Source: Candidatus Omnitrophica bacterium UBA6253
Lineage (GTDB): Bacteria > Omnitrophota > Gorgyraeia > Gygaellales > Profunditerraquicolaceae
Direction: 5' to 3'
Assembly: GCA_002441245.1 (NCBI GenBank)
Contig: DJVP01000011.1
Coordinates: 53,295-117,294, forward strand
DNA length: 64,000 nt
Of the stretch, positions 1-64,000 are shown piece after piece. Made by a program: the position numbers and the translations under genes. The notes beneath the pieces are model-generated. The model was not told the DNA's origin, did not search any database, and was given only the letters and a program-made list of their open reading frames with translations. The number at the start of each line of letters is the position of its first letter. Position 1 is the first letter of the stretch.

Positions 1-488
1 ACGCTACTAATTCAGCTCTTCCAGTAGTGTCTATTGACCGAATGGTGGTTACTTGGACCATTAGCGGTGGTGGAGGTGGCGGCCACTGGTGGTGGGGGTC
101 ATCTGCTACTTTGCAATCTATAAGAATAGGGGGTTGGGACCGTTGGACCGGAAATTTAAACTCGCCGGCAAACGCGGATTTTATTACTAACTATACTTTA
201 ACCGGCACGTCGGCTATTTCAGTTGACCGTTTGCGTTTTAGCAGTAGTATTCAAAATTTAAGCAGTATGAGTATAGAGTTTGTGATGACTGATGGCTCAA
301 GCAAAACCGTGGCGGTATATCCGCCTTCTGATACCTGCCAGTTTACGATTAATTCCACCGGAAAAGTCTCCGGTTCGAGTATTTATCGAACAATCAGGGC
401 TACTTATGATTTAACGCCTTTAAATTTTAACACAGATTCTAAGATAGTTGATATTGATGAGATTAATACAGAAATCACCTCGCCGTAA
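1..488 (+). CDS. Hypothetical protein, 3' fragment; the frame is open from the window edge. It contains a Gly/Trp-rich stretch and sits in a pilus-gene context.
   Basis: Frame 3 has no stop from nt 3 to 488, and the track ORF is 27..488. It lies next to prepilin-type genes. No recognisable family. Confidence 0.3.
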   Translation, partial: ATNSALPVVSIDRMVVTWTISGGGGGGHWWWGSSATLQSIRIGGWDRWTGNLNSPANADFITNYTLTGTSAISVDRLRFSSSIQNLSSMSIEFVMTDGSSKTVAVYPPSDTCQFTINSTGKVSGSSIYRTIRATYDLTPLNFNTDSKIVDIDEINTEITSP

Positions 489-867
489 GCCAAGGGCCTT
501 CACGCTTATTGAGCTGATTATGACAATAGTCGTAATCAGCATAGTTGCTTTGCCGATTTCCGTTACTATGGCAAAGCATGTGCAGAGTGTTTTTCAGTCG
601 CAAGATATAACCATGGCGATTAACCTGGCCAGGCTTGATCTAGAACAGGTGAATAATACTCCATATAACAGCATTGCTTCTGCCAATATCCCTAATTATC
701 AGGGTTATGGTTATGATTTAGTACGCACAGTTTATTTTCTAAACGGTTCAACATATAGCCAGGAAAGCACTAAAAAGATAACTGTCCAGGTCAGTAAGGC
801 AGGAAGCGCAACAGTATTAGCAAAACTGGTTACTTATATATCCAAGAACATAAGGTACCCTTTTTAA
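448..867 (+). CDS. Prepilin-type N-terminal cleavage/methylation domain protein (minor pilin or pseudopilin)
   Basis: The N-terminus reads ...KPRAFTLIELIMTIVVISIVA, matching the class III signal consensus (G/A)FTLIEL followed by a hydrophobic helix. The true start may be the ATG at 457. Confidence 0.55.
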   Translation: MILMRLIQKSPRRKPRAFTLIELIMTIVVISIVALPISVTMAKHVQSVFQSQDITMAINLARLDLEQVNNTPYNSIASANIPNYQGYGYDLVRTVYFLNGSTYSQESTKKITVQVSKAGSATVLAKLVTYISKNIRYPF

Positions 868-871
868 GATA

Positions 872-1447
872 ATGAAGAATATTAAGGTGTTCCGAGGTTT
901 TAGTTTTATAGAACTAGTTATGGTTATGGCTATAATCGGAATATTAGCCGGCGCCGGCACCTGGATTATGGGCTATACAGTAAAAAACTCGGTTTTTATC
1001 CCGAACCAACTGAATATGGATAAGTTAGCTAATGATGCTTTAGAGGTTATGATTGAGGGTGATGGCCAGGCCAGAGGTTTACGTTTTTCCAGAATTATTA
1101 GCACTATCGCGGCCAATCAAGTAGCTTTTATCAATCAGGATGGGGTAGCGATTATCTACCGTTGGGATACCAGTGCAAATAGACTTTACCGTAAGATAGG
1201 CTCTGCGGCTGAAACGATTATACCAGCTTATGCCTCTGGTTTGTCAGGCGTAACCTTAAGCGGTAAAAGCGGGGTACTCTTTACCTACTATGACGCAAAT
1301 GAGGCGTTAACCTCAAACGCCGCCAACGTAAGGCGGATCAAAATGATTTTAATTGCTAAAAGCGGGACAGGTTTGTATAATGACTGGCAAGGGCAATCCG
1401 AGCAGGTTTCATCGGTTGCTGTGAAGAGGTTAGGGGTGGGGCTTTGA
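872..1447 (+). CDS. Prepilin-type minor pilin (FimT/PilW-like)
   Basis: The N-terminus MKNIKVFRGFSFIELVMVMAIIGILAGAG is a textbook prepilin leader followed by the G|FxxIEL motif. Confidence 0.6.
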   Translation: MKNIKVFRGFSFIELVMVMAIIGILAGAGTWIMGYTVKNSVFIPNQLNMDKLANDALEVMIEGDGQARGLRFSRIISTIAANQVAFINQDGVAIIYRWDTSANRLYRKIGSAAETIIPAYASGLSGVTLSGKSGVLFTYYDANEALTSNAANVRRIKMILIAKSGTGLYNDWQGQSEQVSSVAVKRLGVGL

Positions 1448-1453
1448 TATTGA

Positions 1454-3100
1454 TTGCCGGGATGTTTTATAATCTTTTTAGGATTTATGGAACGGTTCAA
1501 GTTTTTAAAATTTGGGGAGAATAATAAGCGCCTCACCTGTATTGATTTCGGAGGTTCGTTTATTAAGGTAGTTTGTGTTAAAAGGGAAGATGCTGTTTAC
1601 AAGCTTTTGGCTTACTCTTTAAAGGAATTTGACACGGCTTCAAGCACATCCGAAGGATTGAGCGTTTTTCTTAAGCAAACCCTTGAAAGTAATTCTTTAT
1701 TCGGCAAGGAGGCTTATTTAAGTATTTCTGACCCGGAAGGAGTTTTTATTAAAAAACTCAGTCTTCCGTATATGCCTAAGGATGAACTGCTTAACGCGGT
1801 GAAGTGGCAGCTTAAGGGTGAGATTCCCTTTAGCCCTGAAGAAAGCGTTTCGGATTTGCAGGTTGTCCGTGAATGTTCAGATAGCGAAGGCGCTAAGAAA
1901 ATTGAGATTTTCTGTGTTTTTGCCAAAAAAGACGTAGTTAATAAATATGTTTCCGCGGTTATCGGCTGCGGGCTTGAGCCCCAAAGAGTATCAAGCAGCG
2001 TATTCAATTACTGCGGGATTTTGGATTCGTTATCCTCCAGGGCGCAAGTCAGCGCTATTTTTGATATAGGTAACACCCATTCTTATATTTCTATCTATCA
2101 AAAGAATAAATTGAGCTTTGTCAGAAGCTTGAATTTTTCTACTTCCAAGTTTTCCGCTTCATTATGCGGGCCGCTGATAATTGATAAGGGCAAGGTTGAA
2201 ATTAATTTTGATAAAGCCGAGCAGCTAATACTAGAACAGGGGATTCCTCTTGATGAAACAATTGTGCTTGAAGACGGTATAAAGACAGCGCAGCTTATAC
2301 CGCTTATGCGGCCGCTGCTTGAAACAGTAACTAAGGAATTAGAGCGTTCCTTTGATTATTTTAAATCTGAAACCGGTTCCGGCAACCCGGAAGTTTTGTA
2401 CATTACCGGAGGCGGAGCAAACCTGAAAAATCTTGATAACTATTTGGCAGGAGCGCTTAAGATAAGTATAGAGAAATTGCCTTTACCTGCTTCGCTTGAT
2501 ATTAAGAATGTTGATGCAGAAAAGTTTTTTCTTCAAGTTAATCAGCTTTCCAGTGCTATAGGATTAGGTTTCTCAGGCTCCGGAATAAATTTACTGCCGC
2601 GTGAGGTAAAAAACCGCAAGGCAGAGTTGATCCAGAAGGCTGTACTGCGTATTGCCGCAGTTGCTATCGGTGCGATGTTTGCTTTTTCCTGGTTTGTAAT
2701 TAATTTTCAGATCCGTGATTATAGAAAGCGTTTAAAAATAGCCACCCTGCATTTGCAGAGCGTAGAAGAAATAAAAACTCTAAAACAGGCAATAGATTTA
2801 AGGGATGATTTTATCAACAAGATCCATACGGGCAAGGTCCCTTCCGGAGGGCTGTTAAGGTTAATCGGTTCAGTCATACCCGCAAGAATTATACTTAATG
2901 AGTTTGATTTTGACCAATCCGGCCATTTGATGCATCTTAGCGGTGTAGTCATTGGCAGCGGGGATTCAGTGGAGAAGGTAATTACGGATTTTATGAAAGC
3001 GCTGGAAGATTCAAAGTTTGTCCTGGAGGCAAATCTGATCAATTCCAAAGAGACTGGAGAGGTTAATAATTTTGAGATGGAGTGTATTTTAGCTAAATAA
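1454..3100 (+). CDS. pilM: Type IV pilus assembly protein PilM (actin-like ATPase fold) fused to a PilN-like TM plus coiled-coil segment
   Basis: 548 aa. The N-terminal ~350 aa look PilM/FtsA-like. The C-terminal part, NLLPREVKNRKAELIQKAVLRIAAVAIGAMFAFSWFVINFQI, is a PilN-type single TM followed by a coiled region. An alternative start is the ATG at 1487. Confidence 0.6.
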   Translation: MPGCFIIFLGFMERFKFLKFGENNKRLTCIDFGGSFIKVVCVKREDAVYKLLAYSLKEFDTASSTSEGLSVFLKQTLESNSLFGKEAYLSISDPEGVFIKKLSLPYMPKDELLNAVKWQLKGEIPFSPEESVSDLQVVRECSDSEGAKKIEIFCVFAKKDVVNKYVSAVIGCGLEPQRVSSSVFNYCGILDSLSSRAQVSAIFDIGNTHSYISIYQKNKLSFVRSLNFSTSKFSASLCGPLIIDKGKVEINFDKAEQLILEQGIPLDETIVLEDGIKTAQLIPLMRPLLETVTKELERSFDYFKSETGSGNPEVLYITGGGANLKNLDNYLAGALKISIEKLPLPASLDIKNVDAEKFFLQVNQLSSAIGLGFSGSGINLLPREVKNRKAELIQKAVLRIAAVAIGAMFAFSWFVINFQIRDYRKRLKIATLHLQSVEEIKTLKQAIDLRDDFINKIHTGKVPSGGLLRLIGSVIPARIILNEFDFDQSGHLMHLSGVVIGSGDSVEKVITDFMKALEDSKFVLEANLINSKETGEVNNFEMECILAK

Positions 3101-3101
3101 A

Positions 3102-3686
3102 ATGAACCTGCCAAAGATAGACATAACCCGGAATCAGAAAAATATAATTATAATGAGTGCGGCAGCCTTGTTTGTTTTTTTGTTGTTTTGGATATTTTTA
3201 TACTTTCCCAGCAGTAGGGAGATCGCCAGCCTTAAGAATGAATTGATTTCTATGCAGCAGCAGATACAAGGCATAGAGATATTTTTGTCCGGTTCGCAAA
3301 GCAGGGATGAGGCAATCCGGGCCCTGAAAGCAAGGCAGTTGTATTTAAGCAATAAATTTCCTCTGGGGGAAGAGGAGAGCTTGAGGCTTATTCCGGAAAT
3401 AGCGCGCAAGATGAACATTGATGTTATTTCTATTCGTCCGGGTTTGCGCACGGAGTTCCTGGATGAAGCCGGTAAACAGGTGATTATTGAGGGTAAAACA
3501 GCAAGCTATCTGCCGATAACTATGGAGGTAACCTGTTTTTATAAGGATATGGTAGCTTATCTGACAAAGTTAAAAAGCCTCCTGCCGGCCTTTATCAGTG
3601 TGGTAAATTTAGATGTCAGAAAAGAAGAAAGGCTTAATGGCAAGATTAATTCTACCATAGGGTTTAACTTGTATTTATTAGTTTAA
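3102..3686 (+). CDS. pilO: PilO-like pilus assembly protein
   Basis: 194 aa with an N-terminal TM (AALFVFLLFWIFLYF), then coiled-coil, then a C-terminal domain. It sits immediately after the PilM/N gene. Confidence 0.5.
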   Translation: MNLPKIDITRNQKNIIIMSAAALFVFLLFWIFLYFPSSREIASLKNELISMQQQIQGIEIFLSGSQSRDEAIRALKARQLYLSNKFPLGEEESLRLIPEIARKMNIDVISIRPGLRTEFLDEAGKQVIIEGKTASYLPITMEVTCFYKDMVAYLTKLKSLLPAFISVVNLDVRKEERLNGKINSTIGFNLYLLV

Positions 3687-3689
3687 AAA

Positions 3690-4133
3690 ATGCGCCAGAA
3701 AGATCTAATTGAGCTTGGAATAACGGGAATTTTAGTGACGGTATTGATAATTGTTTTCGTTAATACCTTTAGAAAATTGCACAGGTCTAATATTGCTGCG
3801 CCTAAAGTAGTTGATTTGGTTAACCAGCCTTTTTTAACTTATAATAAGGTAGATAGTAAAGATTTATATGATTTGCTTGAACAGGAAGCTAAATCCTTTG
3901 ACTTAAAGAGGGATCCCTTTACCGCTGCTCCCATTATAGACGAGAAGAATATGCAATCCGGTATTGCTTTGACCGGCATACTCTGGGATAAGATCAAGCC
4001 ATTGGCGATTATTGACGGGGAGGTGGTTAAGAAAGGGGACCGGTTTGGCAATAAGGTGGTTGTGGATATAAAGCGGGATAGGGTAATTTTAAGCGATGGA
4101 CAGGAGCTTCTTGAGATTAAACTTGAGCCTTGA
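3690..4133 (+). CDS. pilP: PilP-like pilus assembly protein
   Basis: 147 aa with an N-terminal TM. The C-terminal beta-domain pattern IIDGEVVKKGDRFGNKVVVDIKRDRVILSDGQELLEIKL resembles PilP. It sits between PilO and the pilin/secretin genes. Confidence 0.45.
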   Translation: MRQKDLIELGITGILVTVLIIVFVNTFRKLHRSNIAAPKVVDLVNQPFLTYNKVDSKDLYDLLEQEAKSFDLKRDPFTAAPIIDEKNMQSGIALTGILWDKIKPLAIIDGEVVKKGDRFGNKVVVDIKRDRVILSDGQELLEIKLEP

Positions 4134-4152
4134 AAAGGAAGCAGGTGGATTA

Positions 4153-4554
4153 ATGAGCGGAAAAGGTTTTGCTATGGTTGAGATTATTATTATTTTAATG
4201 ATTATTGTTTTATTGGCTGTAATAGCAGTGCCGTATTTAACAACTTCTGAAAAAGCCAGCGCAATAACAGCGAGAGAGGCCTTAAGCAAGCTTTCTGTTG
4301 CCGCAGAAAATTACGCAACATTCCATAGCGGCGCCTATCCTGCCAGTGTCATTGAACTTACTGAGTTTATTGCTTCAGCAGGCAGCTATTGCGCTAATGC
4401 AACCGGAGCAATTACAGTTTCCGGAGGGTATAGTTATTCATGCACATTGGGGCCAGGCGGGTATGTTTTTTCAGCCAGTCCGGTTATGGCAGACTCAAGC
4501 GGAAGCGGTGCTACCTATACTGTTACCACAGGTGGAGTGCTTACGCCATTATAG
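4153..4554 (+). CDS. Type IV pilin (candidate major pilin) with a Ser/Thr/Gly-rich C-terminal tail
   Basis: The start MSGKGFAMVEIIIILMIIVLLAVIAVPYL carries the G|FAMVEI prepilin motif. The ATG at 4153 is preceded by a GGA-rich RBS, and the track ORF starts upstream at 4096. The C-terminus reads ...ADSSGSGATYTVTTGGVLTPL. Confidence 0.6.
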   Translation: MSGKGFAMVEIIIILMIIVLLAVIAVPYLTTSEKASAITAREALSKLSVAAENYATFHSGAYPASVIELTEFIASAGSYCANATGAITVSGGYSYSCTLGPGGYVFSASPVMADSSGSGATYTVTTGGVLTPL

Positions 4555-4581
4555 AAAAATAGAAACACCCTCCTTTTTATA

Positions 4582-6549
4582 ATGATTACTTTTAAAAAAA
4601 TACATAAGCAGTATGCCTTGGTTTTTTTATTAATCTGCGCAGCTTCTTTTCTCGCCTATTTTAATTCTTTAACCAATCCTTTTATATGGGATGATAACGC
4701 CTTGGTCGCAGGAAACAAACTTATCCGTTCCTGGCAGAATTCAGGCTTGACTTTTGTCAACCATCTTTACCCGGAGGCAAATTCCGGTTCAAATTTCTAT
4801 CGGCCGCTGCAGAGTATATCTTATATATTTGATTATCATTTCTGGCAGCTTGACCCTTTCGGATATCATCTTACCAATATAATCCTGCAGATTGGCGTTT
4901 CCTTCCTGGTTTTTCTTTTGTTGTTTAATCTGCTGGCTAATTTGCCTATTGCTGTTGCTGCGAGTGTTTTTTTTGCTGTCAGCCCTTTAAATACGGAGGT
5001 GGTTACTTATATCTCGGGCAGGGCAGATATGCTTATGGGGTTTTTTCTTATACTTAGCCTGTTATTATTTATACGAAGCCAGAAAGGCGGGGTTAAGAAA
5101 CCCGTATTGCTTTATGCATTATCCATTGGCAGCTTTGTATTAGCTTTATTCAGTAAGGAGGCGGCAATTGTTTTTCCTTTTATAATTTGCGGTTATATCT
5201 TTTACTTTCTGCATGAAAAGATAAAAGAAAGGCATTATTTTATTAAACAAATTATTCCATTCTTTACCGCAAGCTTAATTTACCTGGGGATAAGGGTTTT
5301 CCTGCTTGATTTTGCTGCATTTTATGAGCCCTCGCTGGCTAAGGTTTTCTGGTTTATCCGCTTAAGTGTTTTGCCGAAAATAATTTTTATTTACTTAAAA
5401 CTGCTTATTTTTCCGATTGGCTTGCATATGTCGCGCCAATTTACCTGGCAGGGCAGCCAGGCGCAAGTTTTATTTGGGTTAAGCTGCCTTGGGTTAATGA
5501 TTGCCGGGTGCCTGTATTTATTAAGGTATTCATTAAAAAATAAGGCCGCTTCTTTTATGTTCCTTTGGGCTCTAGTTTTTTTTATCCCGCAGTCCGGTAT
5601 TTTTCCAATTAATACTTTCATCGCCGAGCATTTTATTTATTTATCCTCAATCAGTTTTTACCTGCTTGTAGTTTATATTTTATATAAAGCCTTGAGCAGG
5701 CGCATGTTTGTTCCGGTTGTTGGCCTGCTTTGCGTGTTCTATATCCTGCTTACTGCAGGGCGTAACTTTGAATGGGGCAACCAAATAGTTTTTTATAAGA
5801 ATATCATCAAGTATTCGCCTCAAAGTTACCAGGCGCACAATAATCTTGGCCTGCAATATGAGCTTAGAATGCAGAATGAGCAGGCGATAGAAGAATATAA
5901 AAAGGCGCTGGAGATTAAGCCTGATCTGCTTGAGGCGCGCTCAAACCTTGCCAACCTTTACTTAAAGTTAAAACACTTTACTCAGGCTAAAAGAGAGTAT
6001 GAATTTGCCAAGAAGATCTGCCCTCCTGATAAGGTTGCCGAAATCGAGAATAATATCGCTAATGCCTATGAGGCAGAGGGGTCCTTTGAACAGGCCATCA
6101 AAAGATACAGGCTGGCTTTAGAGCTTGATCCCGGGATTGTTTTTGCGCATTATAACCTGGCGCGTATTTATTATGCCCAAGGAGATACTTATTCTGCGGG
6201 GCTGCATATACTGGAATCACTAAAGGAGGTTACGGGCAGTGCCAAGGCAGCAGACTGCAGGGTTATTGCCGGTTTTCTTAAGAGCTGCGGTTACGTTGGT
6301 AGTGCCGAAGAGTTTTATAATAATTTAGGGGTTAGGTTTGCCAGAAACGGCCGTTGGGAGGCTGCAGCCAGCGCTTACCGGCGCGCCCTGGAATTAAATC
6401 CTGATTTCCCCGGTTATTATTATAATCTGGGTGTCGTTTATTTAAATATGGGGAATAGGCTTGAGGCAAAACGCGCCTTAAGGCAGGCATTAAAAATCAA
6501 TCCTAATTACATCAGGGCCAAGAGGTTAATAATCGAGGATAAGTTGTAA
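4582..6549 (+). CDS. Polytopic membrane protein with C-terminal TPR repeats (TMTC/PMT-like GT-C glycosyltransferase candidate)
   Basis: 655 aa. About 10 predicted TM helices at the N-terminus, with a WDD motif in the first extracytoplasmic loop (NPFIWDDNALV). The C-terminal ~250 aa are TPR-like, with repeated A..Y...L/G..Y spacing such as YNLGVVYLNMGNRLEAKRALRQALKINP. Confidence 0.5.
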   Translation: MITFKKIHKQYALVFLLICAASFLAYFNSLTNPFIWDDNALVAGNKLIRSWQNSGLTFVNHLYPEANSGSNFYRPLQSISYIFDYHFWQLDPFGYHLTNIILQIGVSFLVFLLLFNLLANLPIAVAASVFFAVSPLNTEVVTYISGRADMLMGFFLILSLLLFIRSQKGGVKKPVLLYALSIGSFVLALFSKEAAIVFPFIICGYIFYFLHEKIKERHYFIKQIIPFFTASLIYLGIRVFLLDFAAFYEPSLAKVFWFIRLSVLPKIIFIYLKLLIFPIGLHMSRQFTWQGSQAQVLFGLSCLGLMIAGCLYLLRYSLKNKAASFMFLWALVFFIPQSGIFPINTFIAEHFIYLSSISFYLLVVYILYKALSRRMFVPVVGLLCVFYILLTAGRNFEWGNQIVFYKNIIKYSPQSYQAHNNLGLQYELRMQNEQAIEEYKKALEIKPDLLEARSNLANLYLKLKHFTQAKREYEFAKKICPPDKVAEIENNIANAYEAEGSFEQAIKRYRLALELDPGIVFAHYNLARIYYAQGDTYSAGLHILESLKEVTGSAKAADCRVIAGFLKSCGYVGSAEEFYNNLGVRFARNGRWEAAASAYRRALELNPDFPGYYYNLGVVYLNMGNRLEAKRALRQALKINPNYIRAKRLIIEDKL

Positions 6550-6631
6550 AAAGTATTGCTAAATAATATCTTTGTGTTAAAATCAAGAGTATAACTTTTA
6601 TCAATATCTTCATTCTTTTAATAATTTAAAT

Positions 6632-7045
6632 ATGCCCAACAACAAGGCCCGAAGTTTTGTTATGATCATGATCGCCGTAGGATTGAGCGCATTATTGCTG
6701 CGCACAATGATCCAGAGGTTTATTGTTTATAATGTTGAGCGTAATCAATCATTGGCGCTTGTCAATCTTAAGCTTTTTTATACAGCTTTAGAAAATTACG
6801 CCAAAGATAATAAAGGCGTGTATCCTGATAATATAAACCAGCTTACCAAAGGAAACCCGGTTTACCTGGAAAAAGATTATCTGGCTGTATCATCCGTGAG
6901 GGGTTATGAGTATGATTGCCAGCGGCTTGACTCAAGCGGCTATAACTGCTCGGCAGCTCCGGTAAACTGTAACCTTACCGGAAATAAAGTTTATACTATG
7001 TCTACCGGCGGCTTGATTATCGCCGAGGGTTGCGATAAGAAATAA
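6632..7045 (+). CDS. Hypothetical exported protein, Cys-rich C-terminus (possible pilin-like or pilus-associated)
   Basis: 137 aa. The N-terminus is hydrophobic (ARSFVMIMIAVGLSALLL) but lacks the Glu5 prepilin motif. The C-terminus has 5 Cys. It lies between the TPR protein and the secretin. Confidence 0.3.
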   Translation: MPNNKARSFVMIMIAVGLSALLLRTMIQRFIVYNVERNQSLALVNLKLFYTALENYAKDNKGVYPDNINQLTKGNPVYLEKDYLAVSSVRGYEYDCQRLDSSGYNCSAAPVNCNLTGNKVYTMSTGGLIIAEGCDKK

Positions 7046-8734
7046 ATGGTAAAAAGAGTGAAAAATATATTCTTAATTTGTGCTTTATTTTTCTGCTTGT
7101 TTGTTTGCGCCTTGGCCCAGCAGGATAATTTAGATGTTCCGGCTGAGCAAGGGAATGTTACTTTGGATTTCAAAGAGGCAGACATCTCTAATGTGCTTAA
7201 GATTATCTCCTATAAGTCAGGGGTCAATATAGTGACCACGCCTGATGTGGCGGGAAGTGTTTCAGTGCGCTTAAGTGATGTACCGTGGGAGATAGCCCTG
7301 GATGTTATCTTAAAGACTTACGGTTTTGGATACCAGAGGCAGGGCAATGTTATACTGGTTACCAGGGTAGATAATGTGGCTAAGATTGCCGCCGAGGAGC
7401 CTTTGCAGACGGAGATTATTACTTTGAAATTTCTGGACGCGCAGGACGCGCAGAAGATTATTATCCCTCTGCTTTCTCCGCGGGGAAAGATATCTGTTTT
7501 ATATACCCGCGGCCAGAAAGGCTGGCAGTTTGGAACTTTTAAGATTGGCAGGGATTCTGCCGGTTCCAGCGCAGCTTCTGTAAAAGATGGAGCTAATTCT
7601 ACCAGGTCGGAGACGGTTTCTTATGAGAAGGATGATAAAGGGCAGACAGTAATGAAGAAGGCAGAGTTTGACCCGTCAGTGAAATCCAAGATGCTGGTAA
7701 TTACCGATACCCCCAGCTCGCTTGATAAAATACGCAATATAATATTGCCCAAAATTGATATTAAACCCAAGCAGGTGCTTATTGAAACAAGGATTATAGA
7801 AGTCAATCGCAATAAACTAAGAGACCTGGGCATTGATTGGGGGCTAGGCGGGGCTGGTTCGGCAACAGATACCGCGATACAGATGCAGGGGTCCGGCACT
7901 GCTATAGGAGGACATTCCGGTACGATTAAGACTGCTGCTACAGCTACAAGCGCAGCTAAAACCGTAACTCCGTCTATTTTTAATCCGGCAACAACCGGGA
8001 TCTCAGGATATGAGCCATATAATGCCGGAGGTGAATTTGTATTCCAGAAGTTAACCGGAACTAAGTTTGAAGCGGTTATCCATGCCCTGGAGGATGATGC
8101 TAATACCAATACGTTGTCTGCGCCGAGCATCCTTACTCTTGACAACCAGGAGGCATCTATGTTAGTGGGGTATCATACCCCCATACTTCAATCTACAGTT
8201 ACCGCCGGCGATAACAGCGGCACCGGCACCGGAGCAACTATTACCCAGACACTGGATTATTACCAGGAGATAGGTATTCGTTTAAATGTTGTCCCGCAGA
8301 TAAGCGAAGAAGGCTACATAAATATGATTATCCATCCTAGCGTCACGTCTTCTAATTCCAGCGTTACGGCCACTTCTACTGCCAGCGGGGAGACAACAGA
8401 GACAGAGTATCCGATTATCGATGTGCGCGAAGCCCAGACCCAGGTCTTGCTTAAAGACCAGGAGACTATTGTAATCGGCGGCCTGCTTAAAGATGTTAAG
8501 GCCAAAGAATTTATAGGTATACCTTTCTTGAAAGACCTGCCCTGGATAGGAAAGTTTTTTGGCCGTGAAACAACAAGCACGCAGAAAATTGATCTTTTAA
8601 TATTTATAAAGGCCAGGATAATCAGGGAGGGGGAGTATACTCCTGAAGAGCTGACTAAACTGGAGACAAGATTAGAGCGTGGGCCGGTGATTATCAAGGG
8701 AAAAGAATTAGATAAGAAAGGCAGGAATAAATAG
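7046..8734 (+). CDS. pilQ: Type IV pilus secretin PilQ (GspD/PilQ family)
   Basis: 562 aa with a signal peptide (MVKRVKNIFLICALFFCLFVCALA). The C-terminal secretin motif is VIGGLLKDVKAKEFIGIPFLKDLPWIGKFFG. It also has a G/S/T-rich insert. Confidence 0.75.
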   Translation: MVKRVKNIFLICALFFCLFVCALAQQDNLDVPAEQGNVTLDFKEADISNVLKIISYKSGVNIVTTPDVAGSVSVRLSDVPWEIALDVILKTYGFGYQRQGNVILVTRVDNVAKIAAEEPLQTEIITLKFLDAQDAQKIIIPLLSPRGKISVLYTRGQKGWQFGTFKIGRDSAGSSAASVKDGANSTRSETVSYEKDDKGQTVMKKAEFDPSVKSKMLVITDTPSSLDKIRNIILPKIDIKPKQVLIETRIIEVNRNKLRDLGIDWGLGGAGSATDTAIQMQGSGTAIGGHSGTIKTAATATSAAKTVTPSIFNPATTGISGYEPYNAGGEFVFQKLTGTKFEAVIHALEDDANTNTLSAPSILTLDNQEASMLVGYHTPILQSTVTAGDNSGTGTGATITQTLDYYQEIGIRLNVVPQISEEGYINMIIHPSVTSSNSSVTATSTASGETTETEYPIIDVREAQTQVLLKDQETIVIGGLLKDVKAKEFIGIPFLKDLPWIGKFFGRETTSTQKIDLLIFIKARIIREGEYTPEELTKLETRLERGPVIIKGKELDKKGRNK

Positions 8735-8738
8735 GGGT

Positions 8739-9044
8739 ATGTATAAGGTCAATTTTATTTTTTCTAAAAAAGGACTGATGCGGTATATTTCGCATTTAGA
8801 CCTGATGCGCCTATTCATGCGCGCTATGCGCCGGGCAGAGCTGCCTTTGAAAATGACAGAAGGTTTCAGTCCGCATCCTAAGTTAAGTTTAAGAAGGGCA
8901 TTAAAGCTAGGATTGGAAAGCGAGCATGAGGAAGCTTCCATAGTTTTAAAATTCCCGGTTGAGCCGGAAGATTTTAAAAATAGGCTGCAAAAACAATTGC
9001 CAGAAGGGATACAAGTAAAAGATGTCCAAGGAAATTTTAATTAA
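8739..9044 (+). CDS. DUF2344-like 'radical SAM-linked protein' family member, short (possibly truncated)
   Basis: The YISHLDLMRLFMRAMRRAELPL...GFSPHPKLS motif resembles TIGR03936/DUF2344. It is only 101 aa and overlaps the RNase G start by 23 nt. Confidence 0.4.
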   Translation: MYKVNFIFSKKGLMRYISHLDLMRLFMRAMRRAELPLKMTEGFSPHPKLSLRRALKLGLESEHEEASIVLKFPVEPEDFKNRLQKQLPEGIQVKDVQGNFN

Positions 9045-10464
9045 TGCTGAAGCCCAGGAAAAGCGGGTTGCAATAGTCCAGGATGGGCAGCTCCTTGAGT
9101 TTCATATCGAGCGGCCTCAGGACCGCACAATAGTAGGCAATATTTACAAAGGCAGGATCGAGGCGGTGATGCCTTCAATAGGCGCTGCCTTTGTTGATAT
9201 TGGATTGGTCAAGAATGGGTTTTTGTATTTATCGGAGATTGAATCCGCCTATGAATCTGTGGAAAGCCCGCAACAGACCCCGATTAAAGAAGTAAAAAAA
9301 GGCCAGGAGATCCTGGTCCAGGTGGTTAAAGAATCATTCGGCACTAAGGGGCCGCGTCTTTCTACGCAGATTGGCCTAGCCGGCAGGTACTTAGTAATTA
9401 TGCCGATGGATAAACAGGGAGGTATCTCTCGGCGCATCGAAGATGAAGCTGAGAGAAGGCGCCTGCGCGATATTTTCAGAGGGCTTAAATTTCCTACTCC
9501 GGTAGGTTTTATTGTGCGTACCGCTGCCAGCGGCCGTTCCGCACAGGAGTTGACCCGCGACGCGCAGTTCCTTTATAAATTATGGCAAAGGCTGGAGAAG
9601 GGTGCCCAGGGCAAAAAGGCCCCGGCCCTGGTTTACGAGGAATATGATTTAGCCCTGCGGGCAATCCGCGATTCTTTTACGGAAGATGTTACAAAGCTGA
9701 TTGTTGATTCCAAACCTGAATTTTACCGCATTCAGCATTTTATGCGTACTTTCTTAAGTTATTTATGCAAAAGGGTTGAGCTCCACAGGGGGGATGACCT
9801 TTTTGGCGCAAAAGACGTAGAAAAGCAGATCAACCGTATTTTTGAAAGCCATGTTTATATGAAATCCAAGGCCTACCTGATTATTGAGCCGACTGAAGGC
9901 TTGGTGGTAATTGATGTAAACAGCGGCGGTTTTAAGAAAAAGGTAAATCAGGAGGATATGGCTTTCAAGGTTAATGCGGAAGCCGCGCTTGAGATTGCCC
10001 GCCAACTGGTGTTGCGCGATTTAGGCGGGATAATCGTTATTGATTTTATTGATATGGAGCGTGAAGGCCACCGCAGGGAGTTGTTAAATATTCTGAAAAA
10101 AGCCTTGTCGAGCGACCGGGCAAAATATGATATAGAGGGAATTTCCAAATTCGGGATAGTGGAGATGACCCGCGAACGGATCCACAAAACCGTGCAGATG
10201 CTTTCTTTCCATCCCTGCCCTTATTGCAAGGGCAAAGGCAAGCTGCGTTCACCGCAAACCCTGGGAATTTTTGCTTTAAAAGAGCTTAAGCGTTATCTCA
10301 AGGGCAAAACCTTAAAACAGGCATCAGTTACCCTGGCACCGCCTGTAATTGATGAAATCTTAAAAGATAAGGAGGCCCTGGCTGCGATTGAGCGAAAATA
10401 CAGGATCAAAGTAAATTTGATCTCAAACCCAACTGCGCACCTGGAAGATATCAAGATATCCTAA
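9022..10464 (+). CDS. rng: Ribonuclease G/E family endoribonuclease
   Basis: 480 aa with an S1 domain near the N-terminus and an RNase E/G catalytic core (VIDVNSGGF, IVIDFIDME). There is no long C-terminal scaffold. Confidence 0.8.
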   Translation: MSKEILINAEAQEKRVAIVQDGQLLEFHIERPQDRTIVGNIYKGRIEAVMPSIGAAFVDIGLVKNGFLYLSEIESAYESVESPQQTPIKEVKKGQEILVQVVKESFGTKGPRLSTQIGLAGRYLVIMPMDKQGGISRRIEDEAERRRLRDIFRGLKFPTPVGFIVRTAASGRSAQELTRDAQFLYKLWQRLEKGAQGKKAPALVYEEYDLALRAIRDSFTEDVTKLIVDSKPEFYRIQHFMRTFLSYLCKRVELHRGDDLFGAKDVEKQINRIFESHVYMKSKAYLIIEPTEGLVVIDVNSGGFKKKVNQEDMAFKVNAEAALEIARQLVLRDLGGIIVIDFIDMEREGHRRELLNILKKALSSDRAKYDIEGISKFGIVEMTRERIHKTVQMLSFHPCPYCKGKGKLRSPQTLGIFALKELKRYLKGKTLKQASVTLAPPVIDEILKDKEALAAIERKYRIKVNLISNPTAHLEDIKIS

Positions 10465-10484
10465 GTTATAAGAGAAAATCGGAC

Positions 10485-10513
10485 TTGACCCTTAAATCCA
10501 TCGGATATATAAT
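10485..10513 (+). promoter_or_regulatory. Sigma70-like promoter for rplU: TTGACC-N17-TATAAT
   Basis: TTGACC lies at 10485-10490 and TATAAT at 10508-10513 with 17 bp spacing. An AAGGAGG RBS lies at ~10547 and the ATG at 10562. Confidence 0.45.
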
Positions 10514-10561
10514 ATATAATTCAAAATTAGCTGTATTTAGTTACCTTAAGGAGGATAACAA

Positions 10562-10879
10562 ATGTATGCGATAATTGAAGTTGGAGCAAAACAGTACAAT
10601 GTGAAAAAAGATGATATTATTGAAGTAAACAAGCAGGTATTTGAAAAAGGCAAGAATATTATCCTGGATAAAGTTTTGTTGGTTGGCAGTAGTAAAGCCG
10701 TAGAGATTGGACAGCCTTATGTTAAAGGCGCTAAGGTTGAAGCAGTGGTTCTTGGCCAGACTAAAGGCGAAAAGACTACAGCTTATAAATACCGCCGCAG
10801 AAAGAATTGGCATTGGGAGAAAGGACACCGTGCCCAGCTTACTGAGCTTAAAATAAAATCTATTGATTTAGGCCTGTAA
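10562..10879 (+). CDS. rplU: 50S ribosomal protein L21
   Basis: 105 aa. MYAIIEVGAKQYNV...KYRRRKNWHWEKGHRAQLTELKI is the bL21 signature. Confidence 0.9.
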   Translation: MYAIIEVGAKQYNVKKDDIIEVNKQVFEKGKNIILDKVLLVGSSKAVEIGQPYVKGAKVEAVVLGQTKGEKTTAYKYRRRKNWHWEKGHRAQLTELKIKSIDLGL

Positions 10880-11832
10880 TGTTCATTGACAGCTCTAAAA
10901 TAAACGTCCGGGCTGGCAGTGGGGGTAAAGGGTGCAAAAGTATCTACCGCGACAAGTATCAACGTCAAGGAAAAGCTGATGGCGGAGACGGGGGCAAAGG
11001 CGCTGATATTATCTTTCGCGCAGACCACAATCTGCTTACGCTTTTGGATTTTCAATATCATCGGCATTTTTTTGGCGCACACGGAGGCCACGGCAGCAGT
11101 AATCATAAAAAAGGCAGGGCCGCAGAGGATGTAATCGTACGCGTCCCGCTGGGGACAGTGATAAGAGATGCCACAACAGGTTCTCTTCTGCGTGATTTAA
11201 ATGAAGATGGGCAGGAAGTAATTGTTGCCAAGGGCGGAAAGGGCGGGATAGGCAATTGGCATCGTAAAGAAGCGACTCCCGGAGAGTCAGGCGAAGAAAG
11301 GGAAGTTATTTTAGATTTAAAACTCCTGGCTGATGTGGGGGTAGTGGGATTTCCTAATGCGGGAAAATCCACATTGATAACGGCAATATCAAATGCCCGG
11401 CCGAAAATTGCAGCTTACCCGTTTACGACTATGGGGCCGGTTTTAGGAATTGTAAATTCTGGGCATAAAAAATTTGTTATTGCGGATCTGCCTGGTTTGA
11501 TTGAGGGGGCTTCAGAAGGGCGCGGGCTGGGAGATAAATTCCTAAAGCATGTTGAACGTACCAAGGTCTTGATTCACATGGTGGATATTGCTGGTTTTGA
11601 GGGCAGGGACCCGGTAGATGATTATAAAAAGATTAACCTGGAATTAAAGAATTACAACAAAGTTGTTTATAAAAAACCGCAGGTTATTTGTGCCAACAAA
11701 ATGGATATTGAAGGCGCAGAGAAAAATTTAAAAAGGTTCAAGAAGTTAATTAAAAATCCTGTTTATGCGGTTTCGGCATTAGAGAAGACAAATTTAGGGG
11801 AGTTAATTGATGCGGTCGCAAAGAAATTATAA
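10879..11832 (+). CDS. obg: GTPase Obg/CgtA
   Basis: Obg N-terminal glycine-rich fold (GGDGGKGADIIF) followed by a G domain with GFPNAGKST and DLPG motifs. The start codon overlaps the rplU stop (TAATG). Confidence 0.9.
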   Translation: MFIDSSKINVRAGSGGKGCKSIYRDKYQRQGKADGGDGGKGADIIFRADHNLLTLLDFQYHRHFFGAHGGHGSSNHKKGRAAEDVIVRVPLGTVIRDATTGSLLRDLNEDGQEVIVAKGGKGGIGNWHRKEATPGESGEEREVILDLKLLADVGVVGFPNAGKSTLITAISNARPKIAAYPFTTMGPVLGIVNSGHKKFVIADLPGLIEGASEGRGLGDKFLKHVERTKVLIHMVDIAGFEGRDPVDDYKKINLELKNYNKVVYKKPQVICANKMDIEGAEKNLKRFKKLIKNPVYAVSALEKTNLGELIDAVAKKL

Positions 11833-12577
11833 AAGAATTGTAATCAAGATCGGCTCAAGCCTGTTTTCCAGCCAGAAGTCAAAGCTGGATATGGGGCTGG
11901 TTAAAAACATTGCCGGACAGATCTCTGATTTGATAAGGCAGGGCAAAGAGGTGGTGGTTGTTTCTTCGGGAGCTATTGCTTTGGGTATGTCAATTTTAAA
12001 GCTTACAAAACGGCCCAAAGAGCTGCAATACCTTCAGGCTGCCGCGGCCATTGGCCAGCATGAGTTAATGCACGTCTATAAGCTTGCGCTTAATAAATAT
12101 AAATTAAATTGCGCCCAGTTGCTACTTACCTGGGATGATTTCCTTGGAGTGCGTTATGCAAATGCAAAACATACACTGAATACATTGCTAAAATTAAAAT
12201 GTGTACCGATCATAAATGAGAACGACACAGTTGCAACTGAAGAGATCAAGTTTGGAGACAATGACCGTTTATCTGCCTTAGTCTCCATATTGGTAGGCTC
12301 AGACCTTTTAATTATTCTTTCTGATGTGGAAGGTTTATTGGATAAGAATAAAAAAGTTATACGCAGGGTGGATAAAATTACGGGTGAAATAAAATCTTTG
12401 GCTTGTCCGATCAATAAGAGGACCTGTGTTGGAGGGATGACGACCAAAATAGAGGCAGCGCGCATCGCCGTTGAAGGGGGAGTCCCTTGTGTAATTACTA
12501 ATGGGCGAAAGAGCAGAATTGTCAGCCAGTTGGCAAATAACCCTTTTTGCCAAGGTACTATATTTTTACCTAAATGA
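11807..12577 (+). CDS. proB: Glutamate 5-kinase (no PUA domain)
   Basis: IVIKIGSSLF...VVVVSSGAIALG...ENDTVATEEIKFGDNDRLSA matches the amino-acid kinase family of ProB. Confidence 0.85.
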   Translation: MMRSQRNYKRIVIKIGSSLFSSQKSKLDMGLVKNIAGQISDLIRQGKEVVVVSSGAIALGMSILKLTKRPKELQYLQAAAAIGQHELMHVYKLALNKYKLNCAQLLLTWDDFLGVRYANAKHTLNTLLKLKCVPIINENDTVATEEIKFGDNDRLSALVSILVGSDLLIILSDVEGLLDKNKKVIRRVDKITGEIKSLACPINKRTCVGGMTTKIEAARIAVEGGVPCVITNGRKSRIVSQLANNPFCQGTIFLPK

Positions 12578-13830
12578 AGAAAAACCTTAAAAAAGAAATA
12601 GAGGGTATCGCAAAAATGGCTTTAGCAGCTTCCCGCCTGCTGGCTAATTTAACTTCTGATGCCAAAAACGCGGTGCTTAAAGACATGGCTGCCGCTTTGT
12701 TGAGCAATAAGCAGGATATTTTGAAAGCAAACAGGAAGGATATCAGCTCCTCCCGCAGCAAGGGCAAGGCCTTTATCGACCGGCTTACCTTGGATGAGGC
12801 AAGGATCAGGCAGATGGCAGGCGCCTTGCTCGATGTTACCAGGCTTAAGGATCCGGTGGGCGAGCTTATGCGCGGCTGGAATACTGATAGCGGCTTGCGT
12901 ATCCAGAAGGTGCGTTCGCCTATCGGAGTTATCGCTATAATTTATGAATCCCGGCCTAATGTTACCGCGGATTGTGTCGGGCTTTGCCTTAAGTCAGGCA
13001 ACAGCGTAATTTTACGCGGCGGAAGCGAATCTTTGAATTCCAATCTTGCCATTTACAATGCGCTTAATTCGGCGATACAAAAACACGGTTTACCTTGCGG
13101 ATCAATCAGCCTGATTAAGACACCTGACCGCAAGGCAGTAGATATATTGTTAAAGTTAAATAATTATATTGATGTAGTTATCCCCCGCGGCGGAGAGGAG
13201 CTGATTAAGAAGGTAGTTAGTTCTTCGCGCATTCCTGTGATCAAGCATTATAAGGGGATTTGCCATGTTTATGTGGATGCCTGGGCGGATTTGAATATGG
13301 CGGAAAAGATTTGCTTTAACGCCAAGGTGCAGCGGCCGGGAGTTTGTAATGCAATGGAAAGCATGCTGGTGCATCGCGATGTAGCTATAAGATTTCTGCC
13401 GGGGATGCTTAAAAAGTTTAAAGAGGCTGGGGTTCAAATCCGCGGGTGCGCCTTTACCCGGAAGATCGCTAAGTGGGTGCAGCGCGCCACCGAAAAAGAC
13501 TACCGCACTGAATACCTGGATTTGATTCTTTCGGTCAAGGTAGTTGAGGATTTAGATGAGGCAATCGCCCATATAAATAATTATGGTTCGCACCATTCGG
13601 ATAGTATTGTTACGGATGATTATGACGAGGCCTTGAAATTTTTAAGGCAGGTGGATTCAGCCTGTGTTTACCTGAATGCCTCAACCCGTTTTACAGACGG
13701 AAATCAGTTTGGCATGGGCGCCGAGATCGGTATCTCAACAGATAAATTGCATGCCCGAGGGCCTATGGCACTAGAAGAGTTGACTACCTATAAATATATG
13801 GTTTTCGGCTCTGGCCAGGTGAGGCAATGA
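12574..13830 (+). CDS. proA: Gamma-glutamyl phosphate reductase
   Basis: 418 aa in the aldehyde dehydrogenase superfamily. It contains IYESRPNVT and CNAMESMLVH and follows proB with a 4-nt overlap. Confidence 0.9.
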   Translation: MKKNLKKEIEGIAKMALAASRLLANLTSDAKNAVLKDMAAALLSNKQDILKANRKDISSSRSKGKAFIDRLTLDEARIRQMAGALLDVTRLKDPVGELMRGWNTDSGLRIQKVRSPIGVIAIIYESRPNVTADCVGLCLKSGNSVILRGGSESLNSNLAIYNALNSAIQKHGLPCGSISLIKTPDRKAVDILLKLNNYIDVVIPRGGEELIKKVVSSSRIPVIKHYKGICHVYVDAWADLNMAEKICFNAKVQRPGVCNAMESMLVHRDVAIRFLPGMLKKFKEAGVQIRGCAFTRKIAKWVQRATEKDYRTEYLDLILSVKVVEDLDEAIAHINNYGSHHSDSIVTDDYDEALKFLRQVDSACVYLNASTRFTDGNQFGMGAEIGISTDKLHARGPMALEELTTYKYMVFGSGQVRQ

Positions 13831-14393
13831 AGATTGGCATCTTAGGCGGAACTTTTAATCCGGTGCACATCGGCCATTTGATTCTGGCAGAGGAGGCAAG
13901 AGAGAAATTAGGGCTGGATAAGATTATCTTTATTCCTACAGCCTTGCCGCCGCACAAGGATAATTTAAATATTGCTCCGGCGGATAAAAGGCTAAAAATG
14001 TTAAAGTTGGCCATAAGGGGCAACCGGCACTTTGCAGTTTCGGATATTGAAGTTAAACGCATGGGCCGTTCTTATACGATTGATACATTGAAAGAATTGA
14101 AGTGCAGATACAGCCGTGATGAGCTTTATTTTATTATTGGTTCTGACCTGCTTAAATATTTAAATGAGTGGAAGGATTTAAGCGAAATAACCAAGATGGT
14201 AAAATTTGTAGTTGCAACGCGGCCGGGTTACCCTCTTGAGCAGATACCGCATTACATGCAGACTTTAGCTATCCGAGCAGTAGATGTTTCAGGTTTTGAA
14301 GTGCGGCAGGCAGTGGCGAAGAATAAGTCATTCGGTTACCTGGTGACAGATAAGGTTTTTGACTATATCAAGAAAAGCAAGCTCTATAAGTAG
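13827..14393 (+). CDS. nadD: Nicotinate-nucleotide adenylyltransferase
   Basis: MKIGILGGTFNPVHIGHL carries the (H/T)xGH nucleotidyltransferase motif. The TAG stop at 14391-14393 lies inside the first repeat module. Confidence 0.85.
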   Translation: MKIGILGGTFNPVHIGHLILAEEAREKLGLDKIIFIPTALPPHKDNLNIAPADKRLKMLKLAIRGNRHFAVSDIEVKRMGRSYTIDTLKELKCRYSRDELYFIIGSDLLKYLNEWKDLSEITKMVKFVVATRPGYPLEQIPHYMQTLAIRAVDVSGFEVRQAVAKNKSFGYLVTDKVFDYIKKSKLYK

Positions 14394-14548
14394 ACAGTCT
14401 ATATAATTATTTGATAATAGATGAGTTATGAAACAAATACATGTAAGAGAGAGGAACATAATAAAATAAGAAGTTGTTTTAGTTATTTTGAATCAAAATA
14501 TTTGTTTTATAAATAATTGGTTTGCAAGATGTTACATACACTGTCTAC
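14390..14548. repeat. REPIN-like inverted doublet of the GTAGAC-W-GTCTAC module; it fills the whole nadD-rpe intergenic region.
   Basis: The left arm at 14390-14402 is GTAGACAGTCTAT. The right arm at 14537-14548 is TACACTGTCTAC. Both arms align over ~50 nt with the other module copies (AATATTTGTTTTRTAAC ... TTACGTAGACTGTCTAC). Confidence 0.6.
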
Positions 14549-14549
14549 T

Positions 14550-15197
14550 ATGATAAAGATAGCGCCATCAATATTATCGGCTGATTTTAGTAATCTTGCG
14601 CTTGAGCTTAAAAAGATTGAACGTGCGGGAGCGGATTTAGTCCATGTTGATATAATGGACGGGCATTTCGTGCCGAATATTACAATCGGTCCGGTAGTCG
14701 TAAAATATATACGCAGTTCGACCAGGCTTCCTCTGGATGTGCATTTGATGATTGAAAATCCTGCTAAATATATAGGCGCCTTTATCAACGCCGGAAGCGA
14801 TATGATTACTGTGCATATTGAGGTTGTAGCCTTAAAAGAATTGGCAGCTATTGCCAGGGTGTTAAAGAAAAACGGGATAAAACTGGGGATTTCGTTAAAT
14901 CCGGCAACCCCTTTATCCAGGATTAAGAAAGCCTTGCCGCTGGTCGATTTTGTTTTGGTGATGTCGGTTAACCCCGGATTCGGCGGACAGGCCTTTATTC
15001 CGTCAGCGTTAAATAAAATACGCCAGCTTCGCGCAATCTTTAAAAAAGATATCGCCGTAGACGGAGGGATTAATAATGTTACCGGCAAGCAGGTAAGGCA
15101 GGCAGGGGCAAATATCCTTGCCGCAGGTTCGTATATTTTTGGGGCAAAGAATACAAAAAAAGCAATTAACAGTTTAAGAAAGGACGAGACTCGATGA
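14550..15197 (+). CDS. rpe: Ribulose-phosphate 3-epimerase
   Basis: MIKIAPSILSADFSNL...VHVDIMDGHFVPN...GG. The likely true start ATG at 14550 sits 2 nt after the repeat. The track ORF starts at 14517, inside the repeat. Confidence 0.85.
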   Translation: MIKIAPSILSADFSNLALELKKIERAGADLVHVDIMDGHFVPNITIGPVVVKYIRSSTRLPLDVHLMIENPAKYIGAFINAGSDMITVHIEVVALKELAAIARVLKKNGIKLGISLNPATPLSRIKKALPLVDFVLVMSVNPGFGGQAFIPSALNKIRQLRAIFKKDIAVDGGINNVTGKQVRQAGANILAAGSYIFGAKNTKKAINSLRKDETR

Positions 15198-16585
15198 GCA
15201 ATGCAGTTTCACAAATCAAATTCGGCACCGACGGTTGGAGGGCGATTATCGCAGATACTTATACTTTGGAAAACGTAAGGATTTTGAGCCAGGCAGTGGC
15301 GGATTACCTGGGCAGCGGCAAGAAAGTTGGGATTGGATATGATACGCGTTTCATGTCCGCTAAATTTGCCGAGGCAGCTGCAATAGTATTAAAGAATAAC
15401 GGTATGGAGGTTGTCCTTTCTGACAGGCCCACGCCTACGCCGGCATTAAGTTTTGTTGTAAAGTCGCGTAAGCTGGACTTAGGGATTATGATTACCGCTT
15501 CGCATAACCCGGCAGAGTACAATGGTTTTAAAATTAAGAATTCCGCTGGCGGCGGAGCTAGCCAGGAGTTAACGCGGGAGGTTGAAGGTTTACTTGGCAA
15601 GAGCCCGGTAAAAGATGCAACTTTGCTTGAGCCGATTAAGGCCGTGGATATCACTAAGGATTATATAAAGTTTATCCGCAATTATGTTGATTTAAAGAAG
15701 ATCAAAAATAAAAAGTTTAAAGTCTTGGTTGATTCTATGTATGGCTCCGGAGACAGCTTCATTGCTCAGGTACTTAAGGGTACAAGCATAAAACTGGAGT
15801 TTATGCGCAATACGATCAATCCTTCTTTTGGCGGAGGCAGGCCTGAGCCGGTGGAAGAAAACCTGAAAGAATTAAAGGAACGAGTAAAAAAGGAGAAGTT
15901 TGATTTAGGTATTGCTTTAGACGGCGATGCCGACAGGATAGCCGCGGTTGCACCCGGTGGAGTATTTATCCACCCACAGAAGATATTAGGGTTGTTGGCT
16001 TTGCATCTAAACCAGGACAGGCATTGGAGCGGCGGCTTGGTCAAGACAATTTGCGGTACGACGATGATGGATAATATCGCAAAATTCCTGGGGATTAAAC
16101 TTTATGAAACTCCCGTAGGCTTCAAATACATCTCAAATCTCATGGAGACTGAAGATATCGTTGCCGGAGGAGAAGAAGCTGGCGGTATGGGTGTAAAGGG
16201 CTATATCCCTGAACGCGATGGGACTATGGCAGGGCTTTTGCTGATTGAAATGATGGTTTATCGCAACAAGAATATGCTGAAGATTTTAAACGAGGCTGAA
16301 AAATCGTTTGGTAAATATTATTATGTGCGTCAGGATTTGCATTTAACTAAACGTGTTGAGCCAAGAAAAGAAAGTTTGCCATCTGAATTATTAGGCAAAA
16401 AGGTTGTGGATGTCAAAGATTACGATGGCATAAAACTTATCTGTGAAGACCAGAGCTGGCTGATGTTCCGCAGCTCGGGGACTGAGCCGATTATGCGCAC
16501 CTACGCTGAGGCAAAGAGCCTCCTGCGGGCAAATAAGCTGCTTGCGTTGGGAAAGGAAATAATTTTGAAAGATGTACAGATTTAG
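15194..16585 (+). CDS. Phosphomannomutase/phosphoglucomutase (alpha-D-phosphohexomutase)
   Basis: The active-site loop ITASHNPAEYNGFK (phospho-Ser) and the GDGDADR metal-binding loop are both present. Confidence 0.85.
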   Translation: MSNAVSQIKFGTDGWRAIIADTYTLENVRILSQAVADYLGSGKKVGIGYDTRFMSAKFAEAAAIVLKNNGMEVVLSDRPTPTPALSFVVKSRKLDLGIMITASHNPAEYNGFKIKNSAGGGASQELTREVEGLLGKSPVKDATLLEPIKAVDITKDYIKFIRNYVDLKKIKNKKFKVLVDSMYGSGDSFIAQVLKGTSIKLEFMRNTINPSFGGGRPEPVEENLKELKERVKKEKFDLGIALDGDADRIAAVAPGGVFIHPQKILGLLALHLNQDRHWSGGLVKTICGTTMMDNIAKFLGIKLYETPVGFKYISNLMETEDIVAGGEEAGGMGVKGYIPERDGTMAGLLLIEMMVYRNKNMLKILNEAEKSFGKYYYVRQDLHLTKRVEPRKESLPSELLGKKVVDVKDYDGIKLICEDQSWLMFRSSGTEPIMRTYAEAKSLLRANKLLALGKEIILKDVQI

Positions 16586-17159
16586 CCGGTTTGTATTGCT
16601 GATAATTTTGAAATTATTTTTCCTTTTTGAAGTTAAGGGCAGGGAAAATATTCCTAAGGAAGGCGGATTTATCTTGGCGGCTAACCACGTCAGCTACCTT
16701 GACCCTATAGCCGTAGGCGCAGCCTGCCCGAGGACAGTGCATTTTATGGCCCGGGATAATTTATTCTTTAAGCCGTTTCTTAAATCATGGCTTAAGGCAG
16801 TTGGTGTTATCCCGCTTAAAAGAAACGCCGCGGATTTATCGGCGATTAAGACAGGATTAAGGATTGTGCATAAGGCAGGGGCATTAGCGTTATTCCCTGA
16901 AGGCACGCGAAGGACAAAAGAAAATATGTATTTAAACCCTGAGCCGGGAGTAGGGTTTTTGGCGGCAAAGGGAGGTGTGCCGGTGATTCCAGCTTTTGTT
17001 TCCGGCACATATAAAGCAATGCCGAGGCAGGCGCGGTCACTGCATTTAACAAAAATATCCGTGTACTTCGGAGAAGAAATTCATATAGAAAGGGGGAGGT
17101 CTTATCAGGAAATTTCGCATCTGATAATGGCTAATATCAAGCAATTATCACTTAATTAG
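16572..17159 (+). CDS. plsC: 1-acyl-sn-glycerol-3-phosphate acyltransferase
   Basis: HX4D motif AANHVSYLDP and FPEGTRR motif. Confidence 0.75.
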   Translation: MYRFSRFVLLIILKLFFLFEVKGRENIPKEGGFILAANHVSYLDPIAVGAACPRTVHFMARDNLFFKPFLKSWLKAVGVIPLKRNAADLSAIKTGLRIVHKAGALALFPEGTRRTKENMYLNPEPGVGFLAAKGGVPVIPAFVSGTYKAMPRQARSLHLTKISVYFGEEIHIERGRSYQEISHLIMANIKQLSLN

Positions 17160-17210
17160 TTATTTAAAACTAAAAAATCAAAATCTAATAAAGAAAGGAA
17201 GTAATTTAAA

Positions 17211-18755
17211 ATGTCAAGCATGACAAGAGAAGAATTAGAGCAGATGTATAATCAAAGCATTAAAGTTTTAAAAGAAGGCCAGGTAGTTACCGGAAAAATT
17301 GTGGGGATTAAGAGCAAGGAAGTTTTAGTGGATGTGGGTTTTAAATCCGAAGGGATTGTTCCGATTACGGAATTCAGCTCCGGAGATTTAGAGACTGGCA
17401 AGGAGATGGAGTTTTTGCTTGAGACTATGGAAAATGACGCCGGGGTAATGACCTTGTCACGCGAAAAGGCCATGCGTATGCAGGGTTGGGATAAGATTGT
17501 CAAGTTGTCTAATGAAGGCACTTTAGTTGAAGGTAAGCCGGTAAAGAAGGTTAAAGGCGGATTCCTGGTTGATATTATGGGAATCGAAGGGTTCTTGCCC
17601 AGTTCGCTTTCCTCCTTTCGTAATATTCCGGACAAGGATATATTGTATAAGATGTTTAAGTTTAAGATTGTTAAGGTGAATAATCTTCGCCGTAGTATTA
17701 TTGTCAGCCGCCGCGAAGCAGTGCAGGCAGACAGGGATGTGGCCAAGGGCAAGATTTGGGGAGAATTAAAGATCGGCAATATCTATCCTGGGTTAGTTAA
17801 AGCGATTACCGATTTCGGCGCTTTTATTGATCTAGGCGGGGTAGACGGCCTGTTGCATATTACGGATATGTCCTGGTCAAAGATCAGCCATCCGAGCGAG
17901 ATTGTGGCTATCGGGGATAAGATTGAGATCATGGTTTTAAATATGGATCAGGCATCAGGCAAGGTTTCTTTGGGCCTCAAACAGAGGCTTGCTGACCCAT
18001 GGCAGGATATCGGCGAGAAATTCAGTGTTGGAGCAAAGGTAAAAGGTAAGGTAGTTAACATACTGCCTTACGGAGTTTTTGTGGAGTTGGAAAAAGGGAT
18101 TGAAGGCTTAATCCATGTTTCCGAGATCTCCTGGACTAAACGCGTGAATAATCCGGGCGAGATGTTTGCCGTCGGAGATATACTGGAAACTCAGATTCTA
18201 AGCGTGGAAAAAGAATCCCGAAGGATATCCTTGAGTTTAAAACAGTTGGAGCAGAACCCTTGGACTGAAGCCGAAGCTAAATATCCGGTAGGCGCAAAGG
18301 TATCCGGTAAAGTCCGCGGCTTCACTGATTACGGTGCATTTGTCGAGTTGGATTCTAACCTTGAGGGGATGATCCATGTGTCTGACCTTTCCTGGACCAA
18401 GAGGATAGGTCATCCGCAGGATGTATTAAAGAAAGGGCAGAAGATTGATGTCACTGTACTTTCTGTTGATGCTACCAACCGCAGGATTGCTTTAGGATTA
18501 AAGCAGTTGCAGGATAACCCCTGGTCAAAGATAGCTGAGAAGTATCCTCTGGATACTGTATTGGAAGCTGAGGTGTCCAGCCTGACGGAGTTTGGCGTGT
18601 TTGCTAAGTTAGATGATGAACTGGAAGGCTTGATTTACTCTAGTGAAATCGAGAAAGAAACAGTTGCCAATTTGAAACCCGGAGATAAAATAAAGGTAAA
18701 GGTAATCAAGGTGGATGTGGAGCAGGCTAAGATCGGCCTGACTGCCCGTTTATAA
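17211..18755 (+). CDS. rpsA: 30S ribosomal protein S1 (multiple S1 domains)
   Basis: 514 aa with repeated S1 motifs (G.V..I.DFGAFVDL, GL.HISE). Confidence 0.9.
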
Positions 18756-19921
18756 TGGATATAAGTAAACAAATAGAGACAATTAAAAGGGGCGCTGCGG
18801 AGATAATCTCTGAGGGGGAGTTGTATAAGAAACTCGACCAGAGTATTAAAACCAAGCGCCCCTTAAAAATCAAGGCCGGTTTTGACCCTACTGCCCCGGA
18901 TCTGCATTTAGGTCATACCGTGCTTTTGAGGAAGCTGCGCCAGTTCCAGGATTTAGGGCATGAGGTTTATTTTCTGATCGGCGATTTTACCGGCCAAATC
19001 GGCGATCCCAGCGGTAGATCGGAAATCCGCAAGCAGCTTTCAAAATCAGAGGTTGTTAAGAACGCCCAGACCTATAAAAAGCAAGTGGCCAAGATCCTTG
19101 ATACCTCAAAACTAAGAATAGTTTTTAATAGTAAGTGGTTTGAAAAAATGTCGGTTGTAGAAATGCTAAAACTTACTACTTATTCTACGGTTTCCCAAAT
19201 GCTTGCCCGCGACGATTTTAAAAAGCGTTATGCAAAAGGAGAGAATATCTCTATCCTGGAATTTATTTATCCTTTGATGCAGGGGTATGATTCAGTTGTG
19301 CTTGAGGCTGATGTGGAACTTGGGGGGACTGACCAAATCTTTAATCTGCTGGTTGGCCGCGAATTACAAAAAGATTTTAACCAGGCTCAGCAGGTTGTGC
19401 TCACCATGCCGTTATTGGAAGGAACTGACGGCGTGCAGAAGATGAGTAAAACTTACGGCAACTATGTTGGCATCAATGAGCCGGCAAGCGATATATTCGG
19501 CAAGATTATGTCAATCTCCGACGAGTTGATGTTTAAATATTATGAGCTGCTTACTGATGAAGATTTAAATTCAGTTAGAAGAATGCATCCTAAAGAGGCC
19601 AAAGTAAATTTAGCCAAGATTATCATTACCCAGTATCACTCTGCAGAAGCGGCGGAAAAAGAAGCGCAGGAGTTTGCCCGAGTATTTTCCCAAAAAGAGA
19701 CGCCTGCGGATATGCCGGTTTTTAAAACTGACGGCGAGAAAACAATCCTGGTTATTCTTGCTGAAAGTAAACTGGTTGCCAGCGGCAATGAGGCGCGCAG
19801 GCTGATTAAACAGGGGGCAGTCAGTTTTAATAATCTAAAAATAGAAAAAGATGATTTTGTTCCGAATGAACCCGGCATCTTGAAAGCCGGCTCCCGCAGA
19901 TTCCTGAAGCTTATTTTGTAG
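18755..19921 (+). CDS. tyrS: Tyrosine--tRNA ligase
   Basis: Class I HIGH motif (PDLHLGH), KMSKT motif and a C-terminal S4-like domain. The TAG stop at 19919-19921 lies inside the GTAGAC of the repeat. Confidence 0.9.
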
Positions 19922-20764
19922 ACAGTCTACGTAACTATATATTCCCCAGCCATATCTGTAAGAAATATTTCTATTTTTAAAATAAACTTCGTTAGATTTA
20001 CCCATCTCCTACGTCAATTATGATAGAAGGAGGGGAAAATTATGCCATCGTATGCGCGCAAGCATCAGCTTCAACAGTCATTAGCGTATCATGCGTTTAA
20101 CCGAAGTAATGGACGAAAGGTAATTTTTCAAGAACCGGGGGATTTTGATCGTTTTAAGACTTTACTTTACGAGTATGGTTTTAAGTTTGATGCAAAAATA
20201 TACCATTGGGTGATTATGCCGAATCATTACCATCTTGTGGTCGAATTTAATTTACCTGAGTTAATTTCGAAATTTATGGCAGGATTGCATCGGGCATATA
20301 GCCATTATTATCATAATCAATATAACTCGGTAGGTTTTTTATGGCAAGGCAGGTTTAAATTACAGCCGATACAAAAAGATTTATACTTGAAAAATTGCGG
20401 CAGGTATGTGGAGAGGAATCCGGTGCGCGCGGGAATGGTCAAAGAGGCCTGTGAATATGCGCATAGTAGCGCGCGGTTTTATTGTTTAGGGCAGGAAGAT
20501 GGTGTAACGCAAGTCAGTTGCGATTTTGAAAATTTTGGAAAAGAAGCAACTGGGCGCAGGGCAGTTTATAAAGAATTCCTGAGGGCTTTTGATAGCGAGG
20601 AAGAGGCGTACTTCTCAAACATAGAAATTCCTTGTGGTGACCAAGATTTCCTGCGTAGGCTGGTAAAAGCGAAGGGGCATTATTACCCGAGAAGGCAAGG
20701 TAGGAAGGCTGCAATATTTGTTTTGTAAACGCATATATTTGATATGATTGCATAGACTGTCTAC
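19918..20764. mobile_element. REP-associated tyrosine transposase (RAYT) unit flanked by inverted copies of the GTAGAC-W-GTCTAC module
   Basis: The left end at 19918-19934 is GTAGACAGTCTACGTAA, an inverted module. The right end at 20752-20764 is ATAGACTGTCTAC, a direct module. Between them lies the IS200-like Y1 transposase gene. Confidence 0.7.
20042..20728 (+). CDS. IS200/IS605-like Y1 (HuH) transposase of the REP-associated (RAYT) type
   Basis: HuH motif MPNHYHLVVEF. C-terminal motif YVERNPVRAGMV with the catalytic-Tyr context typical of PF01797 and RAYTs. 228 aa. Confidence 0.8.
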   Translation: MPSYARKHQLQQSLAYHAFNRSNGRKVIFQEPGDFDRFKTLLYEYGFKFDAKIYHWVIMPNHYHLVVEFNLPELISKFMAGLHRAYSHYYHNQYNSVGFLWQGRFKLQPIQKDLYLKNCGRYVERNPVRAGMVKEACEYAHSSARFYCLGQEDGVTQVSCDFENFGKEATGRRAVYKEFLRAFDSEEEAYFSNIEIPCGDQDFLRRLVKAKGHYYPRRQGRKAAIFVL

Positions 20765-20771
20765 AGATTTG

Positions 20772-20780
20772 TGGTATAAT
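20772..20780 (+). promoter_or_regulatory. Extended -10 (TGGTATAAT) just downstream of the right REP end, 8 nt before the SemiSWEET ATG
   Basis: TGnTATAAT pattern. There is no obvious -35 and it is very close to the ATG, so the transcript may be leaderless. Confidence 0.3.
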
Positions 20781-20788
20781 TATTAATT

Positions 20789-21064
20789 ATGCTTTGGCAT
20801 TTGATTGGCGCGATGGCCGCCACCTTAACCATGTTTTCTTTTATTCCGCAGATAGCCAGGTCTTTAAGGACTAAATCTGTAAAAGACGTCAGCCCGATTA
20901 CCTTATTCCAGCTTTCTGCCGGTGTTTTACTCTGGATGATCTATGGTATCGCGCGCAAGGATGTGATAATTATCGGCGCGAATCTGATAACTTTTATAAG
21001 CCTGGCAGTGCTTATTTTCTTGTATTTTAAATATAAAAAGGTGGATGTTTCTTTTAAGAAATAA
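20789..21064 (+). CDS. SemiSWEET (PQ-loop/MtN3 family) sugar transporter
   Basis: 91 aa with 3 TM helices and the PQ motif (FSFIPQIARSLRTKSVKDVS). It is close in sequence to characterised bacterial SemiSWEETs. Confidence 0.75.
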   Translation: MLWHLIGAMAATLTMFSFIPQIARSLRTKSVKDVSPITLFQLSAGVLLWMIYGIARKDVIIIGANLITFISLAVLIFLYFKYKKVDVSFKK

Positions 21065-21065
21065 C

Positions 21066-21114
21066 ATTTCTTTTATAAGTATCTATTGCATAACGAATTA
21101 CGTAGACTGTCTAC
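21066..21114 (+). repeat. Single direct-orientation repeat module ending in TTACGTAGACTGTCTAC at 21098-21114
   Basis: Aligns with the modules at 23811, 24970 and 28283 (..CATTTCTTTTATAAG..TAACGAATTACGTAGACTGTCTAC). It sits 27 nt upstream of the rmlA ATG. Confidence 0.6.
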
Positions 21115-21140
21115 AAGAGCTACAAGAGCAGGGGGGGTGA

Positions 21141-22007
21141 ATGAAAGGCATAATTCTGGCTGGTGGCAAGGCAACGCGTCTTTATCCTATAACTAAAGGT
21201 GTCTGTAAGCAGATGCTGCCGATTTATGATAAGCCGATGATCTATTATCCTTTATCAGTATTAATGCTGGCAGGTATACGGGAAATTCTGGTTATCTCTA
21301 CTCCCAAAGATACACCAAGATTTAAAGATTTATTGGGGGATGGCTCCAGCTTAGGGATTAAATTATCTTACTCTGTCCAACTTGAACCGAAAGGAATTGC
21401 CCAGAGTTTTGTGATTGCTGAAGATTTTATCGGCCGCGATAACGCCTGTCTTATCCTGGGAGATAATATTTTTTACGGTTATAATTTAAGCGAGCTCTTG
21501 CAGCAATCAGCCAGGATTAAGGATGGGGCGGTGATCTTTGGTTATTATGTCAAGGACCCTGAGCGTTATGGCGTGCTTGAGTTTAATAAGAAATGCAAGG
21601 TTACCTCGATTAAAGAAAAACCTATAAAGCCCAAATCTAACTGGGCGGTGGCGGGTTTGTATTTTTATGATAATAATGTGGTAAAGATTGCCAAGAATAT
21701 CAAGCCCTCTGCAAGGGGGGAGCTGGAGATCACTTCGGTAAATAACGAATACATCAAAAGAGGCAAACTCAGGGCGGAATTTCTCGGCCGTGGGCATGCC
21801 TGGCTTGATACCGGTACCTATGAATCGCTTATTGACGCATCGGTTTTTATTAAAACGATAGAAGACAGGCAGGGGCTTAAGATCGGCTGTATTGAAGAGG
21901 TGGCCTACCGTATGGGTTATATTAATAAAACACAATTGCTAAAGCTTGCCGGCCAGATACCGACCAGCTACGGCGAATACTTGAAGGATTTACTTAAAAA
22001 TGGATAA
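21141..22007 (+). CDS. rmlA: Glucose-1-phosphate thymidylyltransferase
   Basis: [18 protein letters not shown]...[11 protein letters not shown] is the RmlA signature. A G7 tract lies at 21131-21137 in the RBS region. Confidence 0.9.
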
Positions 22008-22821
22008 AAACATTTTAATTTTGGGAAAAGGGTTTATCGGCGAAAGGCTGCAAAAAGAGTTTGATTGCCCAATTGACGGCTCAATGATAAATTGTTTTAG
22101 CGACGCCGAGAAACTGGCCAAGAAATATGCCCCTAAAATAATCATAAATTGTATCGGCATTACCGGCAGGCACAATGTCGATGACTGTGAATTAGAGAAG
22201 GATGCGACTCTATTGGCAAACAGTTTTATCCCGGTAATTCTGGCTGAAGTTTGCCTGCGCAATAACATTAAGCTTGTGCATATAAGCAGCGGGTGTATTT
22301 TTAATTACGACTATAAGAAAAATGTATCGATAAAAGAAAATAGCCAGGATTATTTCTTCGGGTTGTTCTATAGCCGCAGCAAGATCTATTCGGAAAGGGC
22401 GCTTGATACGCTTAGCCGGGATTATAATATACTTATTGCCAGGATCCGCATACCCCTGCTTAATGCCAGGCATCCTAAGAACGTGTTAGATAAGCTTATA
22501 AAATACAAGAAAATAATCGATATTGCTAATTCCATAACTTATATACCTGATTTTATCCGGGCAATTAAACATTTGATAAAGATTGACGCCCGGGGGGTGT
22601 ATAATGTAGTAAATAAGGGCGGCTTGCGTTATCCGAGGCTTATGCGGGTTTATCAAAAATACGCCCCGGATTTTAAATTCAAAGTGATTGCCTTAAAGAA
22701 ATTAGGCCTGGCCAGGACTAACCTTATTTTGTCCACAAGCAAGCTTGAGAAAACAGGTTTTAAGGTCAGGAATATCAACTCAATCCTAGAAGAATGCGTA
22801 AAAGAATACCTAAAATCTTAG
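22000..22821 (+). CDS. NAD(P)-dependent sugar-nucleotide reductase, RmlD-like (dTDP-4-dehydro-6-deoxyhexose reductase candidate)
   Basis: 273 aa. N-terminal [13 protein letters not shown] Rossmann motif and a short-chain SDR YxxxK-like catalytic region. It sits between rmlA and rmlB. No rmlC was seen. Confidence 0.45.
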
Positions 22822-23786
22822 TTACCGGCGGGGCGGGTTTTATCGGCAGTGCCTTTGTCAGATTGCTGGTTAAAAACGGGATATCCCCTGTAGTTGTTGA
22901 CAAGCTTACCTATGCCGGAGACCTTAAGCGCCTTGAGGAGGTAATGGGCAAATTTAAATTCTATAAAACCGATATCTGCAGCAAAAAAGGGATCGAGGCT
23001 GTTTTTGCTAAAGAGAAACCGGCTGTCGCAGTTCATTTTGCCGCTGAAAGCCATGTTGACCGCAGTATCCATGATGCTACTCCGTTTGTAGAGACTAATA
23101 TTAAGGGGACGCAGGTACTTCTTGACGCCAGCCGCAAACATAATATAAAGAAATTTATTCTAATCTCTACTGATGAAGTCTATGGAGAGATCGCCAATGG
23201 CAGGTTTAATGAAAATTCTCCGATTAAACCTAACAGCCCTTACGCCGCATCTAAGGCAGCGGCAGACCTTCTGGTGCAGGCGTATATTAGGACAAATAAT
23301 TTCCCTGCAATAATTATCCGGCCGTCAAATAATTACGGCCCGTGGCAATATCCGGAGAAACTTATCCCGCTTGCTATATTAAGAATATTAGGGGATGGTA
23401 AGGTACCGGTTTATGGCAAGGGATTAAATGTGCGCGAATGGCTTTATGTTGATGACTGTGTGCGAGGCATTATGATGATTATGCGCAAGGGTAAAATCGG
23501 AGAGACGTATAACTTAGGCAGCGCTTGCGAGAGTAAAAACATTGACACAATCAAATTATTGCTAAAAACCCTTGGTGTTGGCCATGACAGGTTTGAGTTC
23601 GTAAAAGACCGCTTAGGCCATGATATAAGGTACAGCCTTAATTCAAGAAAGATTGCCAAGGGGCTTGACTGGAAGCCGGGAGTTAAGCTTAGCCAAGGGC
23701 TTAAGCTCACAGTGGCTTGGTCGCTTAAGCATAAAACTTGGCTTAAGAGTAAGCTAGGCGATATTAATAAGCTATATAATAAATAG
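22794..23786 (+). CDS. rmlB: dTDP-glucose 4,6-dehydratase
   Basis: [16 protein letters not shown]... catalytic YAASKAAADLLV(Q)AY and DEVYG. Confidence 0.85.
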   Translation: MRKRIPKILVTGGAGFIGSAFVRLLVKNGISPVVVDKLTYAGDLKRLEEVMGKFKFYKTDICSKKGIEAVFAKEKPAVAVHFAAESHVDRSIHDATPFVETNIKGTQVLLDASRKHNIKKFILISTDEVYGEIANGRFNENSPIKPNSPYAASKAAADLLVQAYIRTNNFPAIIIRPSNNYGPWQYPEKLIPLAILRILGDGKVPVYGKGLNVREWLYVDDCVRGIMMIMRKGKIGETYNLGSACESKNIDTIKLLLKTLGVGHDRFEFVKDRLGHDIRYSLNSRKIAKGLDWKPGVKLSQGLKLTVAWSLKHKTWLKSKLGDINKLYNK

Positions 23787-23807
23787 AACCCCCTTTTAAT
23801 TTTAAAA

Positions 23808-23864
23808 GCTGTAGTATTTCTTTTGTAACTATTTATCTATAATGGAATTACGTATACTGTCTAC
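23808..23864 (+). repeat. Single direct repeat module, ...TTTGTAAC..TATAAT..TTACGTATACTGTCTAC, ending 4 nt before the ATG of the next gene
   Basis: GTAGTATTTCTTTTGTAACTATTTATCTATAATGGAATTACGTATACTGTCTAC. The TATAAT box is at 23837-23842. Confidence 0.6.
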
Positions 23865-23867
23865 TAT

Positions 23868-24935
23868 ATGGCGATTGTCATAGTTACAGGTTCCTGCGGG
23901 TTAATCGGCTCTGAAACTGTGAGTTTTTTTGCGGAAAAAGGCTTTGATATCGTCGGTATCGATAATAATATGCGCAAAAGTTTTTTTGGCGCTGACGGTT
24001 CAATCCTTTGGAATAAAAAACGCCTGCAAAAATTATATAAAAACTACCGGCATTATTCTGTAGATATCCGTGACCAGGGCAAAATCAATTCAATATTCAA
24101 GAAGTATAATAAAGATATCGCTTTAATTGTGCATGCCGCGGCCCAGCCATCCCATGATTGGGCGGCAAGAGAGCCGGCAATTGACTTTGGGATTAATGCC
24201 CAGGGCACGCTGGTTATGCTCGAGGCCTTGCGTAAATTATCCCCCCGCTCAGTTTTTATTTTTGCCTCAACGAATAAAGTCTATGGCGATACCCCTAACC
24301 GGCTTCCCTTAATAGAAAAGGAAAAACGTTTCGAGATCTCATTTGACCACAAATATTTCAAAGGTATTGATGAAACAATGAGCATTGACAACTGCCTGCA
24401 TTCGGTTTTCGGCGCCTCAAAGGTTGCCGCGGATATTATGACACAGGAGTATGGAAAGTATTTCCATCTTAAAACCGGAGTGTTTAGAGGGGGATGCCTT
24501 ACCGGGCCGGCTCATTCCGGCGCTGAATTACATGGGTTTTTATCATATATGGTTAAATGCTGCGTGACAAAACGCAAATATAAAATTTACGGTTATAAAG
24601 GCAAACAGGTCAGGGATAATATACACTCTTTTGATATGGTAAGTGCTTTTTATCATTATTTCCAGAGTCCCCGTTGCGGAGAAGTTTATAATATAGGCGG
24701 AGGCAGATTTGCCAATCTCTCGGTTATGGAAGCAATCGAGATGTGCGAAAAACTAAGCGGCGAAAAGTTTGATTATGAATATATTGATACTAACCGCATC
24801 GGCGACCACATTTGGTGGATCAGCGATGTATCTAAGTTTAAGGCGCATTATCCTGATTGGCAGTATAAGTTCGGCATAGAAGAAACTCTTCGCCAGATTG
24901 TAGACAGTGTACGTAATTCTCTTAAATCTAAATAG
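23868..24935 (+). CDS. NAD-dependent epimerase/dehydratase family protein (CDP-paratose-2-epimerase-like extended SDR)
   Basis: [15 protein letters not shown]...[15 protein letters not shown]. The last 12 codons overlap an inverted repeat module (GTAGACAGTGTACGTAA at 24900-24916). Confidence 0.7.
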
Positions 24936-25026
24936 TTAGAAAACAAATTTTTATCTGAATTAAAATACAGGTATAGTATTTCTTATATAACCTCTTATTT
25001 TTGATATAATTACGTAGACTGTCTAC
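24900..25026. repeat. REPIN-like inverted doublet: an inverted module at 24900-24957 and a direct module at 24970-25026 with TGATATAAT at 25002-25010
   Basis: The outer dyads are GTAGACAGTGTAC at 24900-24912 and GTAGACTGTCTAC at 25014-25026. The inner boxes AAATTTGTTTTCTAAC and GTATTTCTTATATAACCTCTT are conserved. Confidence 0.6.
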
Positions 25027-25033
25027 AAATCAA

Positions 25034-25402
25034 ATGCGGAAGACGATATTGATAATAGAAGACGATCCCCTAAATATGAGGTTGAGCGTTGATTTGCTTG
25101 AATTAAACGGTTTTAATACTCTAAGTTGTGAAGATGGCTGCAGCGCTCTTGAAACCCTAAAGAATACTATCCCCGACCTTATTCTGCTTGATATAAACAT
25201 GCCGAAGATGAATGGTTTTGAAGTTTATAAGAAAATAAGAGAAGATGACCGGCTAGATCAGGTTAAGGTAATTGCCATGTCTGGATCGGTGATGAAAGAA
25301 GATGAGCGAAGGATAGTTGCTGCCGGTTTTAATGATTTTGTGCCCAAGCCCATTGATATAAAGGGATTAGTAGGCAAGCTAAAAGGTTATTTATCTGTAT
25401 GA
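25034..25402 (+). CDS. Response regulator, receiver domain only (CheY-like)
   Basis: 122 aa with acidic pocket IIEDD, phospho-Asp LLDINMPKMNG and the conserved K in PKPI. Confidence 0.8.
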   Translation: MRKTILIIEDDPLNMRLSVDLLELNGFNTLSCEDGCSALETLKNTIPDLILLDINMPKMNGFEVYKKIREDDRLDQVKVIAMSGSVMKEDERRIVAAGFNDFVPKPIDIKGLVGKLKGYLSV

Positions 25403-26523
25403 AGGAATGCATGGAAGTAGAATATCGCGAGCTTGTAGAAAATGCTAATAGCATTATCCTGCGCATGGATATGAAAGGCAACCTTACCTTTTTTAATAGA
25501 TACGCGCAGGAATTCTTCGGTTATAGCCAAGAGGAGATTTTGGGGAAAAGCGTGATTGGCACTATAGTTGCCCCTACCGATTCATCCGGACGGGACCTTA
25601 AGGCGATGATTGATGATATAGTTTCCCATCCATTACGTTATGTTGAAAATAAAAATGAGAATATGCTTCGTAACGGCGAGAGGGTGTGGATAGCCTGGAC
25701 TAATAAAGCCATACTTGATAAAGATGGCCGCGTAGGAGGGGTATTTAGTATCGGTAACAATATAACCAAACTTAAACAAGCCGAAGAGGAAATATTAAAG
25801 GCAAAAGAGGCTGCAGAAAGCGCCAATAAAACCAAAAGTGCATTTCTTGCCAATATGTCGCATGAGCTAAGGACGCCGCTTAATGCGATTATCGGGTTTT
25901 CTGAACTGGTAAAAGATGAAAGCGTTGGGGCCCTTAATGGGAAACAAAAAGAATATCTCAATTATGTTTGGGAAAGCGGCAAGCACCTGCTTTCATTGAT
26001 AAATGAGGTACTTGATTTGTCGAAAGTCGAAGCAGGAAAAATGGAGCTGGAGCTGACCGAATTTGACCTAAAAGAACTTTTAAAAAAGAGCCTTATGTTT
26101 ATATCGGAAAAAGCAATGAAGCAGGAGATCACGCTTTTGACCGATATTGAAGAAGGCGTGGGAATTATTAAAGCTGATGAGAGAAAAATAAAGCAAGTAG
26201 TTTTTAATTTGCTTTCTAACGCTATGAAATTTACTCCTAAGGGGGGTAAGGTTAGTATTCAGGCAAAGATTGCAGGAGAAAATGAAGTTTTAATTTGTGT
26301 GTGGGATACAGGTATTGGGGTAGAAGCCAAGGATAGCCAAAAAATATTTTCTGAATTTGAGCAAATATCCAGTGAATATTCGCGTCAATATGCCGGGACT
26401 GGTTTGGGCATGCCTTTGAGTAAAAAATTTATTGAGTTGCATGGCGGCAAGATGTGGTTTGAAAGCGAGGGAAAGAGTAAGGGTACATATTTTTATTTTA
26501 CATTACCGTCTAAGATAGGCTAA
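25399..26523 (+). CDS. Cytoplasmic PAS-domain sensor histidine kinase
   Basis: A PAS fold follows a coiled region. H-box MSHELRTPLNAI. An N-box and G1/G2 HATPase_c follow (NLLSNAMKFTPKGG, GTGLGMPL). No TM segment. Confidence 0.8.
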   Translation: MKECMEVEYRELVENANSIILRMDMKGNLTFFNRYAQEFFGYSQEEILGKSVIGTIVAPTDSSGRDLKAMIDDIVSHPLRYVENKNENMLRNGERVWIAWTNKAILDKDGRVGGVFSIGNNITKLKQAEEEILKAKEAAESANKTKSAFLANMSHELRTPLNAIIGFSELVKDESVGALNGKQKEYLNYVWESGKHLLSLINEVLDLSKVEAGKMELELTEFDLKELLKKSLMFISEKAMKQEITLLTDIEEGVGIIKADERKIKQVVFNLLSNAMKFTPKGGKVSIQAKIAGENEVLICVWDTGIGVEAKDSQKIFSEFEQISSEYSRQYAGTGLGMPLSKKFIELHGGKMWFESEGKSKGTYFYFTLPSKIG

Positions 26524-26537
26524 CGAAAGGAGCAGAT

Positions 26538-26906
26538 ATGGCGAAGATTTTAATTGTGGATGATGATGAGATAATGCTTAAGCTCTATTCTGAGTTTTTA
26601 TCAAAGGAGGGTTTTGAAGTCCTTACTGCCGGCAATGCGGATAAGGGGTTTGATTTAGCTGCTTCTTGCCTGCCTGACCTTATCCTTTTAGATGTTATGA
26701 TGCCCGGAGTTGATGGAGCAGAGGCGCATGAGCGCTTGTCTAAAGATGCAAGAACTAGCGGCATTAAATTGGTTTTTTTGACCTCCCTGGTAAAGGCGGA
26801 GGAAGTAGCGGCTAACGAAGGGAATATCGGCGGGTTGGATTATATATCAAAATCCACTCCCAAAGAAGAGTTCATTAAAAGAATTAAAGAAATTTTAAGA
26901 TCGTAG
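26538..26906 (+). CDS. Response regulator, receiver domain only
   Basis: ILIVDDDEIM, LLDVMMPGVDG, and a conserved S/T and K. The TAG stop at 26904-26906 lies inside the repeat GTAGAC. Confidence 0.75.
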   Translation: MAKILIVDDDEIMLKLYSEFLSKEGFEVLTAGNADKGFDLAASCLPDLILLDVMMPGVDGAEAHERLSKDARTSGIKLVFLTSLVKAEEVAANEGNIGGLDYISKSTPKEEFIKRIKEILRS

Positions 26907-26960
26907 ACAGTTTACGTAATTTCTTTAAAAGTAGCAGGTTACAAAACAAATATTTATAAA
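26903..26960 (-). repeat. Single inverted repeat module (GTAGACAGTTTACGTAA ... GTTACAAAACAAATATT) between the response-regulator stop and the epimerase start
   Basis: Its reverse complement aligns base-for-base with the module at 28283 (AATATTTGTTTTGTAACCT...AATTACGTAAACTGTCTAC). Confidence 0.6.
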
Positions 26961-26963
26961 AAT

Positions 26964-28001
26964 ATGAAATATAATAATCTCTTGGTTGTCGGCGGGGCAG
27001 GGTTCATCGGCAGCAACCTGGCGGTCTATTTTAAAAGCAAATACCCGATACTTAAGGTTTACGCATTGGATAATCTTGTCCGCAGGGGAAGCGAATTTAA
27101 TCTGCCGAGGCTTAAAGAAAACAACGTTAAGTTTATCCGCGGGGATGTCAGGCGGCCCAAAGACTTGGAATTGAAATTTGATATAGATTTGATATTGGAT
27201 TGTTCTGCTGAGTCGTCGGTGTTGGCAGGTTATGAAAATCCATCTTACGTTATTGATACAAACCTAAACGGCACTGTTAATTGCCTTGAGCTGTGCCGCA
27301 AGCGCAAGGCAGGGATGATTTTTCTTTCCACAAGCAGAGTTTATCCTTATAAAAAAATAAACGCAATCAGCCGCCGGGAATCAAAGAGCAGGTTTGAGTG
27401 GAAGCTTTTCTCCGGTATTGATACGGATTTTTCTCTAACCGGGCCAAAGACTTTGTATGGCGCAACTAAACTGGCTTCGGAATTTATCCTGCAGGAGTAT
27501 ATTGCCGCGTACGGGATTAAAGCGGTTGTTAATCGCTGTGGGGTGGTTGCCGGGCCATGGCAGTTTGGCAAGATTGACCAAGGAGTGTTTACTTACTGGA
27601 TGCTGGCTCATTATTTCAAAAGGCCGCTTAAATATATCGGTTTTGGCGGCCGGGGTAAACAGGTCCGTGACCTTTTGCACGTTGACGACCTTTGCCGTTT
27701 GATCGACCTGCAGGTAAGCGGTCTTTCTAGATTAAGCGGAAATACTTATAATGTCGGCGGCTCAAGAGAGATAAGCCTTTCTCTGTTGGAAGCTACCGCT
27801 TTTTGCCAACAGATTACCGGAAATAAGATTAATGTTGGGTGCGATTTGCGTGAGCGTCCGGGCGATATCGCTATATACCTTACAGATAATAAAAAAGTTA
27901 CCCGGCAGCTGAAATGGAAACCGCAGAAGCAGGTTTCGGAGATCCTGAATGATATCTTTAACTGGGTTAAGAGTAATGAGGCTAAGCTTCGAAAACTATA
28001 A
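26964..28001 (+). CDS. NAD-dependent epimerase/dehydratase family protein (extended SDR)
   Basis: LLVVGGAGFIGSNLAVYF...YGATKLASEFILQEY. Confidence 0.7.
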   Translation: MKYNNLLVVGGAGFIGSNLAVYFKSKYPILKVYALDNLVRRGSEFNLPRLKENNVKFIRGDVRRPKDLELKFDIDLILDCSAESSVLAGYENPSYVIDTNLNGTVNCLELCRKRKAGMIFLSTSRVYPYKKINAISRRESKSRFEWKLFSGIDTDFSLTGPKTLYGATKLASEFILQEYIAAYGIKAVVNRCGVVAGPWQFGKIDQGVFTYWMLAHYFKRPLKYIGFGGRGKQVRDLLHVDDLCRLIDLQVSGLSRLSGNTYNVGGSREISLSLLEATAFCQQITGNKINVGCDLRERPGDIAIYLTDNKKVTRQLKWKPQKQVSEILNDIFNWVKSNEAKLRKL

Positions 28002-28002
28002 T

Positions 28003-28060
28003 ATAGACAGTTTACGTAACTTTATGGAATTATAATAGTTGTAAAACAAATATTACCGAA
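28003..28060 (-). repeat. Inverted repeat module (ATAGACAGTTTACGTAAC ... GTAAAACAAATATT), the left arm of a 331-bp doublet
   Basis: Its reverse complement is AATATTTGTTTTACAACTATTATAATTCCATAAAGTTACGTAAACTGTCTAT. Confidence 0.55.
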
Positions 28061-28097
28061 TTGAGCGCGGTTAGCTTTCTATAATACAGGAGGTGGC

Positions 28098-28262
28098 ATG
28101 GGCGATGAGGGTGGGTTTCTGGTGGATATTGACGGAAAGATATCTCTTCGTTGTTACAAGATTGAGTTTGATTATGACGAATACCAGTATGTGGTTAATG
28201 GTACGGAAAGGCATGAGCTTCCTTCCTGTGTAAAAAAGATAAATATTAATGTAGAAGGGTAA
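28098..28262 (+). CDS. Small ORF (54 aa) enclosed by the two arms of the repeat doublet; hypothetical
   Basis: An AGGAGG RBS at 28088-28093 lies 4 nt before the ATG. The ORF reads MGDEGGFLVDIDGKISLRCYKIEFDYDEYQYVVNGTERHELPSCVKKININVEG. It is absent from the ORF track only because of the length cutoff. No family recognised. Confidence 0.3.
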   Translation: MGDEGGFLVDIDGKISLRCYKIEFDYDEYQYVVNGTERHELPSCVKKININVEG

Positions 28263-28282
28263 GGGGTTACATGTAAAGTTGA

Positions 28283-28333
28283 ATATTTGTTTTGTAACCT
28301 CTTGGCTTTTATGAAATTACGTAGACTGTCTAC
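28283..28333 (+). repeat. Direct repeat module (AATATTTGTTTTGTAACC...TTACGTAGACTGTCTAC at 28317-28333), the right arm of the doublet
   Basis: This is the best consensus copy. It ends 8 nt before the ATG of the 28341 gene. Confidence 0.6.
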
Positions 28334-28340
28334 TAAGTAA

Positions 28341-29087
28341 ATGATTAAATTAAAGGATACTTTTCGCAAACGTTTTATCGCCGCTGAATCTGATACCCTC
28401 GTTATTGAAACTATTCAAACAATCTCCAAAACCAAACGCCAGAAACTCCGCTTACTCAGACTCAAAGGCACCTGGCGCGCAAACGAATATAATGAGCTAG
28501 TCTTTCAAGCAGCAGTCCGAAGAGGTTCTCCTGAAAAATACACCTTTAAAGGTGCCTGGAAAATAAACAAAAACCAGCAGATTGAATATAACTGTGGCGA
28601 AGGCCCGGATGTGTTGACATTTAAGGGCTACTGGAATATATCTTCAGCTAATAAGCTTGTTTATATTATAGAGGGCAGCTCAACTTCGCGCTTTGAATTC
28701 AAGGTTCAGCTTGAATCGCCCACACTTTACCCTAAAAAAGGAGAGATCCGCTATCGTATCGGCATAGGCACTCGTAAAAGCCGCCTAAGCGGCCCAGGCC
28801 AGATAGTTATTCTTTACGGTGAATGGAAGTTTGGCCGCAATTTAGGGTTAACTTTTCAGATGGATTATGGCCAGGGGAGGATCAAGGAAATAGAATTCGG
28901 CGCGGCTGTTTCCTTTGGGCGTAACAAGGTAATCTTTGCTCTTAAAAATGAATTTGGCAAACCCTTAGGCATAACTCTTGCCATGACGCATAAATTCCTG
29001 AAAGCCATTGATGCCGAAGCATTTATAAGATTGAAATCCCGCCAAAATGAACAGTCAATAGAAACCGGAGTTGCCATCCCTTTTTAG
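28341..29087 (+). CDS. Hypothetical protein (predicted beta-rich, no recognisable family)
   Basis: 248-aa ORF with a clean start right after the repeat. It has repetitive K/G-rich alternating hydrophobic strands (FKGAWKINK, FKGYWNISS). Confidence 0.45.
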   Translation: MIKLKDTFRKRFIAAESDTLVIETIQTISKTKRQKLRLLRLKGTWRANEYNELVFQAAVRRGSPEKYTFKGAWKINKNQQIEYNCGEGPDVLTFKGYWNISSANKLVYIIEGSSTSRFEFKVQLESPTLYPKKGEIRYRIGIGTRKSRLSGPGQIVILYGEWKFGRNLGLTFQMDYGQGRIKEIEFGAAVSFGRNKVIFALKNEFGKPLGITLAMTHKFLKAIDAEAFIRLKSRQNEQSIETGVAIPF

Positions 29088-29186
29088 TTAAAAAATCATT
29101 TATTTCCCTTGTTTTAATGCTATAATTTATGTTTAGTAACTCATATAGATTTAATTCAAAATTTCCATAAAAGGAGCTAAAAAGAT

Positions 29187-30173
29187 ATGAAAAAGAAGGC
29201 GCTTATTACAGGAATTGATGGCCAGGATGGTTCATATTTATCAGAATTTTTACTCAAGAAAGGTTATCAGGTCCACGGTATTGTAAGAAGGGTTGCCTTA
29301 GAGGATCCTGAGCATCAGCTTTGGAGAATAAGGCATATTTTAAATAAAATCACCTTACATGCCGGTTCTCTTGAAAGCTTTGCAAGTTTGTTTAAAGTTG
29401 TACATAGAATAAAGCCTGATGAATGCTATCATCTGGCAGCGCAGAGTTTTGTTAGTTATTCATTTGAAGATGAATTTTCAACCATCAACACAAATATTAA
29501 TGGCACGCACTATATTCTTGCTGCAATCAAGGAGCTAGCCCCGCGTTGTAAGTTTTATTTTGCCGCTTCCAGCGAGATGTTTGGTAAGGTCAGAGAAACT
29601 CCCCAGGACGAAAACACTCCATTCCATCCACGTTCTCCTTATGGCATATCAAAAGTTGCCGGTTTTGATTTAACGCGTAATTACCGCGAAGGTTATGGTA
29701 TGTTTGCCTGTAATGGCATCCTGTTTAATCATGAATCTCCGAGGAGAGGTTTTGAGTTTGTCACGCGTAAAATAACCAATGCCGTTGCTGAAATAAAATT
29801 TGGCTTAGCAAAAGAACTAAGGCTGGGTAATTTAGAGGCTAAGAGGGATTGGGGTTTCTCCGGAGATTATATTCAGGCAATGTGGCTGATGTTACAACAG
29901 GATAGGCCTGATGATTATGTTGTTGCTACCGGTGAAACGCATACAGTAAAAGAATTTGTTCAGCTCGCTTTTTATTATGCTGGGCTTGATTGGAAGAAGT
30001 ATGTAAGGATTGATAAAAACTTCTACAGGCCTGCTGAGGTGCATCTTTTATTGGGTGATTATTCTAAAGCAAGGAAGAAATTAGGCTGGAAGCCAAAAGT
30101 TAAGTTCCAAGAATTAGTAAGAATGATGGTGGATAATGATTTAGCTATTATGCAGGTTAAGTGCGGTAAATAA
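29187..30173 (+). CDS. gmd: GDP-mannose 4,6-dehydratase
   Basis: KKALITGIDGQDGSYLSEFLL...YGISKVAGFDLTRNYREGYG is the GMD signature. Confidence 0.9.
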   Translation: MKKKALITGIDGQDGSYLSEFLLKKGYQVHGIVRRVALEDPEHQLWRIRHILNKITLHAGSLESFASLFKVVHRIKPDECYHLAAQSFVSYSFEDEFSTINTNINGTHYILAAIKELAPRCKFYFAASSEMFGKVRETPQDENTPFHPRSPYGISKVAGFDLTRNYREGYGMFACNGILFNHESPRRGFEFVTRKITNAVAEIKFGLAKELRLGNLEAKRDWGFSGDYIQAMWLMLQQDRPDDYVVATGETHTVKEFVQLAFYYAGLDWKKYVRIDKNFYRPAEVHLLLGDYSKARKKLGWKPKVKFQELVRMMVDNDLAIMQVKCGK

Positions 30174-30177
30174 CGCA

Positions 30178-31023
30178 ATGAGAGAGATTACCCGGCAACA
30201 GGCCAGCTGGAAATACCTGAATCCGTTTAGTACGCTTTGGGGGATCTGGAAGGGCAGGGGCCTGCTTGATCAGCTTGTCCGGCGTAACATTGAAGGCCGG
30301 TACAAGGGGACTATGATGGGGTTAGTCTGGATGATAGTGACGCCGTTAGTGATGTTAGCGGTGTATACTTTTGTCTTCGGGGTAATTTTTAAAGCACGTT
30401 GGGGCGCGGGGCTTGGCGATTCTAAAGCAGCGTTTGCTCTGATTATGTTTTGTGGTATGGCTGTGTTTAATATTTTTTCAGAAAGCGTAAATGGCTCAGT
30501 GGGGATTGTAGTAGGGAACCCAAATTACGTGAAAAAAGTAGTTTTTCCCTTAGAGCTCTTGCCGGTTTCTTCCGTGTTGAGCGCTTGTTTTTTCGGATTG
30601 GTTTGGATTGGAATCTTGCTTTTGGGTATCGTCCTATTCTTCCATAAGTTTTGTCTAGCTGCCATTTGTCTCCCGCTGATTTTTATTCCATTGGTACTTT
30701 TTTCCTGCGGGCTCGCCTGGTTCGTTGCATCACTAGGAGTTTTTATCCGTGATTTGGCGCATTTAATCGGGATCGTTTTACAGGTATTGTATTTTATGAC
30801 TCCGATTTTTTACAGCGTTGAGATGGTTCCGGAGTCAGTTAGAGGTGTTTTACTTTTAAACCCCTTAACCCCGATTGTTCAGTCTGCGCGGCAGGTTTTA
30901 ATCTATAATCAGTGGCCGGATTGGCATGGGCTTGGTATCGTAACATTACTGTCTATGGTGGTGTTCCAAATGGGATATTTCTGGTTTATGAAGACTAAAA
31001 GGGGGTTTGCTGATGTCCTCTGA
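30178..31023 (+). CDS. wzm: Polysaccharide ABC-transporter permease (Wzm/KpsM-type, ABC-2)
   Basis: 281 aa with 6 TM helices in the ABC-2 family. It is immediately followed by the ATPase gene with a 17-nt overlap. Confidence 0.8.
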   Translation: MREITRQQASWKYLNPFSTLWGIWKGRGLLDQLVRRNIEGRYKGTMMGLVWMIVTPLVMLAVYTFVFGVIFKARWGAGLGDSKAAFALIMFCGMAVFNIFSESVNGSVGIVVGNPNYVKKVVFPLELLPVSSVLSACFFGLVWIGILLLGIVLFFHKFCLAAICLPLIFIPLVLFSCGLAWFVASLGVFIRDLAHLIGIVLQVLYFMTPIFYSVEMVPESVRGVLLLNPLTPIVQSARQVLIYNQWPDWHGLGIVTLLSMVVFQMGYFWFMKTKRGFADVL

Positions 31024-32338
31024 GATTGTTTTAAAGGTAGAGAATATAGGCAAGCGCTACGAGATTTACGAAGCACCTCATCATCGTCTCTTGCAGACTC
31101 TTTTGCGTGGCCGTAAGCAGTTCTATAAAGAGTTTTGGGCGCTTAAGGATGTTTCATTTGAAGTAAAAAAAGGTGAGACCGTTGGCATTATTGGTCGTAA
31201 TGGTTGCGGTAAAAGCACGCTTCTCCAGATTATTGCTGGTACACTTGCGCCGACCACCGGAAGTGTGAGTGTAAATGGTAAGGTTGCGGCTCTTTTGGAA
31301 CTTGGTAGTGGTTTTAATCCTGATTTCACAGGTAGGGAAAATGTGTATATGAATGGTGCGATTATTGGGTTGCCTAGGAAAGAAATGGAGCGAAAGTTTG
31401 ATGGAATCGCTGCCTTTGCTGATATTGGTGAATTCATCGATCAACCGGTCAAGATTTATTCTTCTGGTATGTTTATTCGGTTAGCGTTCGCAGTGACGCT
31501 AAGTTTGAATCCTCAAATTCTGATCGTTGACGAAGCTCTGAGCGTTGGGGATATGTTTTTTCAAGCGAAATGCATGCTTCGAATGAAAAATCTTATTGAT
31601 GGAGGGACAACGATTTTATTTGTAAGTCACGATATGTCTGCTATCAAGAATCTGTGTTGTAAAGCAATTTTTGTAAGCGAAGGACGCATCAAAAAAGTTG
31701 GAAATACTAATGAAGTTGTAGATGCCTATCATTCAAGTTGTCATGGAAGCGATTCCAATAGTAATCGAATAGAAACCATTAATCAAATTTCTCCAATAAA
31801 AGATAAAAACTCTCAAGATCAGACTACTAAAAATGATCTTATTATTAAAGAATACGAAGTTGATGTTACCTATGCAAGATTTTCTAAGGAGCAACGGTAT
31901 GGAGACGCGAAAATTCAAATCGATTCTGTTAGAGTGTTTGATGAAAATGATAAGCCTCTTAAGGAGATTAATTTGTTTCAAAAAGTAAAGATTAAAGTAT
32001 GTCTGAATTTTAAGGAAATATCAAGCGATGAATACAATGTTGGGTTTTTGGTCCGTAATCTTAATGGTTTGGAGCTTTTCGGAGCGCGAACTGCTGAATT
32101 ATGTCCTGGAATTCCCTATAAACATAAAGGAGAAAAAGGTATAGTATGGTTTTCTTTTACAAATTACCTTTCTTCTGGGGGTTATACGTTGGCTGTTGGA
32201 GTAAGTAACAAAAGAGAGGTTAATGTTATTGAATATTATGATTGGATTAATAATGCTTTCGTTTTTAAATCCATAAGTCCCCCCAATATGGCTTGGGGAT
32301 GTTTTTATAATAATATGGATGAAATTGTGATTGTTTAA
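31007..32338 (+). CDS. wzt: Polysaccharide ABC-transporter ATP-binding protein with C-terminal carbohydrate-binding extension (Wzt-type)
   Basis: Walker A GRNGCGKST, signature YSSGMFIRLAFA, Walker B ILIVDEALSVGD. The extra ~190-aa C-terminal beta domain is typical of Wzt O-PS terminator-binding modules. Confidence 0.85.
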   Translation: MLMSSEIVLKVENIGKRYEIYEAPHHRLLQTLLRGRKQFYKEFWALKDVSFEVKKGETVGIIGRNGCGKSTLLQIIAGTLAPTTGSVSVNGKVAALLELGSGFNPDFTGRENVYMNGAIIGLPRKEMERKFDGIAAFADIGEFIDQPVKIYSSGMFIRLAFAVTLSLNPQILIVDEALSVGDMFFQAKCMLRMKNLIDGGTTILFVSHDMSAIKNLCCKAIFVSEGRIKKVGNTNEVVDAYHSSCHGSDSNSNRIETINQISPIKDKNSQDQTTKNDLIIKEYEVDVTYARFSKEQRYGDAKIQIDSVRVFDENDKPLKEINLFQKVKIKVCLNFKEISSDEYNVGFLVRNLNGLELFGARTAELCPGIPYKHKGEKGIVWFSFTNYLSSGGYTLAVGVSNKREVNVIEYYDWINNAFVFKSISPPNMAWGCFYNNMDEIVIV

Positions 32339-32416
32339 ATTAATTTCTTTATAAAAAAATATTAAAGCTATAGCTATTACTCGAATTAACAAGAAAGATT
32401 GACCATATATTAAATC

Positions 32417-33841
32417 ATGGCAGAAAAAATATACTTATGCTCTTTTAATCAGATGAATCTAGGGATTCGACAGATATACGCGTATTTGTTGAATGCTAAA
32501 ATATATTCTGAAATGATATTCGTTAATCAGAAAACAGATATTGTGGAAATGGCAAAGCATCTTTTGTCATCTAAAATTGTTGCCTTTAGTGTTTTTACTG
32601 ATGAAATGCCACTGGCGCGGAAGCTGTCTGCTGAAATAATGCGTAATCGGAAAAAGAAACATCCGATTATTGTATTTGGCGGGCATCATCCAACCTTGAA
32701 CGCTGGGGAGTGTTTAGAGTTTTGTGATTGTGTTGTGCGAGGTGAAGGTGAAGAAACATTATTAGATATTTGCAGAGATTCTCAAAAAATAGTAAATATT
32801 AAAAACATATCATATCTAGCTGGAGAATCTATTGTTGAGAATCCATTACGTGAGTTGGTGTCTGATCTGGATGAGTTGCCTTTCCCGAATTATGATGATT
32901 TAAATACACTCGCGACCTATCATATAATGACTAGTAAGGGGTGTCCGTTTAATTGCTCATATTGTTATAATAATGCATATCGGAAAATGTATGCCGGTAA
33001 AGGTAAGTATATTAGATTTAAAAGCATACCGTATGTCATAAAAGAATTAGAACGGGCTAAACAAATGTTCCCAGATATTAAAACTGTAGAGATTATGGAT
33101 GATAATTTCTTTATGCGAAAAATTGAAGAGATTATGTTATTTGCAGAGGAGTATAAAAGTAAGATTAGCTTACCGTTTTTTTGTTTAGCGAATCCAACGT
33201 ATGTTACAGGGGATAAGCTTCAAGTATTGAAAAGCGCGGGATTGGAACGCATTCAAATTGGAATTCAAACGGGTAGCGAAAAAATTAATTACTCTATTTA
33301 CGACCGAAAAATTCCGAATAAAAAGATTCTGGAGTGTGCGTATCTCTGTAAGAAATATTCTATTGCAGTTTTTTACGATTTAATATTCAATAACCCGTAT
33401 GAGTCAAATAATGATGTTAAAAAAACATTGCAGATACTTTTGAGAATACCAAAACCTTTCCATCTTCAGGGATTTAATTTAATTTTTTATCCGAACGCGG
33501 ACATAGCAATGAGAGCATTGCATGATGGGTATATACTTCCACGTACATCCGAACATGAAGAAGTAAATACTATTCAGAATGATAACAACAGCCCACTACG
33601 TTTTAGTAACTCAATTGGAAGCCCTTTTTGGAAAACTCATTATTCAACAAGCTCAAAAAAAATAAAATTAAATAATCTAATTGCTCTTTCTCAGTTCCTC
33701 CCGAATTATATAATACGTTTATTGTCTATTTTACCTGGTGATGTGTTGCAGCATGTGCGTTATTGGTTAAAAATTAAGAAAAAACTTATACCCGAAGAAG
33801 AATATCTTTTACGGTTGCTTTCAAGTAGCAAAGTTGAATAA
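32417..33841 (+). CDS. B12-binding-domain radical SAM protein (paralog 1)
   Basis: An N-terminal cobalamin-binding-like domain and a CX3CX2C motif (GCPFNCSYC). Confidence 0.8.
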   Translation: MAEKIYLCSFNQMNLGIRQIYAYLLNAKIYSEMIFVNQKTDIVEMAKHLLSSKIVAFSVFTDEMPLARKLSAEIMRNRKKKHPIIVFGGHHPTLNAGECLEFCDCVVRGEGEETLLDICRDSQKIVNIKNISYLAGESIVENPLRELVSDLDELPFPNYDDLNTLATYHIMTSKGCPFNCSYCYNNAYRKMYAGKGKYIRFKSIPYVIKELERAKQMFPDIKTVEIMDDNFFMRKIEEIMLFAEEYKSKISLPFFCLANPTYVTGDKLQVLKSAGLERIQIGIQTGSEKINYSIYDRKIPNKKILECAYLCKKYSIAVFYDLIFNNPYESNNDVKKTLQILLRIPKPFHLQGFNLIFYPNADIAMRALHDGYILPRTSEHEEVNTIQNDNNSPLRFSNSIGSPFWKTHYSTSSKKIKLNNLIALSQFLPNYIIRLLSILPGDVLQHVRYWLKIKKKLIPEEEYLLRLLSSSKVE

Positions 33842-33914
33842 ATGAAATGGATGTTGTAAAAATTGGTTAATTTGTATGTATCTTATCTGAACAAGTGGAC
33901 TTATAGGGTAATTT

Positions 33915-36428
33915 ATGGATAGAAAGACATTTTATCAACTATATATTGAGCATACTGGGAAGATATCAGATAAGTGGTCACTGTATTTGACCGAATACGA
34001 ACGCTTGTTTAATGATTATCGTGATAAACCAATACGTTTGTTTGAAATAGGCATACTAAATGGCGGTTCGTTGGAAATTTGGGTTAAATATTTTCTAAAA
34101 GCCGAAAAAATTATCGGTTGTGATATAGATAACAAATGCAGGAATCTTCAGTATAGCGACCCTCGGATTTCGGTTATTGTGGGGGATGTCAACTCAGAGG
34201 ATTGTCAGCAGCGCGTTCTTCAACAGTCGTCGTTCTTTGATATTATTATTGATGATGGCTCGCACATATCTAGCGACATTGTGCATTCTTTTGCTCGGTA
34301 TTTTCCATACTTGAATTATGGAGGTATTTATGTGGTTGAGGATATTCATTGTAGTTATTGGGATGATTCGGGAGGTGGAATATACAACCCCTATTCACCG
34401 GTTAGTTTTTTTAAAAGATTGGTGGATATCGTTAATTATGAGCATTGGCGGAATAATAAGCCTAGGGGTAATTTACTGAAAGAATTTACGGCGCATTTTG
34501 GTGCGAATTTTATTGATGACGATCTTGCAAGAATCCATTCTATCGAGTTTGTGAATTCGTTATGTATAATTAAGAAACTTCCTTTAGAAAAGAATGAAAT
34601 CGGTAAACGAATAGTTGTTGGATCAGAGGAGTATGTGACATCGGGGTGGAAACGCTATAATTCTGCTTTGATTCAAGATATGGAAATGAACGTTATAGAT
34701 GATGAGTTTTTAGACGTTTTTGCGTTGATTCGCGCGGTTACCGAATACAATGGGAAAATACTTAATCTCGATAATGAATTACGAAATATTTATAATTCTA
34801 AGAGATGGAAGCTAATTATGAAGGTTGCCGCGCCTGTTTTTTTTGTAAAACAGATTATGTATAAGATTAGGGATTTGATCAAATTAAATAAGGTTAGGTT
34901 TTTTCTGAAGCGTTGTGTATATTTGGTACGCCGTTTTTTTAAAATAACAGCTGATTTAGGATTAGGAGTTGCTATTACTGAAGTCTTTTCAACCCTAGCT
35001 GGTAATAACTACTCATTAATTAAGCTGCCTTTTGTTCCTTTGCCTGAAGATAGCATTTCTACATTAAAATATTCAGAGTCTATTGATGGTCTGAATGCTA
35101 TTTTTGAACGATTAAAGCTTAATTTTGATGCTAAAAAAGTTTGGGAATTACTTTTATCCCATTTAAATTCTGTTGTTTTATATGAATTACAGACAGAGAT
35201 TCTTATGCTCGAGCGATTTTTTTTGTCCGTCAATAGTAAATCTTCCTGCGAATTGATTCAGGCGTCAATTTTGCCTCAACTGAAATCAACCCGGCGTAAG
35301 AGGAATATTCTTTTTGTTACCTCTTTGTTTCCCAACCCGAATCACGGTGGCGGAGGGAGGGTGGTTGATTTTATTAAGGCTTTATCTAAGGATAACGCAA
35401 TCTATTTATATTCTTTTTACAACCCATTTGAAGATCGCCATGCTTATCAGCAAGTCTTTCGGTATTGCGCAAAGATTAGGCGAGTTCATTCCTGGAATTC
35501 TACAAAAAACCTGGTATATATTCGAGGATGGTTAAAAGATATTTCGATAGATATAGTTCATTATGAGTGGCCCGAATCTTTGATTAATTACGATCCATCT
35601 TTAGGAAAAGTTCATATTTTTACATATATGGAAGCTGTGAGTTTGCGATTATTAATGGAGATATCAAAGGAAAGTCCCCTTAGCTTGTTATGGATTGATA
35701 AACTAAAAAAATTAATTCATTATTTAAAAATAGAATTGGTGGATGCTTCGGTTATGGATGCTCGCGTTGCTGTTACGACTAAAGATGCTGAGTTTTTCAA
35801 AAGTCTTGTTCCGGAATTGGAGTATACCATTTTAAATCATGGCGTTAATATGAATGAGTTTTGTTTGCCTGATGTTAAACCAATGCCGTATACACTTGTT
35901 TATGTTGGGAATTTTTTGCATCCCCCTAACGGAGATGCGGTTCGGTTCTTTTTTGATTCAATTTGGGAAAATGTTTTACAAAATGTCCCACAGACAAAAA
36001 TTTATATAGTAGGAGCTCATCCTCCTAAATGGATTAAGTTGCTGTCGAAGCAGCGTAATGTGTTTGTTACAGGGGAAGTCTCTGATATTCGTCCATACAT
36101 ACAAAGGGCTTCAATATGTATTGCTCCTTTGATCTCTGGTGCAGGATTGCGAGGTAAAGTTATTCAGTATGCTTCATTACGAAGAACATTTGTCGCGACG
36201 TCTATTGCGGTATCAGATTTAGCTTTAGTTGATGGTAGTGATTATCTCAAGGCTAATACTGGTAAAGAGTTTTCAGAAAGCCTGTTAGCGTTATTGAAAG
36301 ATGGAGAGCGTGCTCGTAAAATGGGTTTAAGGGCGTATGAAACAGTTGTAAAATATTATGATAGCTATCGTTTGACTAATTATCTACTAAGGATTTATGA
36401 CCGGTTAGATGAGAGGATGCATGTTTAG
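33915..36428 (+). CDS. Multidomain protein: N-terminal class I SAM-dependent methyltransferase (CmcI/'cephalosporin hydroxylase'-like), a long helical middle region and a C-terminal GT4 glycosyltransferase
   Basis: 837 aa. The N-terminus has [13 protein letters not shown]...IIIDDGSH. The C-terminus has the GT4-like EX7E region ...[11 protein letters not shown]. Confidence 0.65.
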
Positions 36429-36987
36429 AATACATAAAAAGATTTTTCATTTTATAGAGGCACTGTTGTATTATATTGCTAACCACTGGATAACGGATAT
36501 CCCTTCTTTTCATGTGCGGCATTGGTATCTGCGGAGGGTTTTAGGTTTTTTTATTGGGAATAGATCTAGTATTCATATGGGGGTATTTGTAACTGGCAGA
36601 AATATTAAACTGGGGAATTGCGTGGTTATTAATCGCGGTGTTTATCTAGATGGAAGAATTGGAGTAGAGATTCATAATAATGTAAGTATCTCGCCGGAAG
36701 TTTATATTATGTCAATGGAACATGATCCTAATAGTCCAGTTTTTGCTACGCGTGGTGGAGTTGTAATTATAGAAGATTATGTTTGGATTGGTGCTAGGGC
36801 TATTATTTTGCCTGGGGTGCATATAGGCGAAGGAGCTGTTGTTGGGGCTGGTGCGGTAGTTACCCGTGATGTATTACCGTATCGAGTTGTAGCAGGGATG
36901 CCGGCTCGGGTTATTGGCGAAAGAAATCGTCAAATTGATTACCAGTGTGTTTATTTCCCTTGGTTCGATACCGATATTCAAAGATAA
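36409..36987 (+). CDS. Hexapeptide-repeat (LbH) O-acetyltransferase
   Basis: Repeated [LIV]GxxxxI hexapeptides ([25 protein letters not shown]). Maltose/galactoside acetyltransferase-like. Confidence 0.7.
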
Positions 36988-37049
36988 ATAGAATAATAAC
37001 CAATAGCATAATTAAGTACGTTAAAAATAACCTAAATTGAAGCATTAAT

Positions 37050-37904
37050 ATGTCAGGGATATTAACAGCAAGAGAGTGTTTGTTATATTATCAGCGTTGC
37101 CGTGAAATTTCACTATCTGAGGTGCAACAGAATATCGCTCAATTTCCTAAGGTGAGTATTCTTGTTATCACTTACAATAATCTTCTTGTGAGCCGGCTTT
37201 GTCTGAGCAGTATTTACTGTAATACTACATATCTTAATTTCGAAGTTATTGTAGTAGATAATGCATCAACCGATGAGACACCAATTTGGCTTCAAGCTTA
37301 CGCCAAGACTCATTCTAATTTAAGAATAATTTTTAATCCGGTTAATCGTGGATTTTCGTCCGGGAACAACCAGGCTGCGTATGAAGCAACAGGGGAATAC
37401 TTAATTTTTTTAAATAATGATACTATTGTGACACGGGGATGGGTTGAGAAACTCTTGATGCATATGCAAAGCGATTCTAAAATCGGTTTAGTAGGTCCGG
37501 TAACCAATGCCACTGGGAATGAAGCTCGTATACCTGTAAACTACAATACTCCGGAAGAGATGGAAGCTTTTGCAGCGGATCGGTCACGGGTTATGTTTAT
37601 GCAGTCGTTTGATATCCGTATGTTGGCTTTCTACTGCGTAATGGCACGAAAAGAGCAATATGAAACTTTAGGTGGTTTGGACGAGCGTTATTTGGTCGGC
37701 ATGTTTGAAGATGATGATTTGGCAGTTCGTTATCATCAGGCAGGATTACGGGTAATATGCGCGGAAGATGTTTTTATCCATCATTTTCAAGGCGTGTCAT
37801 TTGATAAGCTTGATAATAAAAAGTATCAAAAAATATTTGATGAAAATCGAAGAAAATATGAGGAGAAATGGGGATGCGTGTGGAAACCTTACCAGTTTCG
37901 ATAA
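37050..37904 (+). CDS. Family 2 glycosyltransferase
   Basis: VSILVITYNN...VDNASTDET with a DxD-like NNDT motif. GT-A fold. Confidence 0.8.
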   Translation: MSGILTARECLLYYQRCREISLSEVQQNIAQFPKVSILVITYNNLLVSRLCLSSIYCNTTYLNFEVIVVDNASTDETPIWLQAYAKTHSNLRIIFNPVNRGFSSGNNQAAYEATGEYLIFLNNDTIVTRGWVEKLLMHMQSDSKIGLVGPVTNATGNEARIPVNYNTPEEMEAFAADRSRVMFMQSFDIRMLAFYCVMARKEQYETLGGLDERYLVGMFEDDDLAVRYHQAGLRVICAEDVFIHHFQGVSFDKLDNKKYQKIFDENRRKYEEKWGCVWKPYQFR

Positions 37905-38027
37905 AATTTTCTTGTGTGGATATTTTTGTATAAAAATACGGATTTTGTTTTAGTTGTGGCTGAATTTCGCTATTGAATGTGGATGAAGAAAGATTATTAA
38001 TTAAAGACACAAATAAAAAACTCTTCT

Positions 38028-39725
38028 ATGAAGAAGATCATCCCTAGCATAAAGATAATAACAATCATTTTAGTTGTTGCTTCATTTTTTGCGTTATTTT
38101 ATTCCTCTGTAGTTTTGAACAAGAATATTTCTTTTACTAATGATGAGCTCTGGGATTATATGCCAGCAGTTGCTATTGTCAATAATGAATTTATTGTCGA
38201 AAGTCAAGGGATCAATGTGCTTGGTTATAAAATTCCGCTTGTTACTGGTCCTTATCAAGGTGCACTAAAGACTTGGATAGCTGCACCCATAATTTATGTA
38301 TTTGGAACTTCTCCCCTTGCTTTACGAACTTTAAATATTGTTACAGCTCTTTTATTTTTATTTGCTTTTTATTGGGCACTACTAGGACTGTTGGAAAAAA
38401 AATATGCAATTTTAGTTTTCCTAATACCTTTTTTCGATGGCAATTTCTTATTGACCTCTCCATTAGATTACGGGTCTTTCTTATTTCAGAGTATTTTTAT
38501 TGTTCTTGGATTTGGATGTATTTTCCGTTTTTTTATTTTAAAAGACATTAGGTATCTTTGGTTGCTTTCATTATTTACTGGATGTCTATTAGCGCACAAA
38601 TTAACTTCTGTTCCGATTGTATTATTGTTTATTTTTATTTTTTTATTTGGTAGTCTTATTTTTCGTATGTTTCTGAAAGATAATGGTTGGATTTCCTCAA
38701 CTGTTAATATATTGCTTGTATCTTTTGTACTTTTTTTATTACCTTTAATTCCACATATAATTTATTTTTTGAAATCAAATGGACTTAGTTCATTTCTTGA
38801 AATGACAAAAAGCCATGAAAATATTGGGTTTTGCAGTAAAGTATTAAATAACTTGTTGTATTTAGGTAGTTCTGGCTCTAGCAATGGCCTTTATTGGTGT
38901 AGGAGTCTAATTGGGGATATGAATTTTTCTCCGAAGTTTGGATTATTCACATTTGCCTATGGTATCTACGGCATTTATTGCATTTCAATCTTACTACTAA
39001 TTTTATATAGCAATATTAAAATTGATTTAAGAAGATTTGTTATAGGTGGTTTTATATTATTTATGTTGTCAATTTTTTCTTTTTCTTTGTTCAAAGGTCT
39101 CAATAGGCCTTGGCATTACCAATTATTATATCCCTTTTTATGGTGTCAGGCGATTGTTTCCTTTGCTTATATGGTTGATTTCTTGTCAAGGAAGAATTTA
39201 ATTTGCAAGGTAATCCTTTATATAATTTATTTTATTCTTGGGATAGGATTGATTGTATCTTCTTTTTTTTCATATTGTTTGTTGGAAAGAATTGAGCAAA
39301 GTAAGGGAATGTCAATAACATCTCCTGTATTTAATGATTTTAGTAAATTATTGAAAAGACATAAATTTCAAAAGATATATAGCATAAATTACTCTTTAGG
39401 TTGGCCATTATATGTTGTGCTTGAAAGAAAATTACATATAGTAGATTTTGCTTTCTCTCAAATTGATAGTAATATATTATCTAGTATAATGACAGATCTG
39501 TTGGGCAACCAGAATGTTTGCTTAGTTTACCGCTATTCTAATTATAGCGGGGAAGATGCTAATTGGACTAAATGGTTGAATAAGGAATCTAGTATATATA
39601 AAATCAAAGATTTTATAAGCAAACATCAAGATAAATTGAAAGTCATCCGTATTAATAATGAATTTAATAAAGATCGAGAAGATATAGAGTTTGTTTTGGT
39701 ATATGCAAACAAAGGTAAATCTTAG
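38028..39725 (+). CDS. Polytopic integral membrane protein (~13 TM) of the glycan locus; function unknown, possible GT-C-like or polymerase-like
   Basis: 565 aa, highly hydrophobic and Phe/Leu/Ile-rich, with a soluble C-terminal ~150 aa. Confidence 0.45.
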   Translation: MKKIIPSIKIITIILVVASFFALFYSSVVLNKNISFTNDELWDYMPAVAIVNNEFIVESQGINVLGYKIPLVTGPYQGALKTWIAAPIIYVFGTSPLALRTLNIVTALLFLFAFYWALLGLLEKKYAILVFLIPFFDGNFLLTSPLDYGSFLFQSIFIVLGFGCIFRFFILKDIRYLWLLSLFTGCLLAHKLTSVPIVLLFIFIFLFGSLIFRMFLKDNGWISSTVNILLVSFVLFLLPLIPHIIYFLKSNGLSSFLEMTKSHENIGFCSKVLNNLLYLGSSGSSNGLYWCRSLIGDMNFSPKFGLFTFAYGIYGIYCISILLLILYSNIKIDLRRFVIGGFILFMLSIFSFSLFKGLNRPWHYQLLYPFLWCQAIVSFAYMVDFLSRKNLICKVILYIIYFILGIGLIVSSFFSYCLLERIEQSKGMSITSPVFNDFSKLLKRHKFQKIYSINYSLGWPLYVVLERKLHIVDFAFSQIDSNILSSIMTDLLGNQNVCLVYRYSNYSGEDANWTKWLNKESSIYKIKDFISKHQDKLKVIRINNEFNKDREDIEFVLVYANKGKS

Positions 39726-39812
39726 TAATGATGATGGTGATTTTACTGAACTATTTGACAAGCATAAACATGAATCTTGGATTTGAGTATGAAAATTAAA
39801 TATTGAAAGGCA

Positions 39813-41195
39813 TTGAGTGTGAAGGTTTTATTGGTGATTCCTATTAACAGAAGTTATGTAATAACACCTAGCCTAGGACTGGGATACATTGCTTCGGTTT
39901 TAAGATTACAAGGCCATAAGGTAAAGATTTTACATTGTATTAAGGAAAAGTTTACTTTTGGTGACTTTGATAATTATATCAAACAAAATAATTTTGATTT
40001 TATTGGAATACAAATGTTTACTTTTGACAGCACTTCGGTTAAGCGGCATTTGGATATAATTAAAAAGAATAAACCATCTACTACTACAATATTGGGGGGG
40101 TACCATCCTTCCGGTGATCCGCATGAAATTTTGAAAAAGTTCCCACAAGCGGATTTTGCTTTTATAAGTGAAACAGAGATAGCTTTTCCATTTTTCTTAG
40201 AAGAAATAAATAAAAAGGATCCTAATTTAAGTATTGTGCCAAATCTTATATGGAGGAACGGTGATAAAATAATTATTAATTCTCTAAAGATAATTGATGA
40301 TTTAGACGAAATTCCTTTTCCGGCATGGGATTTGATGGATCCAAGAACTTACCCCGAAGCTCCTCATGGCGGATTTTTTAAAAGTTTCCCTACCGCTCCG
40401 ATAATTATTACTCGGGGTTGTCCTATGGAATGTACGTTTTGTGCGGGTAAATCTATTACTACTAAAGAAATAAGAAAAAGATCAATTAATAACGTGATAG
40501 AAGAAATGAAATTCTTGAAGGTAAAATATGGTGTTAATGATTTTTTAATTGAAGATGAAAATTTTACGCTTCATAAAAACCTAGTTTATGATTTCTGCAA
40601 TCAGTTAATAAATCAACAACTAAAAGTTACTTGGAGCTGTCCTTCTGGGGTGAGATTAGATACGTTAGATTTGGCCATTTTGCAATTGATGGAAGAATCT
40701 GGCTGTCACTCTCTTGCCGTTGGTGTGGAATTCGGTTCGCAACGAATACATGATTTAACAAAGAAAAATTTAACTATCAAAATAATAAAAGAAAGGATAT
40801 CTTTGTTTCAGCATACTAAAATTAAAGTAACTGGTTTTTTTATGTTTGGTATCCCAGGAGAGACAGAGCAGGAGATGATACAAACGATTAAATTTGCCAA
40901 AGCTTTGAACATTAACCGGGCGCAATTTAATAATTTTATGCCTTTACCGGGTTCGTCATTATATGCTCAACTTAAACACGATGGTATGGATAGTATTGAT
41001 TCCGACCATTTCTTCGTTCACGATGTTGGTTATGTGCCGCAAGGTTTGACTAGAAAACGACTTAAGAATATTCAGCGTAGGGCTTATTTAGAATTTTATT
41101 TAAGACCTAAAATAATCGTTGGTTTGATTAAAGAAATTACTTCATTTAGACAACTATGTAGATTGATCAAAAGATTTATGGATGGTCTTACGTAA
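39813..41195 (+). CDS. B12-binding-domain radical SAM protein (paralog 2)
   Basis: CX3CX2C motif (GCPMECTFC) after an N-terminal B12-like domain. TTG start. Confidence 0.8.
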   Translation: MSVKVLLVIPINRSYVITPSLGLGYIASVLRLQGHKVKILHCIKEKFTFGDFDNYIKQNNFDFIGIQMFTFDSTSVKRHLDIIKKNKPSTTTILGGYHPSGDPHEILKKFPQADFAFISETEIAFPFFLEEINKKDPNLSIVPNLIWRNGDKIIINSLKIIDDLDEIPFPAWDLMDPRTYPEAPHGGFFKSFPTAPIIITRGCPMECTFCAGKSITTKEIRKRSINNVIEEMKFLKVKYGVNDFLIEDENFTLHKNLVYDFCNQLINQQLKVTWSCPSGVRLDTLDLAILQLMEESGCHSLAVGVEFGSQRIHDLTKKNLTIKIIKERISLFQHTKIKVTGFFMFGIPGETEQEMIQTIKFAKALNINRAQFNNFMPLPGSSLYAQLKHDGMDSIDSDHFFVHDVGYVPQGLTRKRLKNIQRRAYLEFYLRPKIIVGLIKEITSFRQLCRLIKRFMDGLT

Positions 41196-41291
41196 AATGT
41201 TAGTTTATAATAAACGTATTTTTCTGGATTTAATTGTTTGGCGTAATTCTACGAGAGTAAGTCTGTAGATCTGCTATTTAAAGAGGGGGCT

Positions 41292-42011
41292 ATGAATATA
41301 AAAAAATTATCAATTATCATTCCCGCTTATAACGAGTGTAATACTATTCACTTGGTACTCAACAAAATTAAAGATGTGATTTTAATAAATGGAATTACAA
41401 AAGAAGTAATTATCGTAAACGATTGCTCAACAGATGATACGGAGAGAGCTATAGAAAACTATATTGCAGCCAATCCATCTTTAAATATTCAGTATTTTAA
41501 ACATGAAATAAATCAGGGAAAAGGTGCTGCGTTGCATACAGGTATTTCTAAAGCAATTGGGGATTATTTAGTAATTCAAGATGCAGACCTTGAGTATGAC
41601 CCATATGAATATAACCTGTTACTTAGCCCTGTTATTAATGGATTTGCTGATATTGTATATGGTTCAAGGTTAATGGGAGGAAACCCACATAGGGTTTTAT
41701 TTTTTTGGCACAGTATTGGCAATAAATTTCTGACCTTTATTTCAAATACGTTTACAAACTTGAATCTGACTGATATGGAAACATGTTATAAACTTTTCAA
41801 AAGAGAAATAATTCAAAATATTAAGTTAAAAGAAAAAAGATTTGGTTTTGAACCAGAAGTAACTGCCAAAATAGCTCGAATTCCTAATCTTCGTTTATAT
41901 GAGGTTGGAATTTCCTATTATGGCAGGACTTATGCAGAAGGTAAGAAAATCGGATGGAAAGATGGTTTAAGGGCTATTTATTGTATAATCAAGTATAATA
42001 TATTTATATAG
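41292..42011 (+). CDS. GT2 polyprenol-phosphate sugar synthase (DPM1/ArnC-like)
   Basis: 239 aa, LSIIIPAYNECNTI...VNDCSTDDT...IQDADLEYDP (DxD). Its small size is typical of Dpm1-like enzymes. Confidence 0.7.
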   Translation: MNIKKLSIIIPAYNECNTIHLVLNKIKDVILINGITKEVIIVNDCSTDDTERAIENYIAANPSLNIQYFKHEINQGKGAALHTGISKAIGDYLVIQDADLEYDPYEYNLLLSPVINGFADIVYGSRLMGGNPHRVLFFWHSIGNKFLTFISNTFTNLNLTDMETCYKLFKREIIQNIKLKEKRFGFEPEVTAKIARIPNLRLYEVGISYYGRTYAEGKKIGWKDGLRAIYCIIKYNIFI

Positions 42012-42026
42012 AAAATTAACAATTTA

Positions 42027-44534
42027 ATGAGAAAAAATATCGAAATATTTCTTGGATTTTTCCTTGTTTTAGGAGTTACGCTTACTTCTTGGGGGCTTTC
42101 GCATATGTCATGGCCGTCTGTTTTGCCTTGGACTAATATAAATGCGCTTACTTGTTACTTGATTTTTCTTGGTGTCTGTACTGGATTGGTCATCTTTGGT
42201 TATTTTTGGAGTAGAAGAAGTGCGTTGCTCACAGGTTTTGCTCTTGTTGCTGGAATTGTTTTATTAACGGGTAATTTGTGGCCTTTTTTTGTTGTTTTAT
42301 GGTTTGTTGTTGCTTCTGTTCTATTTGGGAGATATATATTGATAGTGTTTCGTATAATGTTAGATGAAGATAGCTGGTTGATAAGTTTCTTAGTCGGGGG
42401 TGGCATTTATGGGATTGCTGTTGGTCTTTTAGCCCATTTTCCTGTGAATTATCCTGGATTATACGGAATTGCTCTTGTATTGCCAATAATATTAAGTTGG
42501 CGTACTGTTTTAGGGGTAGGCAAAAGATTTTTAAGTCGAATTGCTCAAAATTGTATTCCTCAGGTTGCATTCAAAATTAATATTTTAGATGTGACTATTG
42601 TAGTTGTCTCATTAGTTTACTTTGTAGTAGCATTGATGCCAGAATTGGGTTATGACGCGCTTGCAACCCATTTGTTTGTTCCGGCGCAACTTGCAACAAG
42701 ACATCAATGGGGTTTTGATGCTACAAAATATGTTTGGGCAGTTTTTCCTATGTTGGGCGACTGGATTTTTTCTATTGGCTATATGTTAGCTGGTGAGACT
42801 GGGGCACGATTAATTAATGTGGTATTTATTTTTACACTTGCTTGCTTAGTCCGGAAACTTGTACTTTGGGCAGGTGGTTCAATTGTTGGTGTAAGGTGGG
42901 CAATACTCATTTTTTTATCTACGCCACTAACTTTTACCGAAGGCAGTTCTCTTTATATTGATTCAATTTGGGCGTCATTTGTTGTTGCTGGCGTATGGGG
43001 AATCCTTAGTTTTTGTTCTGATTATAGTAAACCAAAATCTGAATTGCCATTGGCAGGATTATTCCTGGGGCTTGCACTGTCCACGAAGGCTGTAACATTT
43101 CTCATATTGCCCGTCTTGCTCTTAATAATGATATTGCGTTATAGATCTTGGTATAAATCGGTAAGTTTACAATCTTTGGCTATTGGTTTTAGTTTATTTT
43201 TCGTTTTATCTGCAATTCCTTATATAACAGCTTGGTTTTTGACTAATAATCCGGTTTTCCCATTTTTTAATGCTTTCTTTAAGTCTCCTTATTATCCTTC
43301 TGTATCGAACTTTGATACAACCGCTACAGTATATGGACAGGGAATAACTTGGGATATTCTGTACAGGTGGACATTTGAAACAGGAAAATATTTGGAGGCT
43401 AGTGCTGGTGCATCTGGTTTTCAGTGGCTATTATTCTTTCTACCTGTAGGATTAATTTTGATTGTTATAAAACAATATAAGGGTATTGCTATGTTTTTAG
43501 TTGCAATATCGATTGTTGTCTTAGTATTTAATTACGTAAGCTACTTGAGATATGTTTTTCCTGCTTGGGTAATATTCTCAGCAGCTATAGGTGTAGCTTT
43601 AAGTATTAAGTTTTCAAAATATATTATCATTAGAGGTACATATTATATATTGGTGGTTGCTACTATTTTATTGAACCTTCTATTTTTAGGAGCTGGAGCA
43701 TTTTATAGAGATTTTCCTTTAGAAGCTATCCTTAACGAAAATAATAGAATGCATTATTTAGTAGATAATATGCCTATCAGATATGCAGTTAAAGTAGTTA
43801 ATGATCTTAATATTGACAGGTCACCTGTTGCTGTTTTTGCTGAGGCTAGGACTGCAGGTTTAGCGTCTGACGCACTCTATCCAGCCTGGTATAATTGGAG
43901 TTTTCAAAAAGAAATTATATCTATTCAGACTGAAAAGGATGCAGCTGAAGTTTTATTTAAAAGGGGTGTTAATTTTGTTATTCTAGATTCTAATTGGCTG
44001 GGAACTAATTGTTGCCCGGATGAAGGTATGAGGCAAAAGTTAATAGAAAATATTACTGAGCCAATTACTCAATACCATTCTATTGGGGTTAGAAAAATCA
44101 AGTCTATGGGGATTGGGACAATTAAAACCTCCAACTTTTTCAAAACAGAGCTACTCGTTAATTCCAATTTTGTATCTGCAAGCGCCTGGAATTTTCCTGT
44201 TGTAACAAATTATGATTCTAAAAATGGCGTTATCTCAGCTAGTGTTGATTCTCCTGTAACTCAATATGTTAGTGTCATTCCTGGAAGATGCTATCTTTAT
44301 TCCATTGTAGCCCGCTCTGCTAAAGAAGGAGTCCAGGGGCGTATGCAAATTAATTGGTTAAACAAAAGCGGAAAGTTTATTACTACTAATATTCAAGTTT
44401 ATAATTGTTCGCCAACTTGGACTGAGCATACAATGGAAATAATTGCTCCACCAGACGCCTCAGGTGCAGTAGTTTATGTTGGTGGACATTCGTTGATTCC
44501 AGTGGAGTTTAAAAGTTGTTCTTTACGAGAATAA
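42027..44534 (+). CDS. Large GT-C-like membrane protein (~14 TM, ArnT/PMT-like) with a C-terminal ~270-aa soluble beta-rich domain
   Basis: 835 aa. It follows the DPM1-like synthase directly, which is the architecture of lipid-linked-sugar-dependent periplasmic glycosyltransferases. Confidence 0.55.
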   Translation: MRKNIEIFLGFFLVLGVTLTSWGLSHMSWPSVLPWTNINALTCYLIFLGVCTGLVIFGYFWSRRSALLTGFALVAGIVLLTGNLWPFFVVLWFVVASVLFGRYILIVFRIMLDEDSWLISFLVGGGIYGIAVGLLAHFPVNYPGLYGIALVLPIILSWRTVLGVGKRFLSRIAQNCIPQVAFKINILDVTIVVVSLVYFVVALMPELGYDALATHLFVPAQLATRHQWGFDATKYVWAVFPMLGDWIFSIGYMLAGETGARLINVVFIFTLACLVRKLVLWAGGSIVGVRWAILIFLSTPLTFTEGSSLYIDSIWASFVVAGVWGILSFCSDYSKPKSELPLAGLFLGLALSTKAVTFLILPVLLLIMILRYRSWYKSVSLQSLAIGFSLFFVLSAIPYITAWFLTNNPVFPFFNAFFKSPYYPSVSNFDTTATVYGQGITWDILYRWTFETGKYLEASAGASGFQWLLFFLPVGLILIVIKQYKGIAMFLVAISIVVLVFNYVSYLRYVFPAWVIFSAAIGVALSIKFSKYIIIRGTYYILVVATILLNLLFLGAGAFYRDFPLEAILNENNRMHYLVDNMPIRYAVKVVNDLNIDRSPVAVFAEARTAGLASDALYPAWYNWSFQKEIISIQTEKDAAEVLFKRGVNFVILDSNWLGTNCCPDEGMRQKLIENITEPITQYHSIGVRKIKSMGIGTIKTSNFFKTELLVNSNFVSASAWNFPVVTNYDSKNGVISASVDSPVTQYVSVIPGRCYLYSIVARSAKEGVQGRMQINWLNKSGKFITTNIQVYNCSPTWTEHTMEIIAPPDASGAVVYVGGHSLIPVEFKSCSLRE

Positions 44535-44571
44535 ATATTTTATGTAGGAAAACCAAAAATGAGGAGATTTT

Positions 44572-45588
44572 ATGATTAGTACTACTGAAAATAATCGTAT
44601 TGCAGTTGTTATCCCGTGTTACCGTGTTACGAAGCATATCCTTGATGTTATTACAGGGATTGGGCCTGAGGTATGGCGTATCTATGTAGTTGACGATAAG
44701 TGTCCTGATGAATCTTGGAAATATGTAGAAACAAACTGTAATGATTTGCGTGTTGTAATATTACGGCATGAGGTTAATCAAGGAGTTGGTAGTGCAGTAA
44801 TGACTGGTTATAAGGTGGCAATTGCAGATGGAGCTGATGTTATTGTAAAGATTGATGGTGATGGGCAGATGGACCCAAGTTTAATTCATGCGTTTACTAC
44901 ACCTATTTTGGTAGGGGAAGCGGATTACTCAAAAGGAAACCGTTTTTTTAACCTTGAGAAAATTCGCGCTATGCCTAAGGGGAGGCTTTTTGGTAATGCG
45001 GTATTATCATTTATAACTAAAATTTCTTCTGGTTATTGGGATTTATTTGATCCTTCTAATGGGTATACCGCAATTCATGCTGATGTAGCTCGACATTTGC
45101 CATTTGAAAAAATCAGCTCACGTTATTTTTTTGAAACCGATATATTATTTAGACTCAATACGCTACGTGCGGTTGTGGTCGATATACCTATGGATGCTCA
45201 ATATGGTAGTGAAGTTAGTAACCTTAAGATCCCAAGAATTATTGGTGAGTTTTTTATTAAAAATGCTCGCAATCTTTTAAAGCGAATCTTTTACAACTAT
45301 TATTTGCGTGATATGTCAATTGCATCTATAGAGTTGCCTTTGGGTTTGTTACTGTTTGTTTCTGGTTGTGGTTTTGGTGTTTACCATTGGGTTAATTCAT
45401 TGCAAATAGGTAGTAATACATCGGCTGGTACGGTAATGCTAGCCGCACTGCCAATTTTAATGGGGTCACAACTCATATTAGCTTTTCTTGGATATGACAT
45501 CGCGAACGTGCCGCGTAGACCTTTGCATAAGTTGCGACAGTTTTTAAAAAATACTTCGACGCATACTGGGTTATCAAGCGAAACATGA
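44572..45588 (+). CDS. GT2 glycosyltransferase with two C-terminal TM helices (GtrB/ArnC-like polyprenyl-phosphate glycosyltransferase)
   Basis: VVIPCYRV...VDDKCPDES...KIDGDGQMDP, plus C-terminal TM helices (LPLGLLLFVSGCGFGVY; MLAALPILMGSQLILAFL). Confidence 0.75.
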   Translation: MISTTENNRIAVVIPCYRVTKHILDVITGIGPEVWRIYVVDDKCPDESWKYVETNCNDLRVVILRHEVNQGVGSAVMTGYKVAIADGADVIVKIDGDGQMDPSLIHAFTTPILVGEADYSKGNRFFNLEKIRAMPKGRLFGNAVLSFITKISSGYWDLFDPSNGYTAIHADVARHLPFEKISSRYFFETDILFRLNTLRAVVVDIPMDAQYGSEVSNLKIPRIIGEFFIKNARNLLKRIFYNYYLRDMSIASIELPLGLLLFVSGCGFGVYHWVNSLQIGSNTSAGTVMLAALPILMGSQLILAFLGYDIANVPRRPLHKLRQFLKNTSTHTGLSSET

Positions 45589-47045
45589 AATCTGCAAATT
45601 TAGGTAATATGGCTATGTTAAGCGAAAAAAAGATCTATTTACTATATCCACCTATATCCAAAATGGAGAGATATTCTTCTGAAATTGGAAGTGCCGGGGG
45701 TGAACAAATTCCACTTGGGATTTTTTATCTCGCGTCTTATCTTAGGAAATTTGATTTTCAGGTGAAGGTCACTGATGCCGAAGCATTGAAGCTTGCATCT
45801 GCTGAGATAGTTTCAGAAATCGCTGATTTTGCTCCTAAATATGTTGGGATTAGTTCAACAACTGTGGCTTTTCACAGGGCTATTGAAATAGCTGAGGATA
45901 TACGAAAAACTAATCCTGAAATCATTATTATTTTAGGTGGTCCCCATGTAACCTCTAATCCTGAGCATGCACTTTCATCGGGGCTATTTAATTATGGAGT
46001 GCTCCGCGAGGGCGAAATTACTTTAATCGAATTACTGCAAGCATTGAACGAAAACAAAAATCCAAATACAATCTCTGGTATAGCATATCTCGATAAAAAT
46101 AAAAAACTGATAGTTACCTCGCCTCGAGAATATATTAAAAATCTTGATATTCTTCCATTTCCTGCATTTGATTTATTGCATGACCTGAATTTATACAAAC
46201 CGCAACCTTCAAACTATAAGACTCTTCCCGTAATTAATATGATTACTAGTCGCGGATGTCCAGGATTATGTACTTTTTGCGACAATAATACTTTTGGTAG
46301 AAATTATAGGAAGCGTTTAGCTGAGAACATCGCTGAAGAGATAAAATACCTGATACAAGAATTTAGTATTCGTGAATTTTTCTTTGTTGATGATACATTC
46401 TTAATTGATAAGGCTCGTATTTATAGACTTTTTGAGATTCTTAAACGGGAAAATATTTCCTTTTATTGGACTTGCGCAAGCCGGATAAATGATGTAGATT
46501 ATGAATTACTGAAATTCATAAAATCCAAGGGGTGTTGGCATATTTCTTTTGGGATTGAATCTGGAGATGAAAATATATTAAAGGTTATTAAAAAGAATAT
46601 TTCTTTGGAAAGGGTTACTGAGGTAATAAAATGGTGTAAGCAGTTAGGAATTAAAACAAAAGGTTTTTTTATTCTCGGGCATCCAACCGAAACGCTTGAA
46701 ACACTTGAAAAAACTATTAAACTTGCATGTAAATTACAGCTTGATGATATTGTAGCTACTATAAATACACCTATACCAGGATCGGTGCAGTATGCAGAGG
46801 CACTTAATTACGGGGCTATTGATAAAACGGACTGGACGCAATATAATTATTGGCGTCCAGTTTTTGTGCCGAATGGGCTTACCAAGGAAATATTATTAGA
46901 AAAGCATGGGGAGATATACCGGAAATTTTACTTGCGTCCACGAATTCTACTGCGATATTTTTTTGGATTCTTTGGAAAAGGAGGATGGAGAAGATTCTTG
47001 AATATCTCTAAGGCGAGTTTTTTTATATTTAAAAAGAACAGTTAG
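45585..47045 (+). CDS. B12-binding-domain radical SAM protein (paralog 3)
   Basis: CX3CX2C motif (GCPGLCTFC) after an N-terminal B12-like domain. Confidence 0.8.
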   Translation: MKSANLGNMAMLSEKKIYLLYPPISKMERYSSEIGSAGGEQIPLGIFYLASYLRKFDFQVKVTDAEALKLASAEIVSEIADFAPKYVGISSTTVAFHRAIEIAEDIRKTNPEIIIILGGPHVTSNPEHALSSGLFNYGVLREGEITLIELLQALNENKNPNTISGIAYLDKNKKLIVTSPREYIKNLDILPFPAFDLLHDLNLYKPQPSNYKTLPVINMITSRGCPGLCTFCDNNTFGRNYRKRLAENIAEEIKYLIQEFSIREFFFVDDTFLIDKARIYRLFEILKRENISFYWTCASRINDVDYELLKFIKSKGCWHISFGIESGDENILKVIKKNISLERVTEVIKWCKQLGIKTKGFFILGHPTETLETLEKTIKLACKLQLDDIVATINTPIPGSVQYAEALNYGAIDKTDWTQYNYWRPVFVPNGLTKEILLEKHGEIYRKFYLRPRILLRYFFGFFGKGGWRRFLNISKASFFIFKKNS

Positions 47046-47089
47046 TGTCTAGCTGAAAGACCTATTAACAACCAATTAAAAGGTGGACA

Positions 47090-48073
47090 GTGAAAGTTAA
47101 AATTAGTGCAATTTCATATCATCTACCAGATAAGGTTGAGGGTGTTGATGTGCTTCAGCGTGACAACCCTGATTGGGATATGCCGCGAATCCTTGAGAAA
47201 ACGGGTGTACATAACCGATATATTTCTTCTCCTGATGAAACTGCAGTTGATTTGGCATTTAAAGCTGGAGAGAAGCTGTTTGAGAATGCCTCGATTCGTA
47301 ATGATGTTGATTTACTTATCCTAGTTACTCAGTCTCCCGATTATGTTTTACCATCTAGCGCTTGCATTTTACAGGATCGGTTTTGTTTATTGAAAAACTG
47401 CATGGCGTTTGATGTCAATCTGGGTTGTTCTGGATTTGTCTACTCGATCAGTATTGCGGGAGGGCTAATAGAATCTGGTGTTGTAAGCAAGTGCTTAATA
47501 TTATGTGCGGATACCTATTCAAAATACATCAAAAAAAACGATCGAACATGTCGTCCGGTATTTAGTGATGGAGCGGCCGCTATCTTATTAGAAAAAAGTA
47601 ACACGGATTGTATTGGTCCATTTGAGTTTGGAACCGATGGTTCAGGCTATGACCGGTTAATTGTAAAAGACAGTGGTGCTAGAGGGATAAGTCAGAAATC
47701 TAATTCTCATCTGAGTTTTATTGAGATGCGCGGTAGTGATGTATTTCTTTTTACAATGCGCGTTGTCCCTGTAAGCATTAACAATCTTCTCAAGAAAGCT
47801 GGTATTGGCATTAAGGATATTGACGTATTTGTTTTTCACCAAGCTAGTAAATTTGTTATTGATAATTTGATACAAAATATGTCTTTGGATAGGGGGAAAG
47901 TTTTTATTAATTATGATTCTATTGGGAATACTGTTTCTGCATCTATACCTATTGCTCTCAAGGATGCAGTATTGAAAAGGCGTTTGAAAGAGGGGGATAC
48001 TATTATGATTGTTGGTTTTGGTGTTGGTTTATCTTGGGGGGCCGCGCTTATGCGTTGGTCAACAATATCATGA
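47090..48073 (+). CDS. 3-oxoacyl-ACP synthase III (FabH-like KAS III)
   Basis: Active-site Cys in LGCSGFVY, and His/Asn in the FHQAS and GNT regions. GTG start. Confidence 0.8.
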   Translation: MKVKISAISYHLPDKVEGVDVLQRDNPDWDMPRILEKTGVHNRYISSPDETAVDLAFKAGEKLFENASIRNDVDLLILVTQSPDYVLPSSACILQDRFCLLKNCMAFDVNLGCSGFVYSISIAGGLIESGVVSKCLILCADTYSKYIKKNDRTCRPVFSDGAAAILLEKSNTDCIGPFEFGTDGSGYDRLIVKDSGARGISQKSNSHLSFIEMRGSDVFLFTMRVVPVSINNLLKKAGIGIKDIDVFVFHQASKFVIDNLIQNMSLDRGKVFINYDSIGNTVSASIPIALKDAVLKRRLKEGDTIMIVGFGVGLSWGAALMRWSTIS

Positions 48074-48753
48074 TTATATTAACTGGTGCTTCAGGTGGAA
48101 TAGGCCGTGCCATACTACCTTCTTTGGTAACTCTGGATAATGTTATTGCAGTATATCATAAAAATCTTCCTGATATCAGCGGGATAAATGGCGTAACGTT
48201 ATATCAAGTTGATTTAACATCGGAATCAAAAGTTAATGATTTTGCTGCAGCCATGAAGGATCAACTTCAAAGAATTACGCTTATTCACGCTGCTGCTCTT
48301 AGCAGGAATGCGCTTGCTGCAAAGTTTAGCACAGAAGATTGGGATCAAGTTATTAATGTGAATCTTCGTGGTAGTTTTTTGTTTACCCGAGCGATGCTCT
48401 TACCTATGATACAAGAGAAATGGGGACGAATAATTTATATTTCGTCCGTTGCGGGAATGCGAGGTGCTCCGGGCACACTTGCATACTCGACTGCTAAGAC
48501 TGGACTCTTGGGAATGTCCCGAGTTATAGCTAACGAATATGCGCGGTTTGGGATTACTTCAAATGTGCTAGTTTTAGGTTATTTTAATACTGGCTTGATT
48601 GAAACCTTAAGCGAAAAACTGCGTAAAAAAATCTTAGAATTAATTCCATCGAGACAGTTAGGAAATCCCGCTAATGTCATTAATGCTGTAGAATTTCTAA
48701 TAAAATCAGAATATGTTAATGGTAGTGCAATGCATATTGATGGTGGCATATAA
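48070..48753 (+). CDS. Short-chain dehydrogenase/reductase (FabG-like 3-oxoacyl-ACP reductase)
   Basis: TGASGGIGRA Rossmann motif and catalytic YSTAKTGL (YxxxK). The ATG at 48070 overlaps the FabH stop by 4 nt (ATGA). The track ORF begins at 48034. Confidence 0.8.
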   Translation: MIILTGASGGIGRAILPSLVTLDNVIAVYHKNLPDISGINGVTLYQVDLTSESKVNDFAAAMKDQLQRITLIHAAALSRNALAAKFSTEDWDQVINVNLRGSFLFTRAMLLPMIQEKWGRIIYISSVAGMRGAPGTLAYSTAKTGLLGMSRVIANEYARFGITSNVLVLGYFNTGLIETLSEKLRKKILELIPSRQLGNPANVINAVEFLIKSEYVNGSAMHIDGGI

Positions 48754-48802
48754 TATCAGTTTTTATTGAAATTTAAGCTTCGGATTGCCAAAGATGTAGG
48801 CT

Positions 48803-49543
48803 ATGACAATAGAACAACATAAAGAAATCAAATTTTCACTTGCCCTTGATAAAAAAATAGATCTCGTGTCTGCGCCAGGAGTATTCACCCCAAACCTAAC
48901 TACAAATTTGTTGATTCAGGCGATTAAGAATACGGTTTCTGGGCCGACTAAATTGCTTGATTTAGGTTGTGGGACGGGGGTTGTTGGACTTGCGCTTTAC
49001 TTGCAGGGTTTAACAAAATCTCCACTTTATGCTTCGGATCTAAGTAAACCAGCAGTGTTTTGCAGTAGGGAGAATTTTAAACGTTATGGATGTCAAGCTG
49101 AAGTTCGCAATGGGGCACTGTTTGAGCCATGGTTAGGCGAAAAATTTGATGTTATTGTTGATGACATATCTGCTATTGCGCAGGATATTGCTGTTGTTTC
49201 GCCTTGGTTTCAAGGCGTACCTTGTGATACAGGCAAGGATGGAACTAATCTTGTTTCAGAAATTTTATGTAGTGCGCGTCAGTATCTTACAGATAAAGGA
49301 TTTTTATTTTTTCCAATATTATCACTGTCAAATGTTGACATACTTTTAAATGTAGCTAAAGAAAATTTTGGTACGCTTAATAGAGTTATTCGACAGGATT
49401 GGCCATTACCCGCAGAATTAAAATTGCATATGCCTCTACTGCGAAAACTAAACGCCGAGGGTTCTATCAAGTTAGAAGAGCGGTTTGGTATGGTTTTATG
49501 CTATACTGAAATATATTGTGTTACAAATTTTCAACCTGTTTAA
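48803..49543 (+). CDS. Class I SAM-dependent methyltransferase
   Basis: Motif I LDLGCGTGVVG and an acidic motif II (VIVDD). Confidence 0.6.
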   Translation: MTIEQHKEIKFSLALDKKIDLVSAPGVFTPNLTTNLLIQAIKNTVSGPTKLLDLGCGTGVVGLALYLQGLTKSPLYASDLSKPAVFCSRENFKRYGCQAEVRNGALFEPWLGEKFDVIVDDISAIAQDIAVVSPWFQGVPCDTGKDGTNLVSEILCSARQYLTDKGFLFFPILSLSNVDILLNVAKENFGTLNRVIRQDWPLPAELKLHMPLLRKLNAEGSIKLEERFGMVLCYTEIYCVTNFQPV

Positions 49544-49564
49544 CTAGATACGGAGGTTATATCC

Positions 49565-49810
49565 ATGTCGAATATTTCCCAATCTGATGTAATTATAGTC
49601 ATAGAAGAGGCACTCAAAATAAAACCCGGATCGCTTCAAGAAAATACGCGGGCCGAAGAGATTGATAATTGGGATTCACTCGGTCAATTGAGTATTCTTG
49701 TCGCTTTGGATAGACTCTTCGATGGGAAGATTGTAAGTATTGCTGATATGGCAGAGGCTGATTCTATACCTAAGATTTTTGATATTCTCAAGCAGCACTC
49801 ATTGCTTTGA
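49565..49810 (+). CDS. Acyl carrier protein-like (phosphopantetheine attachment site)
   Basis: 81 aa and acidic, with DNWDSLGQLSIL, a DSL 4'-PP serine context. Confidence 0.65.
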   Translation: MSNISQSDVIIVIEEALKIKPGSLQENTRAEEIDNWDSLGQLSILVALDRLFDGKIVSIADMAEADSIPKIFDILKQHSLL

Positions 49811-49874
49811 GTAGTATTAAGTTTTTCGTAATTCGTAACCTTCCATAAATTACAACCAAGTTTAAAAACTTATT

Positions 49875-50960
49875 TTGCTAAAAGGAAAAAGCATGATTCA
49901 GATATCAGTTAAAACATTTACAGAGGCAAATCTGGAAAGTTTTCTGAAAATGTCAGAATTGGAATATGGGTTAACGATTTCCACTAATTTCGATCATATT
50001 AGATGGAAGTATTTGGGTTCGCCATTTGGTGGATCTTATTATGTTATTTTGTTAGAAAATGATGAAGTAGTAGGGCGTGTGTTGGCTCAGCCGCGCACCT
50101 TGTGCGTTGCTTCAAAAGTACTCAAGGCTGCTCTCATTACAGATCTTCTTATTAATCAAGAGCATCGTTCACCGGTTAATTTCATTAATATAACAAAGGC
50201 GTGTAGCAATATAGCAAGTTTTGATTTGGTTTATCATACATCTAACGAACGCACGTTTTCGCTCTATAGTAAATTACTTCGTTTTCCTAACCCTTTTTCT
50301 TTACGGGGTTATGGTTTTCCAGTTCGATTGGCCGGTTTTTTTACTTCAATCATTGGCCTTAGAATTGATGTAATAGATTGGTTAACTGCTCCATTGCGCT
50401 GGTTGCTCGAAGTTATTGCTTGTGTAGTCAATTTTATTGCAAAGCTTAATATTGTTCAACGCGGAATTAGCGATGATGAACTCGGAACGATTTGTATAAA
50501 ATGTTTGCGTAAATCTGGTCCGCATTTTGTTCGGACTAATGCTTTTCTGAAATGGCGTTTTGGCGATGCACCATTATGGCCTGCCACGGTATATCGCATA
50601 GACAGAAAAGGGAAGTTTCTTGGCTATGTTGTTACACGTAAAATAAAATTAGGTTGTTTAAATTATTTAGTGTTAATGGATTTTATCCTAGATCCCGATA
50701 CGCCGCTTATTGTCCAAATTGCCTTGCGATTGTGGCTTATACGTAAGACGATTACATCGAAGGTAGATGCATTTTTTACTATGGTTAATCCGTCTAGTGC
50801 TATTGCCCGTAAATGTGTGGGATTTCCGTTTGCAAGCATCCCAAATAGATTACTTCCTCATGCTACACCTATATTTGTAAGAGCATGTAGTAGTGACAAT
50901 AAGGAATTCGAAACGACTAGATCAATCCATCTTACCTTGGCAGATCTTGACTATTTTTAA
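49875..50960 (+). CDS. Hypothetical protein; possible GNAT/FemAB-like acyltransferase
   Basis: 361 aa. Its position between the ACP and the deacetylase mirrors the FemAB-related/polysaccharide-deacetylase pairs of PEP-CTERM-type EPS loci. Sequence evidence is weak. Confidence 0.3.
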   Translation: MLKGKSMIQISVKTFTEANLESFLKMSELEYGLTISTNFDHIRWKYLGSPFGGSYYVILLENDEVVGRVLAQPRTLCVASKVLKAALITDLLINQEHRSPVNFINITKACSNIASFDLVYHTSNERTFSLYSKLLRFPNPFSLRGYGFPVRLAGFFTSIIGLRIDVIDWLTAPLRWLLEVIACVVNFIAKLNIVQRGISDDELGTICIKCLRKSGPHFVRTNAFLKWRFGDAPLWPATVYRIDRKGKFLGYVVTRKIKLGCLNYLVLMDFILDPDTPLIVQIALRLWLIRKTITSKVDAFFTMVNPSSAIARKCVGFPFASIPNRLLPHATPIFVRACSSDNKEFETTRSIHLTLADLDYF

Positions 50961-50994
50961 GTAGAGGAGTAGATGTTAAATCAAGGATTTCACA

Positions 50995-51852
50995 TTGATT
51001 AATAATAAAAGTACTTATAACTTTCTTACTTTTGATATTGAGGAATGGTTTCACGCCAATTTCCTGGGAGTAAATCTTGAAGATTACAGTGAATTATCTA
51101 CTGATCTTGAAAAAAATGTCGATAGGCTTATAGCTGTATGTGCTGAAATTAATGTTTATTCCACTTGTTTTATACTAGGATCCGTTGCAGAAAACAAGCC
51201 ACAAATAGTAAAAAAACTTTATATGGCCGGGCATGAAATTGCTTCGCATGGATATAATCATAAGTTAGTTTATACGATGACAGGGGATGAATTTAGAAAA
51301 GATCTGCAAAAATCATGTACGATTATTGAAAACATTACCGGTGAAAAAGTATTAGGTTATCGTGCTCCGTCATGGTCTGTAAAAAAAGAAAATTTACCCT
51401 GGTTTTATACTATTTTAGAAGAAGCCGGCTTGAAATATTCTTCTTCTGTTTATCCGGCGCATACATTTCTTTATGGTATTCCATGTTTTACAAGAAAAGT
51501 GCATTATCCGGTAATTAACGGAAAGAAAATTAATGTTTTAGAGATGCCTGTTCCTGTTGTGAGTTTACTCGGTAAATATCTTGGATTTTCTGGTGGATTT
51601 TACCTGCGTTTCCTTCCAGTATGGTTCATCAATCGAACTATCAGAAATTTTAACTATAAAAGCGAGCCAGTTTTTATTTATCTTCATCCAAGGGAGATTG
51701 ATGTAAAACAACCAAAATTAAAACTACCAGTATTTGAAGATTTTATCCATTATTGGGGTATTAATTCATGTGAGAAAAAATTACGGAAGATTTTAATATC
51801 TCTGAGCGGGAAGATTGTTAGGATAAGGGATTCTTTAAATAAAACTTTATAA
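50995..51852 (+). CDS. Polysaccharide deacetylase family protein (EPS-locus subfamily)
   Basis: N-terminal LTFDIEEWFHANF, and HGYNH. Confidence 0.7.
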   Translation: MINNKSTYNFLTFDIEEWFHANFLGVNLEDYSELSTDLEKNVDRLIAVCAEINVYSTCFILGSVAENKPQIVKKLYMAGHEIASHGYNHKLVYTMTGDEFRKDLQKSCTIIENITGEKVLGYRAPSWSVKKENLPWFYTILEEAGLKYSSSVYPAHTFLYGIPCFTRKVHYPVINGKKINVLEMPVPVVSLLGKYLGFSGGFYLRFLPVWFINRTIRNFNYKSEPVFIYLHPREIDVKQPKLKLPVFEDFIHYWGINSCEKKLRKILISLSGKIVRIRDSLNKTL

Positions 51853-52815
51853 TTGTCTATGCTGTTAAAAAATAGTGAAATGGATATTTCAAGTTGCAAG
51901 CTCAGTAGTATCATTATTTGTTACAAAAATTTAAAATTAACCTTAGATTGCCTTAAGTCCGTGCAGGCTTTCAAACCTTCTTTTTCCTACGAGATTATCT
52001 GCGTAGATAATAATTCGAATGACAATATCAAAGATTTTATGAAAAATGATTTTTCGAATGTTCGTTTTTTTCAGACAGGGTACAATTCCGGTTTTAGTAA
52101 AGCGAGTAACTTAGGCATTATAAATTCGCATGGCGAATATATTTTGCTTCTTAATAGTGACACAAAGATTGATGAGCCGATTTTTGACCGGCTTATTGAA
52201 TATATGGATTCACATCTCGATACGGGCGCTATTGGGCCGCGTCATTTATTAGGAGATGGCCGTTTCCAGGCCTCTTACGGCAAATTCCCCACTTTATCCA
52301 CAGAGATTTTAAGTAAAGTCATGCAGAAACGAATTATTCCTGAAGGAGAAGTTGATTGGCTTTCAGCTTCGTGTTTGCTTTTACGACGTAAAGCGCTTCA
52401 GGATGTCGGGCTTTTAGACGAGGCGTTATTTATGTATTTTGAAGATGTTGACCTGTGCACAAGGATCCGTAAAAAAGGTTGGCGTATACGTTATTTCCCG
52501 AAGGTATCCATAGTTCATTATCATGGTAAATCGGTTGAGACAAATGTTCTTACAAGTCTTTTTGAATATAGGCGTAGCCAACTTTACTTTGCTAAGAAAT
52601 ACTATGGTAAGATAGGTGAGTTATTAGTGCGGGCGTATCTTTTTTTAAGGTTTTTAATTATGGGTTTCTGGGGTATTTTAATATTTTGCTTTCGAAAAAT
52701 ATTTAAAAAAGAAACCCAAAACGCTTATACGCAAATACTTCTTTCTGCTAAGGTAATATCAATGGTTTTATCTTATAAGACAGCCCAGCCTATTGAGCCA
52801 ATTCTAGAGGTATGA
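51853..52815 (+). CDS. Family 2 glycosyltransferase
   Basis: IIICYKN...VDNNSND...LNSDT (DxD) and a C-terminal TM. Confidence 0.8.
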   Translation: MSMLLKNSEMDISSCKLSSIIICYKNLKLTLDCLKSVQAFKPSFSYEIICVDNNSNDNIKDFMKNDFSNVRFFQTGYNSGFSKASNLGIINSHGEYILLLNSDTKIDEPIFDRLIEYMDSHLDTGAIGPRHLLGDGRFQASYGKFPTLSTEILSKVMQKRIIPEGEVDWLSASCLLLRRKALQDVGLLDEALFMYFEDVDLCTRIRKKGWRIRYFPKVSIVHYHGKSVETNVLTSLFEYRRSQLYFAKKYYGKIGELLVRAYLFLRFLIMGFWGILIFCFRKIFKKETQNAYTQILLSAKVISMVLSYKTAQPIEPILEV

Positions 52816-52819
52816 AGTA

Positions 52820-53926
52820 ATGATCGGAATAAACGGAACTATTCTTGGATGCAGGCCATCTGGTTTAGGCATTTATGCAAAAAATATAATAGAAGAATTA
52901 GACCGTCAAGGCGTTGATTTTATTTTATATTCTTCTTTTGTGGATGATCTGGTATTAAGCGAGAAAAATAGAAGACGAGTTCACAAGATTAAATTTTCCG
53001 TAGAGCCGCTTGATAAGTATAAACATTTATTACGGTATGTATGGCTACAGTTTATTTTTCCCTGGTATTTAAAACGAGATGGTATTTCAGTTATTTTGAA
53101 TCTCGTGCCGGAAGGGGTACTCTTTACACAAGTTGCCCAGGTTACCGTAGTCCATGATCTTATCCCTCTTTTTTCCAAGCGTGAAAACTTTTTTCAAAGG
53201 TTGAACTTCCGCATACTTGTTCCGCAACTCCTTAACCTCTCAAAATCAATAGTTACAGATTCGCAGGCCATAAAAAATGATCTTATCTTTTTTCTTAAGA
53301 TTAAACATGAAAAAATCAAGGTCATACCTATTGCAATTGATTCGCGAAGATTTAAACCTTCTGATGGGCAGGAAATAAAGAAAAGGTTTAACTTGAGTAG
53401 ATATTTTCTTTATGTTGGAAATATATTACCGCATAAAAATTTAGCATTGCTTATTGAAGCATTTAGCCGGGCTGAACTTGGAGTAGAGCATAAACTTGTA
53501 ATTGCGGGGCATAAAGATTGCCGTTATTATCCATCTTTATGTGAATTTGTTAATCAAAATGATCTTGTAGGTAGAGTGGTTTTTCTCGATTACGTTGATA
53601 ATAGGGATTTACCTTCTTTAATATCAGAAGCCGAAGCTTTGGTTTTGCCTTCTTTATTTGAGGGGTTTGGGCTCACTCCTCTTGAGGCGATGGCTTGTGG
53701 ATGTCCGGTAGCATCTTCGGATTTACCAAGCGTAAGAGAGGTATGCGTAGATGCAGCTAAATATTTTAATCCAAATAACTTGGATGAGTTGTCAGGTATT
53801 TTAAAGAATATATCTACTAATAAAAGTCTGCGTTCTTCATTAAAAGCAAAAGGGCTGGAGCGGGCTAAGTGTTTTAGCTGGGAAAAATGCGCTAAAAATT
53901 TAAATGAGGTTATCGAGAATATATAA
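52820..53926 (+). CDS. Family 4 (group 1) glycosyltransferase
   Basis: GT-B fold with the C-terminal EX7E region LPSLFEGFGLTPLEAMACGCPV. Confidence 0.8.
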   Translation: MIGINGTILGCRPSGLGIYAKNIIEELDRQGVDFILYSSFVDDLVLSEKNRRRVHKIKFSVEPLDKYKHLLRYVWLQFIFPWYLKRDGISVILNLVPEGVLFTQVAQVTVVHDLIPLFSKRENFFQRLNFRILVPQLLNLSKSIVTDSQAIKNDLIFFLKIKHEKIKVIPIAIDSRRFKPSDGQEIKKRFNLSRYFLYVGNILPHKNLALLIEAFSRAELGVEHKLVIAGHKDCRYYPSLCEFVNQNDLVGRVVFLDYVDNRDLPSLISEAEALVLPSLFEGFGLTPLEAMACGCPVASSDLPSVREVCVDAAKYFNPNNLDELSGILKNISTNKSLRSSLKAKGLERAKCFSWEKCAKNLNEVIENI

Positions 53927-53927
53927 T

Positions 53928-55013
53928 ATGAAAGTCGCGCTTGTACATGACTGGTTAACCGGAATGCGGGGAGGGGAAAGGGTCCTGGAGGCTTTTTGCG
54001 AACTTTTCCCTGAAGCCGAAATATTTACTCTTTTTCATTTTAAAGGTTCGGTTTCTTCCCTGATTGAATCCCGTAAAATCCATACTTCGTTCCTTCAGGG
54101 GTTGGCAAATAAGAAATGGTATAGGTACCTTTTGCCGCTTATGCCGGCTGCTATTGAGAGCTTAAATGTAAAGAAATTTGATCTGGTGATTTCGCTAAAT
54201 CATTGTGTTGCCAAGGGTATTAAACCGGCTTCAGGCGCAAGGCATATTTGTTATTGTTTTAGCCCAATGAGATATATTTGGGACCGGCAGGAGGATTATT
54301 TCGGCAGGCAAGCTAATAGATTTCCGGTTTCATCCATATTTTCTTATCTAAGAAGGTGGGATAGATTAAGCTCGAGCGGAGTTAATCATTTCGTCGCCAT
54401 TTCACAATTCGTTGCGAAGCGCATCGAAAGATGCTATAATCAAAAATCTGAGTTGATTTATCCTTTTATTGAAACAAGCCTTTTTCATAAAAGAAATGAG
54501 CCTGGGGATTATTATTTGGTTGTTTCCGCGTTTGCTCCTTATAAGCGCATAGATGTTGCTATCGAGGCATGTAATCACCTTAAGTTGCCATTGAAGATTA
54601 TCGGTAATGGGCAAGAGGAGGCCAGGTTAAGAAAGTTAGCAGGAAGAACGGTTGAGTTCCTGGGATGGCAACCAGATGAAGTAGCTAGGCAGTATTTATC
54701 CGGTTGTAAGGCTCTTTTATTTTGTGGAATGGAGGATTTTGGGATAGTGCCTCTTGAAGCTATGGCTTCGGGAAGGCCAGTTATAGCGTTTGGCGCTGGA
54801 GGAGCATTGGAAACTCTTATTAGCGGCCAGACAGGGGAGTTTTTCCCGCAGCAGACAGTTGATTCCCTTGTAAGGGTGCTACTTAGATTTGAAGGAGAGA
54901 TGTATAAATTCGATTCTTCCGTAATCCGGCAGCATGTTGCTAAATTTGATAAATTGATTTTTATGGGAAAGATTAAAAGCTTTTTTAGTAGAACGATAGG
55001 AAATTATGCTTAG
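53928..55013 (+). CDS. Family 4 (group 1) glycosyltransferase
   Basis: MKVALVHDWL... and EDFGIVPLEAMASGRPVIA. The ATG at 53928 follows the TAA of the upstream gene. The track ORF begins at 53904. Confidence 0.8.
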   Translation: MKVALVHDWLTGMRGGERVLEAFCELFPEAEIFTLFHFKGSVSSLIESRKIHTSFLQGLANKKWYRYLLPLMPAAIESLNVKKFDLVISLNHCVAKGIKPASGARHICYCFSPMRYIWDRQEDYFGRQANRFPVSSIFSYLRRWDRLSSSGVNHFVAISQFVAKRIERCYNQKSELIYPFIETSLFHKRNEPGDYYLVVSAFAPYKRIDVAIEACNHLKLPLKIIGNGQEEARLRKLAGRTVEFLGWQPDEVARQYLSGCKALLFCGMEDFGIVPLEAMASGRPVIAFGAGGALETLISGQTGEFFPQQTVDSLVRVLLRFEGEMYKFDSSVIRQHVAKFDKLIFMGKIKSFFSRTIGNYA

Positions 55014-56403
55014 GAAATACGGCCAAGTATTCATAGCTTTATTTATTTGTTCGGATATTCTGCTGATTTTTCTTGTTTGGGCTATTTCGTATATTGCTGC
55101 GGGATACCTATCTCCTATCCGTATTGTTTCGGTGGAAGATTTTCTAAGGCAGCTCAGGATTTTTGCAATTTTTATTCCGGTATATCTTTTTTCGGCGCAG
55201 AATTTTGATTTTTATGCCCCCAGGAGGTTTAGCAACTATTATCTTGAGTTTATCAAAGTTTTAAAGGTTGTATCATCTGTTTTTGCCGCATCTTTCTTTT
55301 TGGGGTATATTACCGGAATCTTGCAATATAACCGTATTTTTATTCTATTTTTTTGGTTTTTTTCCGTTGCCCTAATTTACATTTACCACGTTTTGGTTGA
55401 GCATGTATTAAAACATTTCAGGACGAAAGGTTTTAATTTAAGGAAGATTTTAATTGTGGGAAGCGGGGACCTGGCAGAAAAATTTACCTTAAAGTTCTTA
55501 GAACACCGTGAATTTGGCCTGAATGTGGTTGGTTTTGTTGTCAATAAAAAACAGGCCGCTGCTGATATTTTGGGTATTCCTGTATTAGGAAAATATGACG
55601 AACTGCATAAAATCGTCCTACAGGAGTCTCCGGACATAGTTTTTTTTGTTTTGCCGCCAAACGAAGAACGGTTTATGCGTATTTTAATTGAAAAGATAGG
55701 CAATGAGCCGGTTGATATTAAAATAGCTTTTGATATAGATGAGGTATTTTTGTTGAAGAATAGCGTGTCAGAGATTGATGGCATTCCCGTTATAACTTTA
55801 CGCGAAGGCCATTTTATCGGTTTCCAGGGGATTGTAAAAAGAATCTTTGATTTTACTTTCGCTTCCATAATAATTTTACTTTTAATGCCACTTTTTGTTT
55901 TAATTGCGATTTCGATTAAGATTTTTTCTCCCGGCTCAATATTTTATATCCAGGAGAGAGTCAGCCTTGATGGGAAAAGGTTCAGGCTTATTAAATTCCG
56001 GACTATGCAGGAGGGCGCAGAGAAGAACAGCGGCCCTGTATGGACTGCTGTAAATGATCCGCGCAGGACAAGAGTCGGCGTTTGGTTGCGCAGGACAGGG
56101 TTTGATGAGCTGCCTCAGTTCCTGAATGTTCTAAAAGGGGAGATGAGTATTGTTGGCCCGCGGCCGGAAAGGCCGGAATTCCTGGTGGAATTCAGGAAGC
56201 TCCATCCTCATTATATGTTTCGGCATACGGTAAAGGCCGGGATAACGGGTTTAGCGCAAATTCATGGTTTACGCGGCAACACGTCTCTTGAAAATAGATT
56301 AAAATACGACCTGGATTATATTAATTATTATTCTTTCTGGCTGGATATCAAAATCATGCTTATGACTATACCGGCAATTTTTAAAGGGGAGGGGGCGCAT
56401 TGA
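55006..56403 (+). CDS. Polyprenyl-phosphate sugar phosphotransferase (WcaJ/WbaP-type initiating transferase)
   Basis: N-terminal TM helices, a central CoA-binding-like domain, and the C-terminal 'bacterial sugar transferase' domain (FDFTFASIIILLLMPLFVLIAISIK...KFRTM...DELPQFLNVLKGEMSIVGPRP). Confidence 0.85.
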   Translation: MLRKYGQVFIALFICSDILLIFLVWAISYIAAGYLSPIRIVSVEDFLRQLRIFAIFIPVYLFSAQNFDFYAPRRFSNYYLEFIKVLKVVSSVFAASFFLGYITGILQYNRIFILFFWFFSVALIYIYHVLVEHVLKHFRTKGFNLRKILIVGSGDLAEKFTLKFLEHREFGLNVVGFVVNKKQAAADILGIPVLGKYDELHKIVLQESPDIVFFVLPPNEERFMRILIEKIGNEPVDIKIAFDIDEVFLLKNSVSEIDGIPVITLREGHFIGFQGIVKRIFDFTFASIIILLLMPLFVLIAISIKIFSPGSIFYIQERVSLDGKRFRLIKFRTMQEGAEKNSGPVWTAVNDPRRTRVGVWLRRTGFDELPQFLNVLKGEMSIVGPRPERPEFLVEFRKLHPHYMFRHTVKAGITGLAQIHGLRGNTSLENRLKYDLDYINYYSFWLDIKIMLMTIPAIFKGEGAH

Positions 56404-57581
56404 GTAAGGATTTGAAGGAAAAGATTGCCTTGATTGCTGATAAGATGACAGAGTATTCTTTGTATGCAGTCGCTTTCTTTATCCCGATTTCTATAGGCAT
56501 GGTTGAATCTTTCGTATGTTTTCTTTTGTTGGGGTTTATTATTAAAAAGATCATCCTTCCGGATTTTTCGTTTATAAAAAGCCGTATCAATTTCTTTCTT
56601 TTGATTTTTCTTATTTTTTGCGGCCTTTCTCTGTTAAATAGCGGTTCGGATATTGATAAAAGCCTGAATGCCTTATTTTTTAAATGGGGGCAGTATATTC
56701 TTATATTCTTTATGGTACAGGATACTCTGGTTTCCGGAAAACGCATAAGAAATACGCTGGCAATTCTTATATACGTAGGCTGCCTGGTGGCCCTTGACGG
56801 GTTTTCACAGCGTTTTATAGACTGGGAGTTTTTCAGAGGAAAACAAATTGGGCTAATTAATGAAAACTTAAAAGCGGTTACCGGGCCATTCAAACATTAT
56901 AATAGTTTGGCTGCCTATCTGGTTTGTATATTAACTTTATTTATATCAGTAATTTTTACTAAGAAGAAAGAGGGCAGGGTTGTTTACGGCGTGCCTAATT
57001 TTTTATTATTTCTATTGGCAGGCTGCCTTTTTTTGACTTTTTCGCGTGGTGCCTGGGTGGGGTTTTTGTTTGCCTGTTTATTGATGTTGTTTTTGTCCCG
57101 CAGATGGAAATTCATACTTCCGTTACTTGGTTTTTTTATGCTGGCGCTATTAGCTCCTGGGATAAGAGAAAGAGTGCTGGGGGGGGATTCGGGAAGATTT
57201 AGTGTATGGAGCGGTGCTTGCGGAATGATCAAAGAGCATCCTTTCTTTGGCGTGGGGATAGGCACTTTTATGTCAAATTTCTCTAAATATACAAAGGGGT
57301 TGGGAGTGCAATATGCCCATAACTGTTATTTGCAGATTTGGGCAGAGACAGGGATTTTTGCTTTATTGAGTTTTCTTGGCTTTGTCATTGCGATTTTATC
57401 ACAAGGCATTAAAAGTTTTATAAAAACTCATGATTATATTGCGTTGGGTTTATCATGCGCTATTTTTGGTTTTTTAGCGCACAGTTTTTTTGATAACCAT
57501 TTATATAGCTTGCAATTAGCTGTGTTGTTTTGGTTTTTGGCTGGAATGCTGATAGCATCTAATAAAAAACAGGAGATATAA
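56400..57581 (+). CDS. O-antigen ligase/polymerase family (Wzy_C-like) membrane protein
   Basis: ~10 TM helices and a large periplasmic loop with a Wzy_C-type motif (LFLTFSRGAWVGF). TTG start, or an ATG at ~56445. A G8 tract lies at 57179-57186. Confidence 0.6.
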   Translation: MSKDLKEKIALIADKMTEYSLYAVAFFIPISIGMVESFVCFLLLGFIIKKIILPDFSFIKSRINFFLLIFLIFCGLSLLNSGSDIDKSLNALFFKWGQYILIFFMVQDTLVSGKRIRNTLAILIYVGCLVALDGFSQRFIDWEFFRGKQIGLINENLKAVTGPFKHYNSLAAYLVCILTLFISVIFTKKKEGRVVYGVPNFLLFLLAGCLFLTFSRGAWVGFLFACLLMLFLSRRWKFILPLLGFFMLALLAPGIRERVLGGDSGRFSVWSGACGMIKEHPFFGVGIGTFMSNFSKYTKGLGVQYAHNCYLQIWAETGIFALLSFLGFVIAILSQGIKSFIKTHDYIALGLSCAIFGFLAHSFFDNHLYSLQLAVLFWFLAGMLIASNKKQEI

Positions 57582-57583
57582 AA

Positions 57584-58360
57584 ATGAAAGTAGTCATTTT
57601 AGCGGGTGGTAGAGGTACAAGGCTTAGCGAGGAAACCACTAGTATTCCTAAGCCGATGGTAGAAATTGGCAGTAAGCCAATTATTTGGCACATTATGAAG
57701 ATGTACTCTCATTTTGGTTTTAATGATTTTATTATCTGCCTGGGTTATAAAAGCTATATGATCAAAGAATATTTCTCTCATTATTTTATGCATATGAGCG
57801 ATGTAACTATTGATTTAAAGAAAAATGATGTTAAGGTTCATGCAACATCATCTGAGCCATGGAAGATTACTCTTGTTGACACCGGGCTTGAGACAATGAC
57901 CGGTGGTCGCCTGAAGCGCGTTCAAAAATATATAGGCCATGAAACTTTTATGATGACTTATGGCGATGGAGTCTGCGATGTAAATATTAGGGAGTTAGTG
58001 AAGTTCCATAAGGGCTGCGGAAAATCCGCGACAGTTACCGCTGTTCAGCTTGCCGGAAGGTTTGGCGCTTTAAGCATGAAAGATACAGGAATAGTCAGTT
58101 CTTTTTTGGAAAAACCTAAAGGTGACGGTTCCTGGATCAACGGAGGGTTTTTTGTGCTTGAGCCTGAAGTTTTTAATTATATCAGCGGAGATGAGACTAT
58201 CTTGGAATTTGATTCTTTAAAGAATATGGCTGTTGCTAAGCAATTATCCGCATTTAAACATAATGGTTTTTGGAAGTGTATGGATACATTAAGGGACAAA
58301 TCTGAGTTAGAAGCGCTATGGAATGATGGTAAGGCGCCATGGAGAAAATGGAAGGATTAA
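57584..58360 (+). CDS. rfbF: Glucose-1-phosphate cytidylyltransferase
   Basis: MKVVILAGGRGTRLSEETTSIPKPMVEIGSKPIIWHIMKMY closely matches RfbF/DdhA. Confidence 0.9.
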   Translation: MKVVILAGGRGTRLSEETTSIPKPMVEIGSKPIIWHIMKMYSHFGFNDFIICLGYKSYMIKEYFSHYFMHMSDVTIDLKKNDVKVHATSSEPWKITLVDTGLETMTGGRLKRVQKYIGHETFMMTYGDGVCDVNIRELVKFHKGCGKSATVTAVQLAGRFGALSMKDTGIVSSFLEKPKGDGSWINGGFFVLEPEVFNYISGDETILEFDSLKNMAVAKQLSAFKHNGFWKCMDTLRDKSELEALWNDGKAPWRKWKD

Positions 58361-58363
58361 AGA

Positions 58364-59350
58364 GTGATGGAAAGTAAGTTTTGGAAAAACAAGAAGGTCT
58401 TAATTACAGGTTTTGAAGGATTCTTGGGGTCTAACCTTACTAAAGCGCTTTTCTCTTCAGGCGCAAGAATATTTGGTTTAGATATCAAGGTCAGAAGAAA
58501 AGAAACTATTTTAACTGAACCTGACTATAAGAAAATTAGTGTTATTAAGGGCAGCGTAGCTAACTATAAATTAGTTCAGGGGATTATAAATAAAAATAAG
58601 ATTAATGTGGTATTCCATCTGGCAGCAGAAGCAATTGTATGCAGATGCAATGATAAGCCATTAAATGCTTTTTCTTCGAATATCGAAGGCACATGGAATA
58701 TTCTGGAGGCATGCAGGAATTTAAGAAATATTCAATCAATTATTATTGCTTCTAGCGATAAGGCATACGGCAGTCATAAGAAACTTCCTTATTATGAAGA
58801 TGCGCCATTGCAAGGTAATCATCCTTATGACGTGTCTAAAAGTTGCGCTGACCTGATAGCTTATACTTACGCGCATACTTATAGTTTACCGGTAGCGGTT
58901 ACCAGGTGCGGTAATATATACGGGCCGGGTGATTTTAATTTCAGCCGGCTTATTCCTGATGCGATGCGTTGTTTGTCTGAAGGCAAAACTTTACAGGTGC
59001 GCAGCGATGGTAGATTTATCCGCGATTATGTTTATATTGATGATATTGTAGGCGGTTACTTACGAATAGCCGAGTTATTAAAAAAGAAGGGGCTTTCCGG
59101 TGAATCGTTTAATTTAAGCAATGAGTGTCCGTTGACAGTCATTGAATTGTTGCAGAAAATAACCAAACTTAATTTATGCGGCAGTAAGTTAAGTTATAAG
59201 GTTCTGGATGTGGTAAAATACGAGATTAAGAAACAATACCTTTCTTCAGCTAAGGCCAGGCGTGTCTTAGACTGGAAGCCCGCTTATAGCTTAGGTGATG
59301 GTTTAAAAAAGACTGCCGAATGGTATTTTAGCCATTTTTCTAAAATATGA
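58364..59350 (+). CDS. rfbG: CDP-glucose 4,6-dehydratase
   Basis: VLITGFEGFLGSNL...YDVSKSCADLIAYTY. Confidence 0.8.
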   Translation: MMESKFWKNKKVLITGFEGFLGSNLTKALFSSGARIFGLDIKVRRKETILTEPDYKKISVIKGSVANYKLVQGIINKNKINVVFHLAAEAIVCRCNDKPLNAFSSNIEGTWNILEACRNLRNIQSIIIASSDKAYGSHKKLPYYEDAPLQGNHPYDVSKSCADLIAYTYAHTYSLPVAVTRCGNIYGPGDFNFSRLIPDAMRCLSEGKTLQVRSDGRFIRDYVYIDDIVGGYLRIAELLKKKGLSGESFNLSNECPLTVIELLQKITKLNLCGSKLSYKVLDVVKYEIKKQYLSSAKARRVLDWKPAYSLGDGLKKTAEWYFSHFSKI

Positions 59351-60087
59351 AGATATATTTTTTAGGGACGATGGGTTGGTTTGATACAAAGCTTGGCAAT
59401 ACGCTTTGTGTTTTGGTGGACACAGGCAAGGAATATATCATATTTGATGCCGGGACAGGTTTCTCTAAGATTGATAATTATATAAAAGACAGGCGTCCTA
59501 TCTATCTTTTTCTAAGCCATTTTCACCTGGATCATATTATTGGCCTGCATACTTTGAATAAATTTTCTTTTCCCCAGGGCATCAATGTTTTCGGGCCAAA
59601 AGGCGTCAAAAAAATGTTCAGCCTTATGATTAATGCGCCGTATTCCAAGCCTGTCAATAAACTTAAATTAGGGATTAAAGTTTCAGAAATTAGCCATAAA
59701 TCAAAATTTCCTTTTAATATCAAGTATAAGGAACTTTTACATACAACAGTTTGCTATGGATACCGGTTGGCCGCAGGGGGCAGCTCTATAGCCTTTTGCA
59801 CTGACACTGGCCCATGTAAATCAATAAACTCCTTGGGCGCAAACACAGATGTTTTAATAACCGAATCATCTTTACCTCCCGGCATTGTTGATAGAGGATG
59901 GCCGCATTTAAATCCTGAACAGGCAGCTAGAGCAGCCAAAACTTCAAAGGCAAAGAAATTAGTTTTAGTCCATTTTGACGCTGGCGATTATCCAAAGGAG
60001 ATCGATATAGGGTCAGCTGAGAAATCCGCCCGGAAGATCTTTAAAAACACAATAGCCGCAAGGGACGGGGATTGTTTGGATGTTTAA
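59347..60087 (+). CDS. MBL-fold metallo-hydrolase
   Basis: HxHxDH motif LSHFHLDHIIGL. Confidence 0.7.
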   Translation: MKIYFLGTMGWFDTKLGNTLCVLVDTGKEYIIFDAGTGFSKIDNYIKDRRPIYLFLSHFHLDHIIGLHTLNKFSFPQGINVFGPKGVKKMFSLMINAPYSKPVNKLKLGIKVSEISHKSKFPFNIKYKELLHTTVCYGYRLAAGGSSIAFCTDTGPCKSINSLGANTDVLITESSLPPGIVDRGWPHLNPEQAARAAKTSKAKKLVLVHFDAGDYPKEIDIGSAEKSARKIFKNTIAARDGDCLDV

Positions 60088-61130
60088 AATACATGACTAA
60101 TCAAATTAGTTTACCAAAAGACGATCTGGAACACATATTAAATAAAACACGCAGCTTATTTAAGGATGCTTATAAGAAGAAGTTTTTTATGACCGGCGGC
60201 ACTGGTTTTTTTGGGTTATGGCTATTAGAAAGCTTTGTTTGGATAAATGAGAAGCTTAATCTTAACGCTTCTGTGGTAGTCTTGTCACGCAAACCTGAGA
60301 TTTTTAAAGAAAAGTATCCTTATTTTAAGAAAATTAAATCTGTAAAATTTATTAAAGGTGATGTAAGTTCCTTTAGGTTTCCTAAAGGGCAGTATCACTA
60401 CATTATTCATGCTGCTACTGATAACAATCTTTCTTCGTCTCCATTGGATTTGTTTAGGAATAATATTGCCGGTACACAAAGAGTACTTGATTTTGCCAGG
60501 ACATGCCATAATGAAGCATTTCTTTTTACCAGTTCAGGGGCTGTTTATGGAGAACAGCCGTTTAAAATGTTGCGTATTCCGGAAGATTATCAGGGAGCAC
60601 CGGCCACTATTAATATTAATTCTGCTTATGGAGAGAGTAAAAGAGTTTCTGAGTTTTATTGCGCAAATTATGCCAGGGAGTTTGGCATTAACGTTAAGAT
60701 AGCGAGATGTTTTGCTTTTTTAGGGCCAAATCTACCGTTAAATATTAATTTTGCAGTGGGTAATTTTGTCAGAGATGCTCTGAATGGCGAGCCGATATGC
60801 GTAAAGAGCAATAAGCGCATATATCGTTCTTATTTATATTCGGCTGATCTTGTTATTTGGCTGTGGACAATTCTATTTAGAGGCAAGACAAATAAGCCAT
60901 ATAATGTTGGCTCGCCTAAACCTTGTTCTATAGTAGAATTAGCTGATTTAGTAGCAGAGGTTTTTTCCCCCAAGGTAAAAGTAGAAATTAAAAATAAAAC
61001 TAAGAATAATCTTAAACACATTGAACGCTATGTGCCTGACACTAATTTGGCGAAAAAAGAATTAGGCTTGCGTCAATTTATCAGTTTAACAGCCGGTATT
61101 CGCAAGATGGTTAATTATTATCGTTCTTAA
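60072..61130 (+). CDS. NAD(P)-dependent sugar-nucleotide epimerase/reductase (extended SDR)
   Basis: FFMTGGTGFFGLWL...YGESKRVSEFYCANY (YxxxK). Confidence 0.7.
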   Translation: MFGCLKYMTNQISLPKDDLEHILNKTRSLFKDAYKKKFFMTGGTGFFGLWLLESFVWINEKLNLNASVVVLSRKPEIFKEKYPYFKKIKSVKFIKGDVSSFRFPKGQYHYIIHAATDNNLSSSPLDLFRNNIAGTQRVLDFARTCHNEAFLFTSSGAVYGEQPFKMLRIPEDYQGAPATININSAYGESKRVSEFYCANYAREFGINVKIARCFAFLGPNLPLNINFAVGNFVRDALNGEPICVKSNKRIYRSYLYSADLVIWLWTILFRGKTNKPYNVGSPKPCSIVELADLVAEVFSPKVKVEIKNKTKNNLKHIERYVPDTNLAKKELGLRQFISLTAGIRKMVNYYRS

Positions 61131-61175
61131 ATGATGTTTGATGGACGACTGAAAGTAATCTAAAGAGGAGAGAAA

Positions 61176-62048
61176 ATGGCAGAAATAAAGATTGGAGATG
61201 TTTTAATAGGTGATAATCATCCTTGTTATATTGTTGCCGAAATCGGGATTAACCATAATGGGGATGTGGGGATAGCTAAAAGGTTGATTGATGTTGCGGT
61301 GGTGGCAGGCTGCAATGCGGTTAAATTCCAAAAACGCGATCCGGATTCATGTGTGCCATTGTCACAGCAGAATAAAATGAGAGAGACTCCTTGGGGTTAT
61401 ATTACTTATTTAGAATACCGTCGTAAAGTTGAATTTGGGGAAAAGGAATACAAGGAGATAGATGACTATTGCCGGAAAAAGAATGTCCAGTGGTTTGTTT
61501 CTTCCTGGGACCAAGTATCCTTAGAAGCTTTAGCGGATTTTGATTTGCCTTGCTATAAGATATCGTCCGCCTGCCTTACGGATATTAATTTATTAAAGGC
61601 ATTCCGTTCAAAGAAAAAGCCGCTTATTTTATCTACGGGGATGAGTACGATAGAGCAAATAGATAAGGCTGTGGAAGTCCTGGGCAAAAAAGATTTAATT
61701 ATTTTGCATTCTACAAGCACCTATCCGGCTTATTATGAAGAATTAAATTTACGTGCCATTAAGACTTTGAGAGAACGTTATGGTGTTTTGGTGGGGTATT
61801 CCGGTCATGAAACAGGCATTGCTTCTTCGGTTGCTGCGGTTGCCTTAGGGGCTTGCATGATCGAACGCCATATAACTTTAGATAGGTCAATGTGGGGTTC
61901 TGACCAGGCGGCATCATTAGAACCAAGCGGCACAATAAGGCTTGTCCGCGATATAAGGCTGGTAGAGACATCGATGGGTGATGGTATCAAGCGCGTATTT
62001 GACCGGGAATTGCCAATTATGGAAAGATTACGCAGGGTTGAAAACTAA
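61176..62048 (+). CDS. NeuB-family (N-acetylneuraminate/pseudaminate synthase-like) aldolase, short form lacking the antifreeze-like C-domain
   Basis: PCYIVAEIGINHNGDVGIAKRLIDVAVVAGCNAVKFQKR is the NeuB/PseI/LegI signature. 290 aa. Confidence 0.8.
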   Translation: MAEIKIGDVLIGDNHPCYIVAEIGINHNGDVGIAKRLIDVAVVAGCNAVKFQKRDPDSCVPLSQQNKMRETPWGYITYLEYRRKVEFGEKEYKEIDDYCRKKNVQWFVSSWDQVSLEALADFDLPCYKISSACLTDINLLKAFRSKKKPLILSTGMSTIEQIDKAVEVLGKKDLIILHSTSTYPAYYEELNLRAIKTLRERYGVLVGYSGHETGIASSVAAVALGACMIERHITLDRSMWGSDQAASLEPSGTIRLVRDIRLVETSMGDGIKRVFDRELPIMERLRRVEN

Positions 62049-62053
62049 AATCT

Positions 62054-63850
62054 ATGATTAAGCTTAGTGATTATGTTTTTAATTTTATCGCCAATCTAGG
62101 CGTTAAACATATTTTTATGGTTCCCGGTGGAGGCGCAATGCATTTGAATAATGCGCTTGGCCGGAATAAAAATATCAGATTTGTTTGTAATCTTCATGAA
62201 CAGGCAAGCGCTATTGCCGCAGAAGGCTACGCTAGAGTCACAAATAACCTGGGGGTAGCGTTGGTTACTACTGGCCCCGGCGGGACAAATGCCGTTACCG
62301 GGGTTGCAGGTGCATGGCTTGATTCTACTCCCTGCTTGTTTATTTCCGGCCAGGTAAAACTATCTGATTTAAAAGGTAATTCCGGAGTTAGGCAGCTTGG
62401 CGTTCAGGAAATAGATATTGTTTCCATTGTTAAGCCAATCACTAAATATGCCGTTACAATAATTAATCCTGATGAAATACGCTATCACTTGGAGAAAGCT
62501 GTATTTCTGGCTAAAAGCGGCAGGCCCGGGCCTGTGTGGATAGATATTCCATTGGACGTCCAGGCGGCAATGATTAATCCGCATAAACTAAAGAGTTTTA
62601 AAGAAGCGAATACTGAGATTAGCGTAAGGGGTAATTTTATAAGTACTAAAGTATCCCAGGTAATTGATCTATTGAATGCATCAGAAAGGCCGGTATTATT
62701 AGCAGGAAATGGGATAAGATTAGCTGGTGTAAAAGAAGAGTTCTTGAAATTAGCGGATAAATTAAATATTCCCGTTTTAACAACTTGGTTGGGATTGGAT
62801 TTAATTGGTGATTCTCATAAGTTGTATTTTGGCCGTCCGGGTTCAATTGCTTCGCGCGGAGCCAATTTCACTTTGCAAAATTCAGATTTCCTGTTGTGTG
62901 TTGGTGCCAGGCTTGATATGGCTATGGTTGGATATGATTATAGTAAATTGGCAAGATTAGCTAAAAAGGTAGTGGTTAATATTGACCAATCGGAAATTGA
63001 TAAGATAAAAGCGCGTATAGATATTCCGGTTTGCGCCGATGCAGGAGTTTTTATTAAAGAGTTTTTGTATCAAAGAAATAAAATTAAGAATAATCCAAGA
63101 AAGGCATGGTTTAGCTACTGCCGGAAATTGAAGAAGAAATATCCTATTATCCTGCCTCAATATAAGGCTTATAAAAAGTATGTCAGTACCTATGTTTTTT
63201 CGGATGTTCTTTCCGGTGTTTTAAAAAGCAGCGATATCTTAGTGCCTATGAGTGCTGGTTTTTGCGCAGAATTGATTTTCTTATCGTTAAGAATTAAAAA
63301 TGGGCTAAGGGTTTTTCATAACCGCGGCACAGGCTCTATGGGTTTTGCTATTCCTTCCAGTATTGGGGCGTGTTTGGCTTCCGGTGGAAAACGGACAATA
63401 TGCATAGAAGGAGACGGGGGTTTCCAGTTTAACTTTCAGGAGTTAGAAACAATTAAAAGATTAAAACTGCCGATCAAAATTTTTGTTTTTAATAATAAGG
63501 GTTACGCTTCGATTCGTTCTTCACAGATGAAATATTTTGGGACAAAATTCGGCGCTGATGAATCAAGCGGATTATCTTTTCCGGATACGATCAAAATAGC
63601 CAAGGCTTATGGTTTTAAAAGCAACCGTATTCTTAGCCACGTTGATATTGAAAAGAAGATTGCAGGGTTCTTGAGGTTGACGGGCCCGGCTCTATGCGAA
63701 GTAATGATAAAACCGGATGAAATAAGGGCCCCAAGTTTGGCATCGCGTCAGCAGGCTGATGGCGCGATGGTATCTGCTCCTTTGGAAGATTTGTGGCCAT
63801 TTTTACCCAGGAATGAATTTTTATCTAATATGCTTACTCCGGCATTATAA
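62054..63850 (+). CDS. Thiamine-pyrophosphate-dependent enzyme (acetolactate-synthase-like; YerE-like candidate)
   Basis: An N-terminal Pyr domain, a central domain, and a C-terminal PP domain with the TPP-binding motif GDGGFQFN...NN. 598 aa. Confidence 0.8.
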   Translation: MIKLSDYVFNFIANLGVKHIFMVPGGGAMHLNNALGRNKNIRFVCNLHEQASAIAAEGYARVTNNLGVALVTTGPGGTNAVTGVAGAWLDSTPCLFISGQVKLSDLKGNSGVRQLGVQEIDIVSIVKPITKYAVTIINPDEIRYHLEKAVFLAKSGRPGPVWIDIPLDVQAAMINPHKLKSFKEANTEISVRGNFISTKVSQVIDLLNASERPVLLAGNGIRLAGVKEEFLKLADKLNIPVLTTWLGLDLIGDSHKLYFGRPGSIASRGANFTLQNSDFLLCVGARLDMAMVGYDYSKLARLAKKVVVNIDQSEIDKIKARIDIPVCADAGVFIKEFLYQRNKIKNNPRKAWFSYCRKLKKKYPIILPQYKAYKKYVSTYVFSDVLSGVLKSSDILVPMSAGFCAELIFLSLRIKNGLRVFHNRGTGSMGFAIPSSIGACLASGGKRTICIEGDGGFQFNFQELETIKRLKLPIKIFVFNNKGYASIRSSQMKYFGTKFGADESSGLSFPDTIKIAKAYGFKSNRILSHVDIEKKIAGFLRLTGPALCEVMIKPDEIRAPSLASRQQADGAMVSAPLEDLWPFLPRNEFLSNMLTPAL

Positions 63851-63865
63851 AGCTATAGGGAGAAA

Positions 63866-64000
63866 ATGATGATCTCTAAAAATGAATTGCTGAAGCTTTT
63901 TAAGAAGGTGGAACTGATTGTTTTTGATTTTGATGGGGTGTTTACCGATAACCGGGTATTGGTTATGCAGGACGGGAAAGAAGGGGTCTTCTGCAGTAGG
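63866..64000 (+). CDS. HAD-IIIA phosphatase (KdsC/KDO-8-P or nonulosonate-9-P phosphatase-like), 5' fragment
   Basis: The N-terminus LIVFDFDGVFTDNRV carries the DxDGV HAD motif I. It is truncated by the window end. Confidence 0.5.
   Translation, partial: MMISKNELLKLFKKVELIVFDFDGVFTDNRVLVMQDGKEGVFCSR

Follow-up and report, generated by a model that had tools for sequence, protein, structure and literature searches.

A Y1 transposase gene between inverted copies of a dispersed 52-nt module: a probable REPtron/TIRtron-type system in Omnitrophota

Introduction

The locus described here raises the question of what kind of system is formed by a lone Y1 transposase gene and the short repeat that encloses it and recurs between the neighbouring genes. 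A sequence-only reading of the 64-kb stretch of Omnitrophota DNA that we analysed (the window) had taken the gene for a RAYT (REP-associated tyrosine transposase) flanked by inverted REP-like ends, with a cognate REP/REPIN population around it, in an AT-rich lineage. At 39% G+C, the window proved only moderately AT-rich. REPs are imperfect palindromes of 20-40 nt that form a stable stem-loop with 5′ GT[AG]G at its foot, and the repeats of RAYT/REPtron systems are extragenic and typically number more than 100 per genome. To our knowledge, RAYT/REPIN systems have been studied almost wholly in Proteobacteria and to some extent in Cyanobacteria and Bacteroidetes, and the Y1 enzymes characterised to date recognise hairpins. 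The phylum Omnitrophota is uncultivated and related to the PVC group, and its genomes are small and densely packed; our literature search found no paper linking them with RAYT, REPIN or TIRYT.

We conclude that the locus probably represents a REPtron/TIRtron-type system, in which a single-copy, mostly vertically inherited Y1 transposase gene lies between inverted modules and is accompanied by a non-autonomous population of intergenic doublets. This kind of system is already known (RAYT/REPIN or TIRYT/TIR), and the Omnitrophota example is new.

Results

The transposase and its relatives

The ORF at 20042-20728 (+) encodes a 228-aa Y1/HUH tyrosine transposase, as had been proposed from its HuH and Y1 motifs. 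The protein scored 57 bits against PF01797 (Pfam) and contains NHYH at residues 61-64, LWQGRF at 100-105 (WQ at 101-102) and YVERNP at 122-127. The last motif fits Y-x3-NP, the signature of class 2 among Y1 proteins (PMC6006769). The best PDB match, by sequence as well as by fold (fold E 2e-7), was E. coli TnpA-REP (4er8), and the next structures were IS608 TnpA and ISDra2 TnpA. The assignment as a RAYT held with respect to the Y1/HUH family, the Y-x3-NP signature and the closest structure, but not with respect to the NCBIfam RAYT equivalog NF047646, on which the protein scored 60.2 bits, under the cut-off of 80. Plasmid relatives of the transposase scored 72-78 bits on the same model. The score on NF033573 (IS200/IS605) was 20.5 bits, with a cut-off of 55.

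The AF2 model had a pLDDT of 86, and the C-terminal tail (residues ~145-220) was predicted to be folded, with pLDDT of 78-95. The tail aligned with plasmid relatives of 230-250 aa and had no fold match in the PDB. Pfam gave no match outside residues 12-126 at E ≤ 0.1, and a C-terminal HTH-like domain as in TIRYTs (similarity to Bac_DnaA_C, HTH_23 or HTH_28) was found neither with Pfam nor in the PDB fold search. By its sequence, the transposase belongs to a long-tailed (~230-250 aa), RAYT/TIRYT-like group of class-2 Y1 proteins.

The flanks of its full-length relatives carry GGGGACAG inverted repeats of the TIRYT type in some cases and canonical GTAG REPs in others. On a P. aeruginosa plasmid, a homologue with 30% identity, which aligns over residues 17-221, lies between inverted repeats that contain GGGGACAGATCTAT (GGGGACAG type), and canonical GTAG REPs follow the gene of a Skermanella plasmid relative (33% identical). 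The residues that contact GTAG in E. coli were considered as a test of recognition and discarded as uninformative, because they are absent here and equally absent in a relative with canonical GTAG REPs.

The transposase is under purifying selection, with dN/dS of 0.07-0.11 at dS of 0.7-2.4. Its tree did not agree cleanly with the identities of S1 and PGM. The window contains a single copy of the gene, and no tnpB is present among the window ORFs within the transposase unit.

The ends, leader and spacer of the unit

The boundaries placed earlier at 19918-19934 and 20752-20764 were found at exactly these positions. The flanks are indeed inverted copies of one module, whose length, given as ~55 bp, was measured as 52 nt. 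The unit contains the following features besides the gene:

19918-19969 (+): left terminal module, located by profile and two-box pattern, with Box A GTAGACAGTCTACGTAA (19918-19934) and the Box B variant TCTGTAAGAAATATT
19978-20041 (+): conserved leader with TAAAATAA (19978-19985), GTTAGATTT (19991-19999) and a hairpin (20001-20035)
20713-20764 (−): right terminal module, inverted, with ATAGACTGTCTAC at 20752-20764
20765-20788 (+): conserved spacer TGTGGTATAATTATTAATT, from the right module to the ATG of the PQ-loop gene

A module profile built from the window copies detected the flanks at 19914-19976 (+) with E 2e-12 and at 20706-20767 (−) with E 1.7e-13. Aligned directly, they are identical at 32 of 52 positions, mostly within the two boxes. 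The stop codon of tyrS (19919-19921) is T2A3G4 of the left module, and the transposase gene takes its final five codons and its own stop from Box B of the right module (AATATTTGTTTTGTAA). The left-end variant is kept in L001, L004, L005 and ten more genomes. The outer-to-outer length of the unit, 842-847 bp, recurs in ten other genomes, and inverted modules flank the gene in the window, in L001, L004, L005 and L007, and in ten blocks of the genome scan described below. The L007 transposase is 62% identical and has a different neighbourhood; it still lies between inverted modules. The spacer reads as an extended −10-like box that was found at filled sites and is missing from the empty site.

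The leader hairpin pairs a pyrimidine-rich anti-SD with the Shine-Dalgarno sequence AGGAGGGG (20028-20035), enclosing the loop CGTCAATTAT. In an alignment of 15 homologous leaders, the hairpin has seven pairs, five of them with compensatory changes, and 85.7% of the alignment cells are paired, compared with 51-76% when the partners were slid. The fold in the window has −14.3 kcal/mol (z −1.9). The alignment shows a conserved hairpin that would sequester the transposase Shine-Dalgarno, a type of control for which IS200 provides the precedent (PMC4513863). The leader also precedes a 34%-identical Y1 gene in L030.

The 52-nt module

The module consists of Box A, (G/A)TAGACAGTnTAyGTAA, and Box B, TTAcAAAAsAAATA, with variable sequence between them. 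The dyad had been described as beginning with GTAG; this applies to ~75% of 204 copies, while ~25% have A as the first base and begin with ATAG. GTAG sits within a weak 13-nt dyad and not at the foot of a hairpin. Position 10 of the dyad varies freely while its partner G4 is fixed, the pair 4-10 being G-C in 30% of copies, and positions 1 and 13 showed no covariation (p 0.19). On its own, a module has a fold energy of −2.3 to −2.8 kcal/mol (z −0.7 to −1.6), which is not significant. The weak fold, the free position 10 and the lack of 1/13 covariation rule out the module as a REP-type hairpin. Accordingly, the proposed REP/REPIN population stands as far as dispersed, intergenic, REPIN-like doublets are concerned, but the module is not a classical REP.

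The module tip (GTAGACAG / GTAGACAGTCTAC) matches six of the eight positions of GGGGWSAS, and the motif as defined is absent. To judge from the letters, the tip GTAGACAG may represent an intermediate step in evolution, with the GGGGACAG tip of the TIRYT inverted repeats on one side and the GTAG tag of REPs on the other. A Box A variant, AAGACGCT, occurs in L009.

We also rejected the module as a promoter or terminator: promoter-like sites numbered 52 vs 38 ± 7 and terminator-like sites 16 vs 15.6, with no enrichment and no systematic coincidence. TAGACA is similar to a −35 box, and a hybrid promoter-like site was predicted once, at 20753-20780. No Rfam family matched the modules, and no tRNA targets were found. 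The sole Rfam match, a weak one to snoZ196 (E 0.5), falls within the transposase ORF and was put down to chance.

Copies in the window

Allowing two mismatches or fewer, the 13-mer of the module occurs at 11 sites in the window, vs 0.4 expected. All of them fall at 14390-28333, which bears out the earlier statement that the module is scattered over the neighbouring 14 kb. The two-box pattern found the same 11 sites and no others, with 0 expected. Apart from the terminal modules of the unit, the copies are:

14390-14548 (no strand): doublet of 159 nt, tail to tail, between a CTP-transferase-like gene and ribulose-phosphate 3-epimerase
21063-21114 (−): single module between the PQ-loop gene and rfbA
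23813-23864 (−): single module between rfbB and a 355-aa epimerase gene, whose ATG is 3 nt past the module end
24900-25026 (no strand): doublet of 127 nt, through the left arm of which the final 12 codons of the epimerase gene are read
26903-26954 (+): single module, at the TAG of which the second response-regulator gene stops
28003-28333 (no strand): inverted module pair (28003-28054, +; 28282-28333, −) with 227 nt between

The gene upstream of the doublet at 14390-14548 uses the TAG of the doublet as its stop, and the next gene's ATG is 1 nt past the doublet end. Orthologous copies are present in nine other genomes; L004 and L005, like the window, carry a doublet at this site, which is empty in the outgroup L001. 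As ssDNA, the doublet at 24900-25026 folds at −16.3 kcal/mol (z −4.3). A 56-aa ORF with a Shine-Dalgarno sequence lies between the inverted modules at 28003-28333, and L004 and L005 have a 53-aa ORF in the corresponding position.

The module population across genomes

The counts from our reference-genome scan are lower bounds. The window's genome was sampled over 64 kb, and the MAGs are incomplete. Modules were found well beyond the window, on many contigs of at least 26 Omnitrophota(-type) MAGs and up to 500 kb from the transposase gene (400-500 kb on a JBAZUE contig). The matches listed comprised at least 115 blocks and at least 196 modules by profile. Lower bounds of 16-21 modules were obtained for single genomes, the highest count being at least 21 on seven contigs. 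The transposase gene was present in 12 of the at least 115 blocks, and never in two blocks from one genome among the matches listed. As regards the idea of one RAYT per genome, among the matches listed at most one was seen in each of at least 26 MAGs, which are incomplete. Outside Omnitrophota, six single pattern matches (Alkalibacterium, Pelosinus, Ruminococcus, Bacteroidales, Pedobacter and Pseudovibrio) were rejected as chance; they had no profile-detectable module, and ~17 chance matches were estimated for the collection from base frequencies alone.

In the doublets, two modules lie tail to tail, with a total length of 119-121 nt in 25 of 38 short doublets. As ssDNA, doublets reach fold energies of −15 to −19.5 kcal/mol (z −4.3 to −5.7). 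In 23 of 38 doublets, vs 12 expected, the free position 10 is matched between the two arms. Whole doublets, including the spacer, are 70-85% similar between loci of one genome, and the sample contained no paralogous doublets more than 85% identical within a genome. Orthologous module boxes are conserved although the synonymous sites of the neighbouring genes are saturated. From these two observations, we infer that the population is old, with slow turnover and constrained boxes. The orientation of arm types (A/B) relative to gene direction was dropped from the analysis, as many of the informative doublets were orthologous, going back to a single old insertion 5′ of the S1 gene, and hence not independent.

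Insertion sites and mobility

The transposase gene lies between tyrS and the PQ-loop gene in 14 genomes, and the synonymous divergence of these flanking genes is saturated. In two genomes the gene is found elsewhere, and one of them, JAKLQX, keeps an empty tyrS/PQ site; the unit has thus changed place at least once. Other neighbourhoods were observed in L007, L009, L078 and L036. Relocated units have a rearranged left end, with the module in direct orientation, and the leader is lost in L078.

Comparison of empty and filled sites revealed seamless insertion without target duplication, and no target-site duplication was visible at 38 doublets. Module copies differ in presence between close relatives, again with seamless junctions. 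In the module flank, T is preferred at −1 and −2, and G is avoided. Insertion falls just 5′ of ATGA stop/start overlaps, and both neighbouring ORFs stay intact because G-TAG of the element takes the place of A-TGA. The module supplies the stop in 57 of the 75 cases in which a long ORF reads into it, and none of the doublets examined lies inside a long ORF. The distance from the outer module end to the next start codon is broadly distributed, without a sharp peak. We saw no near-identical paralogues that would support current activity of the population; given the relocation, strict domestication is not established either.

Discussion

Competing explanations

The association between the protein and the module is positional and phylogenetic, as read from the sequences. 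The 845-bp unit might be an ordinary autonomous Y1 insertion sequence, the doublets its MITE-like deletion derivatives, and the single copy a result of low activity and fragmented MAGs; no domestication would then be involved. The sharp, inverted ends and constant length of the unit would suit such an element, as would the other neighbourhoods in L007, L009, L078 and L036, the empty JAKLQX site and the relatives on plasmids. Moreover, many database homologues sit on 1-3 kb contigs, as if repeats break assemblies. Nevertheless, we consider an ordinary insertion sequence unlikely, since the same tyrS/PQ site is occupied in 14 genomes despite saturated flanking divergence, no genome has two copies among the matches listed, tnpB is absent, and the protein has Y-x3-NP instead of the Y-x3-Q of IS200. 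The rearranged left end of the relocated copies also fits recombination between modules better than transposition. Alternatively, the modules could mark the boundaries of exchangeable blocks, with the Y1 enzyme or host recombination shuffling accessory and polysaccharide genes downstream of tyrS in an integron-like manner. The content between modules does vary: L001 has a BrnT/BrnA-like pair and an HTH gene, around which there is a module pair, L004 has AbiEii and ORF6N, and the response regulator, PAS kinase and response regulator at 25034-26906 of the window are absent between the same epimerase genes in L004. Single modules in this region lie mostly in one orientation (11 vs 3), but the bias is not significant once orthologues are removed (~7 vs 3). 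Given that most doublets elsewhere are gene-free and sit in housekeeping operons, that no circular cassette or recombination junction was seen, and that rfb-type regions usually vary in gene content whatever their repeats, block exchange appears very unlikely.

A host intergenic signal of regulatory or structural nature (operator, promoter, terminator, or RNA processing or stabilising element), for which the flanking of the transposase would be secondary, is in our view highly improbable. It would explain why the boxes are kept at orthologous sites despite saturated neighbouring synonymous sites and why modules lie exactly at gene ends and starts, supplying stop codons; the −35-like TAGACA and the hybrid promoter-like site also point in this direction. 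However, promoter-like and terminator-like sites are neither enriched nor systematically located at modules, Rfam gave no match, presence varies between close relatives with seamless junctions, and the same module pair brackets the transposase in the unrelated neighbourhood of L007. We also considered a domesticated "punctuation and shuffling" device, whose modules would insert at ATGA overlaps, give stops and sometimes promoters, be selected at orthologous sites, and serve as breakpoints for the exchange of accessory, defence and polysaccharide blocks downstream of tyrS. Such a device, which we regard as decidedly unlikely, would go beyond a tolerated selfish system and would, on the basis of a Y1 enzyme, correspond in function to an integron array. 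A REPtron/TIRtron-type system remains the probable explanation.

Possible mechanism

If the enzyme of such a REPtron/TIRtron-type system works like TnpA-REP and IS608 TnpA, its binding target would be the folded doublet, or Box A together with Box B, in DNA that is single-stranded at the replication fork. The enzyme would then cut at the outer boundary beside (G/A)TAGAC, form a 5′-phosphotyrosine link at Y122 and rejoin the strand, so that doublets could be copied or moved without footprints. The leader hairpin would hold translation of the transposase low. A cleavage and strand-transfer (CST) assay has been described (PMC8266576).

Significance

The current picture of how RAYT/REPIN-type systems work is unchanged by our results. 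The repeat described here differs both from the classical REP hairpin and from the classical inverted repeat of TIRYTs, and the sequence of its tip lies between the GGGG and GTAG tags; if the tip were truly an intermediate, it would bear on the origin of REPs. Empty and filled sites occur naturally and document insertion at stop/start overlaps without a footprint, and the long-lived orthologous doublets lend themselves to the question of whether selection maintains elements of this sort. The module is also a phylum-specific repeat that breaks metagenome assemblies, and a possible marker.

Comparison with known systems

The unit shares its catalytic fold with the IS200/IS605 family (IS200, IS608, ISDra2 and derivatives associated with palindromes), together with seamless donor and target junctions and the lack of target-site duplication; the 5′-leader hairpin that would sequester the Shine-Dalgarno sequence is a further likeness to IS200 (PMC4513863). 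In contrast to these elements, the protein has Y-x3-NP instead of Y-x3-Q and 228 instead of ~150 aa, the ends are true inverted repeats and not dissimilar subterminal hairpins, tnpB is absent, and the unit is not multicopy (at most one per genome among the matches listed).

REPtrons combine a RAYT (TnpA-REP) with REP and REPIN sequences (Nunvar 2010, PMC2817692; Bertels & Rainey 2011, PMC3116915; Ton-Hoang 2012, PMC3333891). As in REPtrons, the gene for a class-2 Y1/HUH protein with Y-x3-NP lies between inverted repeats that are also dispersed intergenically, and the replicating unit looks like a hairpin-folding doublet. The gene likewise has at most one copy per genome among the matches listed, a conserved chromosomal position and purifying selection. 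The tip reads GTAG in 75% of copies, a likeness of letters whose homology to the GTAG of REPs is unproven. The Omnitrophota repeat differs in being an AT-rich, 52-nt, two-box module that forms no stable hairpin alone; its GTAG is embedded in a weak dyad, and 25% of copies have ATAG instead. At 228 aa and with a folded tail, the protein exceeds the 165 aa of E. coli TnpA-REP and scores under the NF047646 cut-off, and the copies seen number tens (lower bounds) rather than hundreds. The doublets resemble REPINs in that an inverted repeat pair with a short spacer forms a long hairpin and is the conserved unit; unlike in REPINs, no identical "master" copies were seen, the highest identity within a genome being 85% in our sample.

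TIRtrons pair a TIRYT with long terminal inverted repeats, many of which contain GGGGWSAS (Di Nocera 2013, PMC3733652). They share with our system a RAYT-like protein that is long (~230 aa here, ~240 aa in TIRYTs), ends in a C-terminal tail and contains NH[YF]H and W[EQ], flanking inverted repeats of tens of nucleotides, the 3′ one overlapping the gene end, and a moderately abundant repeat family occurring as dimers and clusters. GGGGWSAS itself is absent from the Omnitrophota repeat, whose tip reads like a REP tag, and the doublets differ in their tight length of 119-121 nt and their spread over a phylum-level clade. TIRYT probably corresponds to subclass 2.1 (Quentin 2018, PMC6006769), or group 1 of Bertels. 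No REPs were reported for subclass 2.1 by Quentin et al. (PMC6006769), yet the Skermanella relative has canonical GTAG REPs; in consequence, the boundary between REPtrons and TIRtrons is blurred.

Transposase and flanking modules

The features of the window on which the analysis rests were as follows.

20042-20728, + strand: Y1/HUH transposase ORF, 228 aa, with NHYH (residues 61-64), LWQGRF (100-105) and YVERNP (122-127)
19918-19934: left boundary sequence, GTAGACAGTCTACGTAA
20752-20764: right boundary sequence, ATAGACTGTCTAC
14390, 19918, 24900, 26903, 28003: five modules in one orientation (profile/pattern matches)
14548, 20764, 21114, 23864, 25026, 28333: outer ends of six modules in the other orientation

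The ORF had been read from the sequence as a Y1/HuH protein, and this was borne out by a Pfam match to PF01797 (Y1_Tnp; 57 bits, cut-off 23) together with the NHYH and YVERNP motifs. The NCBI RAYT equivalog model gave only 60 bits, under its cut-off of 80. The nearest solved structure was 4er8, E. coli TnpA-REP, found with the single sequence (E 0.002) and placed first by the family profile (E 7e-5). The AlphaFold model, with 57 homologues as input, was confident (pLDDT 86, pTM 0.84), and a fold search with it again gave 4er8 as the best match (E 2e-7), with the IS608, ISDra2 and IS200 transposases next; in that search, the folded tail (residues ~145-220) had no solved counterpart. The closest proteins (54-100% identity) came from Candidatus Omnitrophota MAGs and metagenomes, within a very large wider family (21,329 representative clusters at E ≤ 1e-3).

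The alignment of all window sites yielded an ungapped 52-nt module, in which Box A, (G/A)TAGACAGTnTAyGTAA, is separated by ~18 variable positions from Box B, gTTAcAAAAsAAATAyt. Both boundaries lay where the sequence-only reading had placed them, and the two modules flanking the ORF are the inverted copies it described, although of 52 nt and not ~55 bp. Their Box A ends point outward, and 32 of 52 positions are identical between them; the ORF runs into the right one, which supplies its last five codons and its stop. The claimed scatter over the neighbouring 14 kb also held: the window contains exactly 11 modules, all within 14390-28333 and all intergenic or overlapping gene ends, whereas the numbers expected by chance are 0.4 for the 13-mer and 0 for the two-box pattern.

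The proposal that the ends are REPs was not established, nor was the GTAG as a canonical recognised tag. The 13-nt dyad folds with -2.3 to -2.8 kcal/mol, no better than shuffled sequence. In 204 copies, dyad position 4 was always G, while its would-be partner, position 10, was C in 30%, G in 42%, T in 24% and A in 4%; module position 1 was G (75%) or A (25%), and no covariation between positions 1 and 13 was detected (p 0.19). The weak fold, the free position 10 and the lack of 1/13 covariation rule out the module as a REP hairpin.

Doublets and the dispersed population

Two modules arranged tail to tail (a doublet) fold strongly as single-stranded DNA, with -15 to -19.5 kcal/mol and z of -4.3 to -5.7. 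The doublet arms agreed at the free position 10 in 23 of 38 cases, with 12 expected, which fits arm-to-arm pairing, a figure that kinship among the copies may inflate.

The two-box pattern, run against reference genomes (one per species), matched in at least 115 eight-kb blocks, which contain at least 196 modules by profile across at least 26 Omnitrophota-type MAGs (one of them labelled Planctomycetales). The main reading holds, namely a gene of the RAYT type whose cognate repeats are dispersed. Among the scan matches listed, the richest genome carried at least 21 modules on 7 contigs, 25 of the 38 short doublets were 119-121 nt long, the gene-bearing unit measured 842-847 bp from outer end to outer end in 10 genomes, and no doublet lay within a long ORF. 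On one 923-kb contig, the gene sits at about 80 kb and modules at 480-584 kb. Paralogous doublets of one genome were 70-85% identical in the matches listed and never more, so no recent burst is visible. Orthologous doublets, at the site that separates ribulose-phosphate 3-epimerase from the CTP-transferase-like gene, kept their boxes over ten genomes, with a 39-nt indel in the central spacer.

Insertion sites and mobility

We compared filled sites with the matching empty sites of related genomes at two places. The doublet at 14390-14548 lies between the CTP-transferase-like and epimerase genes; among the matches listed, the site is also filled in the related loci L004 and L005 and in seven scan genomes. 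It is empty in L001, which S1 and PGM identities place as the outgroup and where the two genes overlap as ...TATAAATGAAG; the window reads ...TATAA|GTAGAC...GTCTACT|ATGA. At the second place, the MAG JAKLQX (L115 ~5270-5280, JAKLQX010000050.1) lacks the whole unit, the counterpart of 19918-20788 in the window, and its tyrS stop overlaps the PQ-loop start as ATTTTATGATC. The JAKLQX gene (80% identity) sits on another contig, L078. There, the left module is direct instead of inverted, and a deletion has removed the leader; the MAG JBAXLM (L036) has the same new gene context.

Both insertions lie directly 5' of an ATGA stop/start overlap. At both, the last sense codon now ends in the first G of the element, a synonymous change (AAA to AAG, TTA to TTG), and the TGA stop gives way to the element's TAG. 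No target duplication was seen at any of the 38 short doublets. An ORF of at least 80 codons reads into the outer end of 75 of 212 modules, stopping at the module TAG in 40 and at the module TAA in 17. Single-strand Y1 transposition of IS608-type elements is footprint-free and makes no duplication. By analogy, the footprint-free insertion observed here would arise by the same mechanism, and the Y1 enzyme most likely mobilises doublets on single-stranded DNA.

We also observed (G)TATAATTATTAATT just before the PQ-loop ATG (20765-20788); it is conserved in every filled site and missing from the empty one. This stretch and the module end jointly score as a promoter-like site of the extended -10 kind (20753-20780), and the downstream gene may have gained a promoter carried in or created by the inserted unit.

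Gene neighbourhood and descent

The gene occupies the same position, downstream of S1 and tyrS and upstream of the PQ-loop gene and rfbA, in three relatives (85%, 81% and 74% identity; contigs of 277-584 kb), and the identical tyrS/PQ adjacency occurs in ten more genomes among the scan matches listed. Its dN/dS was 0.07-0.11 with dS of 0.7-2.4, and synonymous sites of the housekeeping neighbours were saturated or nearly so; the gene is therefore functional and long resident at this site. Strict vertical descent is unproven, because the transposase identities are only partly congruent with those of S1 and PGM. Only 12 of the at least 115 blocks listed contained the gene, never two from one genome. 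Many database copies (L002, L003, L006 and L010 included) lie on 1-3 kb contigs whose own start or end falls within or beside modules, which suggests that the repeats break short-read metagenome assemblies.

In an unrelated neighbourhood, the 62%-identical homologue at locus L007 has recognisable inverted modules on both sides. At L009, a 54%-identical homologue is accompanied by a diverged Box A (AAGACGCTGTTGCTAAC) and a conserved Box B, hinting that enzyme and repeat may co-diverge. At this locus (1377-1690, 2347-2422), two left ends stand in tandem and each has a leader copy, one end being a canonical module and the other carrying the diverged Box A; the diverged right end matches the diverged left end, giving 76-nt inverted repeats. 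The arrangement resembles a snapshot of a switch in repeat specificity.

Leader of the transposase gene

Between the left module and the ATG, we found conserved TAAAATAA, conserved GTTAGATTT and a hairpin:

20001-20035: leader hairpin, pyrimidine tract paired with the Shine-Dalgarno

In 15 homologous leaders, five of the seven hairpin pairs showed compensatory changes, and 85.7% of cells were paired, against 51-76% with the partners slid. Such Shine-Dalgarno sequestration represses the IS200 transposase (PMC4513863). The same leader and hairpin precede a 196-aa Y1 gene of 34% identity in another Omnitrophota MAG (L030; 2800-3400, 4982-5029), flanked by GC-rich inverted repeats, GGGGACGTTCCCC...GGGACGTCCCC. 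Two module-like sequences, nearly identical and with CCCC in front (CCCCTAGACAGTTTACGCAAC...), also lie on its contig (JBDRLG010000012.1; L046 446-493).

Gene blocks between modules

The modules at 25026 and 26903 turn their Box A ends toward a block (25034-26906) of a response regulator, a PAS histidine kinase and a second response regulator. The block is missing from L004, where its two flanking epimerase genes are adjacent; here, a variable gene block is bounded by modules. Relatives carry accessory genes between modules downstream of the transposase (L001 10791-11887; L004 11058-11381 and 17082-20438; L005 10785-11373), including a BrnT toxin gene together with a 76-aa partner, AbiEii and ORF6N. 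In L001, a module pair encloses an HTH gene, and a Zeta-toxin-like gene (13906-14463) lies further downstream, past the last module found there. Single modules downstream of the transposase in relatives were oriented 11 to 3, or ~7 to 3 without orthologues. The inverted modules of the pair 28003-28333 enclose a 56-aa ORF (28097-28267) with a strong Shine-Dalgarno; a search for a family match returned none, and corresponding 53-aa ORFs were called in L004 (16628-16789) and L005 (18973-19134).

The supposition of an especially AT-rich lineage was not established, the window having 39% G+C. The segment 32000-52000 has 29-37% G+C, against 40-46% in the first 30 kb, and is probably horizontally acquired or glycan-related. 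The long ORFs examined, within the interval 11-32 kb of the window, are all on the + strand, and the GC skew is positive over the whole window.

Comparison with known systems

As reported by Quentin et al. (PMC6006769), Y1 proteins split into classes, of which class 2, with Y-x3-NP, is the home of RAYTs. Our ORF (228 aa, NHYH, WQ) best fits their long-tailed subclass 2.1, for which they reported no REPs and which they consider probably equivalent to the TIRYTs of Di Nocera et al. and to group 1 of Bertels (PMC6006769). In the description by Di Nocera et al. (PMC3733652), long inverted repeats flank the TIRYT genes; GGGGWSAS occurs in many of these repeats, and some form moderately abundant families arranged as dimers. 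In the literature searched, we found no paper linking Omnitrophota with these elements.

We checked two plasmid-borne relatives, with alignment over residues 16-221. The P. aeruginosa gene (30% identity) has 37-38-nt inverted repeats containing GGGGACAGATCTAT on both sides. Downstream of the Skermanella gene (L127, 33% identity) lie three canonical REPs, CGTAGGTTGCGCCCGTGGCGCAAC. The module tip, GTAGACAGTCTAC, resembles the P. aeruginosa repeat at 6 of 8 motif positions and bears the tag of the Skermanella REPs. The E. coli GTAG-contact residues are conserved neither in our protein nor in that of Skermanella; their absence is uninformative, because the latter has canonical REPs. The Skermanella relative (250 aa, annotated only as 'transposase') lies beside a MazEF pair on plasmid pTT6-2 of Skermanella sp. 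TT6, with its GTAG-type REPs at L127 1180-1329 (one inverted, two direct); it is an unannotated plasmid REPtron.

Broadly defined, the Omnitrophota system is a RAYT; it comes nearest to the TIRYT type and fits neither named category exactly. It represents a known type of system in an unstudied phylum, and is of most use for its clean, natural sites of insertion and for doublets that have long been conserved.

Follow-up and report, generated by a model that had tools for sequence, protein, structure and literature searches.

A response regulator–PAS kinase–response regulator operon, probably relocated, in a REP/RAYT-punctuated segment of an Omnitrophota sugar-nucleotide locus

Three adjacent genes encoding two stand-alone receivers and a soluble histidine kinase (RR1, HK and RR2) lie among sugar-nucleotide genes in the 64,000-nucleotide stretch of Omnitrophota DNA that we analysed (hereafter called the window). 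We propose, with a probability of roughly 60%, that this trio is a canonical branched two-component operon that was moved into a variable segment punctuated by REP modules and a RAYT-like transposase gene. Because the repeat-bounded slot that it occupies holds phage-defence genes in related genomes, we read it as a probable relocated passenger rather than a dedicated glycan regulator. The RR–HK–RR unit itself is an ordinary signalling unit; what is unusual is the set of REP-delimited cargo slots.

All three open reading frames are intact and on the + strand (RR1, 25034–25402; HK, 25399–26523; RR2, 26538–26906). The stop codon of RR1 overlaps the start codon of HK (ATGA), and a GGAG Shine–Dalgarno sequence lies 5′ of RR2. 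RR1 and RR2 are single-domain receivers of 122 residues each, and the Pfam Response_reg domain fills nearly the whole of both (RR1, 1.1e-27, residues 5–116; RR2, 7.3e-21, residues 4–117). Pfam matches no output domain in either protein, and there is no room for one. Both carry the acidic pocket, aspartate, threonine or serine, and lysine of a receiver. In RR1 these are the acidic pocket D10/D11, the phospho-acceptor D53 (codon 25190–25192) and S83, with F102 and K105-P106; the corresponding residues of RR2 are D8-D10, the phospho-acceptor D52, T82, Y102 and K105. In RR2, K105 is followed by S-T-P where a proline is expected, and the motif GGLxYISKSTP is kept in all orthologs in the alignment.

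HK is a soluble class-I histidine kinase. It has a PAS domain (Pfam 1.2e-11, residues 8–120; taken here as aa 8–124), followed by HisKA (7.5e-22, aa 146–213, 77.6 bits) and HATPase_c (1e-27, aa 260–372, 97.2 bits), the last two scoring above their gathering scores. The H-box histidine of the DHp domain (H155, codon 25861–25863) and the N, G1, F and G2 boxes of a HisKA-class kinase are all present, and H155, N270/N274, D303-G305-G307, F317/F320 and G333-G335-G337 are invariant in 43 orthologs. HK has no transmembrane segment, the highest 19-residue Kyte–Doolittle mean being 0.78. The AlphaFold (AF2) model, with a mean pLDDT of 82.6, runs from PAS through a long continuous helix to DHp and CA, and its Foldseek matches to WalK, YF1, VicK, ThkA and GacS confirm the PAS–DHp–CA architecture. 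The same Foldseek search gave no clue to the PAS ligand, and the LOV cysteine motif is absent from the HK sequence. An earlier note on this DNA had described two receiver-only regulators and a PAS–HisKA–HATPase kinase without a transmembrane segment; that description holds in full, and a Pfam search for HisKA, HATPase_c, PAS and Response_reg found every one of these domains.

The closest solved relative of RR1 is DivK of Caulobacter crescentus (PDB 1m5t, 9.3e-26; 93 bits versus 69 for the next), and visual inspection of the alignment over 3–117 shows about half of the positions to be identical. JGI names RR1 DivK. However, the DVU0259_DivK model (NF045717) gives RR1 71 bits where its cutoff is 160, so that despite the high similarity we call it DivK-like only. 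The HK core matches the NCBIfam models of both DivJ and PdhS (DivJ, 193 against a cutoff of 1000); all of these NCBIfam scores fall far short of the model cutoffs. RR2 finds its best PDB matches in the receivers of RpaA, PhoP and PleD, with Spo0F also among the matches; it resembles the PleD receiver but has no GGDEF domain. The likeness to DivJ/PleC–DivK(–PleD) is thus that of one HisKA kinase serving two receivers. DivJ and PleC are membrane-bound, whereas HK is a small soluble PAS protein from a different phylum, and no DivL/CckA/ChpT/CtrA context was found near the trio.

Other known systems share parts of this design. ThkA–TrrA of Thermotoga maritima (TM1359/TM1360) and HK853–RR468 likewise place a cytoplasmic PAS–DHp–CA kinase beside a stand-alone receiver; ThkA (3a0r) aligns with HK residues 11–371 (2.9e-30), and TrrA and RR468 match RR2 and RR1. 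Those systems have one receiver, whereas in the trio the kinase gene stands between two receiver genes. In the CheA–CheY1/CheY2 system of Sinorhizobium a single kinase serves two single-domain receivers, although the trio has no CheA-type kinase, and in the KinA–Spo0F phosphorelay a receiver-only protein is supplied by a soluble PAS kinase. A multistep phosphorelay or split hybrid kinase is defined by an Hpt or Spo0B-type phosphotransferase. Neither the trio and its neighbours in the window nor the unannotated 440–477-aa proteins of the trio's home locus in relatives (described below) gave an Hpt match, even at E up to 0.1, and no Spo0B-like gene lies beside the trio in either setting.

Conservation of the operon suggests that HK would transfer phosphoryl groups to both regulators. 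In this scheme the cytoplasmic PAS domain would sense an intracellular cue, the signal would pass along the continuous helix to DHp, and HK would autophosphorylate on H155. The phosphoryl group would then be passed to RR1 (D53; DivK-like and translationally coupled) and to RR2 (D52). Since neither regulator has an output domain, both would have to act through protein–protein contacts. One may be a feedback partner or phosphate sink for HK and the other the output; the putative sink role is a model drawn by analogy.

The compact RR–PAS kinase–RR operon is unusually well conserved in Omnitrophota, a phylum with, to our knowledge, almost no experimental biology. There are about 64 clusters of HK orthologs with 64–85% identity, nearly all of them named Omnitrophota. 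Orthologous loci were found by scanning metagenome contigs with a PAS-only alignment; the full-length HK alignment, run against genome contigs, returned generic HisKA paralogs, none of them from Omnitrophota and the best 57% identical, and no orthologous loci. Every one of the 16 metagenome or contig loci whose HK is at least 73% identical has the order RR1–HK–RR2, as do loci L166–L168. Across those orthologs RR1 is 67–89% and RR2 58–80% identical, and the phospho-acceptor residues of both regulators are kept in every aligned ortholog.

The surroundings of the trio vary among lineages. Its closest relatives lie between DUF3313 and an AsmA-like/third-receiver/OEP-ABC exporter cluster, the home locus, which reads DUF3313…DUF748/AsmA–RR3–OEP–ABC in L166, L168 and L004. 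The context is GT4/GH130/malic enzyme in L005 and L093–096 (the "75% clade") and RR–GGDEF–HD-GYP in L167. For this home locus, a DUF748 protein search gave no match that could be assigned to the window's own 397-kb contig.

In the window the trio is found, as the earlier note had recognized, among sugar-nucleotide genes and bracketed by repeats. Its neighbours on the + strand are two SDR epimerase/dehydratase genes, Epi355 on the left (23868–24935, 355 aa, Pfam Epimerase 1.9e-34) and Epi345 on the right (26964–28001, 345 aa, 1.6e-38). Some sources call Epi345 a CDP-paratose 2-epimerase. RmlA/D/B genes lie further upstream, and a GDP-mannose dehydratase (GMD) gene and Wzm/Wzt downstream. The GC content of the trio is unremarkable.

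The repeat is a GTAG-tagged REP module, a bipartite unit of 54 nt with the palindrome GTAGAC-A-GTCTAC; with up to 3 mismatches allowed, GTAGACAGTNTACGTAATT occurs 11 times where 0.05 would be expected. Searching with a profile built on all 54 nt places the copies that bracket the trio at 24898–24948, 24975–25029 and 26901–26954. The first two form a REPIN-like inverted repeat (24898–25029; R module 2.6e-10 and F module 2e-12 by nhmmer), and RNA from this doublet (24896–25030) folds with -35.9 kcal/mol (z = -5.8). Comparison of C termini shows that the R module encodes the last 12 codons of Epi355, and the F module ends 4 nt 5′ of the RR1 ATG. The third copy, an R module between RR2 and Epi345 (nhmmer 1.5e-11), supplies the TAG stop of RR2. 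Immediately beyond Epi345, the segment 28002–28336 holds an R module (28002–28053), the conserved orf54 (28098–28262) and an F module (28282–28336) that ends 4 nt before the conserved orf248 (28341–29087).

Upstream of the trio is a REPtron-like unit (19916–20766, + strand). It consists of an R module (19916–19967) that provides the TAG stop of TyrRS, a Y1/RAYT-like transposase gene (20042–20728, + strand) and an F module (20713–20766) overlapping the 3′ end of that gene. Additional F modules lie upstream of rmlA (21064–21116, nhmmer 1.6e-10) and 1 nt before the start of Epi355 (23813–23866, 1.1e-12). The outermost doublet of the cluster (14390–14550; weak R 14390–14440 and F 14497–14550) is placed between nadD-like and rpe genes, and the other 50 kb of the window contain no copy. 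The transposase matches Pfam Y1_Tnp with 57 bits (cutoff 23) and NCBIfam REP_Tyr_transpos with 60.2 bits, below the cutoff of 80, versus 20.5 bits for IS200. Its sole PDB match is TnpA_REP (4er8), and the alignment takes in both the HUH (HYH) motif and the Tyr region. In three related loci (L169, L170 and L171) the transposase gene is likewise single, in the same position and flanked by inverted modules.

These features recall REPtrons (PMC3333891, PMC8266576, PMC3116915, PMC3733652), in which a GTAG palindrome, inverted copies flanking a Y1 HUH gene, long doublet hairpins and a single syntenic transposase (here in four genomes) are also seen. The GTAG end of REPs is reported to supply TAG stop codons, as it does in the window. 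The modules described here differ in being 54-nt bipartite units, present as 33 copies in one locus, strand-biased (24 F versus 9 R) and delimiting slots of variable cargo. Among the loci compared, all 33 copies belong to the four that bear a RAYT gene, and they fall within about 14 kb around it in the DNA compared. About 67 kb of other DNA of the same genomes contain no copy, and L004, which is on the same contig as L169, has none. We considered the F module as a portable extended −10 promoter and rejected it, TGnTAnnnT being present in only 5 of 33 modules versus 1.75 expected. The module copy before RR1 contains TGATATAAT. A general scan for promoters and terminators was uninformative: it gave 38 promoter-like sites where 26 +/- 6 would be expected, and around the trio it found no terminator.

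Comparison of five syntenic TyrRS–rml–epimerase loci (the window, L087, L169, L170 and L171) places the trio in a variable setting. It is present in two of them, the window and L087, and in different slots. L169, L170 and L171 have RAYT and modules and no trio; their slots contain AbiEi/AbiEii, PDC-S23 Fic/RhuM, PDC-S01, PDC-S05/ORF6N, AAA_14 and PLD genes. L169 and L004 are parts of the same 606-kb contig, on which the trio lies 150 kb from the rml locus. In L087 the trio is close by in the syntenic locus, which has compact intergenic regions, no module and no RAYT. A blastn map places Epi345 upstream of the trio in L087 and downstream in the window, and each of the three breakpoints of this order swap falls at a module junction. 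Alignment of orthologs shows that a module in the window stands where the trio's own leader and the first five RR1 codons would be; the N-terminus of RR1 is 5 residues shorter than in all aligned orthologs.

We suggest that the trio left its usual DUF3313/AsmA-like/third-receiver/OEP-ABC neighbourhood by relocation or duplication and came to occupy one of the three variable slots of the TyrRS–RAYT–rml–epimerase locus. Its native leader would have been lost in the move, with a REP module in its stead; expression here is therefore predicted to come from read-through of the epimerase gene or from module sequence. NJ trees of HK and the flanking genes are nearly star-like with mosaic signals, and so do not tell which way, or how many times, the trio was relocated.

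The earlier note had raised the idea that the trio was delivered or rewired by the element, and here the findings divide. The slot has other cargo in three of the four other syntenic loci, the module replaces the native leader and five RR1 codons, and the trio stands far from the rml locus in the L004/L169 genome. On the other hand, the L087 trio lacks module and RAYT, which means that the element is not required for residence in the rml locus, and neither a target duplication nor a clean transposition footprint was found at the trio. What does stand out is how exactly REP modules and RAYT coincide with the borders of gene-order changes and with those of the slots that house defence genes in sister genomes. 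If that link is causal, REP/RAYT elements would do more than copy themselves: they would organize a local variable region and could rewire operon expression.

The trio might instead be an ancestral resident of the rml locus, lost or moved in several lineages, with the repeats invading later. The modules would then have filled short gaps after the fact, and their position at the trio's borders would say nothing about how it arrived. Indeed, F modules also fill gaps by core genes (rmlA, the epimerases and orf248), and the modules are old and diverged, those flanking the trio being only 65–83% identical to one another. The module-free, compact L087 locus fits as well, and the trio has diverged at its neighbours' rate (80–82% identity to L087, against 77–87% for flanking genes). 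However, at least three independent losses or exits would be needed, and the DUF3313/OEP context would have to be re-created in L166, L168 and L004, which are split between the two sides of the HK tree. The window and L087 have the trio in different slots, and the slots are demonstrably variable for unrelated cargo. We regard vertical residence as unlikely, if still deserving of weight.

A more speculative view, which we consider doubtful, makes the whole TyrRS–RAYT–rml segment a Y1-transposase gene-capture platform with the 54-nt modules as recombination sites. Whole genes or operons would be inserted, exchanged and shuffled between slots at modules by a domesticated RAYT, an integron-like function built on single-strand HUH chemistry. 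The trio would be a core cellular operon that was captured, perhaps in two separate events (slot A in the window and slot B in L087). Integron arrays and defence islands likewise combine co-oriented genes, a structured repeated site, a recombinase-type gene nearby and defence-rich variable slots. However, neither an IntI tyrosine recombinase nor attC/attI is present in the window. The enzyme encoded beside the modules is a Y1 HUH transposase, attC core sites are missing from the repeats, and core housekeeping-type genes (rml and epimerases) are interspersed with the cargo. The locus comparison gave no evidence of site-specific excision.

The earlier note had also suggested that the trio may control the glycan locus. 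As a dedicated regulator, a phosphorylated RR would bind locus enzymes or Wzm/Wzt and tune sugar-nucleotide/O-glycan synthesis post-translationally. There is precedent for such contacts: EpsW~P, a single-domain regulator, activates the phosphoglycosyl transferase EpsZ in Myxococcus xanthus exopolysaccharide synthesis (PMC12802240), which is the mode of action that the note envisaged. RR1 matches the NCBIfam EpsW model weakly (51.7 bits against a cutoff of 200), the trio is co-directional with the surrounding rml, epimerase, GMD and Wzm/Wzt genes, it is in the same locus in L003/L087, and GT4 and GH130 genes adjoin it in the 75% clade. The comparative data point the other way, and the proposal does not survive the refuting condition that the note itself had set. 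The trio is absent from most orthologous rml loci, and the two of the five that have it use different slots, which otherwise house defence genes and not regulators. Among the ortholog loci, rml/epimerase neighbours occur only in L003/L087, and in about 8 of the 10 HK lineages whose flanks could be read, rml and epimerase genes are absent within 8–10 kb (about 2 of 10 have rml neighbours). Unlike EpsW, the trio has no monoPGT partner that we could find beside it. Dedicated glycan control is thus improbable, and we take embedding in a biosynthetic locus as weak evidence for regulating that locus. A looser link between trio and envelope may exist, given the GT4/GH130 neighbours in some lineages.

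Finally, mis-assembly across repeats in a metagenome bin could in principle have joined the trio to glycan genes, the source being a MAG with repeats at both borders, but this can be dismissed: contigs from two other sequencing runs, SRR13427965 (13.6 kb) and SRR13427969 (3.6 kb), read through both junctions with 100% identity, the reading frames pass cleanly into module sequence, and the bordering modules, only 74–76% identical, are too diverged for collapse. L002 is 100% identical to the window, and an apparent variant downstream of RR2 in that locus (a minus-strand gene call) proved to be an end-of-contig artefact.

The trio comprises a soluble histidine kinase (HK, 25399-26523, + strand) and, either side of it, the response regulators RR1 (25034-25402, +) and RR2 (26538-26906, +). 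Pfam matches PAS (1.2e-11), HisKA (7.5e-22) and HATPase_c (1e-27) in HK, and Response_reg in RR1 (1.1e-27) and RR2 (7.3e-21). Because the receiver domain spans the whole of each 122-residue regulator, neither has an output domain, and HK has no hydrophobic segment (maximum 19-residue Kyte-Doolittle mean 0.78). The domain search thus bears out what the earlier note had read from the sequence: two receiver-only regulators and a PAS-HisKA-HATPase kinase without a transmembrane segment. The AlphaFold model of HK (mean pLDDT 82.6) runs from a PAS fold through one long helix (residues 123-172) to the DHp and CA domains, with structural matches to WalK, the YF1 LOV-FixL chimera, VicK, ThkA and GacS. 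Catalytic residues are intact in HK (H155 and the N, G1, F and G2 boxes), RR1 (D10/D11, D53, S83, K105) and RR2 (D8-10, D52, T82, K105). The RR1 stop and HK start overlap (ATGA); 14 nt separate HK from RR2, which has a GGAG ribosome-binding site.

By sequence, RR1 is clearly DivK-like: DivK is its top PDB match at 93 bits (the next scores 69), and by eye about half of the aligned residues are identical over 115 residues. RR1 also resembles receivers of the hybrid kinases TorS, RcsC and BarA; the HK core resembles the same kinases and DivJ/PdhS; and RR2 is similar to OmpR-family and PleD receivers. The best-supported reading is a canonical branched two-component pathway, in which the cytoplasmic PAS domain would act as sensor, HK would autophosphorylate at H155, and phosphoryl groups would pass to RR1 (D53) and RR2 (D52). 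The likeness of both RR1 and the HK core to DivK/DivJ-type and hybrid-kinase proteins would suit RR1 as the intimate partner of HK, for feedback or as a sink; translational coupling is consistent with this. RR2 is the better candidate for output, via some partner. No Hpt protein was found, at E up to 0.1, in the trio, among its window neighbours or among the unannotated 440-477-aa proteins of its DUF3313 locus in relatives. In its working we liken the trio to ThkA-TrrA and HK853-RR468 and see a DivK-like twist in it; its proteins fall below the curated thresholds for DivK, DivJ and EpsW. The unit, in which a HisKA kinase is accompanied by single-domain receivers, is a new example of well-known kinds. 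A Lys-Pro pair is near-universal in receiver domains. In RR2 (window 26838-26861, residues 101-108) and all its orthologs K105 is followed by Ser-Thr-Pro, placing two residues between the conserved Lys and Pro, and the loop GGLxYISKSTP around them is invariant.

Source names place the window in Candidatus Omnitrophota. HK has about 64 ortholog clusters of ~374 aa at 64-85% identity. The 16 loci whose HK is at least 73% identical all retain the gene order RR1-HK-RR2, as do L166-L168; more distant relatives (HK 67-71%) have a changed gene order, and some of them carry an N-terminal membrane anchor. This PAS subtype (motifs NENENMLR, RVWIAWTNK) also occurs fused to GAF-containing and longer multi-PAS kinases, and in some 64-70% orthologs a transmembrane anchor stands N-terminal to it (L100-L165; P0043, P0054, P0056, P0064, P0071-P0078).

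The neighbourhood of the trio is not conserved. Besides the window, only L003/L087 has it in an rml/epimerase context. L166 (85%), L168 (80%) and L004 (79%) share a context running from DUF3313 through the trio to an OEP/MFP/ABC exporter, with a third stand-alone receiver between trio and exporter and, in L166 and L168 only, a 440-477-aa protein and a DUF748/AsmA-like protein there too. None of these DUF3313-context genes is in the window. In L167 an RR-GGDEF-HD-GYP gene follows the trio, and in the 75% clade the trio lies near GT4, GH130, an AhpC-like gene and malic enzyme.

In the window the trio sits between two SDR epimerase/dehydratase genes, Epi355 (23868-24935) and Epi345 (26964-28001), with RmlA/RmlD/RmlB upstream and GDP-mannose dehydratase, Wzm/Wzt, B12-radical-SAM enzymes and glycosyltransferases downstream. 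As a reciprocal test, a search with Epi345 as query led us to three syntenic loci, L169, L170 and L171, which were read. Their order is S1, TyrRS, a RAYT-like transposase (RAYT), SemiSWEET (called in L170 and L171, not in L169), RmlA, RmlD, RmlB, Epi352, slot A, Epi345, slot B, orf54 (where present), slot C and orf248. The trio is absent from all three. Neither orf54 (28098-28262) nor orf248 (28341-29087) matches a Pfam or NCBIfam family, nor orf248 anything in PADLOC, and both are conserved locus anchors: orf248 shows 70-87% identity across the four syntenic loci, and orf54 55-76% in L087, L169 and L171; L170 gave no match to orf54.

The trio occupies slot A in the window and slot B in L087, the other slots being empty in each. 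L169 has ORF6N/PDC-S05 genes interrupted by an insertion in A, PDC-S23 Fic/RhuM in B, and PLD (DrmC-like), ORF6N, AbiEi/AbiEii and more in C. In L170 slot A is empty and PDC-S01 AAA_14/DUF4143 fills B and C, inseparable there without orf54. L171 has an ORF6N remnant (A), ORF6N plus Peptidase_C1 (B) and an AbiEi/AbiEii-like pair (C). PADLOC assignments cover L169 and L170 cargo. The slots of the sister genomes form a small defence island (L169 7100-16040; L170 10040-11340; L171 8580-13450) of AbiEi/AbiEii, PDC-S23, PDC-S01 and PDC-S05/ORF6N genes, a PLD nuclease-like protein and a papain-like peptidase. At L169 7230-8870 a 1.1-kb insertion interrupts an ORF6N/PDC-S05 gene; the insertion holds a 333-aa ORF without any family match and is delimited by 44-nt inverted repeats (7440-7483 / 8539-8582), and an intact paralog is found at 12988-13512. 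L169 shares a 606-kb contig with L004, on which the trio of that genome is 150 kb off, in DUF3313 context.

The variable segment is punctuated by repeats. The core GTAGACAGTNTACGTAATT occurs in 11 copies at up to 3 mismatches in the window (0.05 expected), all within 14.39-28.33 kb. The full unit is a bipartite 54-nt module (consensus AaTATTTcTTTTgTAActa.tTAtcTTt.ATagAATTACgTA.ACTGTCTAc), one end of which is a GTAG-tagged 6-bp palindrome, GTAGAC-N-GTCTAC; modules are F when the GTCTAC end points towards the next + strand gene and R when reversed. As first noticed, repeats bracket the trio. On the left, an R module (24898-24948) encodes the last 12 codons of the epimerase and an F module (24975-25029) ends 4 nt short of the RR1 ATG; on the right, the GTAG of an R module (26901-26954) supplies the TAG stop of RR2. 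The left doublet forms a long hairpin (-35.9 kcal/mol, z -5.8), and single modules show no notable folding. GTAG REPs often give a TAG stop codon to flanking ORFs (PMC3733652), and the stop donated to RR2 fits GTAG-type REP/RAYT systems (PMC3733652, PMC8266576).

The RAYT-like Y1 HUH transposase ORF (20042-20728) itself has an R copy on one side and an F copy on the other. Its product scores 57 bits for Pfam Y1_Tnp and 60 bits for the NCBIfam REP-associated tyrosine transposase (cutoff 80) against 20 for IS200; E. coli TnpA_REP, its sole PDB relative, aligns at the HUH motif and Tyr region. Repeats and transposase match a GTAG-type REP/REPIN-RAYT system, which, judging by the literature searched, is new for Omnitrophota. 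The gene holds the same position, between tyrS and SemiSWEET/rmlA, in four Omnitrophota genomes, with inverted flanking modules (window 19916-20766; L169 2097-2942; L170 ~3960-4807; L171 3647-4495). The L169-L171 proteins (227-228 aa) are 79-84% identical to that of the window, and the RAYT looks vertically inherited, as described for RAYTs. A profile search found 33 modules (24 F, 9 R), all within the four RAYT-bearing loci, and none in ~160 other loci, L004 and L087 included; all nine R copies overlap or abut an upstream stop codon. Local clustering, strand bias and position at the borders of slots with genome-specific cargo are unusual module traits. A 37-nt module head is duplicated in L169 (15049-15085 and 15994-16030) either side of a ~0.9-kb insert with two small ORFs; because the copies are 100% identical and modules usually differ by 17-35%, recombination or insertion within the module is likely to have occurred recently.

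By blastn, L087 is collinear with the window save at two points: Epi345 and the trio are swapped, all three junctions in the window being modules, and L087, syntenic in other respects, lacks the RAYT unit. RR1 orthologs start MPEDKNNK-TIL or similar; that of the window starts M-RKTIL, five residues shorter, with an in-frame stop (25007-25009) ahead of it. The native leader has a shared ...TTGAAT-ATG and a longer L003-L168 match, L003 retaining ~35-40 nt resembling the L168 leader. Because the F module replaces this native upstream sequence, the operon has literally been re-wired at its 5' end. That F copy holds TGATATAAT, an extended -10-like string, and a module-borne promoter for the trio is a weak possibility; the string was rejected as a general module feature, occurring in 5 of 33 modules (1.75 expected). 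The motif TT[CT]GTTAGATTT-N12-15-CGTC[AT]ATT stands ahead of the RAYT gene and of several cargo genes (ORF6N, Fic) (window ~19995-20030; L169 2169, 7193, 10126, 12937) and may be a shared promoter or operator; the native trio leader in L003 and L168 also contains TTTTGTTAGT. Because the trio has diverged from L087 (RR1 80%, HK 82%, RR2 80%) as much as its neighbours (77-87%) and its GC content is unremarkable, we infer that its relocation is not recent and that its genes are under purifying selection.

The trio is a two-component operon of an ordinary, well-conserved sort and is probably a passenger in this part of the glycan locus, a variable segment punctuated by REP/RAYT elements. One alternative is an ancient resident of the rml locus, invaded later by repeats; L087, which is module-free yet has the trio in the locus, speaks for it. 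We still consider it unlikely, as the trio would have had to leave independently several times for the same DUF3313 context, and the demonstrated slot variability is ignored. The suggestion that the element delivered or re-wired the trio stands in part, for the replaced RR1 leader and the variable slots speak for it and the element-free L087 trio against delivery. A RAYT/REP-based gene-capture platform is doubtful: L087 has the trio in the locus without the element, and no target duplication or clean footprint turned up. A dedicated glycan regulator, as the earlier note had proposed, has a real precedent in EpsW~P, which activates EpsZ (PMC12802240), and is nevertheless improbable: rml linkage is not conserved, most trio contexts differ, and the three RAYT-bearing sister rml loci do without the trio. 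Mis-assembly of the trio-glycan junction is excluded by two independent assemblies and has a negligible chance.

L170 carries a second, unrelated GTAG-tagged perfect palindrome, GTAGGGGAGGTTTAAACCTCCCCTAC, in two 100% identical copies, one just past the S1 gene (2730-2758) and one near the 5' end of the called rmlB ORF (6871-6899 within 6786-7805); it may be another REP family of that genome. A weaker Y1_Tnp-like ORF (170 aa, L167 15853-16365) lies ~9 kb downstream of the trio, with no 54-nt modules near it. The window's 91-aa SemiSWEET sugar transporter gene (20789-21064, between the RAYT unit and rmlA) scores 79 bits for NCBIfam SemiSWEET_2, just below the cutoff of 80, and is conserved in L087, L170 and L171. 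At the left end (448-8734), genes for two prepilin-type N-methylation proteins, a PilM-like protein, a TPR protein and a secretin make up a type IV pilus-like cluster, followed by the housekeeping genes RNase G, L21, Obg, proB/proA and nadD. Just past Wzm/Wzt begins a low-GC stretch (32000-53000; GC 0.28-0.38, ~0.41 elsewhere); its scanned part (32.4-41.2 kb) encodes two B12-binding radical SAM enzymes, glycosyltransferases and a hexapeptide-repeat transferase, content typical of a horizontally exchanged O-glycan region, and blastn collinearity with L087 resumes only beyond it, at ~57.5 kb.

Follow-up and report, generated by a model that had tools for sequence, protein, structure and literature searches.

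A Wzm/Wzt (Wzt_C) glycan locus in the metagenome-assembled genome of an uncultured Candidatus Omnitrophota bacterium holds three B12-binding radical SAM ORFs, and we put at roughly 0.5 the probability that two of these (rSAM2 and rSAM3) modify monosaccharide donors while these are linked to lipid, ahead of periplasmic transfer, with the other (rSAM1) belonging to a backbone and termination module. The window, by which we mean the whole stretch of DNA that was analysed, comprises 64,000 nucleotides. The observations that carry this reading are the domain content of the encoded proteins, the architecture of the locus, and gene neighbourhoods that are conserved across phyla.

The three ORFs (rSAM1, 32417..33841; rSAM2, 39813..41195, with a start that is probably at 39819 because its homologues are of 458 aa; rSAM3, 45585..47045) lie on the + strand, as do the export, glycosyl- and acetyltransferase, and ligase-family genes described below. 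Each couples a B12-binding domain (PF02310; 55.4, 62.8 and 77.0 bits, respectively, against a gathering threshold of 32.1) to a radical SAM core (PF04055; 80.7, 87.1 and 110.1 bits, threshold 29.5), and each carries a CX3CX2C motif (GCPFNCSYC, GCPMECTFC and GCPGLCTFC) whose cysteines are invariant across two family alignments. This pairing of B12-binding and radical SAM domains makes them enzymes of the class B type, with the use of cobalamin predicted. In these respects the sequence-only reading, which had placed three such ORFs here and assigned both domains to them, was borne out in all three cases; its proposed classification by TIGR04072 together with the two Pfam models held for the latter, whereas TIGR04072 (lipid-biosynthesis B12 radical SAM) matches all three at 76-125 bits, where its cut-off is 360. 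The description of the enzymes as paralogous is apt at the superfamily level only, as pairwise identities of 24-30% indicate three separate families rather than recent duplicates. The homologues of each number in the hundreds to thousands, and the ORFs are therefore real genes. The rSAM1 family is rare and divergent (best homologues 40-52% identical), orthologues of rSAM2 (50-79% identical) come from bacteria and archaea, and rSAM3 belongs to a highly conserved family of many phyla, with 2330 homologues that are 55-87% identical across them. The notion of three copies of one activity gives way, then, to three separate conserved families in three separate modules.

Four parts of an ABC-transporter-dependent O-polysaccharide system are found in the window: wzm, the ABC-2 permease of a polysaccharide exporter (30178..31023; PF01061, 68.8 bits), wzt, whose product is an ABC ATPase that ends in a carbohydrate-binding domain (31007..32338; PF00005 and PF14524 Wzt_C, 87.3 bits), an initiating phosphoglycosyl transferase (55006..56403; PF02397 Bac_transf, 220 bits) and a membrane protein of the Wzy_C/O-antigen-ligase family (56400..57581; PF04932, 70.4 bits). 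Many sugar-nucleotide enzymes are encoded as well. The earlier claim that the radical SAM genes are interleaved with glycosyltransferases in such a locus stands: wzm and wzt lie directly upstream of rSAM1, and between the three ORFs are a GT4 fusion (33915), a GT2 (37050), a GT-C (38028), a second GT2 (41292), a PMT-type GT-C (42027) and a further GT2 (44572). In the four closest rSAM1 contexts, the window among them, rSAM1 is directly downstream of wzt (4/4) and is followed by a methyltransferase/glycosyltransferase, and wzm is also present wherever the contig reaches upstream (the window and two others). In locus L174, a wzm homologue (47% identical to that of the window) lies upstream of the rSAM1 homologue. 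The gene that follows rSAM1 in the window (33915..36428) encodes a candidate polymerase or terminator, an N-terminal methyltransferase-like domain (PF13578 Methyltransf_24 at residues 44-144, 21.7 bits, below the gathering threshold) fused to a C-terminal GT4 (PF13692, 67.4 bits, residues 660-796); in homologous loci, methyltransferase and GT1 are either separate genes or parts of one 996-aa MT-GT1-GT2 fusion. Beyond it lie a hexapeptide-repeat O-acetyltransferase resembling WcaF (36409..36987; PF00132; 85 bits with the NF007797 WcaF family, below cut-off) and the GT2 at 37050..37904 (PF00535, 103 bits), which shares 46% identity with the GT2 portion of a fusion protein encoded in L174. It is reasonable to postulate that wzm, wzt with its Wzt_C, rSAM1 and the methyltransferase-GT fusion form a backbone, termination and export module, in which rSAM1 would probably alter the repeat unit or a terminal cap recognised by Wzt_C.

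The partner of rSAM3 in the window is a GtrB/DPMS-like GT2 (44572..45588; PF00535, 58.3 bits) with two predicted C-terminal membrane helices (residues 248-268 and 285-308), preceded by a PMT-family GT-C glycosyltransferase of 835 aa (42027..44534; PF02366 PMT, 31.8 bits, gathering threshold 22.7) that shows approximately 17 hydrophobic segments in a hydropathy scan. Homologues of this GT2 (27-69% identical) adjoin rSAM3 orthologues, and the GT-C is weakly similar to PMT_2-like proteins found beside rSAM3 orthologues in Planctomycetes. Among 25 loci whose rSAM3 orthologue is 49% or more identical and is flanked on either side by 2.5 kb or more of sequence, a clustered GT2 lies within 2.5 kb of this gene in 18, a GT-C in 14, and both in 11; over 272 kb of flanking sequence, the partner GT2 cluster was never encountered more than 4 kb away. 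The gene order GT2, (DUF2304), rSAM, GT-C recurs in Bacteroidales (where DUF2304/GacJ follows the GT2), Nitrospirota, Geobacter, Syntrophales, Desulfomonilaceae, Planctomycetes and Patescibacteria. Housekeeping genes are frequent neighbours of this cassette, which comes without sugar-nucleotide genes. The window itself lacks a DUF2304 gene.

The surroundings of rSAM2 repeat this arrangement, with the GT-C (38028..39725) on one side and, on the other, a soluble GT2 of the AglJ/DPM1/PpgS type (41292..42011; PF00535, 110.7 bits), a candidate polyprenyl-phosphate-sugar synthase and likely partner of rSAM2. Homologues of this GT2 (45-54% identical) adjoin rSAM2 orthologues, a GT2 being the immediate neighbour in four loci; of seven contexts of rSAM2 orthologues that were examined, two are made up of DNA-repair genes and have no glycosyltransferase in the vicinity. 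Against the AglJ, PpgS, PgfS and ArnC models, the GT2s at 41292 and 44572 give matches below the cut-offs only. The polytopic membrane protein at 38028 (about 10 hydrophobic segments by hydropathy scan) has no match in a direct Pfam search and is called a divergent, PMT_2-like GT-C only through its homologues: when aligned with 41 of these from phmmer, 23 of the 42 sequences match PF13231 PMT_2 (best E 7e-12), and in the first loop of the family D39 is invariant and E40 nearly so. Its alignment to the GT-C at 42027 by hhalign is weak (probability 22%), and its single-sequence AF2 model (pLDDT 44) is unusable. Relatives of this protein are encoded directly upstream of B12-binding radical SAM genes in four loci, in one of which a PMT_2 GT-C directly precedes an rSAM2 relative. 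The GT-C component of a three-component decoration system is accordingly found at 42027, where PF02366 is above threshold, and via homologues at 38028.

From these neighbourhoods we infer a substrate (a polyprenyl-phosphate sugar), an order of steps and a chemistry. The locus would make a cell-surface polysaccharide that is exported by the Wzm/Wzt ABC transporter, and rSAM2 and rSAM3 would each serve in a three-step module for side-branch decoration. The GT2 (41292 or 44572) would work at the cytoplasmic face and attach a monosaccharide to polyprenyl phosphate, the radical SAM enzyme would remodel the lipid-linked sugar in the cytoplasm, and after flipping the GT-C (38028 or 42027) would move the remodelled sugar onto the exported glycan, or possibly onto protein; the TPR-domain GT-C partners could mean that proteins, instead of O-polysaccharide, are the target of glycosylation. 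The remodelling would most likely be methylation of an unactivated carbon, with a ring contraction or cyclisation like that of HpnJ or calditol synthase as the alternative. The conserved cassettes of other organisms suggest that sugars are remodelled while on the lipid carrier, although gene adjacency does not separate a polyprenyl-phosphate sugar from a nucleotide sugar or a finished polymer as the substrate. Only tentatively, and as something short of probable, do we extend this to a general proposal: that the cassette made up of a polyprenyl-phosphate-sugar synthase (GT2), a cobalamin radical SAM enzyme and a GT-C, in many bacterial phyla and some archaea, performs radical remodelling of the lipid-linked monosaccharide donor before transfer (as C-methylation, or as a ring contraction that yields a carbasugar or cyclitol), with two such modules here and the third radical SAM enzyme tied to an O-polysaccharide cap or terminator. 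If true, the cassette would define a new step in envelope glycobiology, namely the radical remodelling of a donor prior to its transfer outside the cell; we found no published description of such a cassette, or of such a lipid-linked-sugar step, in the searchable literature.

It is rather unlikely, in our estimation, that all three enzymes are instead cobalamin-dependent C-methyltransferases of nucleotide-activated sugars or of the growing cytoplasmic polymer (cf. GenK and GenD1), in which case the O-polysaccharide would carry several C-methyl sugars and no special tie to lipid-linked donors would exist. The cobalamin radical SAM enzymes characterised so far are mostly methylases (review PMC13459092), and the methylases MgmA, TsrM, CysS and TokK are among the structural neighbours of the rSAM3 model (AF2, pLDDT 82), whose top Foldseek matches are class B radical SAM structures. 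The many sugar-nucleotide enzymes of the locus are also in keeping with such substrates, as is the tie of rSAM1 to the backbone and export module rather than to a GT2/GT-C pair. However, this explanation does not account for a compact rSAM3 cassette that lacks sugar-nucleotide genes and often sits among housekeeping genes, nor for an architecture in the partner GT2s like that of polyprenyl-phosphate-sugar synthases. Furthermore, no NCBIfam curated cut-off is reached by any of the three, those of the methylase families KedN5, PhpK, TsrM, HpnR, RiPP C-methylases and MgmA included (for rSAM3, in bits against cut-off: PhpK 160/600, TIGR03975 125/282, MgmA 131/360, HpnR 106/650, KedN5 79/700). The sequence-only reading had envisaged multiple C-methylations, or another radical tailoring, of the glycan or its lipid carrier; the conserved gene neighbourhoods favour the carrier stage, and the C-methylations were an assumption that the curated methylase families do not back.

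Also unlikely is that the lipid-linked sugar is indeed the substrate and the chemistry is not methylation, with rSAM3 and/or rSAM2 performing a ring contraction, carbocyclisation, dehydration or oxidation and so forming a head group of the carbasugar, cyclitol or deoxy kind, along the lines suggested for HpnJ, calditol synthase, OxsB and AprD4. The best sub-threshold NCBIfam matches of rSAM3 are HpnJ (TIGR03471, nearly full length, 239 bits) and BchE (TIGR02026, 213 bits), and both are within the top four for rSAM2 (165 and 150 bits; rSAM1 scores 90 and 57). As these best matches are not methylases, C-methylation by the three enzymes is a reasonable prior only. In the Foldseek ranking for the rSAM3 model, the sugar diol dehydratase AprD4 stands first, followed by the ring-contracting OxsB; AprD4, which shares this fold, is not known to us to use cobalamin, so that cobalamin binding cannot be read from the fold alone. 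HpnJ follows the GT2 HpnI in its pathway and acts on an amino sugar that is linked to lipid, and a polysaccharide deacetylase gene occurs both in the locus (50995) and near rSAM3 orthologues at two other loci. Nevertheless, every score is far under its equivalog cut-off (577.6 for HpnJ, 481 for BchE), the mechanism of HpnJ is itself unproven, and this reading calls for a GT-C that takes a ring-contracted donor, for which we know of no precedent. Identity with HpnJ or with BchE was rejected for all three proteins on these cut-offs and on context, the window having no hopanoid (hpn/shc), tetraether or photosynthesis genes, bacteriochlorophyll genes included. The 'BchE' labels borne by homologues in JGI are automatic annotations.

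It is very improbable that these enzymes, and rSAM3 especially, belong to a lipid or acyl-chain pathway (cf. the B12 radical SAM genes of ladderane and other lipid clusters) and have an acyl substituent or the carrier lipid, rather than a sugar, as their target, for although FabH-like (47090), SDR (48034), MTS methyltransferase (48803) and ACP-like (49565-49810) genes lie directly 3' of rSAM3 and TIGR04072 matches all three below its cut-off, a FabH or ACP homologue adjoins 0 of 80 rSAM3-family loci and the conserved partners of rSAM3 are a GT2 and a GT-C.

With regard to known systems, WbdD/WbdA of E. coli O8/O9a and WsaE of Geobacillus are chain-terminating methyltransferase-glycosyltransferase systems with Wzt carbohydrate-binding domains. 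The wzt with Wzt_C and the methyltransferase-GT fusion of the window resemble these capped, ABC-dependent O-polysaccharide pathways; unlike them, the window has rSAM1 between the two genes, an arrangement kept in its closest homologues, and we know of no radical SAM enzyme in a chain terminator. GenK and GenD1 (gentamicin), Fom3, TokK and CysS share the B12-binding domain and radical SAM core with our three enzymes, and as methylases of unactivated carbons they perform the reaction that is most common in this class. The similarity is nonetheless distant (PDB E-values of 1e-7 to 1e-10, with GenK, GenD1 and Fom3 likened by description only), and their substrates are soluble intermediates of antibiotics made by secondary-metabolite clusters, whereas the present enzymes lie in an envelope glycan locus.

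The combination of GT2, DUF2304 and GT-C is the experimentally defined arrangement of GacI/GacJ/GacL and PpgS/Rv3632, by which a polyprenyl-phosphate-HexNAc is made and then transferred to an ABC-exported polymer (bioRxiv 10.1101/180810). The GT2 and GT-C parts are common to the window and its orthologous cassettes, to these systems of Streptococcus pyogenes (group A carbohydrate) and Mycobacterium tuberculosis, and to Gtr and ArnC/ArnT; in each known case the GT2 makes a polyprenyl-phosphate monosaccharide, sometimes with a DUF2304 helper or a GtrA/DPMS membrane domain, and the GT-C transfers it outside the cytoplasm. None of these systems has a radical SAM enzyme, whereas here the gene for one stands next to those of the GT2 and the GT-C or separates them. 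A dedicated flippase of the Gtr, GacIJKL or ArnC-T kind (GtrA, GacK or ArnEF type) was not found among the ORFs of the window, where 32-47 kb is without unassigned gaps; three orthologous cassettes fuse a GtrA_DPMS_TM domain to the rSAM3-partner GT2. For a radical SAM enzyme on a lipid-linked sugar, the precedents are HpnJ, which converts BHT-glucosamine to the cyclitol ether after the GT2 HpnI, and the calditol synthase Cds (review PMC13459092). In HpnI/HpnK/HpnJ (the hopanoid cyclitol-ether system) and Cds, as proposed here, a radical SAM enzyme would remodel a sugar already attached to a membrane lipid by a glycosyltransferase, and no curated family scores higher with rSAM3 than HpnJ, yet the score is far below the cut-off. 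There, however, the sugar stays as the head group, whereas here the lipid would be a polyprenyl-phosphate carrier, from which the GT-C would pass the remodelled sugar on.

The three open reading frames singled out by the sequence-only reading as B12-binding radical SAM enzymes, rSAM1 (32417-33841, 474 aa), rSAM2 (39813-41195, 460 aa, with its start probably at 39819) and rSAM3 (45585-47045, 486 aa), all lie on the + strand, and each matches both PF02310 and PF04055 of Pfam above gathering thresholds. The CX3CX2C motifs were found in all three, and an alignment-based AlphaFold2 model of rSAM3 (pLDDT 82, pTM 0.80) had AprD4, MgmA, OxsB, TsrM, CysS and TokK as its best PDB neighbours in Foldseek, to which the class B Rossmann-plus-partial-TIM-barrel architecture is common; taken together, the domains, the motifs and these class B neighbours confirm the assignment. 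The accompanying description of the enzymes as paralogous is valid at the superfamily level only, as their pairwise identity is just 24-30%. All three stayed below every curated cut-off in NCBIfam, the highest scores being those of HpnJ (239 bits against a cut-off of 577.6) and BchE (213 against 481) for rSAM3, of a P-methyltransferase family (167 against 575) followed by HpnJ (165), ApyD and BchE for rSAM2, and of TIGR04013 (94 against 251) and HpnJ (90) for rSAM1. As a sequence search of the PDB likewise returned remote relatives only, the three belong to uncharacterised families of class B type. rSAM2 and rSAM3 may or may not be methylases: no other activity is as common in the cobalamin radical SAM class, whereas the nearest curated families (HpnJ and BchE) and the top structural match (AprD4) of rSAM3 are non-methylases. 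Methylases and non-methylases are separable neither by sequence search against solved structures nor by fold (Foldseek), and ring contractions, oxidations and cyclisations are also carried out by cobalamin radical SAM enzymes (PMC13459092).

The first 24 kb of the window, whose contig is also present in several metagenome assemblies, holds housekeeping genes (e.g. S1, TyrRS, Obg, ProA and RNase G). Their proteins match entries annotated as Candidatus Omnitrophota MAG, being identical to them or falling into shared clusters at 90% identity, and on this ground an anammox origin (Kuenenia S-layer glycan) is rejected. Genes of type IV pilus assembly lie at 1454-8734, 5' of the glycan locus: a PilM-like gene, a TPR lipoprotein and a PilQ/GspD secretin. 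From approximately 21 kb to the window end every large ORF reads in the + direction, and with few exceptions these ORFs are part of that locus, beginning with dTDP-sugar genes at about 21-24 kb (including a dTDP-glucose 4,6-dehydratase at 22794). Putative two-component signalling genes (25034-26906), which may regulate the glycan locus, interrupt it at 25-27 kb; they comprise a PAS histidine kinase (25399-26523) with a 122-aa ORF on either side (25034 and 26538), both of which look like receiver domains, and the group sits among sugar-nucleotide genes, just 5' of the exporter. A 248-aa ORF (28341-29087), without a Pfam family match even at E=10, separates an epimerase from a GDP-mannose dehydratase-type enzyme (29187), after which come wzm (30178), wzt with a Wzt_C domain (31007) and rSAM1. 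Between rSAM1 and rSAM2 lie an 837-aa methyltransferase-like/GT4 fusion (33915), a hexapeptide acetyltransferase (36409), a GT2 (37050) and a 565-aa polytopic protein (38028); between rSAM2 and rSAM3 lie a 239-aa GT2 (41292), an 835-aa PMT-family GT-C, or polytopic membrane glycosyltransferase (42027), and a 338-aa GT2 with two membrane helices predicted at its C-terminus (44572). Further 3' are FabH-like, SDR, methyltransferase and ACP-like genes (47090-49810), a deacetylase, a GT2 and two GT4 genes (50995-55013), a phosphoglycosyl transferase (55006) and a Wzy_C/ligase-family protein (56400). The final stretch (57584-63850) encodes a second sugar pathway, which may be a nonulosonic-acid or another keto-sugar branch: besides NeuB (61176) and a 598-aa TPP-dependent enzyme (62054), it has a nucleotidyltransferase, two epimerase/dehydratases and a metallo-beta-lactamase-fold protein. 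The TPP-dependent enzyme is an odd member for such a context. The G+C content falls from 40-45% in the housekeeping part (1-20 kb) to 29-37% across 32-52 kb, a drop of a kind common in variable surface-glycan loci, and this fall suggests that 32000-52000 is a surface-glycan island that is horizontally exchanged or fast-evolving. An Rfam scan of the window was negative for all RNA families, cobalamin riboswitches included.

We detected 2330 homologues of rSAM3, the closest typically 55-75% identical, in Bacteroidota, Nitrospirota, Desulfobacterota, Planctomycetota, Patescibacteria, Nanoarchaeota and other lineages; the closest relatives are from Bacteroidota MAGs and not from Omnitrophota. All ORFs neighbouring rSAM3 homologues in 80 genomic loci were clustered, and cassette membership was counted in 25 orthologous loci (identity at least 49%, flanks of at least 2.5 kb on each side). 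One GT2 cluster lay within 2.5 kb of the rSAM3 orthologue in 18 of these 25 loci, a GT-C-type polytopic protein was near it in 14, and the two occurred together in 11, while across 272 kb of flanking DNA this GT2 cluster was absent at distances greater than 4 kb from rSAM3 orthologues. Gene maps give the order GT2, DUF2304, rSAM, GT-C(TPR) in Bacteroidales, GT2, rSAM, GT-C in Nitrospirota, rSAM, GT2, GT-C in Geobacter, Syntrophales and Desulfomonilaceae, and PMT_2-like, GT2, rSAM in Planctomycetes, the small protein of these cassettes being DUF2304. The units are compact and often adjoin unrelated housekeeping genes. In three of the loci (L016, L017 and L018) long GT2s carry a GtrA_DPMS_TM domain, the architecture of a polyprenyl-/dolichyl-phosphate sugar synthase. 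The window counterparts of the cassette are the GT-C at 42027, the GT2 at 44572 and rSAM3 itself.

A link to a FabH/ACP lipid pathway as the conserved context of rSAM3 is rejected, since co-occurrence was 0/80 loci. In the window, rSAM3 is followed by genes for a FabH-like KAS III (47090), an SDR/FabG-like reductase (48034) and an MTS-type methyltransferase (48803). Next come an ACP-like ORF of 81 aa (49565-49810), with a DSLGQL motif and only a faint PP-binding_2 match, and a protein of 361 aa whose GNAT match is faint; this stretch (47090-50960), next to which lies the polysaccharide deacetylase at 50995, looks like a module that makes a short (hydroxy)acyl group and attaches it to an amino sugar.

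The surroundings of rSAM2, a family of about 1000 homologues with orthologues 50-79% identical in bacteria and archaea, are of a similar kind, with the membrane protein 38028 on one side in the window and the GT2 41292 on the other. The protein at 38028 has no direct Pfam match; an exhaustive phmmer search found 139 cluster representatives, and in an alignment of 42 sequences (the window protein and 41 homologues) 23 matched PF13231 PMT_2, with D39 of the first loop invariant and E40 present in at least 90%. On the strength of these matches and conserved acidic residues we read 38028 as a putative divergent GT-C. We do not rely on an hhalign comparison of this family with 42027, which gave a probability of only 22%, and a single-sequence AF2 model of 38028-39725 (pLDDT 44) was unusable. 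As the matches listed in a metagenome scan with rSAM2 were mostly distant B12-rSAMs (<45% identity), individual contexts were used instead. A GT2 similar to 41292 (45-54% identical) adjoins rSAM2 orthologues in four loci (L168, L123, L089 and L098), and the context of a 79% identical orthologue (P0130) continues with a 239-aa GT2 and two unannotated proteins. The gene order around an Omnitrophota orthologue is GT2, 469-aa protein, rSAM, GT4, PGT; a bona fide PMT_2 protein lies immediately 5' of a B12-rSAM in locus L086, and in three Elusimicrobia loci a 38028-like protein occupies this position. Two contexts misfit the glycan model: orthologues 56% and 72% identical to rSAM2 (L167, 8001-9392, and L171, 3590-4966) have DNA-repair surroundings, one adjoining ogt and uvrCAB and the other lying between lexA and a Y-family polymerase, beside a Radical_SAM/DUF4070 gene, and no glycosyltransferase is near either.

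In the case of rSAM1, the association is with the exporter. Its family is small and divergent (best homologues 40-52% identical), and in all four of the closest contexts (the window, P0249, P0248 and P0250) it lies immediately 3' of wzt, with Wzt_C confirmed in three of them and wzm also 5' wherever the contig reaches (the window, P0249 and P0248). On the 3' side of rSAM1 in these contexts are a methyltransferase and a GT1, as separate genes or as a fusion; in locus L174 the gene 3' of the rSAM1 homologue encodes a 996-aa MT-GT1-GT2 fusion, the GT2 part of which is 46% identical to the window GT2 37050. Wzt_C domains recognise a terminal cap that terminators such as WbdD or WsaE put on, and from this and the wzt-linked position we infer that rSAM1 acts upon the backbone repeat or its cap.

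For rSAM2 and rSAM3, we give roughly even odds (about 0.5) to a model in which both act on lipid-linked sugars, with the substrate and order of steps inferred from gene neighbourhoods only. The backbone would be made in the cytoplasm and exported via Wzm/Wzt, and side residues would be added by two Gac/Gtr-like modules using polyprenyl-phosphate sugars as donors. The two enzymes would remodel these donors on the cytoplasmic side of the membrane, which offers SAM and reductant, before the remodelled donors are flipped and transferred by the GT-C proteins.

The window is one case of a recurrent B12-rSAM/glycosyltransferase theme, loci with five to ten B12-rSAMs among glycosyltransferases being common in Patescibacteria, Elusimicrobia, Omnitrophota and DPANN archaea. 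Four metagenome contigs, in which these genes are packed with a few glycosyltransferase and sugar-dehydratase genes, are extreme forms of the window's pattern: L101 has about 10 in 21 kb (1-21335), L111 has 7, and L138 and L120 have about 5 each. In Candidatus Buchananbacteria (L168; JBAYGU010000003.1, 1-17440) five B12-rSAM genes of a glycan locus lie among GT4 and GT2 genes and include a 719-aa B12-rSAM/class I methyltransferase fusion; an 855-aa PMT_2 (GT-C)/Radical_SAM/SPASM fusion in the same locus is a predicted physical link of GT-C to radical SAM chemistry. We found no experimental study of such recurrent loci in the open-access literature. Cobalamin radical SAM enzymes are among the largest enzyme groups with mostly unknown functions, and to our knowledge antibiotic, cofactor and membrane-lipid pathways account for nearly all the members characterised so far. 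Specialists would not find it surprising that a glycan locus contains uncharacterised radical SAM genes; a cassette kept across many phyla, however, offers large families without a known role a specific hypothesis that can be tested. Should polyprenyl-phosphate sugars be the substrates of rSAM2 and rSAM3, this would be the first function for two families (about 1000 and >2000 homologues, respectively) and a chemically new step in the well-studied GT2/GT-C decoration scheme, and the products would be C-methylated or carbocyclic surface sugars that could resist glycosidases and alter phage or host recognition. As multi-B12-rSAM loci are common in the lineages named, the question concerns the chemistry at the surface of uncultured microbes, which are often host-dependent.

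No report tying a cobalamin radical SAM enzyme to polyprenyl-phosphate sugars or O-antigen decoration was found in the open-access literature, and the nearest precedents each share a part of the proposed scheme. GacI together with GacJ makes GlcNAc-P-undecaprenol, GacL moves the GlcNAc onto polyrhamnose exported by an ABC transporter, and the mycobacterial PpgS/Rv3632 pair is analogous (bioRxiv 10.1101/180810). The GT2, DUF2304 and GT-C that accompany rSAM3 orthologues in Bacteroidales are the very part set of GacI/GacJ/GacL, a system characterised by experiment, and decoration of the GacIJL, PpgS, Gtr and Arn types follows the same GT2/GT-C logic as here, although without a radical SAM enzyme. 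GenK-type sugar C-methylases belong to the same superfamily as rSAM1-3, but their context is a soluble antibiotic. HpnI/K/J and calditol synthase are proposed to apply radical SAM chemistry to a lipid-linked sugar, but with another family and another lipid. The donor remodelling proposed for rSAM2 and rSAM3 would be analogous in its logic to the action of ArnD on Und-P-Ara4FN, and to that of HpnK and HpnJ, which act after the GT2 HpnI.
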